A DNA stretch of 64,000 nucleotides from a candidate division WOR-3 bacterium (GTDB lineage Bacteria; Hydrothermota; Tepidihabitantia; B3-TA06): contig CBFGKC010000006.1 of assembly GCA_965649265.1 (NCBI GenBank), positions 114,975 through 178,974 on the forward strand, written 5' to 3'. Shown here piece by piece: positions 1 through 64,000 of the stretch. The position numbers and the translations under genes were made by a program. Within the stretch, counting starts at the first letter, position 1. The number at the start of each line of letters is the position of its first letter. The notes under the pieces were generated by a model. It was not told the origin of the DNA, ran no database searches, and worked only from the letters and a program-made list of their open reading frames with translations.

Positions 1-915
1 AAGCGACGGGTTCATGGAGTACCCGGCCGCGTTCGAAACGCGCGATGGGCTCGACCAGGTCTCGCCGCGGTCCAGTGAATACTCGGTGAATATCTCGAAG
101 TTATAGTCAAACCGCCTGTCCATCCACGCGAGATAGATCACCGAATCCTGGACCTCTATCGTCGGCATCCACGAGCTTGCCGGGTCGTCCGTGAGGCGTG
201 TATCCTCGCTCCAGGTCATGCCCGCATCCGCCGAGCGCTTGAAATAAATCTCCCTCGAGCCCGAGCGCGCGTCCGACCAGACCACGTAGACGTTGGAATC
301 CTTTACCGCCACGCAGGGGAAGCATGAATCCGAAGGAATCTGTACGAGCCGCACATCCGCGTCCCAGGTCTGACCGGCATCCACCGATCGCTTGTAGTAA
401 ACCTCGTCCGTGGCGTTGCGGTTGTCCTCCCACACGACGTGGACGAAGGTGCCCGAAGCCGCCATCGAGCCGAAGCGCGAGCGCGCGGGGTCCGTCGTAA
501 GGCGGACCTCATCATCCCATGTCTGGCCGTCGTCCGAAGACCGGCGGAAGTACATCTCCAGGTTGCCGTCGCGCCAGTCCTGCCACAGGACGTACACGAG
601 GGAATCCTCGACCGCGATTGAAGGATATGCCGACCCGCTTGGCGTGAGGCTGACCTTCATTGCGTCGTTCCAGGTCACACCCTTATCGGCGGACCTGATG
701 TAGTAGAGGTTGTTCGGGGCCTCGGCCTCACCCCAGATGACGTGAACGGTTGCGTCCCATACCGCCATGCAGCGGGAGTTGTTGTATCCCAGGTACGACC
801 ATGTCGGTGTCTCGGAGAGCTGTTGTAACGGTTCCCAAAGAACCTCCGCGTCGAGTGTTCCGGTTCCTGAGATCGCGATAAGCAGCGAAATCATGACTGA
901 AAAGAAAGTCTTCAT
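1..915 (-). CDS. BNR/Asp-box repeat secreted protein (sialidase-like beta-propeller), C-terminal part off-window
   Basis: Absent from the ORF track because it runs off the window edge. My translation from ATG 915 (AGGAGG 5 nt upstream) gives MKTFFSVMISLLIAISGTGTLDAEVLW... with S-x-D-x-G-x-T-W boxes SADKGVTW, SSDDGQTW, SVDAGQTW, SADAGMTW, SLDRGETW. The frame stays open to position 1. Paralog of 978..2417. Confidence 0.8.
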   Translation of the reverse strand, partial: MKTFFSVMISLLIAISGTGTLDAEVLWEPLQQLSETPTWSYLGYNNSRCMAVWDATVHVIWGEAEAPNNLYYIRSADKGVTWNDAMKVSLTPSGSAYPSIAVEDSLVYVLWQDWRDGNLEMYFRRSSDDGQTWDDEVRLTTDPARSRFGSMAASGTFVHVVWEDNRNATDEVYYKRSVDAGQTWDADVRLVQIPSDSCFPCVAVKDSNVYVVWSDARSGSREIYFKRSADAGMTWSEDTRLTDDPASSWMPTIEVQDSVIYLAWMDRRFDYNFEIFTEYSLDRGETWSSPSRVSNAAGYSMNPSL

Positions 916-977
916 CCATTCCTCCTGAATGTTATTTTAAATCGAATCTGTAGAGAGACCACGGCCGTTGAAGCCAG

Positions 978-2417
978 TCAGCGTAAAACAATCAACTTGC
1001 GCGAAAGAATCCTGTCTCCGGATTCAAGAATGCACAAGTAGACGCCTTCCGGAGCCATGCTTCCGGTGATGTCGGTTCCGTCCCACGAGACCGTATGGCT
1101 GCCTTCGGGCACTCGCTCGCACAAGAGCGTCTTCACGAGTCTTCCGGAAGCGTCAAGCAGCTTCAACCGCACGCTGCCTGCCGCCGGTATGTCAAAGTAC
1201 ACCAGCGCCACGCCTGAATTTATGAGCGATATCTTTAACGCCGGTCCATCTGCGTGGGGTTTCTCGCTTGTCCCCGGTTCAGGCTTATGGGGGATTAGCG
1301 CTTTTTTGTAGTATATCTCGTGGTTGCCGCTTTCGTTGTCCTGCAGGATCATATGCAGGACAGAATCCGAGAGTGCAAGAAAAGGGCTGTAAGAAGTAGC
1401 GGTGTTATTGCTGAGATTGGTATCGGCGCTCCAGGTCGCGCCGAGGTCGGTCGAGTACTTGAAATAAATTTCGGCGTTGCCGTCGCGGAAATCGTACCAG
1501 GCGAGGTAGACGGCCGAATCGGACGTTACCATATACGGGGTGCGGGAGTGACCGGCGGCATCCGTGAGTCTTTGGTCAGGGCTCCAGGTTGTACCCGCAT
1601 CCAGCGAATGCTTGTAGTATATCTCGTGGTTGTTCCACGGGTCGTTGCGGTCGTCAGTCCATGCAACGTGAATGTTTGAGCCGTTGACCGCAATGGCAGG
1701 ATGCTCCGAGTTCTTGGGATCGTCCTCGATGCTTGCATTTTTATCCCAGCTTTGGCCTTTGTTTCCGGAATGCTTGTAGTAAATCTGTGTGCCTTCTACC
1801 CATACGATATAGACGTCTGAACCCTGTGATCGAACGGCGGGGAACGAAGAGCGGAGAACGGTTCCTGAAAGATTCGTGTCCGCACTCCACGTGGTTCCGT
1901 TATCGGTCGAACGCTTGTAATATACCTCCATGTTGCCGTCGCGGAAGTCCTGCCAGACAAGATGGAGCACCGAATCCGAAACCGCTATCGATGGATACAG
2001 CGAGGAGTCGGCGTCGAATGTCAGCCGCTGCTCTTCCGTCCAGGTGCTTCCGGAGTCCTCGGAGCGCGTGTAGTATATCTCGTTCCACGCGTTCTGCCAT
2101 ACCACGTGAACGAGCGCTCCCTCTGTCGCGATTGCAGGGTAGTCGGCGGCGCCCGGCGCGTGAGAGAGCACCGTATCCCCGAGCCACGTTTGGCCTTCGT
2201 CGAGCGAGCGGGCGTAGCGGATGTTATATGGACCGTACGCCTCGCCCCACACCGCGTGAAGGACCTTGCCCGAACGGACGAGCGACTGCGTGTTGTTGTA
2301 GCTGAGGTATGACCATGAGGGCGTGTTCGATATCTTTTGGCCGGGCTGCCACTGCGGCTGCGCCGCGAGCGTTGCCGCGAACACTAAAGCGATGACTGCT
2401 GAAAGAAGGTATTTCAT
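978..2417 (-). CDS. BNR/Asp-box repeat protein with T9SS-type C-terminal sorting domain
   Basis: Asp-boxes SLDEGQTW, SEDSGSTW, STDNGTTW, SGNKGQSW, SLDAGTTW, STDLGATW. Signal peptide MKYLLSAVIALVFAATLAAQ from ATG 2417 after GGAGG (track ORF extends to 2459). C-terminus ...VRLKLLDASGRLV...GVYLCILESGDRILSRKLIVLR. Confidence 0.8.
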   Translation of the reverse strand: MKYLLSAVIALVFAATLAAQPQWQPGQKISNTPSWSYLSYNNTQSLVRSGKVLHAVWGEAYGPYNIRYARSLDEGQTWLGDTVLSHAPGAADYPAIATEGALVHVVWQNAWNEIYYTRSEDSGSTWTEEQRLTFDADSSLYPSIAVSDSVLHLVWQDFRDGNMEVYYKRSTDNGTTWSADTNLSGTVLRSSFPAVRSQGSDVYIVWVEGTQIYYKHSGNKGQSWDKNASIEDDPKNSEHPAIAVNGSNIHVAWTDDRNDPWNNHEIYYKHSLDAGTTWSPDQRLTDAAGHSRTPYMVTSDSAVYLAWYDFRDGNAEIYFKYSTDLGATWSADTNLSNNTATSYSPFLALSDSVLHMILQDNESGNHEIYYKKALIPHKPEPGTSEKPHADGPALKISLINSGVALVYFDIPAAGSVRLKLLDASGRLVKTLLCERVPEGSHTVSWDGTDITGSMAPEGVYLCILESGDRILSRKLIVLR

Positions 2418-2548
2418 CCGGACCTCCAGTTTTTTTCTCCGCCGTCCGGCGAAGTCCACAAAGATTGAGATAAGGATAATGTATGTCGAAAAGGCTCATT
2501 GTCAAGAGGGGGGAGGGGGCAGTGCCTGGAAGTTTGTTGCATCCGGTA

Positions 2549-2576
2549 TTGACAACGCTTGGTCTCGGCCTATATT
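2549..2576 (+). promoter_or_regulatory. sigma70-type promoter TTGACA-N16-TATATT
   Basis: TTGACA 2549-2554, TATATT 2571-2576. ATG-TAA start-stop pair at 2581-2586, 4 nt after the -10. About 70-nt leader to the 2652 gene. Confidence 0.5.
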
Positions 2577-2651
2577 AAAGATGTAAACTTTGACTCCCCA
2601 CGGGGTCCCCACGCAGACGCGAAGTGGATGCGCAGGGTATAACATTCGGAG

Positions 2652-4340
2652 GTGAACGTGAAACGGTTAGTGCTTTTAATAGTAATCCCAATGATAATCT
2701 TTGCAGGGGATGGATGGGTGAGGACATATGGTGGAGGTGGAGGATGTTGTGTACAATTGACTGATGATGGTGGCTATATTATTGTTGGGGTAAATAGTGA
2801 GCATCTCTCGATTCTTAAAACTGATGGAAACGGTGATACATTGTGGACGAGTTTTTTTCCTGAAGGAATTTGGAGTATCGGGAAGAGCATTACAGAAACA
2901 AGTGATGGATGTTATATTGTAACTGGGTTATTACATGGTTCGGGGATAAATGAAGTCGGTCTTTGGTTAATTAAGGTGGATTCCGTAGGCAAAACATTGT
3001 GGTCATATGTCTACGGAAGTGAGGAAGGAGCTGACGGTGAGTGTGTACAAAAAACAAACGATGGAAACTATATAATTACTGGTATTGTTAAAGGTGATCT
3101 TTGGTTGCTTAAAGCCAACCCTCAAGGTGATACCATTTGGACGAAAAGATATGGCAGAGAGGGTTACGAGGATATCGGTTTATTCCTCGAACAAACAAAG
3201 GACGGTGGTTTCGTAATTACAGGCTATAAAGATTATTCTGTTGCTCTGGGAAGCGAACCTAATTTGTGGTTATTAAGGACTAATTCTCAAGGTGATACCC
3301 TGTGGACAAAAAACTATGGTGGTTTGGGTATTTGTAAAGGGACCTGTGTTCGTCAAACCGAAGATGAGGGGTTCATAGTTACTGGTATAAACCGTTCACT
3401 CAATGACCTATGGTTAATCAAAACCAATAACGCAGGAAACATTGTTTGGTCTAAGATATATGACTGCGGTGTTAACTGGGATGCATCACCTTGTATTCAG
3501 AAAACTATTGACGGGGGGTATATTTTAATAACTATGACTCTTGCTTTTGGTGCAGGTTCCGTAGATTTCTGGTTAGCTAGAACGAATATTGACGGCGACA
3601 CTTTATGGACACGAACCTATGGAGGAACCGGTATAGATTGGCCGTATTATGTACAACAAACAAATGACGAAGGGTACATTCTCGTAGGTTCGGGGATGGG
3701 AGGGCTTATTGTGATTAAGACAGATTCTTTAGGAGATATCGCGGTGGCTGTTTCTCCCACCGATATCGGTCGACCAGACAACGGTGGCGATTATTACGGG
3801 GTTAGACCAGGTGCATATTTTACAAATTGGGGAACATTTGAAGAAGCAAAAGGCTTCTATTGTCATTGTGAAATTGCAGATATCAATGATTCAACTTTAT
3901 TCTACCATGACAGCGTTTTAATCGCTGCTCCCATTAAACCTTGGGAAACAAGATACGTATCATTTGTTCAGTGGATTGCACCTGCGATATCCAGTTTCAC
4001 GGCAACATTCTATACAACAAAAGCCAATAATCCACAGAGAAAGTCAGTTTCCTTTCGTTGGAGCGGTATCGCTGAACCCGTAACACCCGTAAGGTACCAG
4101 GCTTCTCCAGAAATGGAGATATCCTCATCAATCGGTTCGACCATCACCCTTCGCTACTCGAACTGCGCCGACGGTTTCCGGGCGTCCGTCTACGACGCGT
4201 CTGGAAGAGAAATTGACGAGATAGAATCGTCCTCAACCTCAGGCACACTAGAATGGGGGGAGTGTTACGGGCCTGGAATGTACTTTATACTTGCCGAGGG
4301 CTCGAATAGAAGCCCGACAAAGGTCGTGCTGGTCAGGTAG
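2652..4340 (+). CDS. Secreted repeat protein (about seven ~50-aa T-x-DGGYI-x-G...D-x-WL-x-K-x-D-x-GD-x-W repeats, probable beta-propeller) with T9SS-type C-terminal domain
   Basis: GTG start at 2652 or 2658 after GGAGG. Hydrophobic N-terminus KRLVLLIVIPMIIFAG. The repeat is seen 7 times. C-terminus ITLRYS...SVYDASGREI...GMYFILAEGSNRSPTKVVLVR. Confidence 0.7.
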   Translation: MNVKRLVLLIVIPMIIFAGDGWVRTYGGGGGCCVQLTDDGGYIIVGVNSEHLSILKTDGNGDTLWTSFFPEGIWSIGKSITETSDGCYIVTGLLHGSGINEVGLWLIKVDSVGKTLWSYVYGSEEGADGECVQKTNDGNYIITGIVKGDLWLLKANPQGDTIWTKRYGREGYEDIGLFLEQTKDGGFVITGYKDYSVALGSEPNLWLLRTNSQGDTLWTKNYGGLGICKGTCVRQTEDEGFIVTGINRSLNDLWLIKTNNAGNIVWSKIYDCGVNWDASPCIQKTIDGGYILITMTLAFGAGSVDFWLARTNIDGDTLWTRTYGGTGIDWPYYVQQTNDEGYILVGSGMGGLIVIKTDSLGDIAVAVSPTDIGRPDNGGDYYGVRPGAYFTNWGTFEEAKGFYCHCEIADINDSTLFYHDSVLIAAPIKPWETRYVSFVQWIAPAISSFTATFYTTKANNPQRKSVSFRWSGIAEPVTPVRYQASPEMEISSSIGSTITLRYSNCADGFRASVYDASGREIDEIESSSTSGTLEWGECYGPGMYFILAEGSNRSPTKVVLVR

Positions 4341-4677
4341 AACCGGATGTTCGCTCGCATTGAGTGGGGGAGAGGGCTTTTGTGAAGGCGAAGAAGGTGG
4401 TTCTAGTCAGTTAAACTTCACCGCCCCCTCCCCCTCCGGATACCGGTGGAATTTTTTGTGCCCGGGACGAATGAGGCGATTGCCTCGGCCCATGCGCCTC
4501 CCAGTCGCTGTTTGTCCCACTTCTGACCCACACTTTGACCGACTGCCGTAAGGGGCGGCTGACCCTCCTTCGGAGTGTTTGAAGTTTGCCTCGATTTCAT
4601 TTTTCAGTAGGCATACTTCCCCGCAATAATCGAAATTTCGCCCTGAATATGCCATGAAAAAAACCCAAAATTGGCCA

Positions 4678-4720
4678 TTTTGTCCATCTTTTGTCCCACT
4701 TTTGTCCAGCTTTTTTTACC
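4678..4720 (+). repeat. Phased 11-bp T-tract array (TTTTGTCCATC TTTTGTCCCAC TTTTGTCCAGC TTTTTTTACC)
   Basis: Direct reading. Near-identical copy at 49618-49661 and a variant at 49685-49728. Confidence 0.8.
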
Positions 4721-4885
4721 CCAAAATAGTCGCATTTTCCTCAAGAACGGACTACAATTTTGTGGGGATTCCCGTTTTTTCACCCCGGACGTCCACTTCG
4801 CCTCGCTCGTATCAAGCGGACTCCCCGTTTACCCAGTTATAAAATGAGATTCCACAAGATTAAGCCTGACTTGTGCTTATGAACG

Positions 4886-7153
4886 TTATCTCAAAATCAC
4901 GAGCTTGGTTTTGTAGCGGAACGAGCTGCCTTTTGCTTCAACGAAATACACGCCGCCGGGCATAGGACGGTTGAGGTTGTCCTTCGTGTCCCAGGTGTAA
5001 CTTACGTTATTCGAATAGATTACGGAAAGAGGAACCTGTCTTACCACTTGTCCTGCGATGTTGTAAATCGTCAGATTGACCGTTTGTCCCGGATCGGCTG
5101 AAAACAAAATCTCGGTTTGATTATTGGTAATATTCGGAATACATTCGAGCCCGTCGATTGTCGAGGTCACACCTGTTTTAAGTATCGGTACTGTAACGAC
5201 ATGCGAATCGTTGTTCGAATGAGGCAGAATGATAAAAATACGTTTTCCCCTGATCTCATAACTTTGCAGTTTAACCCCGTCCATCCATAAGTTACCATTA
5301 ATTTTGTACTTGTCTGGATCGAATTCGATGACCAGGGTTTCGTCCCTGCTGAGTTTCCCGTTAAAGGAAAAGACCAGACCTATATATTTTGAATATGAGT
5401 AACTTATGTTGTGTATGTCCCGAAGCTCATCCATGAAATCGCCGTATTCGTCAGGAAACAGGTAATCGAGATGGGGAAAATCGGTTTCCATAGCGGTGAA
5501 AACCTTATTGATTTTATCGTATGCCGTATCAGAACCACCATCGAACCATGCCCATGGATGTCCAGCAGTCAGCACATATTTTCCTTTCTGCAATAATATC
5601 TTGACGGAATCATAATTATCTGGTGTATCGCCCGACCACGTTGAGGAAAGGAGCCATAGTCGATTACTAGGTGAATAAACGGGGCACACAAAAGTATTCA
5701 CTTTGGATTTCGCTCTTACGAAGGAATAATCACTGACTTTAAAACCGTGGCGGAGCAGTGAAGAAGTAAGGGAAGCGCACGTTTTGAATCCGGGGGGACG
5801 AATGAAACGCAAGGATTTGTTCGTCAGACCTAAGGAGTCGTACATCTTTTCGATTCTTACGAAAGTGGATTCAGCACCTATCGAATCGTTGTGCTCAAAC
5901 TCCCAGCCTGGCCCCAGAGAATCCGGCGTCGGATAGTCAGGCTCGCTGTCACTTGGGGTGTGGTGCAGACCGTGGCTGCCCAAACGCGCCTGGTCTTCGT
6001 AGCCGTAAATCAAGTTTGCGTTTTCTATGTTGCGCAGCCAGGCCCTGTATTCTTCAGTTGAATGGTAGAGGACATTCCTGTACTTACCGTTTACTCGCCA
6101 CCACCGGGTTTCTTCAGGGTTTTCTACCCAGGAGCTGTCCCTGACATAATTAAGCAAGATCAGCCATCCCTGTTTCATGCGAGGATGATCTTCCAACAAT
6201 CTTACCATGCAATGACTTATTGGAGTTGTCGTATCCTGTCCGGATTTAGGCACGAACCATGTGGGCGGCGATCCTGGTTTTTTAGGAACCTCAAAGGGGA
6301 TGTTGTCAAACATCATCATTACGATTTGCTCGTTCCCGTTGGGGAACGGGGAGAAGTATGCGAGAGGGCATTCGAGTGCTGTTTGAATTTCTTCTGAGGC
6401 GTTGCCTAAGACAAGTTCATAACTGCATTCGAGAACATCACCAGGGCCAAGAATGGAGTAAGATGCCGGGCCGGTCCATGAATTTATTTTTCTCAACAAC
6501 TCACTTTTTAGAGTCCATTCCTTTGAGTGTGAAATGTGGTTAAGATTCCACAATCCCCAATAAGGGTTTCTTGAGATTACCCATAACGTGGAGTAAAGAT
6601 TTCGGAATTCTAGTATAGGGAAAACACTCAAGGGAGATTTTTTTAAAGTATCAGTGTCGGAAAAAGAGTAGACTTCGCCTGTATGATTATAAGTCTTGAA
6701 AGATTCGAAAGTCGGTATCTTCGATGTGAGATCAAGCCCTTCGGGAAATTTTACCGTGTCGAGTGCCTCGAAGCGGTATTTCAAGAACAGATGATTTTCC
6801 ACAAGCGTCATTTCAATTTCTGTGGAGAGGTTAAGCGGGGTAGCACTCGAATTGGTGAATTGCGGAGAAAATATTTTAATCTTATTTGTGTCCAGTATTA
6901 CGACTTCTCCCGATGAAGGAAAGTAGTCGCCCGCCCTGAGGGCAAAAAAATCATTTGTTCCGTCAACGATCTTTTTTTCTCCGGCGGTAAGATTCAGGAT
7001 AGAACCGACAGGGGTTTTCAATTTCGTAACACTCGTAGTGACTTCAAATGAAGATGATCTTATTGACCATGTGCCGTCGAGATTATTGATTACTGTTGCG
7101 AAACCAAATCCACGGATCAATAAAAACGAAATTAAAACAAGAAAACGTTTCAT
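4886..7153 (-). CDS. Large secreted protein of unknown function with T9SS-type C-terminal domain
   Basis: Signal peptide MKRFLVLISFLLIRGFGFA from ATG 7153 (track ORF extends to 7207). C-terminus VNLTIYNIAGQVV...GGVYFVEAKGSSFRYKTKLVILR. The central region is not recognisable to me. Confidence 0.65.
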   Translation of the reverse strand: MKRFLVLISFLLIRGFGFATVINNLDGTWSIRSSSFEVTTSVTKLKTPVGSILNLTAGEKKIVDGTNDFFALRAGDYFPSSGEVVILDTNKIKIFSPQFTNSSATPLNLSTEIEMTLVENHLFLKYRFEALDTVKFPEGLDLTSKIPTFESFKTYNHTGEVYSFSDTDTLKKSPLSVFPILEFRNLYSTLWVISRNPYWGLWNLNHISHSKEWTLKSELLRKINSWTGPASYSILGPGDVLECSYELVLGNASEEIQTALECPLAYFSPFPNGNEQIVMMMFDNIPFEVPKKPGSPPTWFVPKSGQDTTTPISHCMVRLLEDHPRMKQGWLILLNYVRDSSWVENPEETRWWRVNGKYRNVLYHSTEEYRAWLRNIENANLIYGYEDQARLGSHGLHHTPSDSEPDYPTPDSLGPGWEFEHNDSIGAESTFVRIEKMYDSLGLTNKSLRFIRPPGFKTCASLTSSLLRHGFKVSDYSFVRAKSKVNTFVCPVYSPSNRLWLLSSTWSGDTPDNYDSVKILLQKGKYVLTAGHPWAWFDGGSDTAYDKINKVFTAMETDFPHLDYLFPDEYGDFMDELRDIHNISYSYSKYIGLVFSFNGKLSRDETLVIEFDPDKYKINGNLWMDGVKLQSYEIRGKRIFIILPHSNNDSHVVTVPILKTGVTSTIDGLECIPNITNNQTEILFSADPGQTVNLTIYNIAGQVVRQVPLSVIYSNNVSYTWDTKDNLNRPMPGGVYFVEAKGSSFRYKTKLVILR

Positions 7154-7294
7154 AGACTGTGTTAAAGGGCTTTGTTCAGCCAGGCAAGGAAAATTCCCGC
7201 CCTTCATGATTTTTAAAAGTAACCCGCACGGTTGATGGTATAAATATCACCACTACTACCTCTGAACAATACCCTTACCTCCTTTCATAAACAA

Positions 7295-7322
7295 ATTATA
7301 ATATGAGGTGCGTGTTTGTCAA
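7295..7322 (-). promoter_or_regulatory. sigma70-type promoter TTGACA-N16-TATAAT (minus strand)
   Basis: Reverse complement reads TTGACA (7322-7317), aacacgcacctcatat, TATAAT (7300-7295). An ATG at 7288, 6 nt after the -10, opens a 10-codon mini-ORF MKGGKGIVQR. Confidence 0.55.
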
Positions 7323-7437
7323 GGACTTATCGGAAAGAAGCATTTGTACTTTATATAGATAAGTTTGTTGTCCTTCATTCATGTCTTTTGTATTTTCTCT
7401 TGAAGCGGCACATATGATTTTTTTTGCAATGTACGAA

Positions 7438-8856
7438 TTAGCGTGTGACGGTAGACAAGTCAAAACGGGAAAACCCGGCGTCAGTGGCAATCCAGAGATA
7501 ACGATCTTGCAGAGCTACTGCGGTGACATTATCCGAAAGCAAACCGTCCTTTGATGTGAGGGAAAGCTGGTAGTTGGTTTCCGGATTGTATATGGTAACT
7601 CCGCCCTTGCCGCCGATTATTATGAGGCTGTCCGTTCCGGTTACCGAACGCTGCGGAACCGGCATAAATCCTGGGGTTACGTAATATGACCAGCCTGACC
7701 GCGATTGCTTGACCACAAGGGAGCCGGTCCAGAAATAGCGAGCGTTTTTGCCCCTAACTATCGCAAGTACGTCGTTTCGAACGAGTTTCATGCGTTCATC
7801 CTCAAGTGGAGCAGGAGAGCCTTTTGGTATTATTGCAAGCGTTATCCCATCCTCAGACGCAACGAAAAGCGAGTCTTTGTGAAAATCGACATCGTAAATT
7901 GTTTTTTGGGTGGTAATTGTTGACAGGGTTCTCGCCCCGAGATTATAAACGTCAATTTTCAGAGGGGCAAGAAGAAAGAGGTTTCCTTCTATAAGTCGAG
8001 CCTTATCATAGGTTGTCAGGCGGAGGTTCCCGGCGATGCCGTCGCTCCAGGCGGGCTGAGGACTGGTCGTGGTTCCCCAACGTGAAAATGCCCGAAATAC
8101 AGTACTTCCGTTTCTCTGAACTAACTGATCTACTCCGTTCGTACCGAAGGCGTAAAGCGAGGTATCCGAACTGAAAAAAGAACTTACATCTACAGCTCCA
8201 GGGCTTTGGTATCGTAAGAGCTCGCGCCAGGAGAGCGCGTCAAATACCAGATATCCATACCCCGGTACTGATACGTAGGCCCTGTTCCTGAATTTGAAAA
8301 CCATGGTGTAGGAGCGCTGCATGAGGGCATCATCGGTAAAAAACCACGGATTTAAATAAGGGTAACTGCGTGGTTTACTCTCAGGGGTATTCGGCCCGAA
8401 CCAGTGAGTTGTCGAATCAGGTTCAACGTTTTTCTCCTGGCCGGAGAGCTTCTCGACAGGCTGTACAAACGAGCCGTGGTCCAGAAACAGGTATTCGTTC
8501 GAGAGTCCAATTTTTGAGACAGGTGAGACTTTTGAAAGAATTATAGAACTTGTAATTCCACTCTGCGGTTGGAAAGTGTAAAGCCTGCCTTCTGTCGTGA
8601 CGACCCAAAACCCGATAATGCTGCGGTCGTATATCGCCATTGATATGTTTTGAGGCAGCCCCCTCTCTGCTCCAAATGTCTCTCCGGGCAGGTTAGTGGA
8701 GGCGTCAAGTGTTAGTATTGACGTCCTGGTTACGGCGTATACGCTGCCGAAGACGTCATCGGCCGTGAAATTTCTTATTTCGTACAGCTTCGGATACTGC
8801 TGCCAGTCCGAGGGATTAAAGAAGTATGCCAGAATCGAGAGCAGGATTGCGTTCAT
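7438..8856 (-). CDS. Hypothetical beta-propeller-like protein (two-component-regulator-propeller-like C-terminal motif)
   Basis: 472-aa ORF. Its ATG overlaps the nnr stop (ATGA at 8853-8856), implying an operon. C-terminal LSDNVTAVALQDRYLWIATDAGFSRFD resembles Reg_prop repeats. Weak assignment. Confidence 0.5.
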   Translation of the reverse strand: MNAILLSILAYFFNPSDWQQYPKLYEIRNFTADDVFGSVYAVTRTSILTLDASTNLPGETFGAERGLPQNISMAIYDRSIIGFWVVTTEGRLYTFQPQSGITSSIILSKVSPVSKIGLSNEYLFLDHGSFVQPVEKLSGQEKNVEPDSTTHWFGPNTPESKPRSYPYLNPWFFTDDALMQRSYTMVFKFRNRAYVSVPGYGYLVFDALSWRELLRYQSPGAVDVSSFFSSDTSLYAFGTNGVDQLVQRNGSTVFRAFSRWGTTTSPQPAWSDGIAGNLRLTTYDKARLIEGNLFLLAPLKIDVYNLGARTLSTITTQKTIYDVDFHKDSLFVASEDGITLAIIPKGSPAPLEDERMKLVRNDVLAIVRGKNARYFWTGSLVVKQSRSGWSYYVTPGFMPVPQRSVTGTDSLIIIGGKGGVTIYNPETNYQLSLTSKDGLLSDNVTAVALQDRYLWIATDAGFSRFDLSTVTR

Positions 8857-10445
8857 TTTTCATCCTTACAATGGCATTCATCACACTCTTCTTCATTATC
8901 ATCCTCTTCCAGTGACGCGAAGGCCTGAGGAAGATAGCGAAGCAGGTCGCCGGCAAGCAAGGAGTGTTCGCCGATGTCCTCTATCGCTATATCAGCCGCT
9001 TTACCGTGAAGCCAGACGCCGAGCCGCGCGGCGGGGGAGAGGGGCATTTTTTGTGCAACAAGGCCGGCTATTATCCCTGTCAGAACGTCGCCGGTTCCTC
9101 CCGATGCGAGTCCCGAGTTTCCGGTCGAGTTAACCCAGGTTTCTGAGGGGCATCCGGTAACCGTCGGCGCGCCTTTGAGTGCAAGCACCGTTCCCCATTT
9201 TTTTGCATACTCCTCTGAAAGATCAAGTCTTTTCGAATCCACTTGCTTCGCATCCATGTCGGTCAGTCTTCCGAACTCTCCGGGATGCGGTGTCAGAATA
9301 AGTGGGGGCTTCTTTCCTTCGAGTAATCCAGGCTCCGAGGCAATGGCGTTGATTCCGTCAGCATCGATAATCAACGGTTTCTTCCACTGCTTGAAGAGTT
9401 TCTTGACAAGTTCCACCGTTTCAGGATGAGTGCCGAGTCCTGGACCAATTGCCAGAACGTTCACGTCCTCCACCATTGACATTATTTCCTCTAGCGCTTT
9501 CGATGAGATGTGGCCGTCGCCTGTATCTGCCAATGGTTTTTTGACGACCTCCAGGAGAGAGGAATCGAATACGCCGCTCATGGTTGCCGGGAATCCGAGG
9601 TAAACGATTCCGGCGCCGGACCTTCCTGCCGCCTCGCAGGCAAGCCGCGCGGCGCCGCTCATGCCCTGGGAACCTGCAACAACGAGAACCTTGCCGAAGG
9701 TCGCCTTGTTTCCCCAGGGGACGCGAGAAGGAACTAGGAGGGAGGCGTCTTCGGACGTCATAAGTCGCAAATGCCCCTCGCCATCAAAGATCGCGCCAGG
9801 TATACCGATATCTGCAACCCACACCTCGCCGCAGTATTCCATGGTTGGATAAAGCACATGGCAGGGTTTCAGGTAAGCCATTGTGACCGTTACATCCGCT
9901 TGAACCGCAGTCCCTGGTTTTTCAAGCATGCCGTCAGCCTCGATTCCTGACGGCAAGTCGACGCTCACGACGAAACCCTCAGACTCGTTTACGAGTTCTA
10001 TCGCCTTTTGAGCGAGTTCATCAGGCTTACCCTTGAATCCTGTGCCGAGAATCGCGTCCACGACCACGTCAAACGAATCGATATCGTCAATCCACGAAGC
10101 CAGGCCGTCCTCATCCAAGACCTCGTCTATGGGCAATCCCATCTTCTCGGCTATTCTCGCATTGGTAAGGGCATCGCCTTTCAGGTCGTCCACCCTGGCA
10201 AGCAGAATGATTTCGACGAACGCACCCCTGTTGGCCAGGTGGCGGGCCACGACGAATCCGTCGCCGCCGTTGTTACCTTTTCCGCAAACCATAAGAGCCC
10301 TTAAGCCGTCCGTGCCCAGGTACTCCTCGATGGTTTCGGCGACCGCACGGCCCGCGTTTTCCATGAGTAAAATTGTGGGTATCCCGAACTCGCTGGACGC
10401 GCGTTCATCTATTCCGCGCATCTCGTCGCGTCTCACAATACGCAT
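8853..10445 (-). CDS. nnr: Bifunctional NAD(P)H-hydrate repair enzyme (epimerase / ADP-dependent dehydratase)
   Basis: YjeF-N motif VCGKGNNGGDGFVVARHL near the N-terminus. C-terminal carbohydrate-kinase motif GGTGDVLTGIIAGLVAQ. 530 aa. Confidence 0.9.
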   Translation of the reverse strand: MRIVRRDEMRGIDERASSEFGIPTILLMENAGRAVAETIEEYLGTDGLRALMVCGKGNNGGDGFVVARHLANRGAFVEIILLARVDDLKGDALTNARIAEKMGLPIDEVLDEDGLASWIDDIDSFDVVVDAILGTGFKGKPDELAQKAIELVNESEGFVVSVDLPSGIEADGMLEKPGTAVQADVTVTMAYLKPCHVLYPTMEYCGEVWVADIGIPGAIFDGEGHLRLMTSEDASLLVPSRVPWGNKATFGKVLVVAGSQGMSGAARLACEAAGRSGAGIVYLGFPATMSGVFDSSLLEVVKKPLADTGDGHISSKALEEIMSMVEDVNVLAIGPGLGTHPETVELVKKLFKQWKKPLIIDADGINAIASEPGLLEGKKPPLILTPHPGEFGRLTDMDAKQVDSKRLDLSEEYAKKWGTVLALKGAPTVTGCPSETWVNSTGNSGLASGGTGDVLTGIIAGLVAQKMPLSPAARLGVWLHGKAADIAIEDIGEHSLLAGDLLRYLPQAFASLEEDDNEEECDECHCKDEK

Positions 10446-10522
10446 GTTACCTCTCCCTTTGTGTATCTATTTTTTCTTCTTGTCCTGAAAATTCTTGCCT
10501 GTGCCGGATAGTGCAGAAAGGC

Positions 10523-11587
10523 TCATCCGTAGAAGTACTGGTAAGAGAGCGAGCGTATTACGTCTCCGGAACGATCCTTGCTTATCTCCTCCAGAATATG
10601 TCCCTTGTCATCGTAGCGTAGATCGACGAATCCGTAAGGCTTGTTGCGCTCGTCGTGCCAGATTATCTTTATAGGCTCCTTTCCTTCTTTATCGTACTTG
10701 TACTCCCATGATTTCGTACGCCTTTTGTTGCTGTCGTGCCATTCCTTTTTAAGAAGGCGGCCTTTGCGGTCGTACTGGAATTCAATCGTATTTAAAATCT
10801 CGTTCTGGGAGTTACGGGTAATTTCCTTGGTAATCTTTCCGTCCTTGCTTACTTCCCTGTCGAAAACCTGCAGGGTGACACCCGAACGATCTATGTGTAT
10901 TTCCTGAACCAGGACCCCGTCCTTGTCGTAAATCATCTGTTGTGTGCGGACAGGCTGTCCTGCGGTGTCGAAGAAAACCATTCTCGTGAGACGATCCCCG
11001 TCGTACTCGTAGCGGCATATCTCGTTTACGCGATCGTTGAGAACCGTGCGGCGTTCGACCAGTCGGTTGCCCGATCCCTTTGGAGGAGGGGGAGGGGGTG
11101 CTGAAAAAGAAGCCTGGCCTTGAGGCTGGGGTTGTGGAGAAGCGGTTCTTGTGTCCTTTGCTTGCGTTTTGGCCTGCGGCTGCAGCTGAGGCTCCGGAGC
11201 GCGCTGTTTGGCGGCAATGGCGGGCGAAAGCGTCGGCATGGCATCCCTGCGCGGATGTTCGTCTCCCTGTTTGAGCGATAAGCGAAGTCTGGATTCCAGA
11301 TGTGTTTCAAGATGATCTATGAGCTTTACGGCCTTTTCGAGGTCGTTGGACTCGATAACGGCCAGCGTAATTTCGTTAAGTATCTCGACCTGGAATTCGT
11401 GAGCGGCAATCTTGATAAGCTCGGGAGAAATGGATTCGCGCGCGGCCGCAAGATGCACTTCCACCCTCTGGCTGAGCTTGCGGTTTTCCTCAAGAAGATC
11501 CGCAATGCGTTTGGCCAGTTCTTCCTGTTCTTTTGCCAGGTCCTGGTACTTTAAATAATCTTTTTCGGGATCGTACTTAGAAGCCAT
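10523..11587 (-). CDS. Hypothetical protein: N-terminal coiled coil, Pro/Gln-rich linker, C-terminal YD-like repeats
   Basis: ATG 11587 (MASKYDPEK...); the track uses an upstream GTG at 11599. Repeats seen: IYDKDGVLVQE, FQYDRKGRLLKKEW, YKYDKEGK, LRYDDKGHILEE. Confidence 0.55.
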   Translation of the reverse strand: MASKYDPEKDYLKYQDLAKEQEELAKRIADLLEENRKLSQRVEVHLAAARESISPELIKIAAHEFQVEILNEITLAVIESNDLEKAVKLIDHLETHLESRLRLSLKQGDEHPRRDAMPTLSPAIAAKQRAPEPQLQPQAKTQAKDTRTASPQPQPQGQASFSAPPPPPPKGSGNRLVERRTVLNDRVNEICRYEYDGDRLTRMVFFDTAGQPVRTQQMIYDKDGVLVQEIHIDRSGVTLQVFDREVSKDGKITKEITRNSQNEILNTIEFQYDRKGRLLKKEWHDSNKRRTKSWEYKYDKEGKEPIKIIWHDERNKPYGFVDLRYDDKGHILEEISKDRSGDVIRSLSYQYFYG

Positions 11588-11618
11588 GGATTGTCTCACT
11601 GGTTGTTGTCATACGCTA

Positions 11619-11647
11619 ACTATACCAAGCTTAAGTGCCCTTGTCAA
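11619..11647 (-). promoter_or_regulatory. sigma70-type promoter TTGACA-N17-TATAGT (minus strand)
   Basis: TTGACA 11647-11642, TATAGT 11624-11619. An ATG at 11612, 6 nt after the -10, opens an 11-codon mini-ORF MTTTSETIHGF that overlaps the main ATG out of frame. Confidence 0.55.
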
Positions 11648-11688
11648 GCTAAATAAAATGCCCCCTAAAAGTCGAATGACGACATTTA

Positions 11689-11727
11689 GGGATCCCGAGA
11701 AGTCAGTTTCGGACTTCTCGGGGTCCC
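11689..11727 (-). terminator. Long GC-rich hairpin 5 nt after the stop of 11732..13069 (possible terminator)
   Basis: GGGATCCCGAGAAGTC / loop agtttcg / GACTTCTCGGGGTCCC, 15 of 16 positions paired. No clean U-run follows, so it may not be a classical intrinsic terminator. Confidence 0.45.
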
Positions 11728-11731
11728 GGAT

Positions 11732-13069
11732 TCATTTCACAATTATAACCTTGCAGATTCGGCAAGGATCTACATCGGGGACTATGAAATACACGCCTGC
11801 CTCGTGTCCTTTACCCCATTTGAAAGTGCCTTGTGTTTGAGATGGTTTTATTTTGTCCACCTTGCGGCCGGATGCGTCGTATACATCGGCTTGAAAACCG
11901 CTGGGATGTCCCGAGTATTGCAGCACTATCTCCTTACCGATGGGGGAGAGGAGTTGCCAGGCTGTTATTTGCTCGACAGCAGGTTTTTCCGCGACTCCTA
12001 CGTTGCCAAGGGAATCGGTCTTAATAAGACAGATTTTGTAAATACCGCTTTCCGAGGTCATAACCTCTCCGGTAATAATAAAACCCTTATCCTGGGTTTC
12101 CTGGACACTGAATCCTCTGTTCCATGAGTTTTCGCCGAATTGTTTTGTCCACTGAAAGTTTCCATTTTTATCTAACTTAAGGAGGAGCAGAAAAGTTCCG
12201 TGATCGGTCCTGAAAATTCCGGTTGCGGCTAAACCGCCGTCATATGTCTCATCACAATCATAGGCCTGCAGAGAATCTCTTGCAAAAGACCAGACTGTAT
12301 CCCCCAGTTCATCGAGCTTGAGTATCCATAAAGCCTGCCCGCCGTTTTTCCAGCCTGCAACATAGTACCCACCTTCGGTCTGGTGTATGGAGTAGCCCTT
12401 TTCTCCTTCCGTGGACAAGCCATGGCTTTTTGCCCAAAGGAGATTGCCCTTATCATCGGTCTTGACAACGCCCAGATGAAAGGCTGAATCTCTGCCTGTT
12501 ACAATAAAACCGTTATCTTCAGTTTTTGCGATACACAAACCTTCCAGCCCATACTGGTGCGTCCAGACCGTATCGCCGTTCTTGTCGAACTTCATGATAG
12601 TCCAGGGGGTGCCTGTTGCAGCATATCCGTCTGCCGTTTCGATTACACATTCGCCATAAGAAAAACCACTATTATTGCCAATCGCCTGAGTCCATAAAGT
12701 GTCGCCATAAGGGTTCGTTTTTATCAACCACAAATGAACCGTCTGCCAGCCACCCGCACAACTACCCACGAGCGTATATCCTTCGTCAGTTGTTTGGATG
12801 ACAGAAAGGCCTTTACCGCCGTAAGCTTTTGAATCCTTGTATGTTTTAGACCATTGGATTTCGCCCAAAGGATCGGTTTTCAGGAGGCAGGTTCCGGCTA
12901 CTATATATCCTCCATCCTTTGTTTGCTTGACGGAGTATCCTGAATTGAAATCAGCGTCACCGTAAGTTTTCATCCAGCCGGCAACACTCGACAGAGGGAA
13001 TATCAGCAACCCAAGAACCGTCAAGACTATGTTTGTCAGAGGATTAAACACTAACCTCGATTTTTCCAT
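11732..13069 (-). CDS. Secreted repeat protein (same ~50-aa repeat family as 2652..4340) with T9SS-type C-terminal domain
   Basis: N-terminal hydrophobic segment LTNIVLTVLGLLIFPLSSVAG. Repeats such as VKQTKDGGYIVAG...KTDPLGEIQW and IQTTDEGYTLVG...WLIKTNPYGDTLW. C-terminus IVLQYS...DVYDASGRKV...GVYFIVPDVDPCRICKVIIVK. Confidence 0.7.
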   Translation of the reverse strand: MEKSRLVFNPLTNIVLTVLGLLIFPLSSVAGWMKTYGDADFNSGYSVKQTKDGGYIVAGTCLLKTDPLGEIQWSKTYKDSKAYGGKGLSVIQTTDEGYTLVGSCAGGWQTVHLWLIKTNPYGDTLWTQAIGNNSGFSYGECVIETADGYAATGTPWTIMKFDKNGDTVWTHQYGLEGLCIAKTEDNGFIVTGRDSAFHLGVVKTDDKGNLLWAKSHGLSTEGEKGYSIHQTEGGYYVAGWKNGGQALWILKLDELGDTVWSFARDSLQAYDCDETYDGGLAATGIFRTDHGTFLLLLKLDKNGNFQWTKQFGENSWNRGFSVQETQDKGFIITGEVMTSESGIYKICLIKTDSLGNVGVAEKPAVEQITAWQLLSPIGKEIVLQYSGHPSGFQADVYDASGRKVDKIKPSQTQGTFKWGKGHEAGVYFIVPDVDPCRICKVIIVK

Positions 13070-13157
13070 AAAACCTCCTCAAGGTTTTTTTGGCTTACGC
13101 CTCCTCATTAACGCCCAACAATTAAATTCTGGTCAAAAAACCTGCTTATCAAGCTCT

Positions 13158-14459
13158 CTAGCTCGCGTAAGGGAACAGGAACTTTAGCGATGCGCCGAAG
13201 CGGTAGAACTTTTCGGTATACAAATCTTCCTCCAGCCCGAACTTCTTGGACCAGGTCGCGTACTCGAAGGAACTGTTGAGGACAACATACGAAGAGATAG
13301 GTATGCCTATCCCTGCGGTTACACCTTTGAGATACTTTGGTGTGTGCTGGCCTGAGTCGGCCTGCGGGATCGCGTCAAAGTAGAAACCTCCGCGTACTAT
13401 CACAGGCGATACGAATTCGGCACCGAAGCGGAACGTGGAACCGTCGTTCACGCCGAGCCTTGAGCCTAAGGCCTCGACGGCAGTGAAGAAGCGAGTCTGG
13501 AATTCACCTGAAAGATTGAGGAAAGGCAAAATCTTCGACCGCAAACCGACGGTGAAGACGCCGGGCAACATGTAGGCTGTTGAGTCATCTACCTGGTGTT
13601 TTATCTGAATTCCATTAGTGTCCAATACAAGCGTTGAATCAAACCAAGTAATCTCCGTTCCGGAAAGGCTTTCCTCGCCCCATCTCCAGCCCCAGGCTAT
13701 AGGTGATCGATATGAGAAGCTTATACCCAACTGGGGAAAGGGTTCCGCAAACGCGCCTACAGTGAAAAAATTTCCTGTCGAGGAGAAGTTACCTTTGTAT
13801 CTTATTCGTGTTTCATCGTATATACCGGAGGTGTCCCCGTCTTCAATCTCAAGATCATCGTAAACGCTTACTTCGTAATAGCTGCTTTTGAGCTTCTCTA
13901 GTGCGCTGAAGCTGAAGGCCAGACCAATGGAGTAATTGTCCAGTATGCTCATTGCGATCGCCGGGGTTATTACCCTTAAACCGCCGGTTGCGGTATCGGT
14001 CATCTTATAACTTCCGTTTTCGAATTCCCAGTTAATCTCCCTGTTGACGGCATTATCAATATGTAGGTGATAGCCGAAAGCAGGATAGAGCACAGCGTAT
14101 TCCGCGATCTGGATGGGCAAAGCTAAAGAGACGTGTGTGAACTGGGGGATGGTGTTATATTTTGTGTAGTATTGCTCTTCTTGTATCTCTTCCTGGCCGA
14201 AACCCCAGTAAAGCCTTCCGCCGATCTCCATTTCAAGATAATCAGCGTCCAGCAAAAGAGCAGGATTGAAAAAGATGGCGTTCGAACCCTGAGCGCTGAC
14301 CGATCCGGTATTGCCCATGCCGCAGGAACGGACATCCACGACGGTGGGATTAATTGCGTCAACCATAAATGCATAAACGGTTGAATTTACGAAAAATAGC
14401 GGTAACAATACGACCAAAGTCTTAAAGGTCGCTTTTTTTTCAAATCCTGACATGCACAT
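13158..14459 (-). CDS. Putative outer-membrane beta-barrel protein (PorV/FadL-like N-terminal motif)
   Basis: ATG 14459 after GGAGGT (track ORF extends to 14567). Signal-like FKTLVVLLPLFFVNSTVYA. The motif GMGNTGSVSAQGSNAIFFNPALLL resembles the G-x-G-G...NPA motif of PorV/PorQ/FadL-like barrels. Sequence shows alternating amphipathic pattern. Weak family call. Confidence 0.45.
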   Translation of the reverse strand: MCMSGFEKKATFKTLVVLLPLFFVNSTVYAFMVDAINPTVVDVRSCGMGNTGSVSAQGSNAIFFNPALLLDADYLEMEIGGRLYWGFGQEEIQEEQYYTKYNTIPQFTHVSLALPIQIAEYAVLYPAFGYHLHIDNAVNREINWEFENGSYKMTDTATGGLRVITPAIAMSILDNYSIGLAFSFSALEKLKSSYYEVSVYDDLEIEDGDTSGIYDETRIRYKGNFSSTGNFFTVGAFAEPFPQLGISFSYRSPIAWGWRWGEESLSGTEITWFDSTLVLDTNGIQIKHQVDDSTAYMLPGVFTVGLRSKILPFLNLSGEFQTRFFTAVEALGSRLGVNDGSTFRFGAEFVSPVIVRGGFYFDAIPQADSGQHTPKYLKGVTAGIGIPISSYVVLNSSFEYATWSKKFGLEEDLYTEKFYRFGASLKFLFPYAS

Positions 14460-14492
14460 ACCTACCTCCAGGCTTGCCTTTTTTGTATCTAT

Positions 14493-14521
14493 AGTGTATA
14501 CCGAAACATGTGATTTGTCAA
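14493..14521 (-). promoter_or_regulatory. sigma70-type promoter TTGACA-N17-TACACT (minus strand)
   Basis: TTGACA 14521-14516, TACACT 14498-14493, about 30 nt upstream of ATG 14459. Confidence 0.4.
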
Positions 14522-14671
14522 GCCCTTCTGTGAGCTTCTGGTCATCTAAGTCAAGCCAAAAAAACATCTGTAACCGTCAGCCCTCTCAGTCATATCCCGG
14601 CATTGGTCTTACAGACTGAGTTAATTGGAATAATATCCAAATCACAAGCAGAGAAAGATGTGTTACTGAGT

Positions 14672-14968
14672 CCTCCTCAGAAACCTCCTCAGAGCTACCC
14701 CTCAGTCTTCCTTACATCCCCGGCGCTCCTCATTGGATCAGTAATAATGAAACAGCAGAAGCCGGAGGGTTCTGCCAATGCGCCTCCGGCGCTCCTCATT
14801 GGAGAGTAGAAGTAAAATGGCGGAAGCGGAGCTTGCGCCCAGCGCCTTCGAGGCGCTCGCTCTCCTCAGAAATACCCTGACACATGTCTGACACACTGAG
14901 CTAATCTTAGCGGTATGTTTCTATTTATGAGCTATGAGGGAGAAGGGGGGGCAGGAGCCCTCCTCAGA
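14672..14968. repeat. Composite repeat island: CCTCCTCAGA copies plus GC hairpins (GCGCC-TCC-GGCGC, GCGCA/G-GCT-TGCGC)
   Basis: CCTCCTCAGA at 14672 and 14684, with shorter CTCCTCAGA/CCTCAGA copies ending at 14870 and 14968. The segment 14790-14855 is about 85% identical to the 86-bp unit at 51946 and 52078. Confidence 0.75.
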
Positions 14969-15040
14969 GACCTCTCGGTGTCGATTTTACATAATTTTCT
15001 GAGCGGAGTATCTTTCTATTCACGACCAATGAGGGATGGT

Positions 15041-15096
15041 GTGTTACGGGGGGGGGACGGGTGTTACGGGTGGGTGTTACGGGTGGCGTTACGGGG
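15041..15096 (-). repeat. C-rich decamer array (CCCGTAACAC on the gene strand), 4 copies, overlapping the rSAM stop codon
   Basis: Plus strand reads GTGTTACGGG at 15041, 15061 and 15074, and GCGTTACGGGG at 15087. Same motif arrays occur at 48002-48082 and 58790-58832. Confidence 0.8.
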
Positions 15097-16111
15097 CAGA
15101 GAGAATCTGGGCGACGAATGGTTCGGTACCACCGCATTCATTTGCGGCGGCCCGGCACGATGCCCGGCATGTCTCGATATCCTTGCACCCTCTGCACATC
15201 TCCGGTATATCCTCAATGAACTCCTTCCTTTCGGCGGAATCCATCAGCTCCCAGAAACTTTTTTCCCTGATATTCCCGAGAACGAGCGGGGTGTGGTTGC
15301 ACGGACGCAGATTGCCTATGGAATCCACCACCGGGTAGCACTCCTCGGTTCCCGCCGAGCAGAAACCGAAGCCGAGATGCGGGTAGTTCTTAATATCCAC
15401 GAGGCAGCAGGGGATAGGTATCGATACGCTTATGGGGAACCTCTTTTCTACCGCGAACCGCTCGGCTGTGTCGAGCATGAAGAGCACATCCTGGGGGGAG
15501 GGGGAGAGTTCGTCGAGATTCTCGAGTCCCCTTCCGCCGGGATTGAAGCGGTTGAGCATCACGCCGTGCGTACCGAGGCTCCTTGCGAACTCCAGGGTTT
15601 CCCAGAGCCTTGCGAGGTTGATCTTTGTGACGATCAGGGCGACTACAATCTTCGCCTTTGTCGAAAGCACGGCCTCTATCCCTCGAACTGATTTCTCGAA
15701 GCTTCCACTGCATCCCTGCAGGTATTCGTGCTCGTCTGGCCTGTCCGATAGAAGCTGGATCTCGAAAAGAGAGATTCCAGCCCTCACAAGCGTCTTTGCG
15801 AGTTTCTTGTCGAGCGCCTGGCCGTTCGTGATGATGTTGAGCTGAGCGCCCGAGAGTGCGGCCTGAAGCGAGATGTCCACGAGATCGGGTCTCAGAGTCG
15901 GTTCTCCGCCGCTTATCGTGAAGAGTGACGGCTTCGTCTCTTTTAAGAGCTTTGCCAGCATCTCGCGGGTTTCCTTTGGGTTCAAGTCCTCATGTACAGT
16001 TTCCGGATGCTTATGCCAGATGTTGTAGCAGAAGCGGCATTTGAGATTACATCTTTGGGTTACTTCGAAGATGAGGATTTTCTGGCGGCGGTCCCTTAAC
16101 GAATCGTTCAT
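15089..16111 (-). CDS. Radical SAM enzyme with C-terminal SPASM-type auxiliary cluster domain
   Basis: CNLKCRFC (CX3CX2C) at residues 21-28. GGEPTL SAM-binding-like motif. C-terminal FCSAGTEEC...GNLRPC...LGNI...CRGCKDIETCRASC cysteine pattern. The ATG lies 1 nt after the stop of paralog P1 (TAG-C-ATG). Confidence 0.85.
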   Translation of the reverse strand: MNDSLRDRRQKILIFEVTQRCNLKCRFCYNIWHKHPETVHEDLNPKETREMLAKLLKETKPSLFTISGGEPTLRPDLVDISLQAALSGAQLNIITNGQALDKKLAKTLVRAGISLFEIQLLSDRPDEHEYLQGCSGSFEKSVRGIEAVLSTKAKIVVALIVTKINLARLWETLEFARSLGTHGVMLNRFNPGGRGLENLDELSPSPQDVLFMLDTAERFAVEKRFPISVSIPIPCCLVDIKNYPHLGFGFCSAGTEECYPVVDSIGNLRPCNHTPLVLGNIREKSFWELMDSAERKEFIEDIPEMCRGCKDIETCRASCRAAANECGGTEPFVAQILSAP

Positions 16112-16112
16112 G

Positions 16113-16688
16113 CTAATTATCTTCCTTTTTCTCAGTTCCTGACGTATCCGGTTTGCTGACTATTAGTTTTGCCAGGTGAGAGGTTTCAGAATTAAGCGAG
16201 GATATTTTCATGAAGACCCTGACGGTTTCAGGCGGAAGGCCTCGAACATCCAGCCTCGCTTCCAGAAGTTCCGCGGAGCTGTCGAATTTCCCGTCGACCG
16301 GGTCGAGCGATATAATATAAGGTTCAGCATCCGGTCGGCTAACCGCGGCCGTAGCACTGTATATTATGTCACCAGGTATTTCTGTTCTTCCAAGAACCTT
16401 TATAGTTACGGAATCCGCACCCCTGGTCGGGTTGGGATAGATCAAAAGCGAGTCGACAATCTCATCTGCAGGCGGAGAAAAATGAACATAGTAGCAAGTA
16501 ATCGCCGGTTCATAGTGACGGTGTGTCAGACATCCTATGAGCGAAAGTAAGCCTCCTAGAAGAACCAGTTTAAAATGTCTGGTTGTTCTTGAAAATCGGT
16601 TCTTGCTCTCTAAAACCGAAAGAAGATGGAATACTAAACCTCCCGCTCGGCTCAACAACCCTGAGAGCCTATTACGCAACTTGATCAC
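16113..16688 (-). CDS. Array paralog P1 of 12 (numbered by coordinate): anchored Ig-like protein, unknown family, lipobox variant
   Basis: GTG start. MIKLRNRLSGLLSRAGGLVFHLLSVLE. Lipobox-like LIGC. ITCYY. YPNPTRGADSVTIKV. DGKFDSSAE. Acidic tail KPDTSGTEKKEDN. Confidence 0.8.
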   Translation of the reverse strand: MIKLRNRLSGLLSRAGGLVFHLLSVLESKNRFSRTTRHFKLVLLGGLLSLIGCLTHRHYEPAITCYYVHFSPPADEIVDSLLIYPNPTRGADSVTIKVLGRTEIPGDIIYSATAAVSRPDAEPYIISLDPVDGKFDSSAELLEARLDVRGLPPETVRVFMKISSLNSETSHLAKLIVSKPDTSGTEKKEDN

Positions 16689-16717
16689 TGGTCAATATAC
16701 GGCTGATAGGGATGGTG

Positions 16718-17278
16718 TCAATCCTTTTCTTCCGTAGAGTCAGGGTCCGTCACGACAAGCATTAGTTGTTGCGTATACATGCCTGCCTGGGAGGTGTAGA
16801 AGGTCAGGTCCACCCATGTTGTTTCGGAGACAAGCCCTCCGATATAGAACCTCCCCTGAACGGCCTCAAGCGTGTCCGAAAAATCTCCGTCAACCGCATC
16901 GAGAGGCGTAAGAAGCGTGTCTGATGCCAGTTTTATCGTCGCGCCGGTAATGATGTTGCCTTCTATTCCCGGATCGTAAACCTTGGCCGTCGCCTTCACC
17001 GTTACCGTATCCGCGCCTTTTGTAGGATTCGGCGTAATAGCAGCCTCGGTGACTACCACGGGGTCAATTATGGCCATGTCGTAGCAGGTTGCTATGGGTG
17101 TCTCCGGCTGTGCCCTGAGCCAGCCTGCAACAGTCAGAACGAGACCTAAAACGAAGAGCTTGGTCCACCTCGCCGTCTTTTTAATAGTTCCCTCCTCCTC
17201 CCAGCTTGAAAGAACCGGAAGGAGTTTTGCTCCTATCCTCGTTATGAATGATGAAAGCGCGTTTCGAGTCTTAATCAT
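16718..17278 (-). CDS. Array paralog P2
   Basis: MIKTRNALSSFITRIGAKLLPVLSSWEEEG. ARWTKL plus hydrophobic helix ending WLRAQ. ATCYD. TPNPTKGADTVTVKATAKV. DGDFSDTLE. Tail DPDSTEEKD. Confidence 0.8.
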   Translation of the reverse strand: MIKTRNALSSFITRIGAKLLPVLSSWEEEGTIKKTARWTKLFVLGLVLTVAGWLRAQPETPIATCYDMAIIDPVVVTEAAITPNPTKGADTVTVKATAKVYDPGIEGNIITGATIKLASDTLLTPLDAVDGDFSDTLEAVQGRFYIGGLVSETTWVDLTFYTSQAGMYTQQLMLVVTDPDSTEEKD

Positions 17279-17307
17279 GTTTTACTGTACCTCACTTTTC
17301 CGGACTG

Positions 17308-17865
17308 TCAATCTTTTTCTGTCGAATCGGGTTCAGAAATCACAAGCTGCAGCCCTTCAACATTTATGCCTGCCTGCGGGGTGTAGAATGTGATGTAAAC
17401 CCGGGTGGTTTCGGGTCCAAGCCCGGTGACGCACAGACGGCCTTCAACTGTCTCGAGCGTGTCCGAAAACTTGCCGTCGACCGCACGGAGAGGGACAATA
17501 ACCGTATCGCCGCCAATTCTTGCATCCGCTCCGGAGATTATATTGCCTTCAAGTTTCGAATCGTAGACCCTTGCGGTCGCTCTCACCGTAACCGAGTCGG
17601 CGCCATTTGTGGGGTTAGGCGTAATAGCAGCCTCAGTGATTATTACCGGTTCAATGACGACCGGATCATAACAGGTCGCATACCCCCTGGTCTCTTGGGC
17701 CGAGAGCCAGCCTAGTAAGCCCAGGATGAAACCCAGAATGTAGATTTTTGCAAATCTCGCGAATCCCTTAAGAACCCCTTCCTCCTCCCACCTTGAGAGA
17801 AGCGGGAAGAGTTTTGCTCCAACATTGCTTACAAACGCCGCGAGCGAGCTGCGAGCTTTGGCCAT
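17308..17865 (-). CDS. Array paralog P3
   Basis: AAGGAGG RBS. MAKARSSLAAFVSNVGAKLFPLLSRWEEEG. ATCYDP. TPNPTNGADSVTVRATARV. DGKFSDTLE. Tail EPDSTEKD. Confidence 0.85.
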   Translation of the reverse strand: MAKARSSLAAFVSNVGAKLFPLLSRWEEEGVLKGFARFAKIYILGFILGLLGWLSAQETRGYATCYDPVVIEPVIITEAAITPNPTNGADSVTVRATARVYDSKLEGNIISGADARIGGDTVIVPLRAVDGKFSDTLETVEGRLCVTGLGPETTRVYITFYTPQAGINVEGLQLVISEPDSTEKD

Positions 17866-17929
17866 AAAATTCCTCCTTGACTGCGACTACTCCTGTTATA
17901 CAGTTGCAGGTGCAATAAATTCCCTTAAC

Positions 17930-18469
17930 CTATTCGGTTATCTCGATATCTGAGCTGTCTTCGATTACCTTGTTCTTGCTTGTAGATATTCTGACATGGA
18001 CTTTTGCGTTTGCGGTATCGATACCCCTGATGCTTAACTTCGCCGAGATTTCCTCGTATGAACCGTCAAAAGCACTATCCGCAGCCAGCATCTCCACCGT
18101 GTCGGAATTTGCACCTTTCCCGGTAATGAAACACTGTGCCGATTTTACATAATTGTCCTTGGAGCCTGGGATTATATTGGCTCTGGCTTTGACCATAACC
18201 GAGTCGGCTCCAGCCGTAGGATCAGGCAAAACCTCGATATTATGAATGGGGGGAGGTACAGGCTCGTAGCACGTGACCGGGCAGCAGGCGGTCGAGCCGG
18301 CCGCTCCGGAAAGACCTAATCCTGAAACGAGTGCACTCAGGAATGAAAGCTTCATCCACCTTGCAAGCTTGGGTAGTACCCTGCGTTCCTCGCATCTTGA
18401 GTAGAAGTCAAAAAGCGCAAAACCGGCTTTCCTGAGAATCTCGAAAACAATGTGTCTTGCCTGAGCCAT
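17930..18469 (-). CDS. Array paralog P4
   Basis: The track ORF extends to 18547. ATG 18469 (MAQARHIVFEILRKAGFALFDFYSRCEERRVLP) aligns with the other N-termini and removes the overlap with P5. VTCYEP. LPDPTAGADSVMVKA. Confidence 0.8.
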   Translation of the reverse strand: MAQARHIVFEILRKAGFALFDFYSRCEERRVLPKLARWMKLSFLSALVSGLGLSGAAGSTACCPVTCYEPVPPPIHNIEVLPDPTAGADSVMVKARANIIPGSKDNYVKSAQCFITGKGANSDTVEMLAADSAFDGSYEEISAKLSIRGIDTANAKVHVRISTSKNKVIEDSSDIEITE

Positions 18470-18476
18470 GATACTG

Positions 18477-19016
18477 CTATTCTGATTCCGTGATGTACAA
18501 ATCCACTGTCGTGTAATCTCGCTCCCCTTTATTGGAGGTGGCCTCAATGTTTACACTGCAGGTATCGCCTGCGGCAAGATTGCCTACGTATAATCGAGCT
18601 TCTACGTCTTTCATTCCGTATGGATCGGTTTTCGTGACAATCATCGTTATGGTGTCGTCATTAAGAACACATATCACCTTATCCACATAATCTTCTTCTA
18701 TGCTTACTCCATTGGGGACATTTGCGCTCGCTTCAACGGTTACTGAATCTGAGCCTGACGTCGGATTAGGGGTTATTGAGCAGGTTGCGATTTGAGGTTT
18801 CGGGTACTCCATCGGTGCGTAACACGTTATGCAGTTGAGCATGCTGGCCGCACTCAATGCGGTAATTCCTGTCACGAAGGCTCCGAGGAAGGTCGTTTTT
18901 ACCCACCTGGAAGCCCTTGGCAGTATCCCGCAATCCTCACAGTGGGAGAAGAAGTTGAAGAGTGATGTTCCCATTCTCCTCAAGGTTTCAAAGAAGAGGT
19001 AGCGGCTACTGGCCAT
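18477..19016 (-). CDS. Array paralog P5
   Basis: GGAGG RBS. MASSRYLFFETLRRMGTSLFNFFSHCEDCGILPRASRWVKTTFLGAFVTGITALSAASM. ITCYAP. TPNPTSGSDSVTVEA. Confidence 0.85.
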   Translation of the reverse strand: MASSRYLFFETLRRMGTSLFNFFSHCEDCGILPRASRWVKTTFLGAFVTGITALSAASMLNCITCYAPMEYPKPQIATCSITPNPTSGSDSVTVEASANVPNGVSIEEDYVDKVICVLNDDTITMIVTKTDPYGMKDVEARLYVGNLAAGDTCSVNIEATSNKGERDYTTVDLYITESE

Positions 19017-19031
19017 TGTGCCTCCGGTGAT

Positions 19032-19547
19032 TTATTCAGTTATCTCGAGGTCGATTGTTGTATCCGCTCGCTGGTCTTCATTGTCGTATTCTGTGATTTG
19101 TATGGTTACTGTATCGGGCTCGAGGTCTCCTATATACAACTTCGCGTTCACGGCATATTCATTCGTGTAGTCTCCAGGCTCTATCTTCATGACGGTGGTG
19201 TCATTCTCGAGGATACATATCACCTTTTTCAATTCAATCCCGTTATCGGCAATTGCCTTGGCGGAAACGCTAACAGTGTCGGCCCCTGCCGTAGGATTTG
19301 GTGCCACGGAGGCGTTTTCGATTCGAGGTGATTCAATTGGCAAGTAGCAGCCGGTGGGGATACAGTTGATCATGCTGGCCGCGCTCAACGCGGTAATTCC
19401 TGTCACGAAGGCTCCGAGGAAGGTCGTTTTTACCCACCTGGAAGCCCTTGGCAGTACCCCGCATTCCTCACAGCGAGAGAAGAAGTTAAAGAGTGAGGTG
19501 CCTATCCTCCTCAAGGATTCAAAGAAAAAAAACTTTGTTCTAGCCAT
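19032..19547 (-). CDS. Array paralog P6
   Basis: ATG 19547 after AAAGGAGG (track ORF extends to 19580). MARTKFFFFESLRRIGTSLFNFFSRCEECGVLPRASRWVKTTFLGAFVTGITALSAASM. TGCYLP. APNPTAGADTVSVSA. Confidence 0.85.
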   Translation of the reverse strand: MARTKFFFFESLRRIGTSLFNFFSRCEECGVLPRASRWVKTTFLGAFVTGITALSAASMINCIPTGCYLPIESPRIENASVAPNPTAGADTVSVSAKAIADNGIELKKVICILENDTTVMKIEPGDYTNEYAVNAKLYIGDLEPDTVTIQITEYDNEDQRADTTIDLEITE

Positions 19548-19569
19548 GGTTCCTCCTTTCACTGTATTA

Positions 19570-19597
19570 AATATAATCAACTTGCTCGGATTGTCAA
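19570..19597 (-). promoter_or_regulatory. Internal sigma70-type promoter TTGACA-N16-TATATT inside the array (upstream of P6)
   Basis: TTGACA 19597-19592, TATATT 19575-19570, in the 82-nt P7-P6 gap. Confidence 0.45.
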
Positions 19598-19629
19598 TCC
19601 ATGAAAATCACCTGAAATCCTGGCAGGTG

Positions 19630-20157
19630 TTATTTATCAGTAACGCGGAGAACGGTCGAGCCTATGCCCCAGCCTGAGGTTTTTGAATCGACTTTTACAA
19701 AGACCTGAGTGCTGTCCGTTTTGATTTTCTTCACGTATATGCGCCCGATGAGTTCCTCATTATTCTCGTCGAATGCGCCGTCCCTCGCTATCATCCGGAT
19801 GGTGTCTCCATCGACTATGCACTGGGCTGAGGCTATTATTTCGAGATCGCTTGCGTTTTCAAGTCTGGCTTTGGCGGTAACGGTCACCGAGTCGGCGCCT
19901 TTCGTCGGGTTAGGCTTGACTACTATCTCCGAAACCCTGGGATATACGGCCACAGGTTCGTAGCAGGTCACGAGCCCCTGATCCAGCGGAGGTTTTTTGG
20001 CGCATGCCGCAATGATGGTCAGCCACGCTCCAGCAAGCGCGAGCTTGAGCCAGCGTGATATCCTTGGCAGAGCGCTTCGTTCCTCACACCCGGTCAGAAT
20101 GGAGAACAGTGCCGAGCCTGTTCTCCTCAAAAACCTTGACAGTAACTCTCGCTTCAT
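19630..20157 (-). CDS. Array paralog P7, lipobox variant
   Basis: MKRELLSRFLRRTGSALFSILTGCEERSALPRISRWLKL. Lipobox-like IAAC. VTCYEP. KPNPTKGADSVTVTA. ATGA overlap with the P8 stop. Confidence 0.8.
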   Translation of the reverse strand: MKRELLSRFLRRTGSALFSILTGCEERSALPRISRWLKLALAGAWLTIIAACAKKPPLDQGLVTCYEPVAVYPRVSEIVVKPNPTKGADSVTVTAKARLENASDLEIIASAQCIVDGDTIRMIARDGAFDENNEELIGRIYVKKIKTDSTQVFVKVDSKTSGWGIGSTVLRVTDK

Positions 20158-20726
20158 AACGAGTCCTTTTCAGTGATAAATAGCGGTAATGAAACCAGTG
20201 CTTCTTCACCCTTGGAAGTGGCCGCGTGCACGTAGACGAAGGTGGTCCCGGGTTTAAGACCCGCGACGCTGATGCGTGCCTCAATCATCTCGACGGTATC
20301 CGAGAAGCGGCCGTCCACAGGGTACATCCGGATTTTCCTTGACGTATCAATGGCCATTACGAGCCAAGCATCCGACACGTAATTGTTCTCAAGGCCAGGT
20401 TCCAGCACCCTTGCGGTGCCCGTTATCTTGACAGTGTGCACGCCCCTTGTCGGGTTCGGGCTTGCCTGAACTACTGAGATTTCGGGATCCATCCTTCTCA
20501 TCATGTAACATGTGTGGACAGGACCGTCGCCGTCTCCTCCTGGTCCGGGTCTTGCCTTTTTCCCGCACGAGGCTATCAGGGCGACAACGAGCCCGAGTAG
20601 CGAAACCTTCAAAAAGCGCGCGGTCTTTGAAAATATTGGAGTATCCTGGCATCTCGATAGCGCATTAAACACCAGATTACCTGCATTTCTGAGAACTGCA
20701 ATCAAGCTCTTTCTCATCTTTGCCAT
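20154..20726 (-). CDS. Array paralog P8, lipobox variant
   Basis: MAKMRKSLIAVLRNAGNLVFNALSRCQD. Lipobox-like IASC, then Gly/Pro/Asp linker. HTCYM. SPNPTRGVHTVKITG. DGRFSDTVE. Confidence 0.8.
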   Translation of the reverse strand: MAKMRKSLIAVLRNAGNLVFNALSRCQDTPIFSKTARFLKVSLLGLVVALIASCGKKARPGPGGDGDGPVHTCYMMRRMDPEISVVQASPNPTRGVHTVKITGTARVLEPGLENNYVSDAWLVMAIDTSRKIRMYPVDGRFSDTVEMIEARISVAGLKPGTTFVYVHAATSKGEEALVSLPLFITEKDSL

Positions 20727-20745
20727 TCTGCCTCTCCTATCTCGT

Positions 20746-21288
20746 TTAATCTGGTTCAGTAATCACCAGTTCTAAAGATTCAATTTCAATTTGACCGGAA
20801 GAATTTTCTACCTCTAAGTATATCCATGTCGTTTCCGGCTCAAGGTCTCCAACGTAAAGTCGGCCGACTATTCTCTCCGAAGCGGCGTCGAATTTCCCGT
20901 CAATCGCCCGCATGGGGTAATATATTGTATCTCCATCCATTCTCATGCGGGCTGAGCTTATCGTGCTTTCGCCGCTGTAGTGATCGCTAATCTTTGCCGT
21001 GGCCTTGACGGTTACCGAATCGGCGCCCCTTGTAGGGTTAGGCCTTACGGAAAGTTTGGATAGTTCTATGAGGGGAGGGGGGGCGGGCTTGTAGCACATT
21101 ATGACGTCTTCCTTTGCTTCGAGCGAGAGAGCGCTCACGAGTGCCACGAAAAATCCGAGGAATGTGAGCTTCAACCATCTTGCCGCCCCGGGGAGGATGC
21201 GGCGTTCCTCGAATCCGGAAAACGTTCCGAAAAGCCTTCCGCCAATCCTTGCAAAAAAGTCTGCCAGGCGTTTTCTGAGTTCAGGCAT
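20746..21288 (-). CDS. Array paralog P9
   Basis: AAGGAGGA RBS embedded in the P10 tail codons. MPELRKRLADFFARIGGRLFGTFSGFEERRILPGAARWLKL. IMCYKP. RPNPTRGADSVTVKATAKI. DGKFDAASE. Confidence 0.85.
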   Translation of the reverse strand: MPELRKRLADFFARIGGRLFGTFSGFEERRILPGAARWLKLTFLGFFVALVSALSLEAKEDVIMCYKPAPPPLIELSKLSVRPNPTRGADSVTVKATAKISDHYSGESTISSARMRMDGDTIYYPMRAIDGKFDAASERIVGRLYVGDLEPETTWIYLEVENSSGQIEIESLELVITEPD

Positions 21289-21289
21289 A

Positions 21290-21859
21290 TCAATCCTCCT
21301 TATTCTCGTTGCTGTCCGCTTCCGGTGCGGTGATGATTAATTGCCTCCAGGTGCTTTCCGCGTTGCCTGAGTTTGTCCTCACCACTATGTAAATCCAGGT
21401 GGTCTCCGGCTTGTGATCCCCGACGTAGAGACGGCCTTCGACTGTTTCAAGGGTATCGCCGAACTTACCGTCAACCGCTTTCATCGGATATAAAAGGGTA
21501 TCTCCGGTAAGCTGCATAATTGCTTCGGAAACAGCGGTGTCACCTGAGCAATAATATGCAGATTCCAATTTTGCGGTTGCCTTGACTGTAACGGTGTCTT
21601 TTCCTGCAGTGGGGTTCGGTGTTGCCGAGACATCGAAGATACTTAAGTGAGGTTCCTCAATAGGCACGTAGCACATGATGATATCGTCGTCCGCCTTGAG
21701 CGCTGGCGCGCCCAGCAGGGTTACCAGCAATCCCAGAACCGAAAGCTTTAGCCATCTTGCCGGTCTGCGTAGGATACCGCGTTCCTCCAATCCGGACAGT
21801 ATCCCGAATAAGGAGCCGCCTATCCGTGAAGAGATGCGGGCCAGTAAGCCTTTTGTCAT
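21290..21859 (-). CDS. Array paralog P10
   Basis: The ATG directly follows the P11 stop (TAGATG). MTKGLLARISSRIGGSLFGILSGLEERGILRRPARWLKL. IMCYVP. TPNPTAGKDTVTVKATAKL. DGKFGDTLE. Tail EADSNENKED. Confidence 0.85.
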   Translation of the reverse strand: MTKGLLARISSRIGGSLFGILSGLEERGILRRPARWLKLSVLGLLVTLLGAPALKADDDIIMCYVPIEEPHLSIFDVSATPNPTAGKDTVTVKATAKLESAYYCSGDTAVSEAIMQLTGDTLLYPMKAVDGKFGDTLETVEGRLYVGDHKPETTWIYIVVRTNSGNAESTWRQLIITAPEADSNENKED

Positions 21860-22435
21860 CTACTCCTCCCTGGCAGCGCTCGAATCAGCTGCGAGCGAAT
21901 CAATCCTTGTTACGGTGTAGGACTGCCAAAGAATCTCTTCATCTTCTCTGGAACTCGTCACGTCTATAAAGAACCAGTGGGTGCCGGTATCCAGGTCGCC
22001 TGTGTAAAACATGGCCTCAAGAACCTCAAGAGTGTCGTTAAGCTTGCCGTCCACGGCCTTCATGGGAATCCTCAGGGTGTCACGCTGCCTGGAAAGCCAG
22101 GCGTTTCGGATGTAATTGTTCTCAAGGGTCGGGTCCAGAACTTTTGCAGTTACCTTTACTTTTACCGAGTCCGCTCCTCGAGTCGGATTTGGTGTGATGG
22201 ACACATCCGAAATCTTTACCTCCGGCATCCTCATGGCTACGTAACAGGTCTTAATTGTTTCTACCTCGGCGGAAAGTGCTCCGATGGCTGCGGTAAGAAA
22301 TCCAAGCAGTGAGAGCTTTAACCAGCGCGAAGCGCTGGGCACAATCCCGCGCTCTTCGAATCGCGACAGGAGTGAAAAGAGACCTCCTCCCAGCACTTCA
22401 AGAATCCTTACGACGAACCCTTTCGTTCTCGCCAC
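21860..22435 (-). CDS. Array paralog P11
   Basis: The track ORF extends to 22654. GTG 22435 (AAAGGTGGAG RBS, 1 nt after the P12 stop) gives MARTKGFVVRILEVLGGGLFSLLSRFEERGIVPSASRWLKL, matching the family. KTCYV. TPNPTRGADSVKVKV. Confidence 0.75.
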   Translation of the reverse strand: MARTKGFVVRILEVLGGGLFSLLSRFEERGIVPSASRWLKLSLLGFLTAAIGALSAEVETIKTCYVAMRMPEVKISDVSITPNPTRGADSVKVKVTAKVLDPTLENNYIRNAWLSRQRDTLRIPMKAVDGKLNDTLEVLEAMFYTGDLDTGTHWFFIDVTSSREDEEILWQSYTVTRIDSLAADSSAAREE

Positions 22436-22436
22436 G

Positions 22437-23009
22437 TCACTCCACCTTTGTCGAATCAGTCCTGATAGAATCAGGCTCCGAGACTTCAAAATAAAACCAG
22501 CTCGCTTCCAGTGCATCCTGGGATGTCTGGACGAGCATTGAGATCGAGTACTGGCCCGGTTCAAGATTTCCAACGTAAACCGTACCCTCGAGCACCTCGA
22601 GCGTGTCGTCCATCTTGCCGTCAAGTGCTTTGACCTTGAACCTCGTCGTATCACCGTCCCAGGAGAGCCAGGCGTCCTTTATGAAGTTATCCTTGATATT
22701 CGAGTACATCACCTTGGCCTGGGCCTTCACTTTCACCGAATCCGCTCCCTTCGTGGTATCAGGGGTTACGGACTTCTCTGTTATGATGACGTCGGGAATC
22801 CTCGCGACGATGTAGCAGGTGACTTCCGGATCCCTGGCTTGAAGTGAGAGTGTCGCGACTAGCGAGGCTATGATTCCCAGGGTCGAGATCTTTATCCATC
22901 TCGCGGCACGCGGCATGACGCCTTTTTCTTCTATCATTGTCAGAAAATGGAAAATTGCATCTCCCAGTTTCCCTAACAGCCTGGATAAGAGGTTGCGTGT
23001 CTTGGCCAT
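22437..23009 (-). CDS. Array paralog P12 (first gene of the operon)
   Basis: ATG 23009 after AAAGGAG (track ORF extends to 23087). MAKTRNLLSRLLGKLGDAIFHFLTMIEEKGVMPRAARWIKI. VTCYI. TPDTTKGADSVKVKA. DGKMDDTLE. Confidence 0.8.
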   Translation of the reverse strand: MAKTRNLLSRLLGKLGDAIFHFLTMIEEKGVMPRAARWIKISTLGIIASLVATLSLQARDPEVTCYIVARIPDVIITEKSVTPDTTKGADSVKVKAQAKVMYSNIKDNFIKDAWLSWDGDTTRFKVKALDGKMDDTLEVLEGTVYVGNLEPGQYSISMLVQTSQDALEASWFYFEVSEPDSIRTDSTKVE

Positions 23010-23058
23010 CGTCGCTCCTTTAATTCTCAATACAAGAAAACATCTCAAATATTCCCCA

Positions 23059-23086
23059 CAATATAAGCCCCAAAAGACAGGTGTCA
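23059..23086 (-). promoter_or_regulatory. sigma70-type promoter TTGACA-N16-TATATT driving the paralog array
   Basis: Reverse complement reads TTGACA (23086-23081), cctgtcttttggggct, TATATT (23064-23059). About 45 nt upstream of ATG 23009. Confidence 0.55.
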
Positions 23087-23111
23087 AGCATATCTTACGG
23101 GCGGATACTCA

Positions 23112-23140
23112 TTGACAAAGATGCAGCATTTCTCTATAAT
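23112..23140 (+). promoter_or_regulatory. Perfect-consensus sigma70 promoter TTGACA-N17-TATAAT, divergent from the array promoter
   Basis: TTGACA 23112-23117, 17-nt spacer, TATAAT 23135-23140. Confidence 0.6.
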
Positions 23141-23145
23141 AAAAC

Positions 23146-23223
23146 ATGGGAAAGAACAGGGAGTTTCCAATGAAAAAAAAAAGGTTTGTGATAGTTCCGA
23201 GTCATTTTACAGGGAGAGATTGA
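23146..23223 (+). CDS. Candidate leaderless 25-aa upstream ORF (MGKNREFPMKKKRFVIVPSHFTGRD)
   Basis: ATG 5 nt after the TATAAT. Its stop TGA (23221-23223) lies 1 nt before ATG 23225 of the next gene. No homology evidence. Confidence 0.3.
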   Translation: MGKNREFPMKKKRFVIVPSHFTGRD

Positions 23224-23224
23224 G

Positions 23225-24547
23225 ATGCATCCATTTCTGGTTTTCTGTTGTTGTTTGATTTCATCTTTGACTTGGAATAGACATTATGATTTTCGGTTTA
23301 GTGACCACTGTAGCGCGCTTGTGCCGGTAGAGGACGGTTACGTGATTACGGGTAACACTATGCGGTATCTATTCGTGCAGAAGGTCGATACTCTGGGAAA
23401 TCAAGTCGGTTACAAAGAGTGGTATAAGGCCGAAGGTTATGACATAGAGAGAATGTCTGATGGTTATATTATTCTTGCGTACAAAGACGAATCTCCCAGG
23501 CACGGGATTTGGTTGGTAAGAACAGATAGCGATTTTGACACACTTTGGAGTAGAAGCTATGGATATAATAATGGAATTATGGCAAAATCTCACTCATTTG
23601 ATTTAACAGATGACAGTGGTTTAGTGATGGTCGGTGAGTGCGGCACGGGTCTTATTGTCTTTAAAACCGATAGTCTTGGTGATAGCTCCTGGGTAAAAAA
23701 ATATTTTCAGTCTGTCTCGATGCGCGCTGGGAATTTTATTGAAGAAACATCTGATCAAGGTTTTATTGTTACGGGAGTTTGTGAGGAACGTTTTTTTGCA
23801 CTGAAATTGGATGAGAATGGGGATTCCTTATGGTGTAAGAAATATTTTGAGGAAAAAACAGGTGAAGGTCTTTGTATAAGAGAAACCTCCGACAAAGGCT
23901 TTATAGTATTGGCTAGGATAAGGTATGGTAGTTCGGATTCCTTGCTTCTCATCAAGACGGATTCTTTTGGAAACGCTTTGTGGGTGAGAAAATTCAATTC
24001 GATGTCTCATTGGACTAGAACATGTTATATTGAGGTTCTGGATGATGGTTATGTTATGATTTCAGGGTCACAAGAAGGTCCATTAGTCAGGAAATTTGAC
24101 GAGTCTGGGAATGTCCTTTGGACAAAGACCTACAATCGTAATTTCGGTTATTTTTCCGGATTTGAAGGCACATGTATTCATTACACATCGGATAAAGGTT
24201 TTATTATTGGCACCGCTTTGGATATATCTCCATACGGATCAGACCTCTGGCTGGTGAAAACCGACAGCCTAGGAAACACGGTTCCTCTTGAATCCGTGAT
24301 AGAGCCAACGGAGACTGCCGTTAGCGAAGTTCATCTGAGTGTTTTGAATTCAGCTGTTGCATATTCCTTACCTGCTGGCGAGCGTTGTTTGTTGAAAATC
24401 TATGATGTTAGTGGAGTATTGAAAAAAGGAGAAATTGTTTGTGGCCGCGGAGAGATGCGACTAAAAGAATTCCCTGTAGGGGTTTATTTCGCTGAGTTAC
24501 AGTTCATGCGAAGTGCTGAAATCAAAAAGGTATTAGTTTTTCCCTAG
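23225..24547 (+). CDS. Secreted repeat protein (same ~50-aa repeat family as 2652 and 11732) with T9SS-type C-terminal domain
   Basis: Repeats such as IEETSDQGFIVTG...LKLDENGDSLW and IRETSDKGFIVLA...LLIKTDSFGNALW. C-terminus LLKIYDVSGVL...GVYFAELQFMRSAEIKKVLVFP. Confidence 0.7.
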   Translation: MHPFLVFCCCLISSLTWNRHYDFRFSDHCSALVPVEDGYVITGNTMRYLFVQKVDTLGNQVGYKEWYKAEGYDIERMSDGYIILAYKDESPRHGIWLVRTDSDFDTLWSRSYGYNNGIMAKSHSFDLTDDSGLVMVGECGTGLIVFKTDSLGDSSWVKKYFQSVSMRAGNFIEETSDQGFIVTGVCEERFFALKLDENGDSLWCKKYFEEKTGEGLCIRETSDKGFIVLARIRYGSSDSLLLIKTDSFGNALWVRKFNSMSHWTRTCYIEVLDDGYVMISGSQEGPLVRKFDESGNVLWTKTYNRNFGYFSGFEGTCIHYTSDKGFIIGTALDISPYGSDLWLVKTDSLGNTVPLESVIEPTETAVSEVHLSVLNSAVAYSLPAGERCLLKIYDVSGVLKKGEIVCGRGEMRLKEFPVGVYFAELQFMRSAEIKKVLVFP

Positions 24548-24576
24548 TCGAAAATAGTTTTCGTTGACTAACTCTT

Positions 24577-25017
24577 TTGTTCAAGTACAATCCCCGCGTG
24601 AAGCAGCTCTTATCGGACTGGCGGGTGCTTTCGGCGATCGCGATACTCGGATGGGGGACCTGGGGCATACTCTCAAAGATTGCCCTGAAACAGGTTGACT
24701 GGCGGGTCATGATGCTGATTACGTCCGTAGCCGCCCTTCCTCTGGCTTTCATACTCGGGATTCCGAATTTCGACTGGAAGTTTAACCGCTACATCCTTCT
24801 CGCTTTTTTTGCAGGAATCGGAGCCGAGGTCGCGACGCTCTCCTTCAACCGCGCGATTCAAAAGGGCGGACCCGCGAACGTCGTGGTCCCACTCACCTCA
24901 CAGTACGTGCTCGTCATAGTGCTTTTTTCGACCATTTTCCTAAAAGAGCCTATAACGTGGCAGAGAATCGTCGGCATCGTTGCCGCGCTCATAGCAATTG
25001 TGATGCTTTCGCTGTGA
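24577..25017 (+). CDS. Small DMT/EamA-like membrane transporter (single EamA-type domain)
   Basis: 146 aa with 4-5 hydrophobic helices. FFAGIGAEVATLSFNRAIQKGGPANVVVPLTSQYVLVIVLFSTIFLKEPITWQRIVG resembles an EamA domain. TTG start, or the downstream GTG. Confidence 0.55.
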   Translation: MFKYNPRVKQLLSDWRVLSAIAILGWGTWGILSKIALKQVDWRVMMLITSVAALPLAFILGIPNFDWKFNRYILLAFFAGIGAEVATLSFNRAIQKGGPANVVVPLTSQYVLVIVLFSTIFLKEPITWQRIVGIVAALIAIVMLSL

Positions 25018-25322
25018 TATTTTTCCTTATCGAATGAGTGCAAATCGAACCACCTCTTTCGTACTCTCCTTCTTACCCCCGGGATAGTATTGAGGGCGTC
25101 ATTGCGTTGTTCACAGGATTACTGATATGGTTTTGCATGCAGAATTGCAAAGAATACTATATTTAAGAAAACACCCGATTTTCAGGCGAAGTTAAAGATA
25201 CAAATCGAAAATCATTACGGCGGCGACAATCATTGCGAATCAACGCTATAATCCCTAATGCACAATTGATGAATTTCCTGTGACTTGATACGGTGGCCTT
25301 CGGCAAAAGCCGAAATCTACTG

Positions 25323-25538
25323 TTATTTCCTTGAAGCTTTGTTCAGTTCTTGCAGAACTTTTTCAGGCTCGGCAATATTGTAGCGGTCCATAAGCTCACC
25401 AACGGTTCCCCAGGCTGGTTCGCCGCAAACAAAGCAAGGCATACCAAACGCTATGAAAACCTCGACCGTTTCAGGATATTTCGAAATCACCTCTTCGATG
25501 ACGGATTCCCTCGAAATCTCAAAGTCTCCTTTATTCAT
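25323..25538 (-). CDS. DUF1858-like small redox/disulfide protein
   Basis: 71 aa. ...VISKYPETVEVFIAFGMPCFVCGEPAWGTVGE... shows the C-x-x-C pattern typical of DUF1858 (hybrid-cluster-protein-associated) domains. Confidence 0.55.
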   Translation of the reverse strand: MNKGDFEISRESVIEEVISKYPETVEVFIAFGMPCFVCGEPAWGTVGELMDRYNIAEPEKVLQELNKASRK

Positions 25539-25578
25539 TATAATCTCCTTAAGTTATGTTAGTTATAATAACAAATAC

Positions 25579-25607
25579 TTGACAATTCGGTGATTCTTTA
25601 GCATAAT
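25579..25607 (+). promoter_or_regulatory. sigma70-type promoter TTGACA-N17-CATAAT
   Basis: TTGACA 25579-25584, CATAAT 25602-25607. GGAGG RBS before GTG 25631. Confidence 0.45.
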
Positions 25608-25630
25608 TATACGGACTATAGGAGGATGCA

Positions 25631-26005
25631 GTGAATTTATCTCGTGCCGAGCGAATACAAGAATTACTCAACGATATCCGCAGGATTGATCCTGATATAG
25701 AAGGTACAGCCGTTGCGACAAATGAAGGCCTTGTCATTGCTTCTTCCCTTAACGAGAATCTTGACGAAGAAAGACTTTCGGCCGTATGTGCAGCAGTAAA
25801 CGAGGCCATTCGCAGGACGGCGGAGGAACTGGATAAAGGCAGGCCAACAGAGGTTCTCATTCATGCCCCGCAAGGCTACATTTTCATCATGAAGGCAGGA
25901 GCGGCTTCGCTTCTTGTTGCCGTCACACGGCGTACGGCGAATGTCGGACTCATCCTGTTGGACATGCGTAAGATAGCACGCGAAGTAACACCTATCCTCG
26001 ACTAA
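25631..26005 (+). CDS. Roadblock/LC7 (MglB-like) domain protein
   Basis: IEGTAVATNEGLVIASSL...ERLSAVCAAV...VLIHAPQGYIFIMKAG...LLVAVT pattern. 124 aa. Confidence 0.6.
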   Translation: MNLSRAERIQELLNDIRRIDPDIEGTAVATNEGLVIASSLNENLDEERLSAVCAAVNEAIRRTAEELDKGRPTEVLIHAPQGYIFIMKAGAASLLVAVTRRTANVGLILLDMRKIAREVTPILD

Positions 26006-26006
26006 A

Positions 26007-26630
26007 TCAATTTCCGCTCGTTCGGAAGTACACCTTGAAATCGCTCCAGTCCTTGGGTGTCTGGAGAGGAGGAAATGTGTCAATTTCTTTTGTATCTGTA
26101 CTGTCAACAGGTAAGTGGGGGAGAAAGATTGTTTCGGCCGCCACGTCTTTCCAATTTGATATATACCAGTAGTTGCCCCGTTTTATAATCTCGAGCTTCA
26201 TTCCACCTGCAAGGGTTTCGTAGCCGTCGATGGCTGTAAGAATCAGGTAGTTTGCGTCAAGGTAGGCCATGGTATCGTTTGCGGAGAAAGAAGTAGTGTC
26301 CATTTGAAGCAGAAGGGGGGGGATCTGTCTGGACGTGGCGAGCTGGTTGAACATCTTCTGGGTGAGCCTTGATTCGGCCGAGTCCTCCCACGGGGTATAC
26401 GCGGTTCCTCTTGTGGAATCCTCGGGGTTGAACTTGAAGCTGAAGGTATCCAGACACAGAAAGAATTTTTCGAAATCAAGCGTGTTGTAGGAATCCACAA
26501 GATTGTGAATGACGGCCATGGAATCAATGGGAGTCAATTCCCTTGCATAGTCGCGGGGGTCAAAAAACTCGCAGCCAGCCGCCAGAAGTACTAAAATAAA
26601 ACCCAAAATCACGCAAAAGAACTTTTTCAC
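26007..26630 (-). CDS. Lipoprotein of unknown function
   Basis: MKKFFCVILGFILVLLAAGC lipobox signal. 207 aa. Confidence 0.6.
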   Translation of the reverse strand: MKKFFCVILGFILVLLAAGCEFFDPRDYARELTPIDSMAVIHNLVDSYNTLDFEKFFLCLDTFSFKFNPEDSTRGTAYTPWEDSAESRLTQKMFNQLATSRQIPPLLLQMDTTSFSANDTMAYLDANYLILTAIDGYETLAGGMKLEIIKRGNYWYISNWKDVAAETIFLPHLPVDSTDTKEIDTFPPLQTPKDWSDFKVYFRTSGN

Positions 26631-26684
26631 GGTAACTCCTTGTTATTCAAATTTCGATTCGTCTGCGGTTCATACGAGGTGAGT

Positions 26685-28460
26685 CTAAAAAGAACCGTAG
26701 ATCGACAAAGAAGCTTCGAGTGGTGCCTCATAGTCGCTTCTGATAAACTTGAAACCGCCGCTTATGGTCAGATACGGCCACGGGTAGTAGTTTGCCTCAA
26801 TGCCTGCAAAATGGCTGGACTGTGTCAGCGCTTGCCCGTCGGAAGGGAATAGCTTTTGTTTGAGTCCCACGAAACCGGTGATTGTCAACCACTGTCTGGA
26901 CCACCAACCGGGTTGATACCATTTTGGAGCCTCCTCTTTTCTCAGGGATATGTAAGAGAGGCTGTAGCGCTGCTCAATCTCGTCGCGAATAGCGCTTTGT
27001 TTGAGGTCGCCGGAAATCATGCGCCAGTTTTCGTATCTCTTCCAACTCACTCTTGCATCAGGTCTCAAGCACTCTTTCGGAAAAAGAGTCAATTCAAAAA
27101 TATCGGACCAGGTTCTATCGGCGCGGTTGTTGGAAGAGTCTGTATAATATTCGGTCCAGTCAAAAGAAAGACTGGCAGAATTCGCAATGGACGAAAAACT
27201 CAGTATATTAAGATCGCAGTCCCATGCAGCCTGGCTTGAACGGCGAAGGTTTGAACTTGCAGCATAGGCCGGTCTTACATAGTGCGTGCGAGTAACAGAA
27301 TGGTTGAGCTTGAAGTTTGTCGTAAAGTCGGTCCAGAGGTTGAGGGAGGTGGAGAGGTTTGCCTTTTCCGTGAACTTGTCATGGTCCAGATTGTTGAGGG
27401 TATCGGGCGTGTCAAAGCGTTCCAAAGAAATGGTGTGGGAGAAATACATGGATCCGGGAGATAGGGGGCGGGCCTCGCTGCCTGTGCTTCTGGCGTAGGA
27501 AGGTCTTCTCGTGAAATTGTGGTTTATTGTGCTGGTGAATGTGTTAAGTGTTTTGTTGTAATCGTAGTAACTTTCACTTTGGTCGTGCAAGGTGTTGTCA
27601 GTAGAGAAAAGAAGGCGCAGGGAAGTATACCGCAAAACCTGGTAAAGCATGGTTGCGTCAAGATTGCGTTCGGTTTCCTTGTAGCTGGAACTCATGAAGG
27701 AATTGTTCACGAGCGTATCGATTGAATAGTTCGCGGAAAAATCAAGTTTAATACGCGGAGATAATGAAAGGGTATCTCTGATCCAGGCAAGAGCGCCCAG
27801 CTCGTCATAATCCGAAAAACCCCTTGCTTCGCGCTTGCCGAATGATGCTCCCGAAAGGAAGCCGCTTTTAAAAAACGGCAGCGATGACAAGGAAATTTCA
27901 AAGGTGTCTCCCTTATCGCTCCAGTTTGAATGAATTTCTCTATTGTGATAAAAACTCAAGGTGCAAGGTGCGGTACGAACCATAAAAAGCGCATAGTCCT
28001 GCATAGTCGTATCGAAAGACCATCCGGCACCCGGTCCGTAAAGAGCGACTCTTTCATTTCCGTAACTGGCTTTGAAGTGTGTATAGAGGAGGTCCTTTGT
28101 GGTTACCGTATTTAAATAAGCGTAGGATGCGTGGCGTTCGTATCCTTCCGTACCGTCGGACTCGGTGGTAAGGGTTTTGGAACCATTAATTCCTGTGGTC
28201 AGGGAAAACCAGTCAACGGGACGATATGTGAGATCGACGACGCCGTAGTTAATCCTGTTAAGATTCTTGGAAAGCGAGTCCCAGTTGGAGGAACTCCACT
28301 GGCTCAGGGATACTCCTAACTGGCTGGAAAGCATGCGCTCAAAGTATGCACTTTCCCAAAACCCTCTGGTCAAGACGGTATTGTATCCGGAACTTTGAAC
28401 TATTACCGTGTCTGCGTTGAAGGCGCTAGGCAATAATATCAATAAGCTTAACATAATCAC
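26685..28460 (-). CDS. Putative outer-membrane beta-barrel protein
   Basis: 591 aa with N-terminal signal-like MLSLLILLPSAFNA. Rich in Tyr/Ser/Thr/Asn with alternating pattern. Terminal ...SLSIYGSF (C-terminal Phe). The start overlaps rsmA by about 30 nt. Confidence 0.5.
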   Translation of the reverse strand: MIMLSLLILLPSAFNADTVIVQSSGYNTVLTRGFWESAYFERMLSSQLGVSLSQWSSSNWDSLSKNLNRINYGVVDLTYRPVDWFSLTTGINGSKTLTTESDGTEGYERHASYAYLNTVTTKDLLYTHFKASYGNERVALYGPGAGWSFDTTMQDYALFMVRTAPCTLSFYHNREIHSNWSDKGDTFEISLSSLPFFKSGFLSGASFGKREARGFSDYDELGALAWIRDTLSLSPRIKLDFSANYSIDTLVNNSFMSSSYKETERNLDATMLYQVLRYTSLRLLFSTDNTLHDQSESYYDYNKTLNTFTSTINHNFTRRPSYARSTGSEARPLSPGSMYFSHTISLERFDTPDTLNNLDHDKFTEKANLSTSLNLWTDFTTNFKLNHSVTRTHYVRPAYAASSNLRRSSQAAWDCDLNILSFSSIANSASLSFDWTEYYTDSSNNRADRTWSDIFELTLFPKECLRPDARVSWKRYENWRMISGDLKQSAIRDEIEQRYSLSYISLRKEEAPKWYQPGWWSRQWLTITGFVGLKQKLFPSDGQALTQSSHFAGIEANYYPWPYLTISGGFKFIRSDYEAPLEASLSIYGSF

Positions 28461-29301
28461 CTGGAGAAAGTTCTTGCGGTCTTACATTTGACAAATGTCC
28501 GGTATTTTCGATAACCATTGCCGGGGAGGGTACACCGATCATTTTCAGGTTATTGGCGAGGGTTTTTCGCCTGTGAGCGAAACACTGCCTGACAAGCCTA
28601 GAGAAGGTTGCGGGGTCGTCGGGCCACAAGGGCTTTTCCAGCGGTTCGACTTTTATCGTTATCGAACGAACCTTGGGCACGGGCGCAAACGCGCGCGGGT
28701 CAATCTCAAAGAGTTTCTGGGTTTTCAGGAAAGCCTGCGCGACCACGGAAAGAGCCGAATAGTCATGAGAACCAAGCTGGGCCGTCAACCGCTCGGCAAA
28801 CTCCGCCTGAACCGTAAGCACGGCTTTCTTCCAGAATTTCCTCCTGTCGAGCAGCCAGAAGAGTATCTCCGCCGACAGGTGATACGGAAGATTTCCCAGT
28901 ACCCCGTCCACACATCCATAGCGATCAATATCAAGTTCTCTGACATCCGAAAGGAAAAGCTCGAGATTCTTGTGGAGGTCGGCAAGAACCCGGAGAGTCG
29001 GGAAGCATGTCTCGTCCACTTCCACCGCTACTATTCTCGATACCCTGTCGACAATCAAGCGGGTCAGCTCGCCGGTTCCCGCACCTATCTCGATTACCGT
29101 ATCTTCTTTTTTTGCGCCAAGACTGTCAACGATTCTTTCACCCACCTCTTTCCATCGCAAGAAGTGCTGACCCAGGCGCTTCTTGGGGTGAACATGGATA
29201 ATACCCCCATCTAATTTACTGCGTAAATTAGATGGGGACCCGCTATCCACGGGCACGGTTCTGGTACTTGAATCTCCGTGCAAGGTTTTCCTCTTACCCA
29301 A
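28426..29301 (-). CDS. rsmA: 16S rRNA (adenine1518/1519-N6)-dimethyltransferase
   Basis: KKRLGQHFL, VIEIGAGTGELT (SAM-binding motif), NLPYH. The N-terminal ~40 aa may be over-extended. Confidence 0.85.
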   Translation of the reverse strand: MGKRKTLHGDSSTRTVPVDSGSPSNLRSKLDGGIIHVHPKKRLGQHFLRWKEVGERIVDSLGAKKEDTVIEIGAGTGELTRLIVDRVSRIVAVEVDETCFPTLRVLADLHKNLELFLSDVRELDIDRYGCVDGVLGNLPYHLSAEILFWLLDRRKFWKKAVLTVQAEFAERLTAQLGSHDYSALSVVAQAFLKTQKLFEIDPRAFAPVPKVRSITIKVEPLEKPLWPDDPATFSRLVRQCFAHRRKTLANNLKMIGVPSPAMVIENTGHLSNVRPQELSPGDYVKLIDIIA

Positions 29302-30046
29302 GGAACAGCTCCTTGCCGTTGCGTTCGGTAAGTGCCGCTATATCCTCAGCAGGTTTGACTAGAATTTCGGCCGCCTTCTCCACAACATATCGGACATATG
29401 CGGGTTCGTTACGTTCCCGGCGATGGGGTTCGGGCGTCAGGTAGGGACAATCGGTCTCCACTAGAAGCCGCTCGAGTGGTGCATTGCCTAGCCAGCGTCG
29501 GGTTCTCAGAGCGTCATAAGTTATGGTTCCGTTCAGACCGAGGTAGAAGCCGAGTTCGACTATTCTGTCCACCTGATTCGAATCGGCGGACACCGAATGG
29601 AACACACCCCAGTAGTAGCCGATTTCCTCTACCGTTCGTATGGTATCGTCCATCGCCTCCCTGGTGTGAATAACTATCGGTAGCTTAACGGACTCGGCGA
29701 GTTCTATCTGCTCGGCAAACACCCGGCGCTGGACGTCGCGCGGGGAGAGGTCCCTGTAGAAATCTAACCCTATTTCTCCAATGGCCTTGACCTTCTCGTG
29801 TCTTGTCAATTCCTCAAGTCTGATTAAATAGTCAGGAGGTGTGTTACGGGAGTCGTGAGGATGATAACCCACGGCAACCCATACCCCGTCGTGTCTTTCC
29901 GCGAAGCCAATGGCATCCTCGCACGATCGCAGGTCCCAGCCCACCTCAAGCATGAGCGTGACACCCTCCCCCCTGGCCCGTTCTAAGACTCTCTCCCTGT
30001 CATTAGCGAAACGTTTGTGGCATATATGGGTGTGGGTATCGAACAT
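29294..30046 (-). CDS. TatD-family metal-dependent hydrolase/DNase
   Basis: MFDTHTHI..., ...IGEIGLDFYR..., ...VIHTREA..., ...FHSVS..., ...ETDCPYL motifs. 250 aa. Confidence 0.85.
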   Translation of the reverse strand: MFDTHTHICHKRFANDRERVLERARGEGVTLMLEVGWDLRSCEDAIGFAERHDGVWVAVGYHPHDSRNTPPDYLIRLEELTRHEKVKAIGEIGLDFYRDLSPRDVQRRVFAEQIELAESVKLPIVIHTREAMDDTIRTVEEIGYYWGVFHSVSADSNQVDRIVELGFYLGLNGTITYDALRTRRWLGNAPLERLLVETDCPYLTPEPHRRERNEPAYVRYVVEKAAEILVKPAEDIAALTERNGKELFLG

Positions 30047-30062
30047 CTTCCCCCTTCATTCC

Positions 30063-30386
30063 TTAAGTCAGTCTTGAACCCGGTTCCGCTTCCTTGTCCA
30101 TCGTTGCAAGGATAATCTTTCCCTCGCTTGTCGCTGCAAGAAGCATTCCCTGCGACTCTATTCCTCTGATTACCGCAGGTTCAAGATTGGCGACCACTAT
30201 AATTTGTTTGTCAAGGAGTTCCTCAGGCGCATAATGCTGGGCTATACCCGCTACAAGCTGACGTTCTTCGATGCCCACGGTGATTTTCAACTTCAGGAGC
30301 TTGTCAGCGCCTTCAACTCGTTCCGCCGCGAGTACTTTTGCGACTCTCAGATCTACCTTCCTGAAATCATCAATGGAGATGGCCAA
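30063..30386 (-). CDS. tRNA-binding domain protein (CsaA/EMAP-like)
   Basis: FRKVDLRVAKVLAAERVEGADKLLKLKITVG...VAGIAQHY...VVANLEPAVIRGIESQGMLLAA. TTG start after AAGGAGGAG. Confidence 0.8.
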   Translation of the reverse strand: MAISIDDFRKVDLRVAKVLAAERVEGADKLLKLKITVGIEERQLVAGIAQHYAPEELLDKQIIVVANLEPAVIRGIESQGMLLAATSEGKIILATMDKEAEPGSRLT

Positions 30387-30414
30387 TTCTCCTCCTTGAA
30401 TTAATTTTTAGTGT

Positions 30415-30442
30415 AGGATACTCATGAGACTCGTTCTGTCAA
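30415..30442 (-). promoter_or_regulatory. sigma70-type promoter TTGACA-N16-TATCCT (minus strand)
   Basis: TTGACA 30442-30437, TATCCT 30420-30415. Confidence 0.4.
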
Positions 30443-30489
30443 CGATATGAATTTTTTCGCGTAAAGAAATTGGCAATAATTGGCCGGTT

Positions 30490-32526
30490 TTAATTAACCA
30501 GGATAATCTTTCTTATGGATATTTCGTCGGTAGTTAATGTTCTTAAGAAGTATACGCCGGTTGAAAGGTTTTGAGGCCAGTGTATTTCCATTTCACCGTT
30601 AATTACTTGCAGTGGAAGGATTTCTTCTATCCTTCTGCCGCCAATATCGTAGAGTTCCATTCTGGCGAGCGTCCGGTAGGGCAGATTGAGTTTGAACGGC
30701 ACGCGGCTGTCCATTACCACGGGAAGGCTAAGGAGCCTGGAAACGGCACTGTCACGGGGCAGTATTTGTTCCTCGATGCTCAGTCTCAAGACCGGTTTGG
30801 CAGCAACAGGCTTGCACCTGCGGAACATTGCATCGATGGTGTTGCTGTCTGCAGCGTAAGATAAAAGAGTAATCTCATCGACGATTCCCTCTACAGAGTG
30901 GAGCTTATTGTTCTGACTGCCGACAAAGAAAGGCCAGTCTTGGTTTTGGTCTTTACCGGGGCGGCCGACCCAGATAGAATCCTGCAATACTGAATTTCGG
31001 TAGAAACGAATTATTTCCCCGTCATATGTAGCCGCCAGAAACATCCAATGATCAAGATTCTCCTGCGGATCCCCGGTCAAACGAAAGAAAGACTTCGATC
31101 GCGATTCGGTTGTGGTCCAGAGCGTGTCGTGCAAGAACGCAAGGTCCTCCGGCAGCAAGGGCTCGGAACAGAACGAAACGAATCCGGCTCTGTAATCTTC
31201 GAAAGCCGCGGCTTTTTCGAGATCGAATTTGATGAGACTTGCGTTGCCCGATTCCCAGACGTACTTACCGTCAAAATCCAGACCCTGAGAAGAGCCGGCG
31301 TTTCTGTATCGTCCTAAAATCTTCGGCTGGCCGGTGGCAAGAGAGGTCTTTTCGTCAACGATGTATGTGTAATGATTGACTCCCCAGGTGGAAATAAGAA
31401 GGCGTGACGTATCACCAAACGGAGCAAAACAGCATGCGGATAAGCTGTCTTGGTTGATAGAGAACGTACCGATGATGTTCGCGGAATGCGTTTCGTATGA
31501 TTTATGATAATCGATCGCGTAAATCATATTGGATTTGAAATCCGAGGCCCACAAGATATCGGATACCGAATCGTATGCCAGTCCTGACGTATGTTTGGCC
31601 TCGGGCGGCATATCGAACCAGCCGGTGCGTGACAGGTCGGCAGGATTGATCCTCCATACTTGAGAGGGTTGATTCGGATCGAGGTCAACGGCAAGAAAAA
31701 GCTCTTCCCCGACCGATGTAAGCCCCTGGGGAATAAATTTTTCTGAAACAAGGGGGCTTCCTACCCTTTCCCAGCCGAATGGAGGCATCATGCACGTAGA
31801 GGTTGTTGCCGCGTGGGATACCGAAAAGCAGAGATTCCCGCTTTGGAGCCAAATTTTGAAAAAATCGCTCACTTCGGCAATGATTCGCTGCGAAGCGGAG
31901 TATGCAAGGTTGCTCGAAGTGTCAAGCTTGAGCCATAAGGCGACTGTAAATGAATCCCTCAACGAATTCACGGGAATATCTGCCATTGCATAAGTACCTT
32001 TAGAAAAACACAAAGCCGAGCCCGATGAAAATGTCAAATCTTCCCTGTTTTGCCATCCTCCGCCGTCCCCTTCCTTCCAGGATGTTCCGTTAAGAGTAAG
32101 ACAACCGTTATGTTCCTCATAGTATGTCGAGTTCCCCAGGCCTTCGTCGCAGTGGAAAACCCAGCCTTGACCCGGGTCGACGGATATTTTTGTAAATACC
32201 GAATCGAAGTTTGGCCCAGTGTTTTCTTCATTTGCATAATATAAATCAAGGAAATCTTCGCCGGGTAAGAGAGTATCCATCTTGAGCCAGATGCTGGTTG
32301 AATTGGTTTGAATAGTATCCTCAATCCAGTACGGGATAAGATTATTATGGTGATAAAAGCGCAGCGAGTACGCCTCCGGATCGAGCTTTCCCTGGTCAAT
32401 TAGGTCGCGGGTATCCAGATTTAAATGAACCTGAACGTCTACAGCCGGGGTATCCGCAGGATTGCTTACTGTAATCTTGCGCTCGTATATATTCGACGCG
32501 AAGAGGTATAAAATCAAAAGCCCCAC
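30490..32526 (-). CDS. Secreted DUF2341/LamG-like protein with T9SS-type C-terminal domain
   Basis: N-terminal ...VQVHLNLDTRDLIDQGKLDPEAYSLRFYHHNNLIPYWIED...TSIWLKMD resembles DUF2341. C-terminus RMELYDIGGRRI...GVYFLRTLTTDEISIRKIILVN. Confidence 0.6.
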   Translation of the reverse strand: MGLLILYLFASNIYERKITVSNPADTPAVDVQVHLNLDTRDLIDQGKLDPEAYSLRFYHHNNLIPYWIEDTIQTNSTSIWLKMDTLLPGEDFLDLYYANEENTGPNFDSVFTKISVDPGQGWVFHCDEGLGNSTYYEEHNGCLTLNGTSWKEGDGGGWQNREDLTFSSGSALCFSKGTYAMADIPVNSLRDSFTVALWLKLDTSSNLAYSASQRIIAEVSDFFKIWLQSGNLCFSVSHAATTSTCMMPPFGWERVGSPLVSEKFIPQGLTSVGEELFLAVDLDPNQPSQVWRINPADLSRTGWFDMPPEAKHTSGLAYDSVSDILWASDFKSNMIYAIDYHKSYETHSANIIGTFSINQDSLSACCFAPFGDTSRLLISTWGVNHYTYIVDEKTSLATGQPKILGRYRNAGSSQGLDFDGKYVWESGNASLIKFDLEKAAAFEDYRAGFVSFCSEPLLPEDLAFLHDTLWTTTESRSKSFFRLTGDPQENLDHWMFLAATYDGEIIRFYRNSVLQDSIWVGRPGKDQNQDWPFFVGSQNNKLHSVEGIVDEITLLSYAADSNTIDAMFRRCKPVAAKPVLRLSIEEQILPRDSAVSRLLSLPVVMDSRVPFKLNLPYRTLARMELYDIGGRRIEEILPLQVINGEMEIHWPQNLSTGVYFLRTLTTDEISIRKIILVN

Positions 32527-32566
32527 GCGCTCCTGCCTTTCTTAGAGTGAGTGGGGCTTTCGAATA

Positions 32567-32929
32567 TCATGAACTCATGAAGTTTTGATAGATAATCCCG
32601 TAGCGCGTCCTGACCGGTTCGTTGGAGCCCATTCTTGCGACCCAGCCGTTCTGAACGACTTGCCAGGTGCCGGGCTTGACGCCCTTTGATTCCACGAACG
32701 CGTTCACGGCCTCGGGGCCCATGATGCTATTCTTGCCCATCAGCGCCGTTATCTCGGCGTACTTATCCAGGGTGATGCCCTCGATAGGCGCCCACATGGG
32801 GTCATTGAAGTCCACCGGCTGCGAAGCCTTCTGCTGATCTTCCGCGGCCTTTGCCTGCATATCCTGGGATTTTTTTATCGCATCGTTGGCGTTCTTCATC
32901 ATGTTGTCGAAATCCTTAAACATGCCCAT
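32567..32929 (-). CDS. Hypothetical protein (120 aa)
   Basis: ORF with AAAGGAGG RBS. No recognisable motif. Confidence 0.5.
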   Translation of the reverse strand: MGMFKDFDNMMKNANDAIKKSQDMQAKAAEDQQKASQPVDFNDPMWAPIEGITLDKYAEITALMGKNSIMGPEAVNAFVESKGVKPGTWQVVQNGWVARMGSNEPVRTRYGIIYQNFMSS

Positions 32930-32960
32930 GGTTCCTCCTTTGGTTTTGGCATACGTTGGC

Positions 32961-32988
32961 AGTATAGACAGCCGGTTAAAGTTGTCAA
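32961..32988 (-). promoter_or_regulatory. sigma70-type promoter TTGACA-N16-TATACT (minus strand)
   Basis: TTGACA 32988-32983, TATACT 32966-32961. An ATG at 32952, 8 nt after the -10, opens a 17-codon ORF overlapping the main start out of frame. Confidence 0.5.
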
Positions 32989-33373
32989 TACGGAATTTTC
33001 CGGGTGTACTTAGGTAGAATAGAGGATGTCCTCCTTATCGAGAGGGGGTACTACCCCTCTTCGTTCTTGGATGAGGCTGCGCTTCAAGGAAGCGCCGGGT
33101 GAGGGTTCCTCACTAACTGGAAGGGGGGAGGGGGAATCACTTTCTTCCTACCTTGGTGGAGGGGGCGGGGCGACCTCGTAGGGGCTTACGTGGATGCTTC
33201 TGCATCCGCTTCGCGTTAGGTGAGCCCGCAAAAAAACGGGCTGACCTGAAGGTCGGCTCCTGCACTTTGCGAGGCTGCGCCCGTTAAAGAATTTGATATT
33301 GCAGAGTAAACCTAATTGCTTTGATAATCCTCGATTATCTTCCCATGATCGAAACAAATGTCACCCCAAGTAA

Positions 33374-33793
33374 TTACTTCGTAATTTCTTGGGGACCCCG
33401 ATTGATGTAATCACGGATGATTGTTGAGTGATCAAACGTAATCTGTTCCGGTAATGTATCCAGCTTAAAGACGCGGGCGAGCTTCGCGTCGTCGCCTTCG
33501 CGTAACACACCCTTGCCGTCGGCGGTGAAGACGACGGATACGGTATGGAAGCGGGGATCGCGCGAGGGTTCGGAGTAGACGTGGAACTGCTCGAGATTGT
33601 CCAAATCGAGTCCGGTCTCCTCCTTCATCTCCCTGCGCACGGCCTGCTCGACCGTCTCGCCTATCTCGACGAACCCGCCCGGCAGCGCCCACCCCGGGGG
33701 AGGGTAGCGTCTCTCGACAAGGATAATCCCGCCTTCGTACCGGATGATGCAGTCAACGGTCAGGTATGGGGTTTTGGGCGGCGACCAGGTCAT
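33374..33793 (-). CDS. NUDIX hydrolase
   Basis: Nudix box GGFVEIGETVEQAVRREMKEETGL (G-x5-E-x7-REUXEEXGU). Confidence 0.85.
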   Translation of the reverse strand: MTWSPPKTPYLTVDCIIRYEGGIILVERRYPPPGWALPGGFVEIGETVEQAVRREMKEETGLDLDNLEQFHVYSEPSRDPRFHTVSVVFTADGKGVLREGDDAKLARVFKLDTLPEQITFDHSTIIRDYINRGPQEITK

Positions 33794-33820
33794 ACGCTGT
33801 CAGTAATGCAACAATCGTTT

Positions 33821-33966
33821 TGTTGCCGCAATGACACGGTCATTGCACTCCACACGGACTTGTTGCCGCAATGACACGGTCATCGCACTCCACACGGACT
33901 TGTTGCCGCAATGACGCGGTTATCGCACTCCACACAGACTTTGTTGCCGCAATGGCGCGGTCATAA
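33821..33966. repeat. 40-bp tandem direct repeat, about 3.6 copies, each with an 8-bp-stem hairpin
   Basis: Unit TGTTGCCGCAATGACACGGTCATTGCACTCCACACGGACT at 33821, 33861 and 33901, with a partial copy at 33942. GCAATGAC-ACG-GTCATTGC hairpin in each unit. No spacers. Confidence 0.9.
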
Positions 33967-33998
33967 TCGATCTGCGTAGTTCTTGAATCAAATAATCC

Positions 33999-36530
33999 CT
34001 AATGCGCTTCGCCCCAGTTATCGCCCGAACCTATCTCGACCTCCAGGGGCACCGAGAGCTTCCACGCCGATTCCATGTCGCGCTTGACTATCTCCATCGC
34101 GCGGTCTACCTTTTTTTCAGGAACCTCGAACAGAAGCTCGTCGTGTATCTGCAGGAGCATTCCTGGCTCTATGCCTTCGTCCGTAAGACTCTTTTCGACC
34201 TTTATCATCGCGGCCTTGATGATGTCGGCTGCGGAGCCTTGCACGGGCGCGTTGATGATCGCGCGCTCGGCGACGTCGGCGCGATTGGGAACCTGCGGCA
34301 CGCGGCGCACACGTCCCGCAATCGTGGAGACGTAGCCTTTCTCCACCGCCTCCTGCACAATGCGCTCCCGCCAGGCCGATACGCCCGGGAACGACGCGAG
34401 GTAGTGATCGATGAAGTGCGCGGCCTCCTCGGTCGAGACGCCCATGCGGCGGGCGAAGCCGTAGGGACCCATGCCGTAGATGATTCCGTAGTTGATGGCC
34501 TTCGACATGCGGCGGTGGTCCGCCGTGATCTCCGATTCTTTTACCCCGAACACGCGCATGGCGGTCTCGGTGTGCACGTCGCGGTGGGCGTGGAAGATTT
34601 CTGTAAGCGCATCGTCGGCTGCGATATCGGCAAGCACGCGAAGCTCTATCTGGGAGTAGTCCGCCGACAAAAGCTTGTTGCCTGCAGCGGCCACGAAGCC
34701 CTTGCGCATCGCCGGCCCGCGCTCGCCCCTTATCGGAATATTTTGCAGGTTAGGGTTGGCGGTCGAAAGCCTGCCGGTCGAAGCGCCGGTCTGGTCGAAG
34801 GTGGTGTGAATCCTCGAATCGGAATCCACGAGCGTGACGAGCGGCCTCAGATACGTTGAAAGCAACTTGGAGAACTCCCGCCACTCGAGAATCTTCGGGA
34901 TGACCGGGTGCGCGTCCACCATCTCCTCAAGCACGTCCGCCGAGGTCGAATAGCCCGTCTTCGTGCGCCTGCGCGGCCTGATGCCTAAATCCTTGAAGAG
35001 AATTTGCTGCAGCTGCTTAGGCGAGCCTATGGTGAACTTCGTTCCGGCAAGCTCGTAAATATCGGTCTCGAGTTTTGCGAGTTCGTCCTCCCACTCGTCC
35101 GTCAACTTACCGAAATACTCAGTATCGAGCCTGACTCCGCGCTCTTCCATCTTCGCAAGAACAGGGATGAGGGGCACCTCCATCTCTTCGTAGACCTTGA
35201 GTGCGCTCACTTCCTTTAGCTCCATCTCGTAATGCTCGCCCGCATCGTGCATGAGGCTTACGGCGTCGGCCGGCGATGCCAGCGGCCTTCCTGCCGCGTG
35301 CACGAGAACGCGCTCGAGCGTTCTCAGGGAGAGATCGGAGTTTTCCACGAACGCCATAAGATGCAAATCCCAAAGCTTGCCTTTGATCTCAAACCCCAGC
35401 TTGATCAGCGGTTTGGCGTCCCAGAGAATCTTGGGAAAAGCTTTGTTCGAAAGCAACTCCCGAACTTGTTCCTCCTTGACCTCGGCAATCGTGAATCCGT
35501 CGGATGCTAGAACCCTTTCGTAGCATCCTCCGATGCAGCCTTTCTCGTCGGAAAACATGTCGGCCTGACCCGTTTTCTCCTCGAACAGGAAGGAAAGGGG
35601 GTCACCCTTCTTCGGCGCAAACTCAGCCTTCGAAATCTCGAGCGTTCCCTTCTTCTTGTCCTTCGGTTTCATGTGCGAAAGGCGCGAGGTGAAGCCGAGC
35701 TCGTTGTAGACGGCCTGCAGCGCCCCTTCGTCCTCGCTTCCGCAACGCAGGTCCTCATCCTTGATCTTCAAGGGTACGTCCTTGTGAAGCTGAACGAGTT
35801 CGTAAGAGAGCGTTGCTATCTGTCTGTGTTCTGCCAGCTTCTCGTCCTTTTCGAGCGCGGTCGCGAGGTTACCGTACTTCTCGATAAGAGCGAGCGCACG
35901 TTTTGGACCGATGCCGGGAACGCCCGGTATGCCGTCCGACGAGTCGCCCATGAGTGCGAGGAGGTCCGTTACCTTTTCGGGCGTCACTCCCATCTTCGTC
36001 TTCACTCCCTTTGAGTCGAACTCCTCGTCCTTGTAGGTGTCGTAAACGACTACATTATCTCCCACCAGTTGCGTCAAATCCTTGTCGCCCGAGACAATCA
36101 CGATCTTCGTGAACTTTTCCCTGAAACGCTCCGTTATCGTGGCCATGATATCGTCGGCCTCGTAACCCTCGAGTAAAAAGACGGGCAGGCCCTGCATCTT
36201 GGCGATTTCAGCGATCATGGGAACCTGCCAGATAAGCTCGTCTGGCGTCTCGGGTCTGTCCTTCTTGTAGTCTCGGAACTTTTCGTGCCTGAATACTTCT
36301 CTTCCTGCGTCGAACGTGATGACAATGGAATCCGTCGGGTAGCGTTCCCTTATCTTGTCCATGGCCTGAAGGAACCCGTAAATCGCCGAGGTGTTGCGAC
36401 CTTTTGTGTCTCTCAGGGGGTTGCGGATAAGGGCGAAGTACGAGCGGTAGGCTATGGAGTGGCCATCAATCAGGACAAGTATCACGCCCCCCTCCCAGCC
36501 TTCCTCGCCCTCCTCGCCCTCCTCAGGCAC
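33999..36530 (-). CDS. polA: DNA polymerase I
   Basis: 5'-nuclease N-terminus LVLIDGHSIAYRSYFA. Polymerase motifs RRMSKAINYGIIYGMG and LQIHDELLFEV. The true start may be GTG 36485 (MILVLIDG...); the first 15 codons (MPEEGEEGEEGWEGG) are encoded by a C-rich repeat. Confidence 0.9.
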   Translation of the reverse strand: MPEEGEEGEEGWEGGVILVLIDGHSIAYRSYFALIRNPLRDTKGRNTSAIYGFLQAMDKIRERYPTDSIVITFDAGREVFRHEKFRDYKKDRPETPDELIWQVPMIAEIAKMQGLPVFLLEGYEADDIMATITERFREKFTKIVIVSGDKDLTQLVGDNVVVYDTYKDEEFDSKGVKTKMGVTPEKVTDLLALMGDSSDGIPGVPGIGPKRALALIEKYGNLATALEKDEKLAEHRQIATLSYELVQLHKDVPLKIKDEDLRCGSEDEGALQAVYNELGFTSRLSHMKPKDKKKGTLEISKAEFAPKKGDPLSFLFEEKTGQADMFSDEKGCIGGCYERVLASDGFTIAEVKEEQVRELLSNKAFPKILWDAKPLIKLGFEIKGKLWDLHLMAFVENSDLSLRTLERVLVHAAGRPLASPADAVSLMHDAGEHYEMELKEVSALKVYEEMEVPLIPVLAKMEERGVRLDTEYFGKLTDEWEDELAKLETDIYELAGTKFTIGSPKQLQQILFKDLGIRPRRRTKTGYSTSADVLEEMVDAHPVIPKILEWREFSKLLSTYLRPLVTLVDSDSRIHTTFDQTGASTGRLSTANPNLQNIPIRGERGPAMRKGFVAAAGNKLLSADYSQIELRVLADIAADDALTEIFHAHRDVHTETAMRVFGVKESEITADHRRMSKAINYGIIYGMGPYGFARRMGVSTEEAAHFIDHYLASFPGVSAWRERIVQEAVEKGYVSTIAGRVRRVPQVPNRADVAERAIINAPVQGSAADIIKAAMIKVEKSLTDEGIEPGMLLQIHDELLFEVPEKKVDRAMEIVKRDMESAWKLSVPLEVEIGSGDNWGEAH

Positions 36531-36591
36531 ACCCTTCTCAGCCTCATCTGTCTGATTAAAGGACGTTTCAATCGAGGGAGTCTTGCTCGAT

Positions 36592-37350
36592 TCATGGTGT
36601 ACTCTGCCGCTTTTCTTTTGCTTGTTGAAGAGACTTTTTCACCAGCTCAGTTGCTCTGTACAGCGATTCGAAGGTGCCCGCATCCGTCCACCAGCCCGAA
36701 AGCTTTGCCCAGCGCATCTGGCCCCAGGAGATATAGGTGTTGTTCACGTCCGTTATCTCGAGTTCATTTCTTCCTGATGGCGAGAGCCCTTTAACGATCT
36801 CGAACACACGTTTGTCGTACATGTAGATTCCGGTCACAGCCAGGTTGGATTCCGGTTTCTTCGGCTTCTCCACAATCCTGGCGACGTGTGCACCTTCCAC
36901 GGTCGCAACGCCGAAGCGCTGGGCGTCCTTCACTTCCTTCAGAAGAATCATCGCGCCGGTTCCGGCGGCCTCGAACTTCTTGATGTAGGGGAGGAGGGGG
37001 GCGGAAAAAATGTTGTCTCCGAGAATCACCACAACCGGCTGGCCCTCCGAGAAATCCTCGGCGAGCGATAGCGCTTCCGCGATGCCGCCGTGACCGTCCT
37101 GGTAGGTGTAGTGCAGACCCTTGATGCCGAACTTCCTTCCGTTTCCCAAAAGCCTCAAAAAGTCACCCGCGAATTCGCCGCCCGTGACCAAAAGTATCTC
37201 CTCGATTCCGGCCTCGACTAATTTCTCAATAGGATAAAGCACCATCGGTTTGTCGTAGACAGGCAAAAGGTGTTTGTTGGTCACCTCAGTCAGCGGCGCG
37301 AGCCTGGTGCCCATGCCGCCCGCAAGTATCACGCCTTTCTTCAATTTCAT
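36592..37350 (-). CDS. Sugar-1-phosphate nucleotidyltransferase (glucose-1-phosphate thymidylyl/uridylyltransferase-like)
   Basis: KGVILAGGMGTRLAPLTEVTNKHLLPVYDKPMVLYPIEKL. 252 aa. Confidence 0.8.
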   Translation of the reverse strand: MKLKKGVILAGGMGTRLAPLTEVTNKHLLPVYDKPMVLYPIEKLVEAGIEEILLVTGGEFAGDFLRLLGNGRKFGIKGLHYTYQDGHGGIAEALSLAEDFSEGQPVVVILGDNIFSAPLLPYIKKFEAAGTGAMILLKEVKDAQRFGVATVEGAHVARIVEKPKKPESNLAVTGIYMYDKRVFEIVKGLSPSGRNELEITDVNNTYISWGQMRWAKLSGWWTDAGTFESLYRATELVKKSLQQAKEKRQSTP

Positions 37351-37355
37351 TCGCT

Positions 37356-37384
37356 ATCTTACAGCAGGAGAGGGGAGGAGTCAA
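37356..37384 (-). promoter_or_regulatory. sigma70-type promoter TTGACT-N17-TAAGAT abutting the start codon (leaderless)
   Basis: TTGACT 37384-37379, TAAGAT 37361-37356. ATG 37350 is 5 nt after the -10. Confidence 0.5.
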
Positions 37385-37409
37385 GGGAGTAAATGATTAC
37401 ACGCAAAGT

Positions 37410-37438
37410 TTGACACTATAAGACGGTTTTCTTATAAT
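37410..37438 (+). promoter_or_regulatory. Perfect-consensus sigma70 promoter TTGACA-N17-TATAAT
   Basis: TTGACA 37410-37415, TATAAT 37433-37438. AAAGGAGG RBS before ATG 37472. Confidence 0.6.
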
Positions 37439-37471
37439 GCAAACAGAGGATACAAGCCAAAGGAGGAAAAG

Positions 37472-38683
37472 ATGAAGCGTTGCTTTCTCGCAGTTGTGTT
37501 CGCAGTGCTTTTGTTCGTTTATTGCTCTCTGCCGAAGTATCACGGCGAGCCTCTCTGGACTTTTGAGGCCAAAGGGAGGATATGTTCCTCGGCTCTCGGC
37601 CAGGATGGAACTATTTATTTTACCATGAATTACAAAGATACCGCAAGTCTTTATGCGCTGAACCCCGACGGCGACATTAAATGGAAGTACACGTCAATTA
37701 GCACAAAGGATACTTTGAGGAGCTTTGATTTCCTGTCGATAAGAAGCGACGGGACAATCTATGTCGGCGGCGAGAGTGTTCTTTTCGCGCTGAATCCGGA
37801 CGGAAGTCTCTTATGGAGTTATGAAGATGTTTGTCAGGTCGGCGGAATGCTAATCGGGACTGAAGGGGCGTTGTACATTCTCGACAGCGGTATTCTCATC
37901 GCATTAAACGAGAGTGGAGAAAAGCTATGGGAATCTGATTTGGACATTATTCTTCTGGGATGCATTTCAGCCGATGGATCGGTATATGTTTATGAGAGCA
38001 GCCTTAGTTCTCCGATTGAAAATGCTGTTTCCTTGTATCCAGACGGCACTTTAAAGTGGCGGCGTGATTGCACAATTGGATTTCCTTGTCCCTATCCTAG
38101 TCCAGCTGTTGGCGAGGACGGAACAATCTACGATGCACAGATGTATCTCATGGCCATTTCGGACAATGGGGATTGCTTATGGAATTACAAGGATTGTTTT
38201 AATCCGTCAATAGGCTCAGATGAAAGCATATATGCCGTTGGGTATTACAACAATGCCAAAAAGAACAAAGTTATAGCGTTTGACGATTCGGGTAAAGTGG
38301 CATGGGAATACAAGATTCCGGGGGAAAAAAGAACAGTGGGTTATATTTCGCCTGTGGTTGGTGCAGACGGGACGATCTATGTGGGTGAATGTTTTTACTT
38401 CTTTTGGGGTTGGACTCCTGAAGAAGACTACTATCTTTACGCGCTGGATAATACCGGCAGGCTTTTGTGGACATATAGTATTGACGGGTTTCTCTCGAAT
38501 CCTCCTCTGCTTGCCCAGGACGGGACGCTCTACTTATGCACGAATTCTTCACTCGAAAGCGACGGTGCTAATTCAAAAGTAAAAATAACCGCCCTTCAAA
38601 CCGAGTCAATGGGTCTTGCCTCCTCCTCCTGGCCGCGGGCCGGGCACGACAACCAGAACACGGGCCGCGCGAGTGGGCATTAG
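37472..38683 (+). CDS. PQQ-like beta-propeller repeat protein (BamB-like fold), probable lipoprotein
   Basis: Repeats DGTIYF...LYALNPDGDIKWKY, DGTIYVGG...LFALNPDGSLLWSY and similar. N-terminal MKRCFLAVVFAVLLFVYC. C-terminal SSSWPRAGHDNQNTGRA. Confidence 0.7.
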   Translation: MKRCFLAVVFAVLLFVYCSLPKYHGEPLWTFEAKGRICSSALGQDGTIYFTMNYKDTASLYALNPDGDIKWKYTSISTKDTLRSFDFLSIRSDGTIYVGGESVLFALNPDGSLLWSYEDVCQVGGMLIGTEGALYILDSGILIALNESGEKLWESDLDIILLGCISADGSVYVYESSLSSPIENAVSLYPDGTLKWRRDCTIGFPCPYPSPAVGEDGTIYDAQMYLMAISDNGDCLWNYKDCFNPSIGSDESIYAVGYYNNAKKNKVIAFDDSGKVAWEYKIPGEKRTVGYISPVVGADGTIYVGECFYFFWGWTPEEDYYLYALDNTGRLLWTYSIDGFLSNPPLLAQDGTLYLCTNSSLESDGANSKVKITALQTESMGLASSSWPRAGHDNQNTGRASGH

Positions 38684-38766
38684 GAAAGTACTTGACAGTG
38701 TAGAATTTCCTTTTATTATTTATATGTGGTCAAACCCTGCGAGGCGGGAAAATCTAGGAGGATAAC

Positions 38767-39960
38767 ATGAAGCGTGTGTACGTTATCTCCATAGCCGCGG
38801 CAGTCGTCCTTACAACCTGTTCCTTTCCTGAATACAAAGGTGAAGCACTCTGGACTTACGAGGTCTCAGGACACCTGGGTTCCACAGCGCTGGGCAACGA
38901 CGGTACAATCTATTTTACCGTCGACTACGTCTCCGATACTTTTAATGTTGACAGCGCCAGCCTTGTTGCCTTGAATCCTGACGGCTCACTGAAGTGGAGT
39001 CGTACCGAGAAATACGATGCCGGAACCTACAACGGAATGGGGGCCTTATCCATCGGTTCGGACGGCACCCTTTACATCGCAGGCAAGTTACTTTATGCGT
39101 TATCTCCCGAGGACAGCGTTCTATGGATGTATGAGCCGGAACAATACATATACCAGATTCTTGTCGGTGCGGATGGCACCCTTTATATCCTTGTCAATCG
39201 CACCCTCTGTGCTGTAACCGGCGAGGGGCAGCTTTTGTGGAAATCTCCCTTGAACCTGTGGAGACTCTACGGCGTGACTTCCGACGGAACCGTCTACGCC
39301 GCGGAAATAGATAATACTTTCTCCAATATTGCGGTGAACGCGGACGGGTCTCTCAAGTGGCGCTACGACCGGGGAACGTCGAGCAACTGTCAGTATGCGG
39401 CAATCGGCGAAGACGGCTCAACCTACTGCAGCGGTTTTGCGCTTAAGCCTGACGGAAGCCTGAAGTGGAAGTACGCCGGAATGTACGAGCCTTCTTTAGG
39501 AACGGATGACAACGTCTGCTCAGGCTCCTACATAGAAGAAAATAAGAGAGGGATCATTACCCTTGATACGAGCGGAAATCTTCTCTGGGAATACGAGATT
39601 CCGGGAAAGAGCTATGTTTCGGGGTTGAACCCGCCTGCTATCGGCGCCGACGGAACAATCTACATCGGTGAGTATTACATATCTATGGGCATAGGAAGCG
39701 ACCCCGGCGTGGTCCCTCACGATTATTACCTCTACGCGGTTGACAAGACCGGAAAATCGCTGTGGAAGTATAATACCGACGGCCAGGCTGCAGGCTCTCC
39801 GCTTATCGCACCCGACGGGACGCTTTACCTCTGGTCCGAAACGTATTTGTCTGAGCTCGGCTACAAACTTCACGCGATAAAGACGGAGTCCATGGGGCTT
39901 GCCGCCTCTTCATGGCCCCGCCCTGGTCACGACAACCGGAATACGGGCTGCGTGCAATAA
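38767..39960 (+). CDS. PQQ-like beta-propeller repeat protein, paralog of 37472..38683
   Basis: Same repeat pattern (DGTIYF, LVALNPDGSLKWS, DGTLYIAG...LYALSPEDSVLWMY). N-terminal MKRVYVISIAAAVVLTTC. C-terminal SSWPRPGHDNRNTGCVQ. Confidence 0.7.
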   Translation: MKRVYVISIAAAVVLTTCSFPEYKGEALWTYEVSGHLGSTALGNDGTIYFTVDYVSDTFNVDSASLVALNPDGSLKWSRTEKYDAGTYNGMGALSIGSDGTLYIAGKLLYALSPEDSVLWMYEPEQYIYQILVGADGTLYILVNRTLCAVTGEGQLLWKSPLNLWRLYGVTSDGTVYAAEIDNTFSNIAVNADGSLKWRYDRGTSSNCQYAAIGEDGSTYCSGFALKPDGSLKWKYAGMYEPSLGTDDNVCSGSYIEENKRGIITLDTSGNLLWEYEIPGKSYVSGLNPPAIGADGTIYIGEYYISMGIGSDPGVVPHDYYLYAVDKTGKSLWKYNTDGQAAGSPLIAPDGTLYLWSETYLSELGYKLHAIKTESMGLAASSWPRPGHDNRNTGCVQ

Positions 39961-40018
39961 TCTTTTCCGGTCCACTTGGAGGTTTAATACGGTCGCGCGG
40001 CAGTACCCGGTATTTTAG

Positions 40019-40047
40019 TTGACAGATCGCGAAGCGCACCTTATAAT
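40019..40047 (+). promoter_or_regulatory. Perfect-consensus sigma70 promoter TTGACA-N17-TATAAT abutting the start codon (leaderless)
   Basis: TTGACA 40019-40024, TATAAT 40042-40047. ATG 40053 is 5 nt after the -10. No room for an SD. Confidence 0.6.
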
Positions 40048-40052
40048 GAAGG

Positions 40053-41186
40053 ATGAAGCGTTTGCTTATCCTTCTGGTCGCGGCGGCGTTGCTTGCAGGT
40101 TGCGCGTCCCAGTCGGTAAAAAAAGGTAAAACCGGGCTCGAACTGCTCTATATCGCGGACGTACCGGCCGACGATGCCGGGTGTTCGGCGCTCTACTCTA
40201 CAATCAAGGGGTTCGAAAATCCCCTCGTCGTAGTTGATGATCCAACGTTCTCCACTATCTCCGATCTTGCCTGGTGGGAGGGGCAAAGGGAGCTTTTTCT
40301 CCTCGACTCTCTGGGTGTGGGACTTTTTTTCCTTCCTTCCTCCTGGATGCTTCTCGGTGCGGACAAGCTCAAGGAACTCTCGAACGAGGCCGATTTCTTC
40401 ATGCCAGCGATGAATCTTGCCGACAACTCGCTGCGCTACATTTTGCCTCGCTACATGATACGCAGGCAGGGTTCGTATCGTCTGGCCTTCTCTGCGGCGG
40501 TCAGACCGGAGAAACAAGCGTTTCTCATTAAAGGAGAGAATCTTCTTAATGTGGATTCGCTTCTGCCCGTGACCGCTACTTACCTGGCCATGCAGTCCGA
40601 TTTCTTCTTCTTTTTCAATGATGATTCGACCGGAAAGGTTTCATCGGGGATCAACTCCATTCCGCGTGGTGCCGGTTCTCGTCAGCTTTCCTTAAGCTTC
40701 CGCAGCACGACGGAATTCAAGCTTAACCAGAAGCCCTTGAGACTTGCGGCCGCGTCTGCGACCAATCCATGCGCGCTGTGGCAGCAGAAGGCTGATTCCA
40801 TCGACTTGGAGCTTCTGGGCGCGAGTTCTGAAGGCGTTTCCACGGACTCGCTGCGGCAGCTGGCAGCGAAGGCTCTTGGCTCAAGCGAGAGCGTAATGGT
40901 TTATCTCGGCGATGGGTTCATAAAAGATTCGCTGCCCGCCGGTCAAATAACATTCGGCAAGATGCGCAGAGTTCTCGCCCCCGAGATTTTCGTCGCAGTT
41001 CCAAGACAGGATTTCGTCAACGCTTTCCCGCGAGAGGGGGAGGGGGTATCTCAAAAAATAAAGGAAGTGATTTTACCTTCATCTCTTTTCATCGCCGATG
41101 AGGCTTTAGGAAGCACTCACGCGAAGCCGACAGGATTGACTTCGGCTTCGCTGGTTCGTAAGATGTTTTCAAAGGAGGAGAAGTGA
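40053..41186 (+). CDS. Lipoprotein of unknown function
   Basis: MKRLLILLVAAALLAGC lipobox. 377 aa. Confidence 0.6.
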   Translation: MKRLLILLVAAALLAGCASQSVKKGKTGLELLYIADVPADDAGCSALYSTIKGFENPLVVVDDPTFSTISDLAWWEGQRELFLLDSLGVGLFFLPSSWMLLGADKLKELSNEADFFMPAMNLADNSLRYILPRYMIRRQGSYRLAFSAAVRPEKQAFLIKGENLLNVDSLLPVTATYLAMQSDFFFFFNDDSTGKVSSGINSIPRGAGSRQLSLSFRSTTEFKLNQKPLRLAAASATNPCALWQQKADSIDLELLGASSEGVSTDSLRQLAAKALGSSESVMVYLGDGFIKDSLPAGQITFGKMRRVLAPEIFVAVPRQDFVNAFPREGEGVSQKIKEVILPSSLFIADEALGSTHAKPTGLTSASLVRKMFSKEEK

Positions 41187-41866
41187 CAGCTCAAGAAGCA
41201 ACCATCAAAAAGGAACAAAAAACACGTGGTATTCGCTGGGGCAGGCTTATCTGGACGCTGTTCGTCGTCCTCTACCTCATAAACTTCGCAAAGAACCTCT
41301 TCGGCGACGTCGCTCAGAATGAAGCCGCAATACCCATAATCTACTTCATCGTATGGCTTTGCTGGCTCGGAGTGGAGTTTTACCTTGGGGCGCTCTTTTT
41401 CCAGTCGAGCCTTGTGATGAACTTTAATCCATGGCTCAAGGCCGGTTTTGCCCTTTTCTTTTACGCCATGCAGGGGCTTGCTCCATGGGACGCATTCGCA
41501 AGCACACATATCCGCTTCGCATACCCCGTGTTCAACATCCTCGGGCTTCTCCTGTTCGGTCTCGGGATTTTTATACGCATCTGGTCGCTTATAGTCTTTA
41601 AACGCGCTAAAAACCCGAGGGACGTTCTGAAAACGAGGCCGTGGCTGATGTCGAGGCACCCGCGTTACATCGGCATGCTTCTCGTGATGTTTGCAATACC
41701 TCTCGTGTTCTTTTCGCCGTGGGCCATGCTTGCGACCGTCGTAATCGGGCTGCCCTTGTGGTATCTTGAAACGAGATTCGAGGAGAAAAAACTTGCGGAA
41801 GAATGGGGCGAAACTTACAGGGATTATTGCGCACGCACTCCCCTGGCTCCTCGTCTTAAGCCTTAG
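41183..41866 (+). CDS. Isoprenylcysteine carboxyl methyltransferase (ICMT)/phospholipid methyltransferase-family membrane protein
   Basis: Multi-pass. ...TRPWLMSRHPRYIGMLLVMFAIPL...ETRFEEKKLAEEWGETYRDYCARTP matches the ICMT/PEMT family pattern (RHPxY...EE..L...G..Y..Y). ATGA-type overlap with the upstream gene. Confidence 0.7.
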   Translation: MTAQEATIKKEQKTRGIRWGRLIWTLFVVLYLINFAKNLFGDVAQNEAAIPIIYFIVWLCWLGVEFYLGALFFQSSLVMNFNPWLKAGFALFFYAMQGLAPWDAFASTHIRFAYPVFNILGLLLFGLGIFIRIWSLIVFKRAKNPRDVLKTRPWLMSRHPRYIGMLLVMFAIPLVFFSPWAMLATVVIGLPLWYLETRFEEKKLAEEWGETYRDYCARTPLAPRLKP

Positions 41867-42650
41867 TTCCTGTTCGCCGGCCGGGCATAAAGAAAAGGTC
41901 GTGGGCACACCTCGGAAAGTGGTGTCGCTCGTTCCCAGCATCACCGAGATAGTATACGCGCTTGGGGAGGATTCTAAACTTGTCGGCGTGACTACGTTCT
42001 GTGATTATCCGCCGCAGGTCAAGGAGAAATCTGTAGTCGGCGATTTTCTTCATCCCGATCCCGAGAAACTCAAGTCGCTGAAACCGGATATCGTTCTTCT
42101 GACAACCCCGACACAGGCTCAGCTGGCATCCGACCTGCGCGCCTCTGGATACAGGGTGGCCGTATTCGAGGACCCGGCGACGCTCGAGGGCGTATTCGCG
42201 CAAATCCAGGCACTCGCCGACACGCTCGGAGTCGGTTCCAAAGGCCGCAAACTCGCCGACAGCCTTCGTGCGAGCGTTACCGCCATCGGCGCAAGGGAAA
42301 GCCTTTCCTGCTACGTTGAAATCTCGGACGCTCCGCTGGTTGCGGCAGGCGCGTCCTACCTATCGGACGCGCTCGCGCACATAGGGCTTTTTAATATCTT
42401 TTCCGACCGCAGAGGATATCCTGCAATAGACCCGGAGGAAGTCGCCAAACGCCAGCCGCAGGTGGTTCTGCTGCTTTATCCCAATGCGTCCGGGGCAAAG
42501 GTCTCCTCGCGCATCGGCTGGGCAAAAGTTCCTGCCGTCCAGAACCGTATGGTTTTTTCGAATCTTCCTCTTGACGAACTCATGCGTCCCGGGCCGAGGC
42601 TCATCCACGCTCTCATCGAAACCGATTCCGTAATACGTGATGCGCGCTAG
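41793..42650 (+). CDS. ABC transporter periplasmic substrate-binding lipoprotein (BtuF/FecB-type, iron-chelate or cobalamin)
   Basis: TTG 41793 after AGGAG gives MRKNGAKLTGIIAHALPWLLVLSLSSC (lipobox); the track starts at 41766. RKVVSLVPSITEIVYALGEDSKLVGVTTFCDYP...LKPDIVLL is typical of the PBP type 2 family. Overlaps the ICMT gene by about 74 nt. Confidence 0.75.
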   Translation: MRKNGAKLTGIIAHALPWLLVLSLSSCSPAGHKEKVVGTPRKVVSLVPSITEIVYALGEDSKLVGVTTFCDYPPQVKEKSVVGDFLHPDPEKLKSLKPDIVLLTTPTQAQLASDLRASGYRVAVFEDPATLEGVFAQIQALADTLGVGSKGRKLADSLRASVTAIGARESLSCYVEISDAPLVAAGASYLSDALAHIGLFNIFSDRRGYPAIDPEEVAKRQPQVVLLLYPNASGAKVSSRIGWAKVPAVQNRMVFSNLPLDELMRPGPRLIHALIETDSVIRDAR

Positions 42651-43584
42651 ACTGGGTTGGGCCCTCCTCCTCATCCTGCTTCTCATACTCGTTTCTCTCT
42701 CCCTCCTTATCGGTCCGGCGGGGCTTTCCTTCGGCCTGATTCTGTCTCGCCTGCCGAGAACCTTTCTCACACTCTTTGCAGGCGGCATCCTCGCTCTCGT
42801 CGGCGCGGCGCTTCAGGGGCTTTTGGAGAATCCGCTCGTCGATCCCTACATCATAGGCTCCTCATCAGGCGCAGGTGTCGGTGTTGCCCTTGCCTTGCTC
42901 ACCGGCTGGACATCGGTGTACGGCAGACCCTTGTTCGCATTCGCAGGCGCAATGGGTGCGCTTCTTCTCGTATACTTCTTTGCCCGCATGAAGGGCCGTA
43001 TCTCACGTCTCTCCCTTATCCTATCCGGGGTCGCGGTCGGCTTCGTGGGTTCGAGTCTCGTAATGATTCTTATGGTGCTTTCCCGCTCCGAACTCTCCCA
43101 GATCATCTACCTCCTTATGGGTTCCACCAACATCATCTTCACCCCTCAGGAGTTCTGGACCTTTGTTATCTCCGCATTTCTCTCCATAGTCCTTTGCACC
43201 TGGCTTATCACGCGCTGGCGCTCACTCGACATACTTTCCGCAAACATCGAGTCCGCCGAATCGCTCGGGGTCAACACCCAGCGACTGACGACCGAGGTTT
43301 TCATCATTTCAGCCGTGCTCGTGGGCGTTGTGGTCGCGTTTGCGGGCGCCGTCAGCTTCGTGGGTCTGATAGTTCCCCACATCGCCAGATTCATATTCGG
43401 TCCAAGGCATTTGCGCGTGCTGCCTGCAAGCTTTCTTGCCGGCGCGTCCTTGTTACTTCTTTCAGACATCATCCTCAGGCTTTTTGCCATGCTCACGAAC
43501 GTCTACCTGCCTTTGTCCGTCATCACCACTCTCGCAGGCGTGCCGTTCTTTCTTTTCATCATGAGAAGGAAGTCGAATGTTTGA
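42637..43584 (+). CDS. FecCD/BtuC-family ABC transporter permease
   Basis: 315 aa, about 9-10 TM. ...NPLVDPYIIGSSSGAGVG... and ...ESAESLGVN... motifs of FecCD permeases. Confidence 0.85.
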   Translation: MMRARLGWALLLILLLILVSLSLLIGPAGLSFGLILSRLPRTFLTLFAGGILALVGAALQGLLENPLVDPYIIGSSSGAGVGVALALLTGWTSVYGRPLFAFAGAMGALLLVYFFARMKGRISRLSLILSGVAVGFVGSSLVMILMVLSRSELSQIIYLLMGSTNIIFTPQEFWTFVISAFLSIVLCTWLITRWRSLDILSANIESAESLGVNTQRLTTEVFIISAVLVGVVVAFAGAVSFVGLIVPHIARFIFGPRHLRVLPASFLAGASLLLLSDIILRLFAMLTNVYLPLSVITTLAGVPFFLFIMRRKSNV

Positions 43585-44344
43585 GGTTCGTTCTCTTTCC
43601 TTTTCCTATCCCAGACGCCCGCTGTTCGAGAACCTTTCCGTCGGCATCGAAAAAAACGAGTTCGTCTCGGTCGTCGGTCCTAATGGGGCGGGCAAGAGCA
43701 CGTTCGTCAAGCTTCTGGCTAGGCTTCTTTATCCCTCATCCGGCAAGATACTGTTCGAGAAGCGATCCCTCGCCTCTTATCCCCGCCGCGAACTCGCAAG
43801 GCGAGTGGCGTACGTTCCGCAGGAGAGCCATTTTTCCCTCGACTTCACCGTTCTCGAGACCGTGCTTCAGGGACGCCATCCCTATCTGGGCGCGCTCGAA
43901 TTGTATCGCTCTTCCGACTACGCGCTCGCGCGCTCGTCGCTCGAAAGGCTCGGGATACTCCATCTCGCCGGGAAGAACATCAACAATATCTCCTCTGGTG
44001 AGCGCCAGCTTGCCGTCATATGCCGCTCGCTCGTGCAGGAGCCGTCGATCATCCTTCTTGACGAGCCCCTCAATCACCTCGACCTGCACCACCAGCTAGA
44101 AGTCCTTGTCCTTCTCAGGTCCCTTAACCGGGAGGGGATAGGTATCGTTCTCGTCGCCCATGACCTCAATCACGCAGCGCTCTGCTCGAACCGCATGCTC
44201 ATCTTCGCCCAGGGCCGTCTTGCGGAGGATAATTCTCCAGACGTTCTTCTCAATCCGGATATCATCGAACGCTACTGGGGCATCAGACCTCTCGAAGGCC
44301 GCCACCCTGAAACCGGCAAGCGCCAGATATTCCTGCCACTGTAG
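43577..44344 (+). CDS. ABC transporter ATP-binding protein (iron-chelate/cobalamin type)
   Basis: Walker A GPNGAGKST, signature-like ISSGERQ, Walker B IILLDEP. Confidence 0.85.
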   Translation: MFEVRSLSFSYPRRPLFENLSVGIEKNEFVSVVGPNGAGKSTFVKLLARLLYPSSGKILFEKRSLASYPRRELARRVAYVPQESHFSLDFTVLETVLQGRHPYLGALELYRSSDYALARSSLERLGILHLAGKNINNISSGERQLAVICRSLVQEPSIILLDEPLNHLDLHHQLEVLVLLRSLNREGIGIVLVAHDLNHAALCSNRMLIFAQGRLAEDNSPDVLLNPDIIERYWGIRPLEGRHPETGKRQIFLPL

Positions 44345-44416
44345 ATTACCCCAAAATAATACTCCGTATTCTTTTGGGGACCCCGTAAGACACGAAAGCG
44401 CGAATCCCACACAAGC

Positions 44417-44496
44417 CCCTTCAGATTTTCCTCAGCCCTCCTCAGCCCCCCTCACTCTCCCCTCAACTCGCCTCAGTTCCCCTCAGCCTTCCTCGG
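44417..44496 (+). repeat. 10-bp periodic C-rich array (CCTCAG/CCTCAC/CCTCAA/CCTCGG, 7 copies)
   Basis: CCTCAG at 44430, 44440, 44471 and 44481; variants at 44450, 44461 and 44491. About 85 nt after the ABC ATPase stop. Confidence 0.8.
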
Positions 44497-44724
44497 TTCT
44501 TTACGTATTGGCATCGCGCGTGATTTGTAAATTTGTCGTCGATCGCGAACAATCAATCTCTTAATTATTTCTAACCCTTTTATTTGTCGCGGCTGATTAT
44601 TTTTATGAGGATGTGAATCGCAGGCGTAGTTGTGGAAGAAGGGGTACCCCGCAAAGATGCCGGGTCTCTTTGCGGGGTATTTAAAGGGCGGCTTTCGCCG
44701 CCCCACAGTCTGTCCCTGAACGAC

Positions 44725-46359
44725 TTACTTTACGATAGTTACCTTTGCGGTCCTGGTACCCGCGCCGTTGTCGAGCCTGACGAAATAGACTCCTGTTGGA
44801 ACATGACGTCCCACATCGTCCGTGCGATTCCAGGAGAGCGTGTGATTGCCAGCGCTCGCCTCGGTGCTCGCAAGCATCCGCACCAGCCTGCCCGACGCGT
44901 CGAATACGGAAAGTGTCATGCTTCCGGCCTTCGGCAATTGGTAGTTGATGCGGACGCTGCCCGATGCCGACATATCGTTCACCGAAAGACTCAGCTCGCG
45001 AACCATCTCCATTGTTTGCGATTGCGGGGTCTCAACCTCGTTGCTTGAGGGGGGGAGGGGTATTGTCGAAAGTCCGAGAAGCTTCTGTGAGGTCTCGAGC
45101 TTCCGTATCTTTTCCGTGACCGCCTTGTAATCGGTCTTCTGCTCCCTGCCCTTTACACGCGCGATGGCCATCCAGCTGAAGGTCGCGTTGAGGTCGCCTA
45201 CCTCGGATACCGCGGTGAATCCTCTTGTCGTCACGTCCTTCACGTATATGCCCGAGTAGGATCCCTCGGGTGTCACTATCACTTTGATCGGTATCTGACT
45301 CGATATCACCTGCGGGTACGGTTCCTCGAACTCTATCCTTGCAATGCCGTTGGAAAGCTTCGTGCGTCCCGATATGGTGTATTCGGGATACGGTGCTTCG
45401 GTGGCCGACATGGTCACCCAGGTGCCGTCGTCCATCTTGATCACGTTGTCCTTGTCGCCCGTTACGTAAAGGTCACCCTGTATAAGGACGTCTCCTAAAA
45501 AGTTGCCTGCATAGGGGGTGCCGACGATTTCGATTCCGGCATTCGCGGTTCCGATATATACGTAGTTCGATCCAAGTCCTTTGATGTATGCGCCCCAGTT
45601 GCTGCCTGCAAGGGCTGCTTCGGAGCCGTTTACGTGAAGGAATTGTCCCGCCAGAGAGCTTGTAGATGCCGCGTAAGCGTACAACCCCCTGGTCGAACTG
45701 CCCAGGTATGCGTTGTTGCCGTTATTATTTCGACCGAACACTCCGTAACTTGCGGAACCTATATATCCGTAGTTGCCCGATGAGCTTCTGCCGTATACCC
45801 CGTAGGAAGAATGACCCAGTATCCCGTAATTCGAATTTGAATTCGCTCCGTATGCGCCGTAAGTCGAGGAGCCAAGATAGGCGTAATTCCCGTTGCCGTT
45901 CGCGGCATAGGCAGCGTAGTCATTCGAACCTATATATCCATAGTTGTTGCTCGAGGAATCCTTGCCATAGACCCCGTAGTCGGTGGAAGCCAGATAACCG
46001 TAGTTGCCCAGGTTATGACTGCCGTATGCCCCATAGCTGAAGGAACCCAGATATCCGAGATTCCCTGATGAGTACTTGCCGTATGCGCCGTAGCCGATTG
46101 AAGCGATGTGCCCCTGGTTTCCCGAATAGTGCTCGCCGTACACGCCGAACAAGGTGTATCCCAGATAACCCAGGTTTCCGTTCGCGTTCTCTCCATACGC
46201 GCCGAAGTAGAAGTGACCCAGATATCCAACAGTCGAGGACAGTGTAGAGGTTCCTTTTACTCCCCAGTAATCACCTGAACCTTCCACCTGTACGGCGAAA
46301 AGGTTTATGCAGGCGAGCATTACACTCGCGATGACGACGAGTTTTTTTATTGTGGACAT
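44725..46359 (-). CDS. Secreted protein with about nine 19-aa Gly/Tyr/Ser/Asn repeats and a T9SS-type C-terminal domain
   Basis: Signal MSTIKKLVVIASVMLACINLFA. Repeats GYLGSFSYGAYGSHNLGNY / GYIGSNDYAAYAANGNGNY / AYLGSSTYGAYGANSNSNY and others. C-terminus MTLSVFDASGRLV...GVYFVRLDNGAGTRTAKVTIVK. Confidence 0.75.
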   Translation of the reverse strand: MSTIKKLVVIASVMLACINLFAVQVEGSGDYWGVKGTSTLSSTVGYLGHFYFGAYGENANGNLGYLGYTLFGVYGEHYSGNQGHIASIGYGAYGKYSSGNLGYLGSFSYGAYGSHNLGNYGYLASTDYGVYGKDSSSNNYGYIGSNDYAAYAANGNGNYAYLGSSTYGAYGANSNSNYGILGHSSYGVYGRSSSGNYGYIGSASYGVFGRNNNGNNAYLGSSTRGLYAYAASTSSLAGQFLHVNGSEAALAGSNWGAYIKGLGSNYVYIGTANAGIEIVGTPYAGNFLGDVLIQGDLYVTGDKDNVIKMDDGTWVTMSATEAPYPEYTISGRTKLSNGIARIEFEEPYPQVISSQIPIKVIVTPEGSYSGIYVKDVTTRGFTAVSEVGDLNATFSWMAIARVKGREQKTDYKAVTEKIRKLETSQKLLGLSTIPLPPSSNEVETPQSQTMEMVRELSLSVNDMSASGSVRINYQLPKAGSMTLSVFDASGRLVRMLASTEASAGNHTLSWNRTDDVGRHVPTGVYFVRLDNGAGTRTAKVTIVK

Positions 46360-46702
46360 TGTTGCCTCCTATGGTCGTTTTTTATGGAGACAGGGAAACA
46401 CCGACATTGTGCCCCGGAAAATCACGTTGTGTTTTTCCGCTCGTCCCGCCCATACTGCTTGACTCGATGCCAGCAATGGGACCTCCTGCTATCCACAAAT
46501 CCTCCTGCGGTCGAACGAAAGCGGCGCACGACGCTGGTTCGACCCGGCGCCATCCGGGCGCGTCCTAAAAATAACGGAAGTAACACTTCCGCCAGGCGCC
46601 TTCCGGGCGCAAGCCCTCCTTGCTGTCTCGCAAGTTTATGGTATACCTGCAATACAGCCGCCGCAGGATTTTATTCCATTTAATTAGACCGGGCCGCACA
46701 AG

Positions 46703-46730
46703 TTGACCTCGTTTCCAAAGCCCGTATAAT
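46703..46730 (+). promoter_or_regulatory. sigma70-type promoter TTGACC-N16-TATAAT close to the start codon (near-leaderless)
   Basis: TTGACC 46703-46708, TATAAT 46725-46730. ATG 46739 is 8 nt after the -10. Confidence 0.5.
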
Positions 46731-46738
46731 CGAGCGTT

Positions 46739-47998
46739 ATGGAGCACATCCCACTCCTTGCGAAGCTCGGAATTATCTTCGGCGTCATCATCGTCGTCAT
46801 GGTATTCAGGCTGCCCACGTTCGTGCCAATCCTTTTGGGCGCTGTCGTCACCGGCGTCCTCTTCACCATGCCCGCGCTCGATATCGGAAGAACATTCCTC
46901 GACAGCGTAATAGACTTCTACACCATTGACACCATCCTCATCGTCTGCTTCATCGAGATTCTCGGCAAGATGATGAAGGAGCGCGGCATCCTCTCGCGAT
47001 TCGCCGGCGGCGCCGACTACCTTCTGCGGGGCTCTCGCGTGAGCGTGGTCACGATCCCCATGTTCGTCGGCCTCCTGCCAATGCCGGGCGGCGCCTACTT
47101 CACCGCACCCATGACCGAGGAGCAGATAAAACCCTACGGAATAAAGCCCGGGCTCGCGGTCTACATCAACTACTGGTTCCGGCACGTGTGGGAGTACTTC
47201 TGGCCGCTTTACCCCGGCCTCATCGTGGGCTTCGCCATCCTCAAGGACGTCACCGTCGGCTCCGTCATCATCCACCAGTCGTTCGTGACACTGCTCGCGA
47301 TTGCGGCGGGCGCCGTCATCATCTTTGCCTTCGTCAAGCGCAGGGTGGTGCGGCCGGAGCGTCTTGCGGGCAAGGGTCGTTCTTCCACAAAAGACGTGCT
47401 CTACGGCGCGTTCCCTCTACTCATCATCGTCGTCCTCATCGTGGTCACGCAGGCGCTTGGCTCCATAGTCAAGATTCCCGTTTCCTCCGTCATGCTGATC
47501 GTGCTGGTCTCTTCGTGGATATTCTACAAGGTTCCATTGAAAGGTTCAGGCAAGCTCATTCTTTCCGCGCTCGACTGGCGCGTGATCTCGCTCATGGCGT
47601 CGGTCATGTTCTTCAAGTACATGCTCGACCGTTCGTCCGCGCTGACCGGGCTCGGCCCGATGCTTGCAGGGGCCCCCTCCTCCCTCATCATCGCCATGAT
47701 AATGTTTCTTCCCTTCGTGGTCGGACTCCTCGTGGGACTCAACCAGGCGTACGTTGCCACGACGTTTCCCCTGCTCGCGCCCTTCATCGGCCATGACCCC
47801 GGACTCGTCATGCTCGCGTACGCGTTCGGGTTCTTCGGCGTGATGCTCTCGCCCTCGCACCTCTGCCTTGCCTTATCGCGCGAGTACTTCAAGGCGAGCT
47901 GGGGCTCGGTGTACAAGTGGTTGGTGCCCTCAGTGATCGCGGTCGCCGTCGTGACGTTCGCCGTGTGGTTCTTCCTGTTCCCGCATCCTAAACTATAG
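46739..47998 (+). CDS. Multi-pass integral membrane protein (permease-like, possibly DUF401-type)
   Basis: 419 aa with about 11-12 hydrophobic helices. The family call is a weak recollection only. Confidence 0.6.
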   Translation: MEHIPLLAKLGIIFGVIIVVMVFRLPTFVPILLGAVVTGVLFTMPALDIGRTFLDSVIDFYTIDTILIVCFIEILGKMMKERGILSRFAGGADYLLRGSRVSVVTIPMFVGLLPMPGGAYFTAPMTEEQIKPYGIKPGLAVYINYWFRHVWEYFWPLYPGLIVGFAILKDVTVGSVIIHQSFVTLLAIAAGAVIIFAFVKRRVVRPERLAGKGRSSTKDVLYGAFPLLIIVVLIVVTQALGSIVKIPVSSVMLIVLVSSWIFYKVPLKGSGKLILSALDWRVISLMASVMFFKYMLDRSSALTGLGPMLAGAPSSLIIAMIMFLPFVVGLLVGLNQAYVATTFPLLAPFIGHDPGLVMLAYAFGFFGVMLSPSHLCLALSREYFKASWGSVYKWLVPSVIAVAVVTFAVWFFLFPHPKL

Positions 47999-48001
47999 AT
48001 A

Positions 48002-48082
48002 CCCCCCGTAACACCCCCCCCCGTAACACCCCTCCCGTAACACACCCCCGTAACACACCCCGTAACATGCTCCGTAACACGC
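48002..48082 (+). repeat. C-rich decamer array, 6 copies of CCGTAACAC at 12-15 bp spacing
   Basis: Copies at 48006, 48021, 48035, 48048, 48060 (CCGTAACAT) and 48072. The array starts 8 nt after the stop codon at 47996-47998. Confidence 0.9.
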
Positions 48083-48294
48083 CAACGTCATCCTGAGAAC
48101 CGCAGATGCGGGGCGAAAGGATCGCCTTCAGAAGGCAGTTTCTTTGAACACATGGGATCATTTATGTCTAAGGCGATGGCTTTGCTTGCTCGAAGCAGCC
48201 GTGCAAAGACACCCTCGTCCCACTTTCCCAGAGGGCAGGGGGTGTCCCACTTCGATAGGGGGGAGGGGGGGATTAATGTTTTGAGGGGGTCAGG

Positions 48295-48996
48295 CTAGTG
48301 AATCACCACTAACTTTGAGGTGTAGTCAATGTAGAACGAGCTGTCGGGAACGATGAATCTCGTAAAATAGATGCCAGCAGGCAAGGTCGAGAAGTCTTTC
48401 TGTATTGAGTGTGAACCTGCGCAGTAATTACCACTTAGTATTGTCTCGATTAACGCTCCCCGGAAATCGTAGAGAGCCAGGTGAACTACCATGGGTTTCG
48501 GTATCGCGTAGTTCAAACCGGCAGTTCCTGAGACTATTGAAGGGAAGTGCGGCGGTCTTTCTAACCGCAACTTTCGCGATGCGGTGTCGTTTCTTGCAAC
48601 GGTATCGTATGGATTCGAGACCCGCGCGAAAATCATGAAGGAATCAACGTCTTGAGAAGAGAAAGGCTTGTGAGAGTAGACGACCGTCTTTCCGGGCGCA
48701 AGCGCGTTTACGTACAACGTGTCTGTGTAAACCACCTGGTTTGTGGTAAGAGATGTTATCGTGAAGTAAAAATCGGCATAGGTGTGATGCGAGCTGAAAC
48801 TCTCTACGGTGCATCCGATCTTGATCTTACTATCAGGATACAAGTCATAGGCATAAAGACTACCAGCATAATTGATACTTGTTATCCAGAGGTCAAGGCT
48901 GTCGCCTGCCTGCAAACCTCTCTCAGGCGTGTTCGCTGCATTCATCGCGCTTGCTGAGACAAGAAGAAGTGTCGCTGTCAGAATTTTATTTCCCAT
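48295..48996 (-). CDS. Small secreted protein with T9SS-type C-terminal domain
   Basis: Signal MGNKILTATLLLVSASAMNA. C-terminus VVHLALYDFRGALI...GIYFTRFIVPDSSFYIDYTSKLVVIH. Confidence 0.65.
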   Translation of the reverse strand: MGNKILTATLLLVSASAMNAANTPERGLQAGDSLDLWITSINYAGSLYAYDLYPDSKIKIGCTVESFSSHHTYADFYFTITSLTTNQVVYTDTLYVNALAPGKTVVYSHKPFSSQDVDSFMIFARVSNPYDTVARNDTASRKLRLERPPHFPSIVSGTAGLNYAIPKPMVVHLALYDFRGALIETILSGNYCAGSHSIQKDFSTLPAGIYFTRFIVPDSSFYIDYTSKLVVIH

Positions 48997-49617
48997 TCGG
49001 TTTCATATCCTCTCCATTTTGAAGCCGCGGGTATTCCCACTCTGGATAATCAGCATATTCAATAACGCCGTTCAGTCAACCTTGCAGGCTCGACGTTAAC
49101 GCCTCAAGCGTTTGCGTGAGTCAGGTCAGCCCGAATGGTGCGGGCCGACCTAAAGGTCGGCCCCTACGTTGTGTTAGTCATAAGGTGCATTTGTACCCTT
49201 CGTTCGCCCTTCGGTGGCTTCGTAGCCACTCGGGGTTGCATGTGCGGAACTACGTTCCACGAAGACTATTTCCAATTAAGGAGTATCGCCAGGGGTGATT
49301 TCGTCATCTTCGATTGCGGAAGGAACTTCCGCCCATGCGGATTCCATCCGCTCGCTCGCCAACGACAATCTAATGAATCCCCCTTGCCTTTCGGGCGTTC
49401 CCCCTTAATAAGGGGGATGTTACGGCCCCCCTTCGATAAGGGGGGAGCGGGGGGATTCTCCCGGTCTTCGTCTCTCGTTTAATGGGAGGGAAAGTCAACC
49501 CCTCCTCTTAATCCTCTTCGCAAGGGGGAGGAGGTTTTACTTTCAGTCGGTAAATTTCCATAATTTTCCTCCCGAGACCGTCCGTTTTTTGCCCCCAAAA
49601 TGCCCTCAAAACCCCGG

Positions 49618-49728
49618 TTTTGTCCATCTTTTGTCCCACTTTTGACCAGCTTTTTTTTCACGAAAATTGCCCCAAAATGCCCGATTTGTCCATCTTTTGA
49701 CCATCTTTTGTCCCACTTTTTTTATGCC
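49618..49728 (+). repeat. Two phased 11-bp T-tract arrays (TTTTGTCCATC TTTTGTCCCAC TTTTGACCAGC ...)
   Basis: 49618-49661 is near-identical to 4678-4720. Second array at 49685-49728 (ATTTGTCCATC TTTTGACCATC TTTTGTCCCAC TTTTTTTATGC). Confidence 0.85.
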
Positions 49729-49824
49729 CCACAAAATTGCTGCGCAATTTTGCGGGGACCCCATTAGAGAGATATGAATTCTAAAACATAAGTGATTGTA
49801 AAAGAATATCTTAAACAAATTCAA

Positions 49825-50016
49825 GTCGCCTTATTGGCGTCTGAGGGATGAAATCCCTGGGCTTAAGTTATTCTATAACTTCAAGATTGAAATAACTTAA
49901 ACAAGAGGTGTCACTTATTGTGACTTATGAAACAGAGTTTCATCGGCTTAAGTTGTTACATAACTTTATAATTTGAATAACTTAAGCAAATCGCCGCCAC
50001 TTATTGTGGCGGCGAT
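49825..50016. other. Tandem pair of AT-rich structured modules (three TTATT-loop hairpins separated by two CTTAAGTT...AACTTAAG long hairpins)
   Basis: GTCGCC-TTATT-GGCGTC (49825), GTCAC-TTATT-GTGAC (49910), TCGCCGCCAC-TTATT-GTGGCGGCGA (49991). Long inverted repeats at 49862-49903 and 49947-49987. Confidence 0.6.
49991..50015 (-). terminator. 10-bp GC stem hairpin downstream of 50099..51097 (probable terminator)
   Basis: TCGCCGCCAC / TTATT / GTGGCGGCGA. On the minus strand it is followed by TTTGCTTAAGTTATT. Lies 83 nt after the stop codon. Confidence 0.5.
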
Positions 50017-50098
50017 AGCTCGCATATACGCGGAGTCTTTGTGCTCATTGGGCCATCCGCGGGGGCCGACTCCATAACCCCTTGTCGGATGGTAAGTT

Positions 50099-51097
50099 CT
50101 ATTCGTTGTATCGGATGTCGTAATCCCTCGATGGCTTCGTCTCCTGCTCTGGGAACAGGTCGGTATGCACCAAAATTCCGTCCGCAAGCAGCGCCGAACC
50201 CTGCGAGTCGTGACCGTCGACTTCGTATAAGTCGCCTGATCCCGGAGTATACGCGTCATCGAGGTCGGCCTTGGTGTACACCGCTAAGAGTTCCTTGGCC
50301 TTCTGCCACGAAACGGAGCCGTGCTCCTCGCCCTGCATTGCTTCAACTATATAGGATTCCAATAACTTATGCCAATAACTCTTCATCATCGTGTGGGAGC
50401 TGAAGAGGTCGATGCCCACAACCTGGTCGCCCACGCAAACGATTACGCCTTTCATGTTTGTATTGTTTGCCGCAAGGCCTTCGAGCTTTTTCCAGTATTT
50501 GTCGCGGTCACCTTTGTAGGAACTGGAAGTGTAAATATCGTTAAATGCGCCGGTTGATGAAGTCTCGCCCATCACTTTTTCCTGGTTTTCCGCGACCTTG
50601 TTCCAGACTTCGGACTGGCTCTTGTTCGCGCGCGCGTTGGCCCTGACAGACGGAGAAACGTTGATGTCGGCCTTCGCGAACTCCTTTGAGGAACCCGACC
50701 AGCGTCCGTGCTCGGTGCAGTACACGGAAACCTCCAGCCAGCCTGAACTTGGAGGAAGGATCAGGTCGTTTTCAATCATCCGGTCCTGCTTTGCGCCGAG
50801 TATTACCTCGCCCGCCATCGCGAACACCGGGTTAGAACTTTTGTTCTTTACGAGGACGGTGTTAACCTCGCCCTCGTTTTTTTCCTTGACGACCACAAGA
50901 CCCTTATCAAGCGCGTCCTTGAGGATCATAAAGCTTTCCGCGTCGCCGGTGTAAGAGAGGGGGTAGATACGTAAGTTCTCGGCTTCAGCATAGTTAAGAA
51001 TCGTGACCTTGCCAGGAATGGCGTTTACCACAGACTCGTCTCCTGAGGTGGACCCCAGGAGAGCGAGCGCTAAAGGTATGAGAAATTTCATTTCCAA
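50099..51097 (-). CDS. Secreted hypothetical protein
   Basis: Signal MEMKFLIPLALALLGS. 332 aa. No motif I can assign with confidence. Confidence 0.55.
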   Translation of the reverse strand: MEMKFLIPLALALLGSTSGDESVVNAIPGKVTILNYAEAENLRIYPLSYTGDAESFMILKDALDKGLVVVKEKNEGEVNTVLVKNKSSNPVFAMAGEVILGAKQDRMIENDLILPPSSGWLEVSVYCTEHGRWSGSSKEFAKADINVSPSVRANARANKSQSEVWNKVAENQEKVMGETSSTGAFNDIYTSSSYKGDRDKYWKKLEGLAANNTNMKGVIVCVGDQVVGIDLFSSHTMMKSYWHKLLESYIVEAMQGEEHGSVSWQKAKELLAVYTKADLDDAYTPGSGDLYEVDGHDSQGSALLADGILVHTDLFPEQETKPSRDYDIRYNE

Positions 51098-51102
51098 CCT
51101 CC

Positions 51103-51828
51103 TTAGTTATCGGTAAGTTTGAAATTTACGGGAACCGAAATCTTGACGGCCAGCGGTTTTTCGCCCTGCATTGCCGGTGTAAAGCGCGCGTTGCGAACGG
51201 CTTCCTCCGCGGCGTTATCAAGCTCTTCATATCCGGAACTCTTCAATATTTGTGTGTCGAAGACAAGCCCTTGTTCGTCCAGTGCCGCACCGACTATGAC
51301 CAATCCCTCAACTTCCAATTTACGCATCCGTTCAGGATACTTGATATCCATTCCCCCGATAAGTTGCGGTTTTTTTGCACTTGCAGGTAAAAAGGGGACA
51401 TCGTTGATGGTTCTGATGATTCTGTCGCCGCCGATGATTCCGGGGTCAATCAAATTTGTATTTCCAGGGAGAATGGAATCAGCGGTCTGGCCAGGTGCAG
51501 CTTTCTCAATCTGGACCACTTTGTTGTCGATGGGAGGAGGAGTGTTGGGGTAGTTCTCGACGGTGATTCCGCCCCAGTCGATGATATCGCTGCCTGAAAC
51601 CGGTTTAACGTTCAGGGGTTTGATCGTAAAGCTTCCAAGGAACGCGAAAATTAGTATAGACGCTCCCAGCGCTCCAATCACTCCCACTTGCAGTCTTTCG
51701 GTTGCATGTTCGCGGATGGTGGCAATTTTTGCTTGCATTTCATCCTCCTTTGCATTGTTATACATCTTGTCCCAAGGTTTATTCCGCTCTCCATGATTTG
51801 TAATCGTGAATCGCATAAGCTTATGCAA
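51103..51828 (-). CDS. TonB-family protein (C-terminal TonB domain)
   Basis: One TM (VGVIGALGASILIFAFLGSF). C-terminal ...YPERMRKLEVEGLVIVGAALDEQGLV...NAAEEAVRNARFTPAMQGEKPLAVKISVPVNFKL. The true start may be an internal Met. Confidence 0.7.
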   Translation of the reverse strand: MHKLMRFTITNHGERNKPWDKMYNNAKEDEMQAKIATIREHATERLQVGVIGALGASILIFAFLGSFTIKPLNVKPVSGSDIIDWGGITVENYPNTPPPIDNKVVQIEKAAPGQTADSILPGNTNLIDPGIIGGDRIIRTINDVPFLPASAKKPQLIGGMDIKYPERMRKLEVEGLVIVGAALDEQGLVFDTQILKSSGYEELDNAAEEAVRNARFTPAMQGEKPLAVKISVPVNFKLTDN

Positions 51829-51845
51829 ATGCGCCCCCGGCGCTA

Positions 51846-52170
51846 GCCCTCCTCAGACCCCCTCAGACCCTCCTCAGACCCTCCTCAGACTATCCTCAGA
51901 CTATCCTCAGACTATTGGGGGCTCAACACCTTGCAGAATTCTATTCTGCGCATGCGCCTCCGGCGCTAGCCCTTTGGATAAGTAGAAATGAAATGGCGGA
52001 AGCGCAGCTTGCGCCCAGCGCCTCCGGCGCTCCTCCTTAGATCGGTAATAGTGAAATCGCAGAAACCCCATGGGCTTCTGCGCATGCGCCTCCGGCGCTA
52101 GCCCTTTGGATAAGTAGAAATGAAATGGCGGAAGCGCAGCTTGCGCCCAGCGCCTCCGGCGCTAGCCCTG
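51846..52170. repeat. Composite repeat island: 6 copies of CCTCAGA (10-11 bp period) followed by an 86-bp GC-hairpin unit duplicated at 132-bp spacing
   Basis: CCTCAGA at 51851, 51861, 51872, 51883, 51894 and 51905. An identical 86-mer occurs at 51946-52031 and 52078-52163. Related to 14790-14855. Confidence 0.9.
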
Positions 52171-52260
52171 ACTCAACACACAGTCGAAACAATCTGAATA
52201 GCATCTTCCTAAGTCATCTATAATATGCGGAGCTTTTTTTGTAAGTATTTATGCCGCATA

Positions 52261-52288
52261 TTGACAAATTACCCTTACATCGTATCAT
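52261..52288 (+). promoter_or_regulatory. sigma70-type promoter TTGACA-N16-TATCAT
   Basis: TTGACA 52261-52266, TATCAT 52283-52288. GAAGGAGGAG RBS before ATG 52314. Confidence 0.5.
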
Positions 52289-52313
52289 TTTGCAAACGAG
52301 AAGGAGGAGTATT

Positions 52314-53723
52314 ATGAAACCTATGTGTTTTCTTTCAATAACGTTTTCGTGTATATTTTTTTTCCTCTCCACGGTCGTACGCGCCGAGGATGTTCCCGTT
52401 AACGTCTGGAACAAGGTCTATGATTCAGGCAAGAACGACGTACCTTACGCTATTGCGGTGGATGATTCGGGCTACGTTTACGTCGCGGGACTTTATTACA
52501 ATGGTGAGAACAGCGATTTCAGAACCATAAAATTCGACCCGGACGGGGAGATTGCATGGAACAAAACATTCGGGCCTGCAACCGAAGATATTGCCTGGGC
52601 GGTTGCGGTCAGCAGTACGGGTTCGGTATACGTTGCAGGTGAATCCAAGGATGCCTACGAACTGGTCAAATATGACTCGAAAGGAACCGAACTCTGGAAC
52701 AAATCATACGAATCCCAGTATAAATATTCGGACGCGGCGTACGGGATAGCCCTGGATGAGGATAACGGTTTTTGTTACCTTACCGGCAAGGTTCACAACA
52801 CGGCTACCGGAAACAACGATTACAGGACAATAAAATGCGATACATCCGGCAACAAGAAATGGGACAACAAATACGATTCGGGCGCAGATGACTGCGCATA
52901 CGGGGTGACAGTAGACAAAGACGGTAACGCTTACGTGACAGGCGGCATCAACTCCGACACGAGTGTGATGACCGTCAAGTATGGTCCTACCGGAAATACC
53001 GTCTGGAAAAAAACATACTCCGGAGGCGATAAAAATGTTGGATATTCCATAATAACAGATAATGGCGGTTCTTTTTATGTCGCCGGAATGTCGAAAAGCA
53101 GTGCCGGGAATATGGATTATCGCACCGTCAAATACGATCTTGCCGGAAATATGAAATGGGAGAAGCTATATGGATCGAGTAACAATGAGTTTGCCTGTGA
53201 TGTTGCGCTTGATGACAAGGGTTTCTTGTACGTAACAGGTTCATATTACGAGGGGTCATATCCTTTCTCCAGAACCATGAAGTACGATTCTCTTGGAAAC
53301 ATCCAGTGGGAGTTTGCTTATGATCAAGGCTCGAGGGAAGAAAGCGAGGGCGTAGCCGTGGATGCTGACGGGAACATCTACATCATCTGTAAATCTTACA
53401 ACGGCAAGGATAACGATTTCAGGCTTTTAAAATATCGGCAGTCTTCAGGGATAGCGGAAACGTTTTTTAAACCTGAAGATATGAATCTGGAACTTGAAAA
53501 TAAAGGATCCTTTTGGACTGTAGCCTACTCTCTTGTGGATTCCGGCCCAATAGAGCTGTCGATTTTTGATGTCAGAGGTACGAGGGTTGCAACGTTAGAT
53601 CACGGTTTTCGAAGCTCAGGCACACACTCTCTTGTCTGGATTCCGGAGGTAAATGGGGTATATTTCCTTAAGCTTTCGAAAGGGGCGAGCGTCGAAAACA
53701 GGAAAGTAGTGGTAATTCGCTAG
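52314..53723 (+). CDS. SBBP-like beta-propeller repeat protein with T9SS-type C-terminal domain
   Basis: ATG 52314 (MKPMCFLSITFSCIFFFLSTVVRA); the track starts at 52251. Repeats YAIAVDDSGYVYVAG...DFRTIKFDPDGEIAW and YGVTVDKDGNAYVTG...TVKYGPTGNTVW. C-terminus IELSIFDVRGTRV...GVYFLKLSKGASVENRKVVVIR. Confidence 0.75.
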   Translation: MKPMCFLSITFSCIFFFLSTVVRAEDVPVNVWNKVYDSGKNDVPYAIAVDDSGYVYVAGLYYNGENSDFRTIKFDPDGEIAWNKTFGPATEDIAWAVAVSSTGSVYVAGESKDAYELVKYDSKGTELWNKSYESQYKYSDAAYGIALDEDNGFCYLTGKVHNTATGNNDYRTIKCDTSGNKKWDNKYDSGADDCAYGVTVDKDGNAYVTGGINSDTSVMTVKYGPTGNTVWKKTYSGGDKNVGYSIITDNGGSFYVAGMSKSSAGNMDYRTVKYDLAGNMKWEKLYGSSNNEFACDVALDDKGFLYVTGSYYEGSYPFSRTMKYDSLGNIQWEFAYDQGSREESEGVAVDADGNIYIICKSYNGKDNDFRLLKYRQSSGIAETFFKPEDMNLELENKGSFWTVAYSLVDSGPIELSIFDVRGTRVATLDHGFRSSGTHSLVWIPEVNGVYFLKLSKGASVENRKVVVIR

Positions 53724-53753
53724 TTTCCAAACAGGGGCTTTATAATAACTATT

Positions 53754-53781
53754 AATCGGTGCGAAGCTAAGCCGATTTTTT
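53754..53781 (+). terminator. Rho-independent terminator candidate
   Basis: AATCGG / 12-nt loop / CCGATT followed by TTTTT. Lies 31 nt after the stop codon. Confidence 0.5.
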
Positions 53782-53794
53782 AGTCACGGAGGCC

Positions 53795-53822
53795 TTGACT
53801 AAATGCTGAATGTTGGTATATT
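53795..53822 (+). promoter_or_regulatory. sigma70-type promoter TTGACT-N16-TATATT
   Basis: TTGACT 53795-53800, TATATT 53817-53822. GGAGG RBS before ATG 53888. Confidence 0.5.
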
Positions 53823-53887
53823 TTCAAGAGTAATCTAGTCGTGTTGGGAATAAGAGGGCCAGAAAACAATAAAACTTTGGAGGTTAT

Positions 53888-55546
53888 ATGTCAAAAAACA
53901 AGTTTTTGTTACTGTGCATAGTTACCCTCGTGACAATGAGTTCCGGGTATGCTGTTTTGCCTCCGGAGGAGGTTTGGAACGTACCATACAGCTCAGGGGA
54001 CTTCGTGAGAGGTTATGATCTCGCAGTTGATGCACAGGGAAATGTATTCGTCGCAGGCGAGTACGATAACGGCATGGATAATGATTTTCTTATCATCAAA
54101 TATGACCCTTCAGGTACGGTATTGTGGTACAGGATTTTCGACTCCGGTGGAAATGATGAACCGCAGTCGATAATCCTTGACGCCGGCGGTAACGTTTACG
54201 TCTGCGGCTCTTTCGTGGATACTCTCGTACCCGGAACCGTTCACGCAAGACTTCTTAAGTACAATTCCGCCGGGGACAGCCTTTTAAACGCATCGTACGG
54301 TTTTTCGGCTTTCACCAGGCTGTACGCCGTAACCATTGATAAATCGGGCGGCCTTTATCTGGCCGGCTACACGACGAATCCATCGAACTCGGATTTTCTA
54401 TTCATGCAATGCGATACGATTACCGGCGACACTCTCTGGACAAAAGTTTATGATTCAGGAAGGGAAGAGAGTGTCTACGGTATTGCGGTCGATACGCTCG
54501 GTAACATTTTCGTGACCGGGACTGCAGGAGCAGATGCCGATACCACGGACGTAAGGACCATTAAATACGGTCCTACTCGCACTATTTTGTGGAACGAGCT
54601 CTACAACTCCGGCAGCTACGATGACGCCGGGGATCTTTCGCTTGACGGACAGGGCAACGTTTACGTCGGCCTTTCGAGCTACAACTCGTCAGGGAATGCC
54701 GACTATAGATTAATCAAGTACGACTCCGGCGGTGGTATTGTCTGGAACAAATATTATGACGCCGGCTCCGAGGACTGGCTGAATGACGTGATTTGCGATG
54801 AATCGGGTAACGCCTACATAACCGGTATGTCACTAAGCGGGCCGACCAACAGTGACATAAGAACCATGAAATATACACCTGACGGGGATATCGAATGGTA
54901 TAAGGTCTACGACTCTGGAACCCGTTTCAACGCCTTGTTAGGAGATGGTGCCAGTGGCATTGTTCTTGACGGACTCGGCTATGTTTATGTTACTGGTTAC
55001 TACGCGACACCAGGCAGCGTGAGTATCCGCACAATAAAGTACAGGCAGTTTTTTACCATAGCCGGTAAAACAAGTCAGCCCTATGCTACCTTGAATCTTG
55101 ATGGAGCCGTTACTGCCCAGACAATGTCCGATTCGAACGGCTACTACCAGTTTCTCGATCTTTCTTGCGGAAAGGATTACACGGTTACACCCAGTCTTGA
55201 TGGTTATACCTTTGAACCGTCATACAGGAAATATTCTCCTCTTATAAGCCACATGTTTCTTGAGGATTACACTGCTACACCGACTGGAATTGAAGACCTT
55301 TCGCAAATACGAGCAATTTCGCTCGAGGTATCCGCAAATAATGTAAGATACACTATCGATGAGCCCGGATTCGTAAAGCTTAGCGTTTACGATGCATGCG
55401 GCCGCAATGTTGCGTCCCTTTTCGAAGGCATCCTTTCACCGGGAGAGTTCAATGCCGACTGGAAACCACAGGCTGCCGGGGTCTACTTCGTCAAGTTGGA
55501 CGTGTCGAACAAATCGGTAACAAAAAAGATAACTTTCATAAAGTAA
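53888..55546 (+). CDS. SBBP-like beta-propeller repeat protein with carboxypeptidase-regulatory-like module and T9SS-type C-terminal domain
   Basis: Repeats YDLAVDAQGNVFVAG...DFLIIKYDPSGTVLW and YGIAVDTLGNIFVTG...RTIKYGPTRTILW. ...GKTSQPYATLNLDG...TMSDSNGYYQFLDL... C-terminus VKLSVYDACGRNV...GVYFVKLDVSNKSVTKKITFIK. Confidence 0.75.
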   Translation: MSKNKFLLLCIVTLVTMSSGYAVLPPEEVWNVPYSSGDFVRGYDLAVDAQGNVFVAGEYDNGMDNDFLIIKYDPSGTVLWYRIFDSGGNDEPQSIILDAGGNVYVCGSFVDTLVPGTVHARLLKYNSAGDSLLNASYGFSAFTRLYAVTIDKSGGLYLAGYTTNPSNSDFLFMQCDTITGDTLWTKVYDSGREESVYGIAVDTLGNIFVTGTAGADADTTDVRTIKYGPTRTILWNELYNSGSYDDAGDLSLDGQGNVYVGLSSYNSSGNADYRLIKYDSGGGIVWNKYYDAGSEDWLNDVICDESGNAYITGMSLSGPTNSDIRTMKYTPDGDIEWYKVYDSGTRFNALLGDGASGIVLDGLGYVYVTGYYATPGSVSIRTIKYRQFFTIAGKTSQPYATLNLDGAVTAQTMSDSNGYYQFLDLSCGKDYTVTPSLDGYTFEPSYRKYSPLISHMFLEDYTATPTGIEDLSQIRAISLEVSANNVRYTIDEPGFVKLSVYDACGRNVASLFEGILSPGEFNADWKPQAAGVYFVKLDVSNKSVTKKITFIK

Positions 55547-55574
55547 CTGTTTTTTCTAAACACAAGGATTTGAG

Positions 55575-55609
55575 CAGGGGCGTTCATGAACCGCCCCTGT
55601 CTCTTTTTG
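55575..55609 (+). terminator. Rho-independent terminator
   Basis: CAGGGGCG / ttcatgaac / CGCCCCTG followed by TCTCTTTTTGT. Lies 29 nt after the stop codon. Confidence 0.7.
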
Positions 55610-55684
55610 TACTGAAACGGTATCTTCTTGGAATTTCTGCACGACCAGGGACGTAAGGCGCATTTCGTTTTTTAATAGATTCTG

Positions 55685-55712
55685 TTGACACTGCGTATGC
55701 AATACATATAAT
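55685..55712 (+). promoter_or_regulatory. Consensus sigma70 promoter TTGACA-N16-TATAAT for the V-ATPase genes (near-leaderless)
   Basis: TTGACA 55685-55690, TATAAT 55707-55712. ATG 55722 is 9 nt after the -10. No SD. Confidence 0.6.
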
Positions 55713-55721
55713 CTTTTTAAG

Positions 55722-56708
55722 ATGGTCGGCTATACCCCCTCTGAAGACCCGCGTTACGCATTTGTCATCGGTCGCGTAAGATCGCGGGAAGCTCGTATGT
55801 TGAATCGCCAGCAGTTCGACAGGCTGCTCGAGGCTCGTACCGAGAGTCAGATGCTTTCAAATCTAGCGGATACACCCTACTCGGAAACTCGCGCCGAAGA
55901 CATTGAAACCATGCTTATGCGTGCCGCGTCAGAGGAGGAGGCGTTCTTCTACCGGTATCTTGAAAATGAAAGGATACTTGACTTTTTTAAGGCACCTGAT
56001 AGAGCCTCTAATCTTAAATTTGCGTTGAGACGCAAGTACCGGGGGGAGGTGGAGGATTCACTTTTTATTTCTGACGCTCCTTCCTCAATGGAGGTGTTAG
56101 CCAGGTATCTTGAAGGAGAGTCCGTTATAGTCCCTGACTGGATGCGCGCTGCGGCCGGGAAAGTGGTCGCGGCGAATATCGAAAAAATCGATCCATCGAG
56201 CATAGATGTGATTGTGGATTCGGCTCTGATTATGCATCAACATACCCTTTCAGAGGGGTCTTCTTTTCTTGAGAAGCTGCTGTCGTTAAGGGTCGATTTT
56301 GCCAACCTTCTTGCTTTTTTACGAATAAAGGTTTCAGGGGAGGAGGGGGATGAATTCTCGAAAACGTTTCTTCCTTACGGTACGATTTCAATCGCTCGTT
56401 TCAACTCATGGTCGCAGCTGGGTTGGGATTCCTTGCCGCGGGAGGTAAAAAAAACAGAGATTTTCAAAAAACTAGAAGAAGGATTAAAGGAACTGCCGGA
56501 TAGTTTTCTTTTACTCGAACGTGAAATCAAGGAGGAGGAACTCTCATACCTTTTGTCGACAAGACGATTGGTTTTTGGATATGAACCCCTGGTGGGTTAC
56601 AGTCTTCTCAAGAGAGAAGAGCGCCGCAACATTCAAAGGGTAGCTACAGGTTTGCGGTACGGTCTTGAAAAAGAAACAATAAGGAAGTCCATTGCCTGGT
56701 TTGACTGA
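55722..56708 (+). CDS. atpC: V/A-type ATP synthase subunit C (V0 d-like)
   Basis: N-terminal ...RYAFVIGRVRSREARMLNRQQFDRLLEA... is typical of A/V-type subunit C. 328 aa. Operon context. Confidence 0.75.
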   Translation: MVGYTPSEDPRYAFVIGRVRSREARMLNRQQFDRLLEARTESQMLSNLADTPYSETRAEDIETMLMRAASEEEAFFYRYLENERILDFFKAPDRASNLKFALRRKYRGEVEDSLFISDAPSSMEVLARYLEGESVIVPDWMRAAAGKVVAANIEKIDPSSIDVIVDSALIMHQHTLSEGSSFLEKLLSLRVDFANLLAFLRIKVSGEEGDEFSKTFLPYGTISIARFNSWSQLGWDSLPREVKKTEIFKKLEEGLKELPDSFLLLEREIKEEELSYLLSTRRLVFGYEPLVGYSLLKREERRNIQRVATGLRYGLEKETIRKSIAWFD

Positions 56709-57018
56709 AATTTGTGTCCTTGGCCCGGAGGAGCTTCTGGAACCATTCAGGGCCGTCGGGCTTGCCGGTTCGGTTGCGGACAAGAGCAGCGCCCTCGAAC
56801 GGGCAAGAACGCTCGCACAGAGTGAGTACAAGATAGTTTTTTATGACGAGGAATTCTATCCGCTCCTCAAGGATTTTCTCCTTAAGCGACCTGGCGGGGT
56901 TTTCCCAACCTACATCCCCGTTCCCTCTCTTTCCGGAGGAGAACGATACGCCATGGAGCGGCTGAGAGAGTTAATAAAAAAGGCCATAGGAGTTGACGTC
57001 TACTTGGAGGCCAAGTGA
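56692..57018 (+). CDS. atpF: V/A-type ATP synthase subunit F
   Basis: About 105 aa. [19 protein letters not shown]...IVFYDEEFY... pattern. The start is TTG 56692 or 56701, overlapping the atpC stop. Confidence 0.7.
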
Positions 57019-58787
57019 GAAAAGAAGAAACTGGTCGAATAGTAAAGGTATCGGGCCCGCTGGTCATTGCCGAGGGTATGAGTACCTCAAAGATGTACGA
57101 CGTGGTTAAAGTGTCGGACAAGCGTCTTGTTGGTGAAATTATTGGATTGTCAGGCACTCGTGCCTCGATACAGGTTTACGAGGAGACAGGCGGTATCGGC
57201 CCCGGTGAACCCGTATATCCGACATACGAACCCCTTTCCGTGGAGCTTGGTCCGGGTCTTATTGAGGCCATTTACGACGGGATTCAGCGTCCCCTGTCAG
57301 ATATAGCGGATAAAACGGGAGCCTTCATATCCCGAGGTGTTGAAGTGCCTGCGCTGCCGCGCGACAAGAAATGGGATTTCGTCCCCTCCCTCAAGAAGGG
57401 CGACAAGGTTGGGCCTGGCGATGTGCTCGGAACGGTCAAGGAAACGATACTCATCGAGCACCGTATACTGGTTCCACCGGGTGTATCCGGCGAAATCGTA
57501 GAAATATCAAAAGGCTCGTTTAACGTGGAGTCGACCGTTGCCGTCATCAAATCACCCGAAGGTAAAAGCATCGAAGTCGCAATGATGCAGCGCTGGCCGG
57601 TCAGAAAACCCCGTCCGTATATGCGCAAATATTCGCCATTTGAGATTCTATCCACGGGGCAGCGCGTTGTGGACACGTTCTTCCCGCTCGGAAAGGGTGG
57701 AACCGCATGCGTTCCAGGGCCGTTCGGATCGGGCAAGACCGTCATCCAGCATCAGCTGGCCAAGTGGGCGGATGCCGAAGTGATCGTCTACGTGGGCTGC
57801 GGCGAGCGCGGAAACGAGATGACCGATGTGCTCATAGAGTTCCCGGAACTCAAGGACCCCAAATCGGGCGAGCCCCTTATGAAACGCACGGTGCTCATCG
57901 CCAACACATCGAACATGCCGGTTGCCGCACGGGAAGCGTCGGTCTACACCGGTATTACGATAGCCGAGTACTTCCGTGACATGGGGTATTCGGTTGCCCT
58001 CATGGCCGACTCAACCTCGCGCTGGGCCGAGGCCATGCGAGAGATTTCCGGACGCCTCGAGGAGATGCCCGGTGAAGAAGGTTATCCTGCATATCTTTCC
58101 GCTCGCATCGCCGAGTTCTACGAACGCGCTGGACTTGTCGAATGTCTGGGCTCGACCTCGAAAAGAGGGGCCCTGTCCGTTATCGGCGCCGTGTCCCCTC
58201 CGGGCGGCGACCTTTCGGACCCGGTCGTTCAAGCCACCTTGCGCGTCGTAAAGGTTTTCTGGTCGCTAGAGGACAAACTGGCCTACGCCCGCCATTTTCC
58301 TGCAATTTCCTGGTTGCGCTCTTACTCCTTATATGTCGATTCGATCTCGGCAAAGCTGCGTGAAGAGATAGGAACTAACTTCCTTGAGGATACGAAGGAA
58401 GCCATGAGACTCTTGCAGGAGGAGGCCGATCTGACCGAGATAGTCCGACTCATCGGCATTGACGCACTTTCACCTAACGAACGCCTCATTATGGAAGCGG
58501 CGCGTTCGATTCGCGAGGACTTTCTGCACCAGAACGCGTTCCACGAGATTGACACGTACGCCAGCCTTGATAAACAGGCACGTATGCTTTCCCTTGTTCT
58601 CTGCTACTACAAAGAAACCAAGAAGGCACTCGAACAGGGAGCACTTCTTGAAGATCTCGTCAGCCTCCAGGTTCGTGAAAAGATTGCCCGAGCTCGCTAC
58701 CTGCCTGAGAGCGAGCGCGAAACCATCACTAAAACCGAGGAGGAGGTTATCGCTGAAATCGCTTCCTTAAAGAAGGAGGTCTCCTGA
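57015..58787 (+). CDS. atpA: V/A-type ATP synthase catalytic subunit A
   Basis: Walker [10 protein letters not shown]. ...[11 protein letters not shown]..., ...[13 protein letters not shown]... 590 aa. GTG start after GGAGG, overlapping the atpF stop. Confidence 0.9.
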
Positions 58788-60295
58788 TGCCCCGTAACAC
58801 CCGTAACACACCCAATCCCTCCCATAACACCTCCCAAACTCTTGAGGAAACCTCTGGTTTAAAGCCTACTGTGGAAGATAAACCCAAGGGTATAATCGAT
58901 TACCAGACGATTACCTCTGTTTCTGGTCCACTCCTTCTCGTTGAGGGAGTCGAAGGAGTCAAGTATGAGGAGCTTGTTGAGATATTCCTTCCCTCAGGCG
59001 AACGCCGCAGGGGAAGGGTGCTTGAGGTTAACCAGGACAAGGCGCTCATACAGATATTTGAGGGTTCCTCGGGAATCGAGATAGGCCAGACAAGGGTACG
59101 CTTTCTTGGCAAGGGCATAACCTTGGGGGTCTCCGAGGAACTTCTCGGCCGCGTATTCGACGGCCTGGGCCGCCCGCGCGACAGCTCACCCGAGCTTATC
59201 CCTGAAGAATTTCGCGACATCAACGGTCTTCCAATCAATCCCTTCGCTCGCAGCTACCCCAACGAGTTTATCGAGACAGGCATCTCCGCTATAGACGGAT
59301 TGAACACGCTAGTACGTGGGCAGAAGCTTCCTATCTTCTCCGGTTCCGGTTTGCCGCACAACCGCATGGCGGCTCAGATAGCGCGTCAGGCAAAAGTACT
59401 CGGCGCAGCGGAGGAGTTTGCGGTGGTGTTCGGCGCAATGGGCATCACGTTCGAGGAAGCCCAGTTCTTTATCGATGATTTCCGCCGTACAGGGGCCCTT
59501 GAGCGCGCGGTACTCTTTCTTAACCTTGCGGACGACCCTGCAATCGAGCGAATCGCGACACCGCGTGTTGCGTTCACCGCAGCGGAGTATCTCGCCTTTA
59601 CGAAGAATTATCACGTCCTCGTTATCCTCACAGACCTGACCAATTACTGCGAGGCCCTTCGTGAGATATCCGCCGCCCGAAAGGAGATTCCCGGTCGGCG
59701 CGGTTACCCCGGCTATCTATACACCGATCTTGCCACCATCTACGAGCGATCAGGCCGCATCAAGGATTCGACCGGTTCCATAACCCTCGTTCCCATTCTC
59801 ACCATGCCCGAGGACGACAAGACCCACCCTATTCCAGACCTTACCGGGTATATCACCGAGGGGCAGATCATCCTTTCCCGCGTACTCAATAACAAGAACG
59901 TCGCTCCGCCGGTAGACGTACTCCCCTCCCTCTCCCGTCTCAAGGACAAGGGTATAGGCAAGGGAAAAACTCGCGAGGATCACGCGGATTCGTTTAACCA
60001 GCTTTACGCCGCGTATGCACGAGGCAAGGAAGCCCAGGAACTGGCCGTGATTCTCGGTGAGGCGGCGTTGACCGATATCGACAAGCTTTACATGAAATTT
60101 GCCGAGGCGTTCGAGCGCCGCTACATTTCCCAGGGCGAGTACGAGGCTCGCAGCATCGAGGAGACACTTGATTTGGGTTGGGAGCTTTTGACCAGTCTTC
60201 CGCGTTCGGAGATGAAGCGCGTTCGGGACGAAAACCTTGCAAAGTATTACGATACCGCGTTCGCAAAATTCCAGAAGACCGGGGAGAAATCATAA
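58787..60295 (+). CDS. atpB: V/A-type ATP synthase subunit B (with about 28-35 aa repeat-encoded N-terminal extension, or alternative GTG start at 58871)
   Basis: ...[28 protein letters not shown]... core and ...[19 protein letters not shown]... The ATG overlaps the atpA TGA (TGATG) with AAGGAGG 7 nt upstream. Confidence 0.9.
58790..58832 (+). repeat. C-rich decamer array (CCGTAACAC x2 plus CCCATAACAC) immediately after the atpA stop, inside the annotated atpB 5' end
   Basis: CCGTAACAC at 58792 and 58801; CCCATAACAC at 58821. Confidence 0.85.
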
Positions 60296-60374
60296 TCGCC
60301 ATCGATTTCTGTAGTGCTTTGAGGGCGCCTGTCAACCTCGCATATGATTACAGAAAACAACTCGGAGGTAAGCG

Positions 60375-60992
60375 ATGAGGCTTAACGTGAATGCGACCAG
60401 AATGGAGCTTCTTAAGCTTCGTCGCAGGCTTGTCATAGCAGAGCGTGGATACAAGTTGCTGAAGGACAAGCTTGAAGAACTCATGCGTAATGTTTATTCG
60501 CTTGTGGACGAGATTCAAGCACTCAGAAAAGAAGTAGAGGAATCCCTTCGCAAGGCAGTTGCCCGTTACGCACTTGCAAAGAATCAGAGAGTACCGAACT
60601 CGACAAGGATAGCCACTTCGCTGCCTTCGGTCAAGCTTTCAGTTGAATCAGGAACAAAACGAATCCTTAACGTGAAGACTCCTACTTTCAAACCCAAGCT
60701 CGAGGGGCGCATTCGTTGTTATGGGTTTCTTGAAACCTCTGGAGAACTTGACCTTTCACTTGCTTCTCTCTATAAGGTTCTCGAAAAGATGGTGCTGCTG
60801 GCCGAAAAGGAAAACACCCTTGAACTCGTCGCTCAAGAAATAGAACGTACTCGCCGCAGGGTCAACGCCCTCGAGTACGTCGTCATTCCGAACATCAAAG
60901 AGACCATTTCTTACATAAACCTGAAGCTGGCCGAAATGGAGAGGGGTAATCTTACACGTCTCATGCGGATTAAGGAAATCATCAGGGGTTAA
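60375..60992 (+). CDS. atpD: V/A-type ATP synthase subunit D
   Basis: MRLNVNATRMELLKLRRRLVIAERGYKLLKDKLEELM... and ...RRRVNALEYVVIP... are typical of subunit D. 205 aa. Confidence 0.85.
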   Translation: MRLNVNATRMELLKLRRRLVIAERGYKLLKDKLEELMRNVYSLVDEIQALRKEVEESLRKAVARYALAKNQRVPNSTRIATSLPSVKLSVESGTKRILNVKTPTFKPKLEGRIRCYGFLETSGELDLSLASLYKVLEKMVLLAEKENTLELVAQEIERTRRRVNALEYVVIPNIKETISYINLKLAEMERGNLTRLMRIKEIIRG

Positions 60993-60993
60993 G

Positions 60994-61326
60994 TTGAAGC
61001 GACAACACGTATATCTGATAGTTTGGGGAGTGTTTCTTATCAGTCTTTCGCTGATTCCGGGAAGGATATCGATTGTCAATAAGTTTCCCATGGACAAGGT
61101 GCTTCACTTTTTCGCCTTCAGTTATCTGGGTTTTCTTTCAGGACGTTCTTTGGGTTGGTGGGGTGTTTTAGTCGTTCTGGTTTTCGGTGTGGGAAATGAA
61201 TTTTTGCAGTATTTGACTCCGGGGAGGAATGTGGCTTTTTTTGATATAGCGTCAAACGAACTCGGTATAATTGTCGGGTTTATTATCGGATACGCCAGAA
61301 GGAAACGTGCGGTTTCAGAGAGTTAA
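60994..61326 (+). CDS. VanZ-like membrane protein
   Basis: 110 aa, 3-4 TM. ...DKVLHFFAFSYLGFL...GNEFLQYLTPGRNVAFFDIASNELGIIVG matches the VanZ-like pattern. TTG start. Confidence 0.6.
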   Translation: MKRQHVYLIVWGVFLISLSLIPGRISIVNKFPMDKVLHFFAFSYLGFLSGRSLGWWGVLVVLVFGVGNEFLQYLTPGRNVAFFDIASNELGIIVGFIIGYARRKRAVSES

Positions 61327-62596
61327 GGGCACGCGCGACGTGCTCCCACTGGAGATGATGGCTCGCAAAGAGCTTGAGGAAATCGCTTTCGCGCATTTTT
61401 CGAAAGCGGGTATCCTGCCTGTTCTTACTCCCACATTTGAAGCCTACGAGATGTATGAACGCTCAACGGGCGAATCCTCCGATATAGTTATAAAAGAGAT
61501 GTACAAGTTCAGGGATATGGGTGACCGTGAATTGGCCCTGCGACCAGAGGGAACACCATCCATCATCCGCGCGGTCCTCGAGAATAATATCAAATTGCCG
61601 GCGCGTCTCTGGTATATGATGCCCATGTTCAGGCAGGATAAGCCGCAAAAAGGCCGCTATCGTGAGCATACCCAGATCGGCGTCGAAATAATCGGAGAAG
61701 CCGAGCCTGAGACCGATGTCGAACTCATAAAACTCGGTTTCGATCTTTTCACCAATATCGGTATGGATGGTCTCTATCTCGAACTCAACTCGATCGGCTG
61801 CAGGGAATGCAGAACTTTGTATATGAAAGAATTGAACTCCTTCCTTTCCCTGCATCGCGATAAACTTTGCTCGGATTGTAAGGTTCGCATGGAACGTAAC
61901 GCCCTGAGGGTTTTCGACTGCAAGGTGCCGAATTGTCAGGAGATTTTAAAAGATGCGCCTTCTCAATCGTCGTATCTTTGCCCGGAATGCTCCGTCCATT
62001 TCTCCAGGGTCAAGGAAGGACTTGTATACTTCAATATCCCATTCAAGGAGAACCCGAGGCTGGTGCGTGGACTTGACTACTATTCACGAACGGTCATTGA
62101 ATTCAAATCCTCGTCCCTTGGCGCACAGGATACGGTGTGCGGAGGAGGTCGTTATGATTACCTCATGGAAGAGATGGGCGGCCCGCCAACTCCCGGTGTA
62201 GGATTCGCATTCGGAGTCGAGCGTGCTCTTCTTGCCTCAAAAGGGGAGGAGGTGCTTGAATATTCAGGAGCATCAATTCCGCTTGTTCTGCTTCCTCTCG
62301 GAGAGAAAGCACGGTCTGCCTCTTGCGGGTACGTTTTTAAACTCAGGGAATCAGGTATAACGTCTCTCGTCGAGTACCGGTCAGGGAACCTTTCAAAACA
62401 GCTCAAGCGAGCTTCCTCTCGGAATGCCTTAAGGGTTCTCATTATCGGCGATGACGAGTTGGCCTCGGGCAAACTAATTTTGAGAGACATGAAAACGGGA
62501 GAGCAAAGGGAAGTAACCTTGGAGGAGCTTTGCATGATACAAGAACTTAAGACACCCGCTTTTTTGTTGACAAGCGGTGATAATTCAATAACATAA
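61307..62596 (+). CDS. hisS: Histidine--tRNA ligase
   Basis: GTG 61307 gives MRFQRVKGTRDVLP... (track starts at 61271). ...ALRPEGTPSIIRAV..., ...YMMPMFRQDKPQKGRYREHTQ..., ...GGGRYD... class II motifs. Confidence 0.9.
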   Translation: MRFQRVKGTRDVLPLEMMARKELEEIAFAHFSKAGILPVLTPTFEAYEMYERSTGESSDIVIKEMYKFRDMGDRELALRPEGTPSIIRAVLENNIKLPARLWYMMPMFRQDKPQKGRYREHTQIGVEIIGEAEPETDVELIKLGFDLFTNIGMDGLYLELNSIGCRECRTLYMKELNSFLSLHRDKLCSDCKVRMERNALRVFDCKVPNCQEILKDAPSQSSYLCPECSVHFSRVKEGLVYFNIPFKENPRLVRGLDYYSRTVIEFKSSSLGAQDTVCGGGRYDYLMEEMGGPPTPGVGFAFGVERALLASKGEEVLEYSGASIPLVLLPLGEKARSASCGYVFKLRESGITSLVEYRSGNLSKQLKRASSRNALRVLIIGDDELASGKLILRDMKTGEQREVTLEELCMIQELKTPAFLLTSGDNSIT

Positions 62597-62599
62597 AGA

Positions 62600-63355
62600 A
62601 TGCGAAGGATTGCCATAGTCAATCAAAAGGGCGGAGTCGGTAAGACTACCACGGCAATAAACCTTTCGGCGGCCCTGGCAGTAGCGGAGAAGCGGGTATT
62701 GCTTATTGATGTTGATGCCCAGGCGAACGCCACTTCGGGACTCGGTCTTGAAAATCGCGAATCCAACCACTCCACATACGAGATTTTCATTAATCCTTCC
62801 AACATCAAGGAGACTATCCGCGCGACCTCCGTTAAATATCTGGATGCGGTGCCTGCATCCCTGGATCTTGCAGGTCTTGAGATTGAACTCATCGATACGG
62901 AGGGCAGGGAGTCTAGACTTCGACAGGCAATGTCTTACATTGATTCGTACGATTACGTTATAATGGACGCCCCCCCCTCCCTCGGTCTCCTGACGCTTAA
63001 CGCTCTTGTTGCCGCAGACAGTGTTCTCATTCCGGTTCAGTGCGAATACTATTCCCTTGAGGGCATAAGCAAGCTCACTGATACTCTTAACAGGGTAAGG
63101 AGCTTTCTTAATCCGTCCCTCGAAATTTTCGGAGTCCTCCTGACCATGTATGACCCAAGAACGAATCTGGCCGATCAGGTTGCGGAGGAGATTAGAAAAC
63201 ATTTCCCTGAAAAAGTTTTCAGGGCGATGATTCCGCGAAACGTGCGTCTTGCCGAAGCGCCCAGTTTCGGCCAGACCATTCTTCATTACGACATCAATTC
63301 CCGCGGCGCCCAGGCTTACCTTGAGCTTGCGAGCGAGGTGATGGCTCGTGGCTAG
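62600..63355 (+). CDS. parA: Chromosome partitioning ATPase ParA/Soj
   Basis: MRRIAIVNQKGGVGKTTTAINLSAALA (deviant Walker A). ...YVIMDAPPSLG... 251 aa. Confidence 0.9.
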   Translation: MRRIAIVNQKGGVGKTTTAINLSAALAVAEKRVLLIDVDAQANATSGLGLENRESNHSTYEIFINPSNIKETIRATSVKYLDAVPASLDLAGLEIELIDTEGRESRLRQAMSYIDSYDYVIMDAPPSLGLLTLNALVAADSVLIPVQCEYYSLEGISKLTDTLNRVRSFLNPSLEIFGVLLTMYDPRTNLADQVAEEIRKHFPEKVFRAMIPRNVRLAEAPSFGQTILHYDINSRGAQAYLELASEVMARG

Positions 63356-64000
63356 GAAAGCGCTGGGCAAAGGTATCGACGCGCTTATTCCGGCGTCAAC
63401 GGTCGAGGATAAAGGTTCCTTCATTACCATACCTGTGACCTTGATAGCCGAGAATCCATATCAGCCGCGAAAGGTCACAGGCCAGGAGGTTCAGGATCTT
63501 GCTTCCTCTATAAAGGAACACGGATTGCTGCAGCCTATAGTGGTCCGTCGACACGGCGCAGGCTACCAGCTTGTCGCAGGTTCGCGTCGTCTCAAGGCTT
63601 CCCAGCTGGCAGGCCTTAAGGAAGTGCCTGTAATCATTCGCGAGGCGGATGATCGCCAGATGTTAGCCCTGGCACTCGTTGAGAATCTCCAGCGTGAGAA
63701 TCTTAATCCGATAGAATCTGCACTTGCATACAAAGAACTCAGCGAGGCGTTCGGGATGACCCAGGAAGATATATCAAGGGTCGTTGGAAAGGATCGTTCT
63801 ACGATCGCCAACACGCTGCGCCTTCTCTCCCTGCCTCGCAAAGCCAGGCTTTATCTTGAGGAAGAAAAGATATCCGAGGGCCATGCAAGGGCACTGCTCC
63901 AGATAGCCTCACTTTCACTCGTTGAAAAGATATGCGACAGGATATTAAACGAGGGACTTACTGTACGTGCCGTCGAAAAAATGGCCCAGGCATCTAAGAA
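63348..64000 (+). CDS. parB: Chromosome partitioning protein ParB/Spo0J, C-terminal part off-window
   Basis: Not in the track (truncated by the window edge). My translation from GTG 63348 gives MARKALGKGIDALIP...NPYQPRK...HGLLQPIVVR...YQLVAGSRRLKAS...ALVENLQRENLNPIE...TQEDISRVVGKDRSTIANTLRLL. Overlaps the parA stop by 8 nt. Confidence 0.85.
   Translation, partial: MARKALGKGIDALIPASTVEDKGSFITIPVTLIAENPYQPRKVTGQEVQDLASSIKEHGLLQPIVVRRHGAGYQLVAGSRRLKASQLAGLKEVPVIIREADDRQMLALALVENLQRENLNPIESALAYKELSEAFGMTQEDISRVVGKDRSTIANTLRLLSLPRKARLYLEEEKISEGHARALLQIASLSLVEKICDRILNEGLTVRAVEKMAQASK

What the first reader, a model, noticed from the sequence alone, without database searches (positions are those of the whole stretch)
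15089..23086. Operon of 12 tandem paralogous signal-anchored proteins ending in a radical SAM/SPASM enzyme
Seen: 12 co-directional minus-strand ORFs (16113-23009) separated by -4 to 82 nt. Several junctions are 0-1 nt or ATGA overlaps, and most ORFs have GGAGG-type RBS. The last ORF ends TAG-C-ATG into a 340-aa ORF with CX3CX2C at residues 21-28 and a C-terminal SPASM-like Cys cluster. All 12 share one architecture: a conserved ~30-aa N-terminal segment, a basic ARW-K motif plus hydrophobic helix, an invariant Cys-Tyr, a PNPT-x-GADSV-x-V block, a DG-x-F-x-D-x-E block, G-R-L-Y-V-G, and an acidic tail. The rest of the ~115-aa ectodomain diverges strongly. The operon has its own TTGACA-N16-TATATT promoter and an internal one at 19570-19597. 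Established: SPASM rSAM enzymes act on peptide or protein substrates before export (anSME on sulfatases, QhpD on QhpC, RiPP maturases) and are usually encoded next to their substrates. Inference: this is a multi-substrate protein-modification cassette, or a diversified surface-protein family that needs an rSAM-installed modification. I do not recognise the paralog family.
Basis: partly seen in the sequence, partly recalled or inferred. Interest (0 to 1): 0.9.

Follow-up and report, generated by a model that had tools for sequence, protein, structure and literature searches.

The report
Radical SAM enzyme with twelve Cys-Tyr substrates
Twelve tandem genes for membrane-anchored, Ig-like proteins sit directly in front of a radical SAM/SPASM enzyme whose relatives in many phyla are always paired with a protein carrying the same short Thr-Cys-Tyr-x-Pro motif, which points to an undescribed protein modification whose target site can now be tested.

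Summary
Twelve co-directional paralogs (16113-23009, minus strand; gaps -4 to 82 nt) run straight into a 340-aa radical SAM/SPASM gene (15089-16111).

Each paralog has an N-terminal helix, a transmembrane helix, a short linker with an invariant Cys-Tyr, and a seven-strand Ig-like sandwich. Neither the paralogs nor the enzyme match a curated Pfam or NCBIfam family.

The full-length family is small (about 45 clusters at 50% identity) and restricted to WOR-3/TA06/Stahlbacteria-like genomes. It occurs in 1 to 12 copies. Wherever downstream DNA is available, the rSAM follows the last copy.

The key result concerns the enzyme's relatives at 39-44% identity in Chloroflexota, Planctomycetota, Myxococcota and others. 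Each is preceded by an unrelated, mostly exported or membrane-anchored helical protein. Of 71 such proteins, 68 carry one to four Cys-Tyr sites in the context [T]-C-Y-x-[P/M], against 8% of control ORFs.

The enzyme therefore most likely modifies the juxtamembrane Cys-Tyr of all twelve paralogs before export, in the way anSME acts on sulfatases. The chemistry is unknown; a Cys/Tyr crosslink or Cys oxidation are the leading candidates.

I rate this a new variant of a known kind.

The parts
22437..23009 (-). Paralog P1 (190 aa); Cys65-Tyr66 at nt 22812-22817
   Evidence: family HMM E=9e-74
21860..22435 (-). Paralog P2 (191 aa, GTG start); Cys-Tyr at nt 22241-22246
21290..21859 (-). Paralog P3 (189 aa); Cys-Tyr at nt 21668-21673
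20746..21288 (-). Paralog P4 (180 aa), the copy modelled with AF2. The model shows helix 2-28, TM helix 33-58, a low-confidence linker carrying Cys65-Tyr66 (nt 21091-21096), and a seven-strand beta-sandwich at residues 74-176.
   Evidence: (mean pLDDT 87.7)
20154..20726 (-). Paralog P5 (190 aa); lipobox-like LIASC at the end of the helix; Cys-Tyr at nt 20505-20510
19630..20157 (-). Paralog P6 (175 aa; ATGA overlap with P5); Cys-Tyr at nt 19960-19965
19032..19547 (-). Paralog P7 (171 aa); together with P8, the copy closest to the single-copy genes of other genomes; Cys-Tyr at nt 19344-19349
18477..19016 (-). Paralog P8 (179 aa); Cys-Tyr at nt 18819-18824
17930..18469 (-). Paralog P9 (179 aa); Cys-Tyr at nt 18266-18271
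17308..17865 (-). Paralog P10 (185 aa); Cys-Tyr at nt 17668-17673
16718..17278 (-). Paralog P11 (186 aa); Cys-Tyr at nt 17081-17086
16113..16688 (-). Paralog P12 (191 aa, GTG start, no RBS); the most divergent copy, with no ortholog in L001; Cys-Tyr at nt 16491-16496
15089..16111 (-). Radical SAM/SPASM enzyme (340 aa). It has the CX3CX2C motif at C21/C25/C28 and eight conserved auxiliary-cluster Cys (C236, C251, C271, C306, C309, C315, C319, C326). It has no N-terminal RRE/PqqD domain.
23060..23087 (-). Promoter-like site TTGACA-N16-TATATT upstream of P1
   Evidence: conserved at the orthologous position in L001. This is a consensus match only.
19570..19597 (-). Internal promoter-like site TTGACA-N16-TATATT in the 82-nt gap before P7
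   Evidence: conserved before the orthologous paralog in L001 (5442-5469)
24577..25017 (+). Small EamA-family membrane protein (146 aa). It is a conserved, divergently transcribed neighbour of the paralog/rSAM unit in this lineage. Whether it takes part in the function is unknown.
   Evidence: Pfam EamA E=1.6e-14. It is present upstream at 67-82% identity in all 8 related loci that have upstream DNA.

Best explanation
The region is a one-enzyme, many-substrate protein maturation cassette. Each of the 12 paralogs is a bitopic envelope protein with four parts: a cytoplasmic N-terminal helix, a basic R-W-x-K motif plus one transmembrane helix, a short unstructured linker carrying an invariant [T]-Cys-Tyr-x-[P] site, and one Ig-like beta-sandwich on the outer face of the cytoplasmic membrane.

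The last gene of the operon is 1 nt from P12 and so probably translationally coupled. It encodes a cytoplasmic radical SAM/SPASM enzyme with no peptide-recognition (RRE) domain. I infer that this enzyme recognises the local Cys-Tyr motif in the not-yet-exported, unfolded linker. It would then use a 5'-deoxyadenosyl radical and two auxiliary Fe-S clusters to modify the Cys/Tyr pair, after which the protein is inserted or exported. This is the same logic as anSME acting on sulfatases before export.

The chemistry is not known. I consider an oxidative Cys-centred reaction most likely, either a thioether or other crosslink involving the neighbouring Tyr, or oxidation of the Cys side chain.

Shown here: the architecture, the strict gene linkage, and the clade-wide pairing of the enzyme with Cys-Tyr motif proteins. 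Inferred: that Cys-Tyr is the site, that modification precedes export, and the type of reaction.
For: **Linkage within the lineage.** The rSAM follows the last or only paralog in the window, L001-L003 (9 copies), L004, L009 and L011 (1 copy each), L010 (at least 11 copies), L012, L097-L100 (1 copy) and L094. The array order is collinear between the window and L001, where the rSAM is 90% identical.

**Pairing across phyla.** In 68 of 71 distinct loci, rSAM homologs at 39-44% identity (Planctomycetota, Chloroflexota, Myxococcota, Armatimonadota and others) have an upstream, usually overlapping ORF with at least one Cys-Tyr. The density is 5.0 per 1000 aa, against 0.33 per 1000 aa in 981 control ORFs. 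The context is T(-1) 73%, P(+3) 66%, M(+3) 14%. Within the pattern T-x-x-x-P, the dipeptide CY occurs 65 times and the next most frequent dipeptide 3 times. These partner proteins share no detectable homology with the window family.

**Conservation of the site.** Cys-Tyr is present in 81 of 82 family members. The linker that holds it is the most conserved segment between orthologs, at 87% identity against 73% for the sandwich.

**Partners are exported.** 29 of 68 have twin-arginine N-termini, with TIGR01409 scoring above its cut-off for L020. Most of the rest have a strong N-terminal hydrophobic helix. This fits maturation in the cytoplasm before export.

**Enzyme type.** The enzyme has Radical_SAM plus SPASM domains. 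Its nearest solved relatives are all peptide- or protein-modifying enzymes: PqqE (profile E = 9e-24), SkfB, anSME and SuiB. CX3CX2C begins at residue 21, so there is no RRE, as in anSME.
Against: - No experiment or mass data exist; the target residue and the reaction are inferred.
- The Cys-Tyr lies on the trans side of the TM helix, so the model needs modification before membrane insertion.
- The conserved N-terminal cytoplasmic helix is left without a role and could itself be the contact or the site.
- A related shorter subfamily keeps the Cys-Tyr yet forms arrays with no rSAM on contigs of up to 11.4 kb (L106, L090, L092).
- Three of the 71 outgroup loci lack a Cys-Tyr partner. Two are probably mis-called ORFs and one is an NrfA-like cytochrome.
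- The anSME catalytic Asp277 is replaced by invariant Asn272-His273, so anSME chemistry cannot simply be assumed.
Confidence: 0.7

Rival explanations
1. The rSAM is a cofactor or housekeeping enzyme (AhbD/NirJ/PqqE-like tetrapyrrole or quinone biosynthesis) that is merely syntenic with a surface-protein array and does not act on it.
For: The best NCBIfam hits are AhbD (112 bits), GeoRSP (102) and NirJ2 (99). PqqE is the best PDB profile hit. Synteny with EamA and YjeF is also conserved between close relatives.
Against: All of those scores are far below the family cut-offs of 381-500 bits. No PqqA/PqqD or heme genes are adjacent. The enzyme keeps a Cys-Tyr motif partner directly upstream across phyla while the rest of the neighbourhood changes completely.
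Confidence: 0.05
2. The paralogs are RiPP-like precursors. The conserved N-terminal part acts as a leader, and a small modified peptide around Cys-Tyr is cut out and released. The Ig-like domain would be a carrier or have a separate role.
For: There are multiple tandem precursor-like genes before one rSAM maturase. The N-terminal segment is conserved. The nearest structural relatives, SkfB and SuiB, are RiPP maturases.
Against: The substrates are 171-191 aa and contain a confidently folded domain (pLDDT about 95). No protease, transporter or RRE gene is conserved with the pair. Between orthologs the whole protein is conserved, not only a core peptide. Outgroup partners are 170-800 aa helical proteins with internal sites.
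Confidence: 0.08
3. The Cys-Tyr site is an anchoring or attachment point. The rSAM would link the juxtamembrane Cys to a lipid or another envelope component (a thioether to an unactivated carbon), giving a lipoprotein-like anchor after the signal helix is removed.
For: In the window family, and at the first site of many Chloroflexota partners, the Cys-Tyr lies 5-10 residues after the signal or TM helix. Three paralogs (P5, P6, P12) also have a lipobox-like Cys. rSAM enzymes acting on lipids are among the weaker PDB hits (GDGT-MAS 7tol).
Against: Most outgroup sites are internal, between helices and far from the N-terminus, with up to four per protein. No lipid-handling gene is conserved nearby. 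This is speculation with no direct support.
Confidence: 0.07
4. The paralog array is a set of surface or adhesion proteins that diversified for antigenic or ligand variety. The rSAM link would then be secondary to that biology, for example a stabilising modification only.
For: The ectodomain is a widespread Ig-like repeat found in giant multi-repeat surface proteins. Copy number varies from 1 to 12 between lineages, and L010 expanded independently.
Against: The array is not evolving quickly. Order and one-to-one orthology are kept between two species, with 55-85% identity per ortholog. This reading also does not conflict with the main explanation; it concerns what the mature proteins do.
Confidence: 0.1

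Closest known systems
Anaerobic sulfatase-maturating enzyme (anSME/AtsB; PDB 4K36-4K39)
   Same: It is an RRE-less radical SAM/SPASM enzyme of similar size. It acts on a Cys within a short linear motif of full-length proteins that carry export signals, and does so before export. The pattern of eight auxiliary Cys fits two fully ligated clusters. It is the best single-sequence PDB hit (E = 8e-10) and a structural neighbour (TM 0.69).
   Different: Identity is only about 20%. The substrate motif is T-C-Y-x-P, not C/S-x-P-x-R. The substrates are not sulfatases. The catalytic Asp277 is replaced by invariant Asn-His. The product is unknown.
PqqE (with PqqA/PqqD) and MftC (mycofactocin maturase)
   Same: Both are SPASM enzymes that work on a Tyr in a ribosomal substrate. 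PqqE is the best profile hit in the PDB (E = 9e-24, full length). MftC is the top NCBIfam hit for one outgroup member. From general knowledge, MftC acts on two adjacent residues, Val-Tyr.
   Different: Scores are far below the family cut-offs (82 against 381 bits; 76-91 against 265 bits). There is no PqqD/RRE partner and no small-peptide substrate. The site is internal, not C-terminal.
Sactipeptide and ranthipeptide synthases (SkfB, CteB, PapB, AlbA)
   Same: They are SPASM/twitch rSAM enzymes that make thioethers from a substrate Cys. SkfB is the top structural match (Foldseek E = 3e-14).
   Different: Those enzymes carry an N-terminal RRE and act on short leader-core peptides. From general knowledge, CteB leaves one auxiliary-cluster site open for the substrate Cys, whereas this clade conserves eight auxiliary Cys (inference).
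QhpD/QhpC (quinohemoprotein amine dehydrogenase maturation)
   Same: From general knowledge, a SPASM rSAM installs Cys thioether crosslinks in a protein subunit encoded next to it, in the cytoplasm and before export to the periplasm.
   Different: I made no sequence comparison with QhpD. QhpC is a small Cys-rich subunit of an enzyme, not a TM-anchored Ig-like protein, and it has no Cys-Tyr motif.
Bufferins (MNIO-modified, signal-peptide-bearing precursors; PMC12452194)
   Same: These are exported precursors with Cys modifications, encoded next to their maturase and widespread across phyla (abstract seen).
   Different: The enzyme superfamily is different (MNIO/DUF692, not radical SAM), as are the motifs. 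Their role is copper chelation.

Membership tests
Radical SAM superfamily (PF04055) | CX3CX2C cluster-binding motif and partial TIM-barrel core | tested here: met
   C21/C25/C28 are invariant. Pfam Radical_SAM scores 74.5 bits against a cut-off of 29.5. The AF2 model shows a beta/alpha core.
SPASM subgroup (PF13186) | C-terminal seven-Cys motif CX9-15GX4C...CX2CX5CX3C...C for two auxiliary Fe-S clusters | tested here: met
   C251-X14-G266-X4-C271; C306-X2-C309-X5-C315-X3-C319; C326; plus C236. Pfam SPASM scores 30.6 bits against a cut-off of 21.5.
anSME (anaerobic sulfatase maturase) | Substrate motif C/S-x-P/A-x-R in a sulfatase; catalytic Asp next to the third auxiliary Cys | tested here: not met
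   The partner motif is T-C-Y-x-P. The partners have no sulfatase domain. Asn272-His273 replace Asp277 in the alignment. No anSME model appears among the 25 best NCBIfam hits shown.
AhbD / NirJ (heme b and heme d1 rSAM enzymes) | Score above the NCBIfam equivalog cut-off; tetrapyrrole gene context | tested here: not met
   TIGR04545 scores 111.8 against 500, TIGR04055 99 against 500, and TIGR04051 84.8 against 515. No heme biosynthesis genes are adjacent.
PqqE | Score above the TIGR02109 cut-off; adjacent PqqA peptide and PqqD | tested here: not met
   81.7 bits against 381. No pqq genes occur in any of the loci examined.
GeoRSP system rSAM (TIGR04303) | Score above the cut-off of 400; companion PqqD-family and SPASM proteins | tested here: not met
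   101.6 bits against 400. The companion proteins are absent.
RiPP precursor/maturase system | Short leader-core peptide, RRE-mediated recognition, leader protease and/or exporter | tested here: not met
   The substrates are 171-191 aa with a folded domain. The enzyme has no room for an RRE before residue 21. No protease or ABC exporter is conserved nearby.
Bacterial lipoproteins (Lgt/Lsp lipobox) | [LVI][ASTVI][GAS]C at the end of the signal peptide in all members | tested here: not met
   Only P5 (IASC), P6 (IAAC) and P12 (LIGC) resemble a lipobox. The invariant Cys is the one in Cys-Tyr, which lies 5-20 residues further on.
Known Ig-like domain families (Y_Y_Y PF07495, Big_13 PF19077, FlgD_ig) | Pfam match at the gathering threshold | tested here: not met
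   The paralogs give no Pfam hit at E <= 0.1. Giant proteins sharing the domain show weak Y_Y_Y or sub-threshold Big_13 signals elsewhere in the chain. Foldseek returns only generic sandwiches (TM about 0.4).
The Cys-Tyr partner/rSAM pairing defined here | A gene directly upstream of a member of this rSAM clade that encodes a protein with [T]-C-Y-x-[P/M] | tested here: met
   All 12 paralogs carry the Cys-Tyr. The rSAM is 39-44% identical over its full length to the outgroup enzymes. 68 of 71 outgroup partners carry the motif.

The most novel reading that the evidence does not exclude
This SPASM clade installs a previously undescribed post-translational modification at T-C-Y-x-P sites of full-length exported or membrane-anchored proteins. 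An intramolecular Cys-Tyr crosslink or a Cys-derived functional group are examples. It would be a phylum-spanning protein maturation pathway comparable in logic to formylglycine generation. In a WOR-3/TA06-like lineage the pathway has been recruited to a new TM-anchored Ig-like family that expanded to 12 substrates per enzyme.
Probability: 0.5. Interest if true: 0.85.

Novelty: new variant of a known kind. Interest (0 to 1): 0.72.

Why it matters
Radical SAM/SPASM enzymes that modify whole proteins rather than small peptides are few; anSME and QhpD are the main examples. Here a whole clade is tied to a precise four-residue target motif in otherwise unrelated envelope proteins. Members were confirmed in 183 stretches of the genome contigs species-representative collection and in at least 558 protein clusters.

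That turns 'hypothetical rSAM next to hypothetical proteins' into a direct experiment: one enzyme, one peptide, one mass shift. It may uncover new Cys/Tyr chemistry made without oxygen.

The window is the most extreme case seen, with 12 substrates for one enzyme. The lineage is uncultured, and almost nothing is known of its envelope biology.

Tried and rejected
- **Curated families.** Pfam and NCBIfam scans of the paralogs gave no hit at E <= 0.1. Scans of the outgroup partners gave only a Tat-signal model and noise.
- **Fold of the paralog.** Foldseek of the paralog model against the PDB returned only generic Ig-like sandwiches (PmoB, NPC2, the sulfite oxidase domain, RbmA, SoxZ; TM about 0.4). 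It gave no functional lead. The afdb50 library was unavailable.
- **Shared N-terminal anchor.** I tested whether the window family's N-terminal anchor (R-W-x-K plus TM) is homologous to the planctomycete-type partner N-terminus (TM1-RTGPRWKRRL-TM2). hhalign gave a probability of 2%, so I rejected homology and treat it as only a short resemblance.
- **Downstream 469-aa gene.** I tested whether the gene at 13158-14567 belongs to the unit. It is conserved only in L001 (55% identity) and not in L004, L010 or L011, so it is not core.
- **Other substrates in the window.** None is convincing. A T-C-Y at residue 267 of the 440-aa neighbour lies in a repeat context and is probably chance.
- **RNA genes.** Rfam and tRNA scans of the window found nothing.
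- **Literature.** Six full-text searches for an rSAM acting on Cys-Tyr, or for this pairing, found nothing relevant. The one review I read mentions only oxygen-dependent Tyr-Cys crosslinks. This is weak negative evidence, because subscription journals are not covered.
- **dN/dS.** I did not attempt it; orthologs at 55-85% identity are likely saturated at synonymous sites.

Full report
**1. The observation**

The ORF list and a junction check confirm 12 co-directional minus-strand genes between 16113 and 23009. Gaps between them are 1, 0, 1, 19, -4, 82, 15, 7, 64, 29 and 29 nt. The last paralog ends TAG-C-ATG into a 340-aa ORF at 15089-16111. Most starts are preceded by GGAG(G); P2 and P12 start with GTG.

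The 12 products align over their whole length at 20-57% pairwise identity. The invariant residues, in P1 numbering, are G16, R37, K40, C65, Y66, P83, T86, G88, V92 and D130. Each matches the family HMM at E = 1e-57 to 1e-74, and nothing else in the window matches.

The 340-aa protein has CX3CX2C at C21/C25/C28 and a complete SPASM cysteine pattern: C251-X14-G-X4-C271, C306-X2-C-X5-C-X3-C319, C326, plus C236. It hits Pfam Radical_SAM and SPASM.

They recur at the orthologous positions in a second species, which gives them some weight. A third identical site lies just before P12.

One detail does not hold. Among the 12 copies the N-terminal segment is not clearly better conserved than the ectodomain; mean identity is 36% against 33%.

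**2. What the paralogs are**

An AlphaFold2 model of P4, built on a 46-sequence family alignment, has mean pLDDT 87.7. It shows:
- an N-terminal helix (residues 2-28);
- a second, hydrophobic helix (33-58) preceded by the basic R-W-x-K motif;
- a low-confidence linker (59-73) that holds the invariant Cys-Tyr;
- a seven-strand beta-sandwich (74-176) with pLDDT about 95.

By the positive-inside rule, the N-terminus should be cytoplasmic and the sandwich outside. This topology is an inference.

Foldseek finds only generic Ig-like sandwiches, and there are no Pfam or NCBIfam hits.

An exhaustive HMM search of 1.84 billion representative proteins found three groups:
- About 45 full-length family members.
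- A second, shorter subfamily with the same layout: a basic N-terminus, LLPRGL, a TM helix, T-C-Y, PNPTGGA and DGxFDSDSE.
- More than 100 giant multi-repeat proteins that match only the sandwich region.

So the ectodomain is a widespread, uncurated Ig-like repeat. What defines the family is the N-terminal anchor plus the Cys-Tyr linker. The word-indexed search of 5.8 billion clusters gave 43 members, all from 'bacterium', WOR-3 or TA06 metagenome-assembled genomes.

**3. Linkage to the rSAM within the lineage**

| Locus | Source | Paralog copies | rSAM position |
|---|---|---|---|
| window | this sequence | 12 | 1 nt after P12 |
| L001 | GCA_012517375 | 9 | directly after the last copy; 90% identical to the window enzyme |
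| L010 | WOR-3 | at least 11 | directly after the last copy |
| L004 | TA06 | 1 | directly after it |
| L009 | Stahlbacteria | 1 (contig cut upstream) | directly after it |
| L011 | WOR-3 | 1 | directly after it |
| L097-L100 | metagenomes | 1 each | directly after it |
| L012 | WOR-3 | at least 2 | directly after the last copy |
| L094 | metagenome | 5 | rSAM N-terminus at the contig end |

No full-length family locus with downstream DNA lacks the enzyme.

The window and L001 arrays are collinear, with one-to-one orthologs at 55-85% identity. The window has extra duplications (P1/P2, P10/P11) and an extra P12. L010 expanded independently. The single-copy genes are closest to P7/P8. The array is therefore old and maintained, not a fast-changing contingency locus.

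Between orthologs, the linker with Cys-Tyr is the best-conserved segment (87% identity).

A small EamA-family gene is divergently upstream in all eight related loci that have upstream DNA. The downstream 469-aa gene is not conserved beyond L001.

**4. The decisive comparison: the enzyme's relatives elsewhere**

The rSAM has a tight ingroup at 66% identity or more, then a very large set at 39-44% identity over the full length. That set comes from Chloroflexota/Anaerolineae, Planctomycetota, Myxococcota, Armatimonadota, Gammaproteobacteria and others. In a scan of one genome per species, 183 stretches encoded a relative, and 80 loci were fetched.

In these loci the gene just upstream usually overlaps the rSAM start by 4-20 nt. 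It encodes proteins of 170-800 aa that have no detectable homology to the window family and no Pfam or NCBIfam family. They are mostly helical by inspection of the sequences.

Of 71 distinct upstream ORFs, 68 contain Cys-Tyr, with one to four sites each (5.0 per 1000 aa). Among 981 other long ORFs in the same loci, 83 (8%) contain it (0.33 per 1000 aa). The context is conserved:
- Thr at -1 in 73%.
- Pro at +3 in 66%, or Met in 14%.
- Examples are 'APMTCYEPMIVDYAP', 'PPTDxxVTCYDMxxxPPA' and 'PPTCYAPVLITPTP'.

Within the pattern T-x-x-x-P, the dipeptide CY occurs 65 times and the next most frequent dipeptide 3 times.

The window paralogs read TCYEPV, TCYDPV, TCYAPM, MCYKPA, TCYDMAIIDP and so on.

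Of the 68 partners, 29 have twin-arginine N-termini. Most of the others have a strong N-terminal hydrophobic helix.

The simplest reading is that this SPASM clade recognises a short Cys-Tyr motif. The window's family is then one lineage-specific class of substrate.

**5. How it most likely works**

The enzyme has no room for an RRE/PqqD domain, because the cluster motif starts at residue 21. It has eight conserved auxiliary cysteines, enough to ligate two clusters fully (inference).

Its nearest solved relatives all modify peptides or proteins:
- PqqE by profile (E = 9e-24).
- anSME by single sequence (E = 8e-10).
- SkfB, SuiB and anSME by structure (TM 0.68-0.72).

The best functional analogy is anSME: a cytoplasmic, RRE-less SPASM enzyme acting on a Cys in a short motif of unfolded, signal-bearing proteins before export.

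It is not an anSME, for three reasons. The motif differs. The partners are not sulfatases. The catalytic Asp277 aligns with an invariant Asn-His.

Both Cys and Tyr are invariant, and the closest characterised enzymes act on Tyr (PqqE, MftC) or on Cys (anSME, sactisynthases). I therefore favour an oxidative reaction on the Cys/Tyr pair, either a crosslink or Cys oxidation. This step is inference only.

What the mature proteins do is unknown. Twelve distinct Ig-like modules tethered to the membrane suggest binding or scaffolding roles in the envelope.

**6. Rivals and caveats**

- *Purely syntenic cofactor enzyme.* This is unlikely. AhbD, NirJ and PqqE models score 82-112 bits against cut-offs of 381-500. 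Only the Cys-Tyr partner stays constant while the rest of the neighbourhood changes.
- *RiPP-style released peptide.* This fits poorly with folded substrates of 171-191 aa and with the absence of a conserved protease or exporter.
- *Lipid or envelope attachment at the juxtamembrane Cys.* This is not excluded for the window family. However, most outgroup sites are internal.
- *The short subfamily.* It keeps the Cys-Tyr but forms arrays with no rSAM on contigs of up to 11.4 kb (L106, L090, L092). One locus, L110, shows a short-subfamily gene followed 1 nt later by an rSAM of this clade. In that lineage the enzyme may be unlinked, which I could not test.

**7. Novelty**

Pfam (2025) and NCBIfam (June 2026) have no model for the paralogs, for the outgroup partners, or for this rSAM clade. 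Six full-text literature searches found no description.

The principle, a SPASM maturase next to its substrates, is known. The following appear to be new: the clade, its T-C-Y-x-P motif, its use on full-length exported proteins in many phyla, and the 12-substrate array of a new TM-anchored Ig-like family. I therefore rate it a new variant of a known kind, with interest 0.72.

Noticed in passing
window 23112-23140 (+): A perfect sigma-70-type consensus (TTGACA-17-TATAAT, 12 of 12) sits back to back with the operon's promoter-like site. It points towards the 440-aa ORF at 23225-24547 and the EamA gene. L001 has a similar divergent pair (2486-2458 on the minus strand and 2496-2523 on the plus strand).
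   Followed up: partly
window 24577-25017 (+); L001, L004, L009, L011, L097-L100: A small single-domain EamA-family membrane protein (139-146 aa) is divergently upstream of the paralog/rSAM unit in all eight related loci that have upstream DNA (67-82% identity). It is better conserved than the paralogs. Its role is unknown. From general knowledge, DMT/EamA-family proteins include SAM transporters.
   Followed up: partly
window 16694-16721 (-): A third TTGACA-N16-TATATT site ends only 5 nt before the GTG start of P12, which has no RBS. It could be chance, or P12 could be expressed from a leaderless transcript.
   Followed up: no
window 11732-13069 (-), 23225-24547 (+), 4886-7207 (-): The operon is flanked by secreted, repeat-rich proteins with repeated 'D(G/E)GY-I-x-G' units that look like a beta-propeller. 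They have C-terminal tails resembling type IX secretion sorting domains; FlgD_ig and Por_Secre_tail hits were found for 4886-7207. L004 has a similar protein downstream of its rSAM.
   Followed up: partly
window 13158-14567 (-): A 469-aa protein with no Pfam hit has an outer-membrane-protein-like C-terminus (…KFLFPYAS). Its ortholog in L001 is 55% identical, but it is absent next to the rSAM in L004, L010 and L011.
   Followed up: partly
L090 909-1823; L106 6979-7929 and 7967-8791: The short-subfamily arrays are interleaved with a second unannotated paralog family of 273-316 aa. Its conserved blocks are 'SVSEWGV-D', 'APV-YFYG' and 'CDYIFYEAE'.
   Followed up: no
L015, L016, L017, L022, L025 and others (planctomycete-type partners), N-terminal ~70 aa: Seventeen outgroup partners share a conserved N-terminal hairpin: 'MPYRA…', TM1, 'RTGPRWKRRL', TM2. 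The basic W-K motif resembles the window family's 'ARW-K', but a profile comparison gave no support for homology (probability 2%).
   Followed up: yes
L023 5462-5995, L024 5418-5984: The Myxococcota and Gammaproteobacteria partners carry two or three T-C-Y sites, spaced about 25 residues apart, in a Pro/Thr-rich linker ('PPTCYAPVLITPTPK'). They look like tandem modification sites on an extended stalk.
   Followed up: no
L106 3725-4261: One of six short-subfamily paralogs has the dipeptide inverted ('PMYCRAV') instead of Cys-Tyr. P0187 in the main family has 'TYY'. These are the only deviations seen.
   Followed up: no
window 23225-24547 (+), residue 267: The divergent 440-aa neighbour contains 'WTRTCYIEV'. 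The T-C-Y lies in a repeat context without the +3 Pro, so it is probably coincidental.
   Followed up: no

Follow-up and report, generated by a model that had tools for sequence, protein, structure and literature searches.

A short Cys-Tyr motif on exported proteins is coupled to a radical SAM/SPASM enzyme family and most likely marks its site of modification

What is the role of a Cys-Tyr dipeptide (C-Y) present in each of twelve paralogous proteins, and does the radical SAM (rSAM)/SPASM enzyme encoded beside them act upon it? The window, a 64-kb stretch of DNA from a candidate division WOR-3 bacterium, carries both on its minus strand: the paralog genes form an array, and the gene for the enzyme (15089..16111, 340 aa), presumably the modifier of the Cys-Tyr motif, lies at its 3' end. 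Paralogs 1 (22437..23009, 190 aa) and 2 (21860..22435, 191 aa; GTG start 1 nt past the stop of paralog 1) carry the motifs EVTCYIVARIP and IKTCYVAMRMP, with Cys-Tyr codons at 22812-22817 and 22241-22246. They are followed by paralogs 3 (21290..21859, 189 aa; IIMCYVPIEEP, codons 21668-21673), 4 (20746..21288, 180 aa; VIMCYKPAPPP, 21091-21096), 5 (20154..20726, 190 aa; VHTCYMMRRMDP, 20505-20510), 6 (19630..20157, 175 aa; LVTCYEPVAVYP, 19960-19965), 7 (19032..19547, 171 aa from the ATG at 19547; PTGCYLPIESP, 19344-19349) and 8 (18477..19016, 179 aa; CITCYAPMEYP, 18819-18824). The last four are paralogs 9 (17930..18469, 179 aa from the ATG at 18469; PVTCYEPVPPP, 18266-18271), 10 (17308..17865, 185 aa; YATCYDPVVIEP, 17668-17673), 11 (16718..17278, 186 aa; IATCYDMAIIDP, 17081-17086) and 12 (16113..16688, 191 aa, GTG start; AITCYYVHFSPP, 16491-16496). 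Intergenic gaps range from -4 to 82 nt, with 1 nt between the stop codon of paralog 12 and the ATG of the rSAM gene; the twelve paralog genes and the rSAM gene are one operon, in which the rSAM gene is last. Pairwise identity among the 12 paralogs is 31-52%, and searches with Pfam and NCBIfam profiles gave zero matches for the paralogs neighbouring the enzyme.

Each paralog is made up of four parts. The first, at about residues 2-28, is an N-terminal helix, basic and amphipathic, in which G16, F20 and E27 are conserved among the WOR-3 paralogs. Next is a hydrophobic helix whose position after an invariant Arg plus Lys implies an N-in orientation; in most paralogs an A-x-A-like or lipobox-like site comes after it. 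The third part is a flexible linker containing [T/M]-C-Y-x-[P/M/V], with an extra Pro at +7 or +8, and the fourth an Ig-like beta-sandwich whose final place is outside the cytoplasm. In the AlphaFold model of paralog 4 these parts correspond to a helix (2-28), a hydrophobic helix (33-55), a linker (56-73) and an Ig-like sandwich (74-176): C65-Y66 falls within the unstructured linker, at a pLDDT of around 74.

A sequence-only reading of the locus had described a single conserved Cys, always followed by Tyr, in all 12 paralogs. This is the case, down to each pentapeptide that it listed (for paralogs 1-12: VTCYI, KTCYV, IMCYV, IMCYK, HTCYM, VTCYE, TGCYL, ITCYA, VTCYE, ATCYD, ATCYD and ITCYY) and to the seven paralogs that read C-Y-x-P. 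'Exactly one' applies to conserved Cys; 10 of the 12 paralogs have further, non-conserved Cys besides that of C-Y, and Cys is found in the N-terminal helix as S-R/G/H-C-E/Q in six paralogs and as CEEC/CEDC in two. Two distances needed revision: the Cys lies 3-17 (not 8-25) residues past the end of the hydrophobic run, and the interval to the PNPT block, counted from the Tyr, is 13-18 (not 10-15) residues. C65 and Y66 are two of the 11 invariant columns in the 12-paralog alignment. When the alignment is extended to 56 family sequences Y66 is the sole invariant column, with C65 present in 55 (the exception, P0051, reads Y-Y); a Y-C variant occurs at L094:3725-4261. Both codons vary among the 12 paralogs – Cys is encoded by TGC (eight) or TGT (four), Tyr by TAC (11) or TAT (one) – and this synonymous variation indicates that conservation acts at the level of protein. 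Conservation of C-Y exceeds that attributable to chance or recent duplication, and within the window the pattern [TSM]CY.[PMAV] is confined to these paralogs. Homologs elsewhere retain the dipeptide: it is kept in 62 of 65 short anchored homologs.

Neither a lipobox nor a disulfide accounts for the conserved Cys. The lipobox-like Cys of paralogs 5 (IASC/GKK), 6 (IAAC/AKK) and 12 (LIGC/LTH) is, as had been proposed, separate from that of C-Y, which is situated beyond the hydrophobic run, follows a T, M or G residue, and has no lipobox context. A disulfide-stabilised Ig-like domain is likewise rejected: neither the 12- nor the 56-sequence alignment contains a second conserved Cys, and C65 lies outside the folded domain of the AlphaFold model. 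Ig repeats homologous to the family are also found in giant proteins; C-Y stands upstream of none of the 84 repeats, and such repeats are not linked to the enzyme.

The association between motif and enzyme was assessed from 80 genome loci with rSAM relatives. In the stricter test, the gene ending at the rSAM start codon encodes a [T/S/M]-C-Y protein at 71 of 81 loci, compared to 9 of 243 control positions; at 77 of the 81 the ORF upstream of the rSAM gene contains at least one C-Y. Per 1000 aa, the density of C-Y is 4.9 in the upstream ORF versus 0.39 in the remaining ORFs at these loci, while for [TSM]CY the corresponding values are 4.1 and 0.10. A motif logo built from 128 sites has T at -1 in 88 and P at +3 in 81. 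Other than the upstream C-Y protein, no conserved neighbour of the rSAM gene was found among 82 loci. The rSAM clade comprises 213 species-level genome loci and at least 558 proteins, from WOR-3/Stahlbacteria, Planctomycetota, Chloroflexota, Myxococcota, Gammaproteobacteria, Kiritimatiellia, Cyanobacteriota and Acidobacteriota; relatives in other phyla (38-44% identity) lie directly downstream of T-C-Y-x-P proteins whose families are unrelated in sequence. On this basis we propose a new family, the 'T-C-Y motif protein + PqqE-like SPASM enzyme' cassette, in which the gene for a [T/S/M]-C-Y-x-[P/M] protein ends at the rSAM start: all 12 window paralogs belong to it, one of them with G at -1. 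No description of this C-Y/rSAM system was found in the literature or among curated families. Co-occurrence of motif and enzyme is in itself no proof of catalysis on the motif.

Most C-Y proteins adjoining rSAM relatives are helical and resemble Tat-signal lipoproteins (at least 327 helical Tat proteins, all annotated as hypothetical). An RR signal is present in 120 of 120 members of this family and exactly two sites, TCYAP and TCYEP, in 116 of the 120; C123 and Y124 are invariant. Site 1 is near the signal peptide and site 2 is mid-protein. Pfam yields no match for either the helical or the Ig-like substrate proteins, and the two families can be aligned over the 10-residue T-C-Y-x-P motif only. 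Together with the 71 of 81 loci, this alignment supports the earlier suggestion that Cys-Tyr may be the rSAM target or a covalent attachment point, and does so more strongly than the outcome of the two refuting conditions set with that suggestion (loss of C-Y from homologs elsewhere, or a second conserved Cys), neither of which holds. To judge from these comparisons, Cys-Tyr is a portable short motif that is coupled to the rSAM family, and it most likely serves as the site of recognition and modification on exported proteins.

The enzyme itself is a member of the superfamily by Pfam (Radical_SAM 74.5 bits, SPASM 30.6 bits, both above cut-offs) and belongs to a tight, uncurated family. It has a CxxxCxxC cluster motif (C21/C25/C28) and a canonical SPASM fold (TM 0.65-0.72 to SuiB, anSME, SkfB and PqqE), with SPASM-region Cys at 236, 251, 271, 306, 309, 315, 319 and 326, and at 235 instead of the family's 229. 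In 48 sequences C21/C25/C28 and C236, 251, 271, 306, 309, 315 and 319 are invariant, and C326 is present in 47. An N-terminal (PqqD-like) RRE domain is not found: the first strand spans residues 12-18 and the cluster motif 21-28. In a PDB profile search the closest solved homolog by sequence is PqqE (6c8v, E = 7e-24, full-length alignment), with SkfB, the top Foldseek match, second. The best scores against curated models are divided between tetrapyrrole enzymes (AhbD, NirJ2) and peptide maturases, but assignment to haem b synthase AhbD (TIGR04545; 111.8 bits vs a cut-off of 500), NirJ2 (99 vs 500), the GeoRSP system rSAM (TIGR04303; 101.6 vs 400) or PqqE (TIGR02109; 81.7 vs 381, and no pqq genes nearby) is rejected in each case. 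The anSME enzymes are rejected both by full-length similarity (the PDB profile match covers only rSAM-core residues 10-165, at 52 bits) and by substrate, the motif being T-C-Y-x-P rather than C/S-x-P/A-x-R and the operon having no sulfatase gene; anSME is absent from the top 25 NCBIfam matches, and no QhpD model is among the NCBIfam matches of the enzyme. Nor is this a classical RiPP (sactipeptide/ranthipeptide) maturase: there is no RRE domain and no small conserved partner gene in the 82 loci, and in place of short precursors the presumed substrates have 170-800 aa and carry a signal peptide or anchor, the C-Y protein being the only conserved neighbour. That the enzyme lacks a recognisable RRE domain, and scores equally with tetrapyrrole enzymes and peptide maturases, counts against action on a peptide motif and would fit a non-peptide substrate.

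These same two features are compatible with a different, though unlikely, role for C-Y, as the covalent attachment and ligand site of a small molecule or cofactor that the rSAM enzyme makes or tailors, the proteins then being carriers and not direct substrates. The parallel would be Cys-His in the CxxCH haem motif, with Cys forming a thioether and Tyr acting as axial ligand; Tat signals in the helical family would fit export of cofactor-loaded proteins, and near-invariant His residues lie close to the motif in that family. However, the motif occurs in Pro-rich, unstructured linkers at one to four copies per protein, and around it the WOR-3 family lacks conserved His and pocket-forming residues; the AhbD and NirJ2 scores, level with those of peptide maturases, are far under their cut-offs (112 vs 500 for AhbD), and genes for making or attaching a cofactor are not conserved in the neighbourhood.

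The reading that we favour is that the rSAM enzyme binds and modifies T-C-Y-x-P in the cytoplasm, before export, on the Cys, the Tyr, or both, and we consider it probable. The enzyme would recognise T-C-Y-x-P directly as a short linear motif, ahead of export or membrane insertion, and would use the 5'-deoxyadenosyl radical on the Cys and/or the adjacent Tyr; we infer its action on the motif, the timing and the chemistry. One exception concerns a distant Ig subfamily, whose arrays keep T-C-Y although rSAM genes are missing for about 10 kb around them, over sequences of 11.4 kb (L094) and 20.5 kb (L099): the enzyme may act here in trans, or the role of C-Y may be independent of it. The latter could be extended to all C-Y proteins, the dipeptide then helping to structure or sort the anchor region (for example as a processing site, by forming a disulfide between molecules close to the membrane, or by touching some other protein of the envelope) and the rSAM enzyme serving another substrate, as might fit a motif that, in the Ig family and at helical site 1, is always near a signal peptide or anchor. 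We think this less probable again than cofactor attachment: unrelated protein families beside one enzyme family have the motif in common, site 2 of the helical family is mid-protein, Tyr is conserved even more than Cys, a distant Ig-type member adjoins an rSAM relative at L107, and no other conserved neighbour presents itself as a substrate. Least probable is that the N-terminal 30-residue helix is a leader peptide and C-Y only the reaction site (or the site elsewhere in the linker or Ig domain): leader-guided recognition is the rule among peptide-modifying SPASM enzymes and the helix is conserved among WOR-3 paralogs, but this region is not shared with the distant Ig subfamily or the helical family, leaving the motif as the only common element, and the enzyme has no RRE domain.

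If the enzyme does modify the motif, two kinds of chemistry may be considered, and their ranking is weak. Slightly preferred is an oxidation or cross-link in which the auxiliary clusters would function in electron transfer only, turning Cys into formylglycine (the anSME reaction) or linking Cys to the neighbouring Tyr through a C-C or C-S bond (compare PqqE and SuiB); the preference stems from the family's conserved Cys (8-9 in the SPASM region), which suffice to ligate both auxiliary clusters fully. In anSME the auxiliary clusters are fully Cys-ligated. Second would be a thioether of the sactionine or ranthionine type, formed by the sulfur of the Cys. More tentatively, and with rather less than even expectation, we suggest a chemically new Cys-Tyr modification – for instance an intramolecular cross-link or a heterocycle, possibly redox-active – made independently of a leader on full-length proteins destined for Tat or Sec export in at least eight phyla, the WOR-3 array then supplying Ig-domain carriers of it, at the surface or in the periplasm, in a set expanded 12-fold.

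Several known systems share parts of this arrangement. The anSME enzymes (AtsB, ChuR, anSMEcpe) are likewise rSAM/SPASM proteins of about 340-370 aa with no RRE (TM 0.69-0.72) and a similar spacing of conserved Cys, which act on a short linear Cys motif in a full-length, later exported protein; their substrates are sulfatases rather than Ig-like or helical proteins, the motif differs, and formylglycine is here a candidate only. PqqE, which with PqqD forms a Glu-Tyr C-C cross-link on PqqA, has a SPASM domain, no fused RRE, and Tyr-involving chemistry, but its substrate is a peptide of 20-30 aa, as against 170-800 aa with signal peptides, and PqqA and PqqD are missing here. QhpD, an rSAM/SPASM enzyme, forms Cys thioethers on QhpC, the gamma subunit of quinohemoprotein amine dehydrogenase: it acts on Cys residues while the subunit is still cytoplasmic and awaits export to the periplasm. 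The present locus lacks qhp genes, a multi-Cys substrate and Cys-Asp/Glu pairs, and involves a single Cys-Tyr site. Sactipeptide and ranthipeptide maturases (AlbA, SkfB, CteB, PapB, StsB) are SPASM rSAM enzymes with an invariant substrate Cys; they differ in having an N-terminal RRE, short leader-core peptides and usually a protease or exporter, none of which occurs here, and the enzyme scores 70 bits with StsB (cut-off 625) and 57 with PapB (340). The mycofactocin maturase MftC, which works together with the chaperone MftB on a small peptide ending in Val-Tyr, belongs to the PqqE-like SPASM clade and has Tyr-centred chemistry; mycofact_rSAM gives 75-100 bits, missing its cut-off of 265, and the Tyr of the present motif lies within the chain and always comes directly after a Cys.

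The radical SAM/SPASM enzymes have proved rich in new peptide chemistry. Nearly all those known act on short, leader-guided peptides and few (anSME, QhpD) on whole proteins; these few have mattered both for mechanism and for biotechnology, the formylglycine 'aldehyde tag' being an example. The clade described here, uncurated and with hundreds of members, has a clear, testable target motif of 5-10 residues on exported proteins of unrelated folds, and thus offers a testable substrate-enzyme pair in which to look for a new post-translational modification, a tag that might be portable, and a first functional handle on large 'hypothetical' families in WOR-3, Anaerolineae and Planctomycetota.

Within WOR-3/Stahlbacteria the number of substrate genes varies: one locus (L001) has 9 paralogs with the rSAM gene, another (L013) has 17, all with C-Y, and two (L014 and L016) have 1 each. 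The N-terminal region of the WOR-3 paralogs is not common to the distant Ig subfamily. The array of 12 arose by expansion, specific to its lineage, of the substrate gene, which is present in 1, 9 or 17 copies in related genomes.

The array comprises 12 tandem genes of 171–191 codons on the minus strand (16113-23009), with spacings of -4 to 82 nt; the radical SAM/SPASM gene (rSAM; 15089-16111, minus strand, 340 codons) begins 1 nt past the final array stop codon. The 12 products are 31–52% identical and share a single layout: a basic, conserved amphipathic N-terminal stretch (G16, F20, E27), invariant R37 and K40 directly ahead of a hydrophobic helix, a short linker, and then the block P-N-P-T-x-G-A-D-S-V-T-V followed by ~100 more residues. 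Sites resembling A-x-A or a lipobox come after the hydrophobic run. Scans of Pfam and NCBIfam found no family for the paralogs. The AlphaFold model of paralog 4 (20746-21288, minus strand; 20-mer of the Cys-Tyr peptide, EAKEDVIMCYKPAPPPLIEL), built from 56 family sequences, has a mean pLDDT of 92.5 and places helices at residues 2–28 and 33–55, an unstructured linker at 56–73 (pLDDT ~74) and a six-strand Ig-like sandwich at 74–176. Compared to the PDB by Foldseek, the model resembles only generic Ig-like/E-set domains (sulfite oxidase C-terminal domain, NPC2, RbmA, SoxZ), together with a weak archaellin-like match (helix plus sandwich).

The sequence-only reading drew attention to a Cys-Tyr pair (C-Y) between helix and PNPT block. 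All of the pentapeptides it listed are present in the 12 paralogs, seven of which read C-Y-x-P, and the lipobox-like Cys that it set apart in three members is indeed separate. Its distances require slight correction: the Cys lies 3–17 residues past the hydrophobic run (not 8–25), and the gap from Tyr to PNPT is 13–18 residues (not 10–15). The assertion of one conserved Cys per paralog stands, with the qualification that most paralogs contain extra, non-conserved Cys. Eleven columns are invariant in the 12-paralog alignment, C65 and Y66 among them. Six paralogs also have a Cys, in the context S-R/G/H-C-E/Q, within the presumed cytoplasmic N-terminal helix (paralogs 5–9 region, e.g. 19032-19547 and 18477-19016); paralogs 7 and 8 carry a C-E-E/D-C pair within this helix, and the remaining paralogs have W, F, L or I where the six have Cys.

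Conservation extends to homologs beyond the array. Searches with a profile (1.84 billion representative proteins) and with a word index (5.8 billion) turned up no more than a small family of short anchored homologs; in the alignment of 56 sequences Tyr is the sole invariant column (56/56) and Cys is found in 55. The lone exception, the homolog P0051, has Y-Y in place of C-Y (V-T-Y-Y-T-V-P), and one member of a distant subfamily (L094:3725-4261, a locus from elsewhere) has the swapped order P-M-Y-C-R-A-V: both may be decayed or unmodified copies. Because the codons for Cys (TGC/TGT) and Tyr (TAC/TAT) vary synonymously at the motif, selection must operate at the level of the protein.

What kind of element is being conserved? 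A structural disulfide, raised in the earlier reading as a competing account, is rejected: a second conserved Cys is absent from both the 12- and the 56-sequence alignments. The C-Y Cys is not a lipobox Cys, being in the wrong position and context. Neither is C-Y part of the Ig fold. The Ig-like domain of the paralogs recurs as repeats inside giant multidomain proteins, and C-Y upstream of PNPTxG is found in none of 84 such repeats compared to 62 of 65 short anchored proteins; C-Y thus lies outside the fold, in the linker, and belongs to the anchor–linker module.

The nearest relatives of the rSAM (66–90% identity) come from candidate division WOR-3 and Candidatus Stahlbacteria; below 66%, identity falls to a plateau of 38–44%, occupied by a large and tight family (48 sequences, mean column identity of 58%, 48 invariant columns). 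A genome scan (one genome per species) located 213 rSAM loci, 80 of which were fetched, from Planctomycetota, Chloroflexota (Anaerolineae), Myxococcota, Gammaproteobacteria, Kiritimatiellia, Cyanobacteriota and Acidobacteriota. Of the 81 loci with upstream sequence, 77 have one to four C-Y dipeptides in the longest ORF that runs on the same strand up to the rSAM start. C-Y occurs in this ORF at 4.9 per 1000 residues, compared to 0.39 in the remaining ORFs of these loci, and [T/S/M]-C-Y at 4.1 compared to 0.10. In a controlled test, 71/81 loci had [T/S/M]-C-Y in a frame that terminates where the rSAM starts, versus 9/243 control anchor positions, and the ten failing loci mostly have another residue at -1, or a motif gene one or two positions removed. 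The logo derived from 128 sites, [A/V/I]-T-C-Y-[E/A/D/K]-[P/M]-[M/A/V]-x-x-x-P, matches the window motif. When 738 neighboring ORFs were clustered all-against-all, only one neighbor of the rSAM proved to be conserved, the upstream C-Y protein: no RRE/PqqD protein, protease or exporter is conserved among them.

The proteins that carry the motif differ. Outside WOR-3 the main carriers are helical proteins of ~230 residues with a lipobox-like Cys, a near-invariant twin-arginine signal (S-R-R-D-F-x-K) and two sites: the first (T-C-Y-A-P) a few residues past the signal peptide, the second (W-R-S-N-x-P-x-T-C-Y-E-P, with C123 and Y124 invariant) in mid-protein. Among 120 database members exactly two sites are found in 116 and the RR signal in all; every one lacks a Pfam domain and is annotated as hypothetical or as a 'twin-arginine translocation signal domain-containing protein'. 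Carriers from Planctomycetota are equipped with a Sec signal, a lipoprotein signal or a two-helix anchor; they hold up to four sites in 500–800 residues and contain no known domain. In four Planctomycetota loci (L009:4730-6802, L021, L035 and L048) a two-helix anchor has G-P-R-W-K-R-R ahead of the second helix, which recalls the A-R-W-L-K that precedes the helix in WOR-3 and is possibly a signal for targeting or insertion common to both. The motif is also present in a few other small families outside the clusters. Pfam and NCBIfam scans gave no family for either the helical or the large multi-site proteins.

When the profiles of the WOR-3 Ig family and the helical family are compared, no more than ten columns align, and these are the motif. 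Since unrelated carriers align over the motif only, it is a portable short linear element, borne by exported proteins of different folds whose common denominator is the adjacent enzyme. We consider T-C-Y to be, very probably, the site at which the rSAM both recognizes and modifies its substrates. Three other explanations account less well for the sharing of the motif across folds: that C-Y binds a product of the rSAM, which is improbable; that C-Y is unrelated to the rSAM, which is a little less probable again; and that the N-terminal helix is the real recognition element, which is the least probable of the three.

The window rSAM contains Radical_SAM and SPASM domains, yet NCBIfam scans of this protein and of two distant relatives returned no model above cut-off: the best scores for the window enzyme, against their cut-offs, are AhbD 112/500, GeoRSP 102/400, NirJ2 99/500 and PqqE 82/381. 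By sequence the nearest solved structure is PqqE (full-length alignment, E = 7e-24), with SkfB and anSME matching over the core only. The AlphaFold model (pLDDT 93) has a canonical SPASM fold; because Foldseek finds it to resemble SuiB, anSME, SkfB and PqqE equally, it provides no clue to chemistry. The protein starts directly at the rSAM core and so has no fused peptide-recognition domain. By no criterion tested does the family belong to anSME, PqqE, AhbD, GeoRSP or the sacti/ranthipeptide maturases.

The family has conserved SPASM-region Cys at 236, 251, 271, 306, 309, 315, 319 and 326, plus 229. Cys229 (P-I-S-C-S-I-P) is near-invariant, but the window rSAM and its two closest relatives have Val or Ile there, together with added Cys at 235 (P-C-C) and 258 (E-E-C); an auxiliary-cluster ligand seems to have moved in compensation. 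Going by the anSME structure, a set of eight to nine Cys so spaced presumably suffices to ligate both auxiliary clusters fully. Full ligation would hint that electron-transfer roles (oxidation, or C-C/C-X coupling) are a somewhat better fit than the substrate-thiolate ligation of sactisynthases. Any one particular chemistry, taken singly, is less likely than not.

Most likely, T-C-Y-x-P is itself what the rSAM binds, and its Cys, its Tyr or both would be modified while the protein is still in the cytoplasm, after which the protein would be exported or inserted with the Ig-like domain outside. Modification is placed before export because the rSAM depends on SAM and on Fe-S clusters in reduced form and because the helical substrates have Tat signals; the orientation of the WOR-3 proteins is suggested by the positive-inside rule. 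Residues 1–60 may be an extended signal peptide that is cut off, or may stay on as a stable anchor. The arrangement is reminiscent of anSME acting on sulfatases, also a motif-directed, RRE-free enzyme with a protein substrate that is exported afterwards. Neither Pfam nor NCBIfam has a curated model for the clade of the rSAM, for its motif or for the two substrate families, and a literature search of partial coverage, which leaves novelty unproven, found nothing on any of them. What emerges is a SPASM maturase system set apart by its new motif and by an unusual class of substrates, full-length proteins that are exported; the chemistry of the modification could itself be new.

A distant Ig subfamily (N-terminus M-A-R-I-K-R-N...R-K-G-L-L-P; signature D-G-x-F-D-S-D-S-E) retains T-C-Y in arrays around which the rSAM gene is absent, within 11.4 kb (L094) and 20.5 kb (L099) of sequence. 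The same metagenome also yielded a short contig (L107) on which a member of this subfamily abuts an rSAM of the window enzyme's clade, so that the rSAM may plausibly act on this subfamily in trans. A conserved ~275-aa protein (...V-K-A-P-V-I-Y-F-Y-G...), present once or twice, interrupts these arrays (L007:909-1823; L094:7099-7929 and 7973-8791; L099:9124-9951); beyond them comes a polysaccharide deacetylase gene in convergent orientation, with no rSAM nearby.

Within WOR-3 and Stahlbacteria genomes the rSAM gene is always last in the C-Y/Ig array, and the array start adjoins a divergent EamA-family transporter gene (in the window, 24577-25017, plus strand), an arrangement kept in L001, L002, L013, L014 and L016. 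Arrays hold nine copies in L001 (GCA_012517375.1), 17 in L013 (GCA_016934635.1; C-Y in every one) and a single copy in both L014 and L016: the 12-gene array is therefore an expanded one-substrate, one-enzyme cassette. Immediately 3' of the rSAM is a gene (13158-14567, minus strand) for a FadL/BamG-like outer-membrane beta-barrel of 469 aa, with weak matches to BamG (48 bits), PorV/PorQ and FadL-type 'FilD' models; present in L001/L002 (55% identity), it is missing from L013, L014 and L016 and is rejected as a core component of the system. The array is flanked by genes for two probable beta-propellers, repeat-rich paralogs of ~440 aa (11732-13069, minus strand, and 23225-24547, plus strand) that are about 28–33% identical; one has a weak LipL53/SBBP match, and both have a C-terminal region resembling a T9SS/FlgD-Ig sorting domain. 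The former gene is not a constant partner of the rSAM. A 358-aa coiled-coil/repeat protein (10523-11599, minus strand; N-terminal coiled coil, Pro/Gln-rich spacer, short C-terminal repeats), for which Pfam gave no match, usually lies close to the rSAM and is possibly a lineage-specific accessory: its homolog is directly 3' of the rSAM in L014 and L016 (61–62% identity) and near it in L001 (74%). Further away, 978-2459 and 4886-7207 (both minus strand) encode large proteins with FlgD-Ig-type C-terminal domains, one also with BNR repeats; such ends are typical of secreted proteins in the superphylum and consistent with assignment to WOR-3.

Follow-up and report, generated by a model that had tools for sequence, protein, structure and literature searches.

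A conserved amphipathic module ahead of the predicted signal peptide in a radical SAM-linked array of small Ig-like proteins from candidate division WOR-3

The window analysed here, a 64,000-nucleotide stretch of DNA from a candidate division WOR-3 bacterium, carries 12 tandem paralogous minus-strand genes that occupy exactly positions 16113-23009 and encode products of 171-191 aa (par1 to par12; Table 1). All 12 products share the same layout: an N-terminal module (N-module), n-region, h-region, c-region, linker, Cys-Tyr pair (C-Y), and Ig-like beta-sandwich. Transcription of the array probably starts from a predicted sigma-70-like promoter match that ends 50 nt upstream of the par1 start, and a radical SAM (rSAM)/SPASM enzyme gene lies at the other end. 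The array ends in this rSAM gene in 7/7 loci with enough flanking sequence (the window, L001, L002, L004, L005, L006, and L081). In the window, L001, L002, and L004, the rSAM gene is followed by a gene whose product (424-469 aa) gives a faint FadL/TodX-like Pfam match that is not significant (E = 0.036); L005 and L081 lack this FadL-like outer-membrane-protein gene. Gene content of the window and homologous loci shows no peptidase, ABC exporter, or PqqD gene in the operon.

Table 1. Positions of the array genes and their features in the window
Feature	Positions	Strand	Remarks
Predicted promoter	23060-23087	-	Sigma-70-like match TTGACA-16-TATATT, 11/12; consensus scan only
par1 gene	22437-23009	-	
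par1 N-module (aa 1-33)	22911-23009	-	MAKTRNLLSRLLGKLGDAIFHFLTMIEEKGVMP
par1 signal region (to ~aa 56)	22842-23009	-	
par1 C-Y codons	22812-22817	-	
par2 gene	21860-22435	-	GTG start
par2 N-module (aa 1-33)	22337-22435	-	C-Y codons 22241-22246
par3 gene	21290-21859	-	
par3 N-module (aa 1-31)	21767-21859	-	C-Y codons 21668-21673
par4 gene	20746-21288	-	
par4 N-module (aa 1-33)	21190-21288	-	MPELRKRLADFFARIGGRLFGTFSGFEERRILP
par4 C65-Y66 codons	21091-21096	-	
par5 gene	20154-20726	-	
par5 N-module (aa 1-33)	20628-20726	-	C-Y codons 20505-20510
par6 gene	19630-20157	-	
par6 N-module (aa 1-31)	20065-20157	-	C-Y codons 19960-19965
par7 gene	19032-19547	-	
par7 N-module (aa 1-33)	19449-19547	-	C-Y codons 19344-19349
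par8 gene	18477-19016	-	
par8 N-module (aa 1-33)	18918-19016	-	C-Y codons 18819-18824
par9 gene	17930-18469	-	
par9 N-module (aa 1-33)	18371-18469	-	C-Y codons 18266-18271
par10 gene	17308-17865	-	
par10 N-module (aa 1-33)	17767-17865	-	C-Y codons 17668-17673
par11 gene	16718-17278	-	
par11 N-module (aa 1-33)	17180-17278	-	C-Y codons 17081-17086
par12 gene	16113-16688	-	GTG start
par12 N-module (aa 1-33)	16590-16688	-	GTG start; C-Y codons 16491-16496
rSAM/SPASM enzyme gene (340 aa)	15089-16111	-	Directly downstream of par12

An earlier reading of the sequence alone (the sequence-only reading) had described an extra conserved segment before the signal in every paralog, and all 12 genes fit its pattern. 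The segment is also conserved in homologs from other metagenomes and MAGs, with 83 unique family members from at least seven loci, of which those with a name are candidate division WOR-3. Their consensus is M-A-K-[TA]-R-x2-L-A-x-[LIF]-L-x-R-x-G-x2-L-F-x-F-L-S-R-[CW]-E-E-R-G-[VI]-L-P, followed by [RGK]-x-A-R-W-L-K-L, a hydrophobic stretch of 12-14 aa, and then C-Y. No Pfam or NCBIfam model, including the one for ESPR, the region that extends the signal peptide of autotransporters, matches the module. Contrary to the sequence-only reading, the N-terminal part is not the best-conserved region of the proteins: by block, pairwise identity is 0.36-0.41 for residues 1-33 and 0.50 for the n-region, but 0.6 for TCYxP and 0.66-0.73 for PNPTxGADSVTVKA, and between orthologs the module changes faster than the mature part (dN 0.24 vs 0.15). 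Only when residues 1-57 are taken together is the N-terminal part slightly better conserved than the rest among the window paralogs (37% vs 32%). Member P0051 has a 28-aa acidic insert between module and signal peptide, so the two are separable. In a distant subfamily (P0149 and P0161; L078-L080), TCY is retained along with a pre-helix of reduced length, and no rSAM gene was found on the L078-L080 contigs of 3-8 kb.

The module is translated and under purifying selection. A Shine-Dalgarno (SD)-like core (AAGG/GGAG/GAGG/AGGA) is present upstream of the annotated start, within the 13 nt scanned, in 10/12 genes and was not found for par9 or par12. Relative to orthologs in two other assemblies, the pooled dN/dS of the module is 0.275 with a near-saturated dS of 0.88, so that constraint acts on the protein and not the DNA. 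The segment could instead be an annotation artefact, with translation starting downstream at the n-region, and par1 and par9 do have in-frame ATG codons with SD-like sequence (codons 32 and 39). However, no internal start is conserved, codons 2-45 of par10 and par11 offer no other in-frame start, and the segment is kept in 83 sequences; together with the SD-like cores and the dN/dS, this effectively refutes the artefact.

The module is an amphipathic alpha-helix. Its hydrophobicity and conservation are both maximal at 95 degrees per residue, with a hydrophobic moment of 0.47-0.70 and 3-7 basic and 1-4 acidic residues per module. In an AF2 model of par4 (mean pLDDT 86.6), helices at residues 2-28 and 33-55 are separated by a break at 29-32 and followed by coil (56-73) and the beta-sandwich (74-176). 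The conserved face is formed by L8, L12, G16, L19/F20, L23/S24, and E27, and with G16, S24, and E27 among its residues it suits a specific protein contact no less well than a generic hold function.

Behind the module lies a complete predicted signal peptide with nearly invariant R37 and K40, hydrophobic residues L41-L54 (an h-region of 12-14 aa), and a column consensus of A53-L54-S55-A56. The c-region is ALSA-like in about three quarters of members. A classic lipobox ([IL][AS][AS]C, then K/R) stands at the same column in 20/83 members (24%), including par5 (IASC, then GKK) and par6 (IAAC, then AKK), and is kept between orthologs from different genomes. By their motifs, these c-regions are predicted to be of signal peptidase I type and Lgt/Lsp type, respectively. 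Since the lipobox and ALSA share a column, the module is probably removed together with the signal peptide, and if discarded in this way it must act before cleavage. Other exported proteins of the window have ordinary short signals, such as MKKFFCVILGFILVLLAAGC.

C-Y is invariant in the paralogs and lies ~7-20 residues past the predicted cleavage site, with a gap of ~30 residues, hydrophobic helix included, between it and the module. Elsewhere the Ig-like cargo domain forms tandem repeats of giant Big_13/Y_Y_Y-type proteins, an indication that it is located outside the cytoplasm, and the array products are predicted to be small secreted Ig-like proteins, in part lipoproteins. The earlier observation that the rSAM enzyme lacks an N-terminal PqqD-like RRE was borne out: its cluster motif begins at residue 21 (C21-x3-C25-x2-C28), no PqqD/RRE hit was obtained, and only Radical_SAM, SPASM, and Fer4_12 passed a Pfam scan with an E-value cut of 0.1. 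It reaches the NCBIfam equivalog cut-off of none of the named rSAM families. Among solved relatives, the nearest in sequence is the anaerobic sulfatase-maturating enzyme (anSME; 4K36/4K37, E ~1e-9), and like anSME/AtsB the enzyme is a minimal rSAM/SPASM protein (~340-390 aa) without RRE. anSME recognizes a short local motif, is not known to need a leader, and acts in the cytoplasm before export. Its motif is C/S-x-P-x-R in a sulfatase, whereas here it would be [ST]-C-Y-x-[PM] in an Ig-like domain protein. In sulfatases, anSME converts Cys or Ser by oxidation to formylglycine; it is no RiPP maturase, its target being a short Cys-/Ser-containing protein motif and not a RiPP precursor (PMC10114670). 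We infer that C-Y is the rSAM target, the enzyme being the presumed cytoplasmic maturase of this invariant pair.

Related rSAMs (40-44% identity, 336-377 aa) occur in Planctomycetota and Chloroflexota, and the proteins beside them share only the [ST]-C-Y motif with the WOR-3 family. In the Chloroflexota partners, C-Y follows a plain Tat-type signal (SRRDFMK), which implies post-translational export, and the pre-helix is absent. Planctomycetota/Myxococcales partners have a hydrophobic two-helix N-terminus, H1-(GPRWKRRL)-H2, often ending in a lipobox, with lipobox-like Cys (TSGC, TPGC, IVGC, LPAC, LVAC) at the end of several H2 segments. Homology of the module to planctomycete H1 is unsupported (hhalign probability 1.3%). 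That these rSAM relatives serve C-Y partners without the pre-helix suggests that the enzyme recognizes a local motif.

The best reading of the module, to which we give slightly less than an even chance, is an ESPR-like extension, analogous and not homologous to ESPR, that enforces post-translational export. The module would then be N1-H1, the first half of a cleavable Sec-type signal in two parts (N1-H1-N2-H2-C; 55-57 residues), and this signal would be specific to a WOR-3-lineage family whose members are small Ig-like secreted proteins and lipoproteins. H1 is too charged for membrane passage and so would stay on the cytoplasmic side; an acidic pair and turn (EE-R-G-[VI]-L-P) would lead from it to a normal n-region (R-x-A-R-W-L-K), h-region, and c-region. 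The module's most likely role is to hold the precursor to slow, post-translational export, either by packing against the h-region or masking it, or from a position on the inner leaflet; the invariant Cys-Tyr could thereby be modified, before export, by the cytoplasmic, oxygen-sensitive rSAM/SPASM enzyme. We infer both the cleavage of the two-part signal, from its motifs, and the hold or delay exerted by the module. Weighing against this reading are G16, S24, and E27 in the conserved face, which suit a specific contact, and the distant subfamily with a pre-helix but no rSAM gene on its 3-8-kb contigs.

An ESPR-like signal region was among the options in the sequence-only reading and is the best supported of them as to layout, though as an analogue with cargo that is not type V. 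ESPR (PF13018) and the module are both conserved N-terminal extensions of ~25-33 residues before a complete signal peptide, in signals of >50 residues whose C-terminal half looks sufficient for export, and they share a proposed role in post-translational or slowed export (PMC8151025). For some autotransporters, ESPR extensions have been tied to post-translational targeting (export of EspP turns co-translational without ESPR), and such extensions also to slower export and to transient inner-membrane retention; the same review judges the ESPR role in the choice of targeting pathway to be small (PMC8151025). The two differ in distribution (Proteobacteria/Fusobacteria vs WOR-3), in sequence (no PF13018 match), and in cargo (autotransporter/TpsA passenger vs a 110-aa Ig-like domain). 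Unlike ESPR proteins, a quarter of the WOR-3 family are predicted lipoproteins, and a radical SAM enzyme is encoded next to the family's genes.

Alternatively, as the sequence-only reading also considered, the module could be a leader or docking peptide whose G16-F20-S24-E27 face binds the rSAM/SPASM enzyme and presents C-Y to its active site, in the manner of RiPP leaders or the QhpC leader, before removal with the signal peptide. This would fit the tie between rSAM gene and array at all seven loci, the specific interface suggested by invariant, non-hydrophobic G16, S24, and E27 in the stripe, and a family-specific module that is not needed for a working signal peptide; moreover, some RRE-less rSAM/SPASM enzymes (darobactin- and dynobactin-type maturases, QhpD) bind precursors all the same. 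Yet the enzyme has no domain beyond those of its 40-44% relatives, whose C-Y partners either lack the module (Chloroflexota) or have a hydrophobic helix in its place (Planctomycetota), the module is separated from C-Y by a hydrophobic helix, and anSME, which reads a short local motif, is not known to need a leader. Direct docking is possible but less supported than export delay, and on balance rather unlikely.

Decidedly unlikely, in our view, is an uncleaved type II membrane topology (N-in, C-out), with the module as a permanent cytoplasmic in-plane helix that stabilizes the anchor, clusters the paralogs, or contacts a cytoplasmic partner. The amphipathic helix foreseen for such an anchor is present and adjoins a positively charged juxtamembrane motif, W38-L58 as one helix would give ~21 residues, enough that members without a lipobox could conceivably keep an uncleaved anchor, the small-residue motifs G16/S24 and G45/G52 fit helix-helix packing, and the truly hydrophobic H1 of the planctomycete counterparts could form a two-helix membrane hairpin. 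A permanent anchor is nevertheless not favoured, because the uncharged hydrophobic core is short (12-16 residues) and ends in cleavage motifs; the conserved lipobox of par5, par6, and the other lipobox members makes sense only when the N-terminus is removed, the remaining members have A-L-S-A at its column, and a lipobox-like Cys closes several H2 segments in planctomycetes and myxobacteria. The module as a sorting or quality-control tag for a dedicated route, for instance through YidC, SecA, a holdase, or coupling to the FadL-like outer-membrane protein, and unrelated to the rSAM step, has very little probability in our view: it is family-specific, conserved, and without known domain, the FadL/TodX-like gene follows the rSAM gene at several loci, and Sec or YidC contacts have been proposed for ESPR (PMC8151025), but that gene is missing from two loci and its Pfam match is insignificant, and no gene that could encode a receptor co-varies with the array.

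Other known systems resemble parts of this one. No other catalogued concept than TIGR04133 (the Haft-type 'rSAM with lipoprotein' pair) has an rSAM/SPASM gene adjoining genes whose small products are predicted lipoproteins or secreted; the rSAM here is not a member (83 bits vs a cut-off of 425), and the partner family is unrelated. QhpC, the gamma subunit of quinohemoprotein amine dehydrogenase, is modified while still in the cytoplasm, carries an unusual leader of ~28 residues at its N-terminus, and depends on a system with a dedicated peptidase and exporter, which have no counterpart encoded at the WOR-3 loci. QhpD, its rSAM/SPASM enzyme, acts on Cys residues in a protein subunit (PMC10114670), as is presumed here for C-Y; sequence similarity between QhpC/QhpD and the WOR-3 system was not detected. 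Tat signals of proteins matured in the cytoplasm are likewise long and ensure post-translational export, and the WOR-3 proteins differ in having a single Arg without twin-arginine and a conserved pre-helix with no Tat equivalent. The WOR-3 n-region A-R-W-L-K does resemble the F-L-K end of the Tat motif, which in the Chloroflexota counterparts reads S-R-R-D-F-M-K.

The twelve tandem minus-strand paralogs par1 to par12 (171-191 codons), which encode small secreted Ig-like proteins, fill the interval listed in the table exactly, and every one of them carries the N-terminal sequence pattern that the sequence-only reading had described ahead of the signal peptide. Alignments of 12 (A1), 29 (A2) and 83 unique sequences (local alignment) give the consensus M-A-K-[TA]-R-x2-L-A-x-[LIF]-L-x-R-x-G-x2-L-F-x-F-L-S-R-[CW]-E-E-R-G-[VI]-L-P for this module (residues 1-33), followed by a basic n-region (residues 34-41, [RGK]-x-A-R-W-L-K-L, with R37 and K40 nearly invariant), a hydrophobic h-region (residues 41-54, with L44 and G45 nearly invariant) and a c-region with the column consensus A53-L54-S55-A56 in the 83 sequences. 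A poorly conserved linker then leads to an invariant Cys-Tyr pair (C65-Y66, hereafter C-Y), found mostly as [TM]-C-Y-x-P, and to the cargo, a single Ig-like beta-sandwich of ~110 aa (predicted at 74-176, pLDDT above 95) that starts with the motif PNPTxGADSVTVKA. An AlphaFold2 model of par4 (mean pLDDT 86.6) agrees with this layout and predicts a helix at module residues 2-28. Foldseek against the PDB returned generic E-set/Ig matches only, and the paralogs had no match among the Pfam and NCBIfam models.

Over positions 3-28 of the module, mean hydrophobicity and conservation both have their maximum at 95 degrees per residue, which exceeds the mean by a factor of 4.5 and 5.5, respectively. Judged by this periodicity, the module is an amphipathic alpha-helix whose hydrophobic face is also its conserved face (L8, L12, G16, L19/F20, L23/S24 and E27). 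In each module 3-7 residues are basic and 1-4 are acidic, the hydrophobic moment is 0.47-0.70, and the module cannot span a membrane. In P0051, a homolog of 201 aa, a 28-residue acidic, Glu/Gly-rich insertion (…LLSGWEEGEVRSEGAFGEEGEEGEGGLEEGWGRSRVARWLKIS…) lies between module and n-region, which shows that the module is a separable unit preceding the signal peptide.

The claim that this N-terminal part is the best conserved region of the proteins holds only in a restricted sense: taken as a whole, residues 1-57 show slightly more identity among the window paralogs (37%) than the remainder does (32%), and by block the module falls behind: its pairwise identity is 0.36-0.41, compared with 0.50 in the n-region, ~0.6 in TCYxP and 0.66-0.73 in PNPTxGADSVTVKA. 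Against orthologs from two other assemblies, the module has a pooled dN/dS of 0.275, the n- and h-regions 0.21 and the mature part 0.16; as dS is 0.74-0.94 in this comparison, it is the peptide that is constrained and not the DNA. These ratios indicate translation of the module and purifying selection on it. A scan of the gene starts found no conserved internal start, and in codons 2-45 of par10 and par11 there is no further in-frame ATG, GTG or TTG. A Shine-Dalgarno-like core stands in the scanned 13 nt upstream of the proposed start in 10 of 12 genes (none at par9 and par12), and several paralog starts are preceded by a strong GGAGG or AGGAG. A mis-called start, with translation beginning at the n-region, is effectively excluded by the start scan together with the purifying selection, and in annotation the long N-termini should be kept as genuine and not trimmed to the n-region.

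The sequence after the module shows the motifs of a Sec signal, with a basic n-region, an h-region and either a small-residue c-region or a lipobox of the form [LVI][ASTVI][GAS]C. A canonical lipobox (IASC, IAAC, ISAC or similar) followed by K/R is present in 20 of the 83 unique members, including par5 (IASC-GKK) and par6 (IAAC-AKK); it is kept in orthologs of other genomes and occupies the same column as the A-L-S-A of other members. By all its marks, this sequence would be a cleavable signal peptide. Lipobox and non-lipobox paralogs have the module in common, so any role of the module would precede cleavage. No dedicated peptidase, ABC exporter or PqqD gene was found in the operon, which fits the use of general Sec and signal peptidase; the genes around the cluster encode a FadL-like outer-membrane protein, T9SS-tailed proteins and EamA. 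Three other signal classes were considered and rejected. A Tat signal, even a degenerate one, does not fit the single Arg of x-A-R-W-L-K, with no [ST]-R-R-x-F-L-K. A type IV prepilin (class III) signal does not fit a G30 present in just 43/83 members and followed by R34, R37 and K40, and the paralogs have no N_methyl Pfam match. An RRE-type RiPP leader finds no RRE/PqqD in the maturase and no PqqD-like ORF in the operon.

The maturase in question is the radical SAM/SPASM protein (rSAM) whose gene directly follows par12. The contiguity of array and rSAM gene, the promoter-like site before par1 and the opposite strand of the gene next upstream of par1 make the array and the rSAM gene look like one operon. 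Further promoter-like matches lie before par7, par11 and par12, where par12 lacks a Shine-Dalgarno-like core and par11 has a distal GAGG only; the matches at par11 and par12 may be internal promoters giving leaderless transcripts, or chance matches.

Features in the window, followed by examples of related rSAM loci with [ST]-C-Y partner genes
Feature	Position	Strand	Remark
Two paralogous ~440-aa proteins	11732-13069; 23225-24547	-; +	bracket the array-rSAM-OMP block
FadL/TodX-like ORF	13158-14567	-	listed as 469 aa; faint match only (E = 0.036)
Radical SAM/SPASM gene (rSAM)	15089-16111	-	340 aa; directly after the array
Paralog array par1-par12	16113-23009	-	12 genes
Promoter-like TTGACA-16-TATATT	16694-16721	-	ends 5 nt before the par12 start codon
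Promoter-like TTGACA-16-TACAGT	17284-17311	-	ends 5 nt before the par11 start codon
par7 and par8	18477-19547	-	
Promoter-like site	19570-19597		third such site; precedes par7
Promoter-like TTGACA-16-TATATT	23087-23060	-	upstream of par1
Conserved upstream neighbourhood	24577-26005		kept across WOR-3 loci
EamA half-transporter	24577-25017		only Pfam-confirmed member of the conserved upstream set in the window
71-aa ORF	25323-25538		assumed DUF1858/Robl_LC7 equivalent, by position and size
124-aa ORF	25631-26005		assumed DUF1858/Robl_LC7 equivalent, by position and size
Exported protein with ordinary short signal	26007-26630		
rSAM with [ST]-C-Y partner	L015:6724-8796		
rSAM with [ST]-C-Y partner	L018:7569-9995		
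rSAM with [ST]-C-Y partner	L033:9261-9989		
rSAM with [ST]-C-Y partner	L042:7274-7975		

Searched with the full profile, 1.84 billion representative proteins gave 514 matches. All those spanning the N-terminus are small proteins of 170-200 aa belonging to the paralog family (~45 clusters at 50% identity), and the others match in the Ig-like domain only, which is repeated in tandem there, within giant proteins bearing weak Big_13, Y_Y_Y or Ig_J signatures. A profile of the N-terminal 60 aa alone (A5) had no match at E <= 0.01 in 5.8 billion proteins and is uninformative on other cargo. The signals on other exported proteins of the window are short and of the ordinary kind (MKKFFCVILGFILVLLAAGC is one), indicating that the extension is specific to the paralog family and not a habit of the organism. 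Related loci were found with an alignment of the rSAM (A3), and at all those with enough flank (the window, L001, L002, L004, L005, L006 and L081) the array ends in a radical SAM/SPASM gene; two of these locus records are named candidate division WOR-3. These arrays hold from 7 to at least 17 paralogs, with a single gene recovered on the 3-kb contig L006, and their enzymes are 64-89% identical to the window rSAM (66-89% by the table of protein clusters). A distant subfamily (P0129, P0133, P0144, P0149 and P0161) keeps the TCY and the Ig domain behind a shorter pre-helix, MARIKRNxLQKxCRxLLAGxRKGxLP, which ends in [KR]-G-[FL]-L-P immediately before the h-region (L078-L080; P0149, P0161 and neighbours). 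It occurs in small arrays of 2-3 genes broken by an unrelated gene called at 273 aa (in L078-L080, 293 aa in L078 and 304 aa as an open reading frame).

As the sequence-only reading had noted, the iron-sulfur motif of the rSAM starts at residue 21 (C21-x3-C25-x2-C28) and the enzyme has no PqqD/RRE domain; its significant Pfam matches are Radical_SAM, SPASM and Fer4_12 only. No named rSAM/SPASM family (AhbD, NirJ, GeoRSP, PqqE, MftC, TIGR04133 and others) reaches its cut-off: all 88 NCBIfam matches are far below, and the best, AhbD, scores 111.8 bits against a cut-off of 500. Among solved relatives, the anaerobic sulfatase-maturating enzyme (anSME; 4K36/4K37, E about 1e-9) is closest by sequence. 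Homologs of the rSAM form a tight WOR-3 clade at 66-100% identity and, after a gap, a large group of 531 proteins (E <= 1e-30) at 40-44%, with generic names throughout and with members in MAGs of Planctomycetota, Phycisphaerae, Kiritimatiellia, Myxococcales and Chloroflexota (L007-L052). At ~35 of 39 such loci with upstream sequence (counted by eye), the adjoining upstream gene encodes 1-4 copies of [ST]-C-Y, where fewer than 0.1 C-Y per protein would be expected by chance (our own estimate, assuming ~1% Cys and 3% Tyr). These partner proteins are unannotated and have export-type N-termini; their C-Y contexts are IYRNPPTDxxVTCYDMxYLPP or ATCYEPM in planctomycetes and TCYAPMPP and WRSNxPITCYEP in Chloroflexota. 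Since C-Y is the sole feature common to all of them, it is likely the target of the rSAM enzyme. The pair lies near the mature N-terminus in WOR-3 and further in, often repeated, in other lineages.

The N-termini of the partners differ by lineage. Chloroflexota partners lack a pre-helix and open with MSISRRDFMKxFG, a textbook Tat motif, and planctomycete, Kiritimatiellia and myxobacterial partners start with MP[YQH]R, followed by a hydrophobic Gly-rich segment (H1, ~22 residues), an acidic residue, GPRWKRRL and a second hydrophobic segment, the helix H2, that often ends in a lipobox-like Cys (TSGC, TPGC, IVGC, LPAC or LVAC). The WOR-3 module stands in the H1 position in a common register, with an acidic residue at ~27-28, Pro at ~33-37, RW at 37-39 and K40. 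An hhalign comparison of WOR-3 (A5) with planctomycete (A4) N-termini gave a probability of 1.3%, leaving homology unsupported, and we read the shared register as analogy only. The NCBIfam 'lipo-invert C-terminal anchoring domain' NF058595 was set aside, being sub-threshold on three planctomycete partner N-termini (12-18 bits versus a cut-off of 37) and having no match on the WOR-3 proteins. A third type of partner lies upstream of related rSAMs in L035, L044 and L046 (Pseudomonadota and unclassified 'bacterium' MAGs); it starts with MPHIFFE-LE-R-STQ, has no obvious signal peptide, is rich in SPW/SSW repeats and in some cases contains YCYA.

To our knowledge, conserved extensions ahead of a signal peptide are known mainly from type V secretion, under the name extended signal peptide region (ESPR), and their role there is still debated. 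Like the module, the ESPR is a conserved extension of ~25 aa that stands on the N-terminal side of a complete n-h-c signal peptide, whereas its cargo belongs to type V secretion (autotransporter/TpsA) instead of an Ig-like domain and its lineage also differs; a search of five paralogs against Pfam (hmmscan, E <= 1) gave no match to ESPR PF13018. By analogy, then, the module would work like an ESPR, and it is not a member of the ESPR family. The ESPR has been described as a conserved 25-residue extension that is no signal on its own and stands ahead of a signal peptide sufficient by itself; it has been connected with post-translational targeting of some autotransporters, with a slowing of export and with transient retention at the inner membrane, with its role in pathway choice judged small (PMC8151025).

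Our tentative reading is that the module may well be the N1-H1 half of an extended signal peptide that resembles the ESPR type (N1-H1-N2-H2-C, in which N2-H2-C are the n-, h- and c-regions), holding the precursor for modification of its C-Y by the rSAM. A cytoplasmic radical SAM enzyme would have to act before its substrate leaves the cell interior, so export would have to be post-translational. The Tat signal of the Chloroflexota partners would give this directly, and a two-part signal could give it too, as proposed for the ESPR; the module would keep the precursor cytoplasmic for as long as the rSAM needs to act, after which signal peptidase I or II would cleave the module off. If instead the module helix docks the rSAM directly, the location of G16, S24 and E27 in the conserved stripe and the strict linkage to the enzyme would be explained attractively; the idea is weakened by related enzymes of equal size that serve C-Y partners without a module, and we think it unlikely. 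A permanent type II anchor is more improbable still. Residues W38-L58 could form a helix of ~21 residues, and yet the uncharged core is short (12-16 aa) and ends in cleavage motifs, ALSA or a lipobox. A lipobox is meaningful only with processing by Lgt and Lsp, which removes everything upstream, and this disfavours an anchor, less strongly so in members that lack a lipobox. That the module tags the proteins for another export route, for which there is no specific support, seems very improbable. The preferred reading of an extended signal peptide and all of these rivals share one caveat, in that an rSAM gene was not found on the 3-8-kb contigs of the distant subfamily (L078-L080).

The three types of N-terminus (Tat, H1-loop-H2 and amphipathic pre-helix) fit one logic if a cytoplasmic rSAM step comes before export. 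The rSAM clade and its [ST]-C-Y partners appear, from their sequences, to be an undescribed enzyme-substrate system, and literature searches found no description of the array/rSAM system; closest in concept to the WOR-3 pairing of enzyme and substrate are anSME/sulfatases and QhpD/QhpC. It is possible, if rather doubtful, that an undescribed maturation pathway spans several phyla, in which an anSME-like rSAM/SPASM enzyme modifies the Cys-Tyr of proteins with export signals before their export, marked by the pre-helix, the RWxK signal and [ST]-C-Y; the WOR-3 pre-helix would then be the hold or docking element in a new kind of protein modification on a surface-protein family of 7-18 members, with Tat and H1-loop-H2 as lineage alternatives. 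We rate the module as a variant of the extended signal peptide and the association of the rSAM clade with C-Y across phyla as more novel. The WOR-3 module would add an independent case, one that belongs to an uncultured phylum and concerns small Ig-like proteins and lipoproteins, and its genetic tie to a cytoplasmic radical SAM enzyme offers a concrete, testable reason for delayed export. The rSAM/[ST]-C-Y association, which takes in hundreds of related genes across Planctomycetota, Chloroflexota, Myxococcales and WOR-3, suggests that the partner proteins undergo an uncharacterised post-translational modification.

Around the operon, the FadL/TodX-like ORF is separated from the rSAM gene by a gap of ~520 bp; it is syntenic in four loci (424-429 aa in L001, L002 and L004) and absent from L005 and L081. 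The bracketing ~440-aa pair shares 26-33% identity across BLASTP alignments and has no significant Pfam domain match; both contain internal repeats ('GY-IV-G ... KTD--G---W') of beta-propeller-like appearance and C-terminal tails that look T9SS-like by eye, and the equivalent upstream genes in L001 have weak Por_Secre_tail matches. In the conserved upstream neighbourhood, EamA, DUF1858 and Robl_LC7 are called in L004 and L081, and this neighbourhood can serve as an anchor for locating further arrays. Within the array, par7 and par8 are 82% identical over residues 1-57 and only 44% in the mature Ig-like part, reflecting either gene conversion of the 5' part or rapid divergence of the exported domain after a recent duplication.
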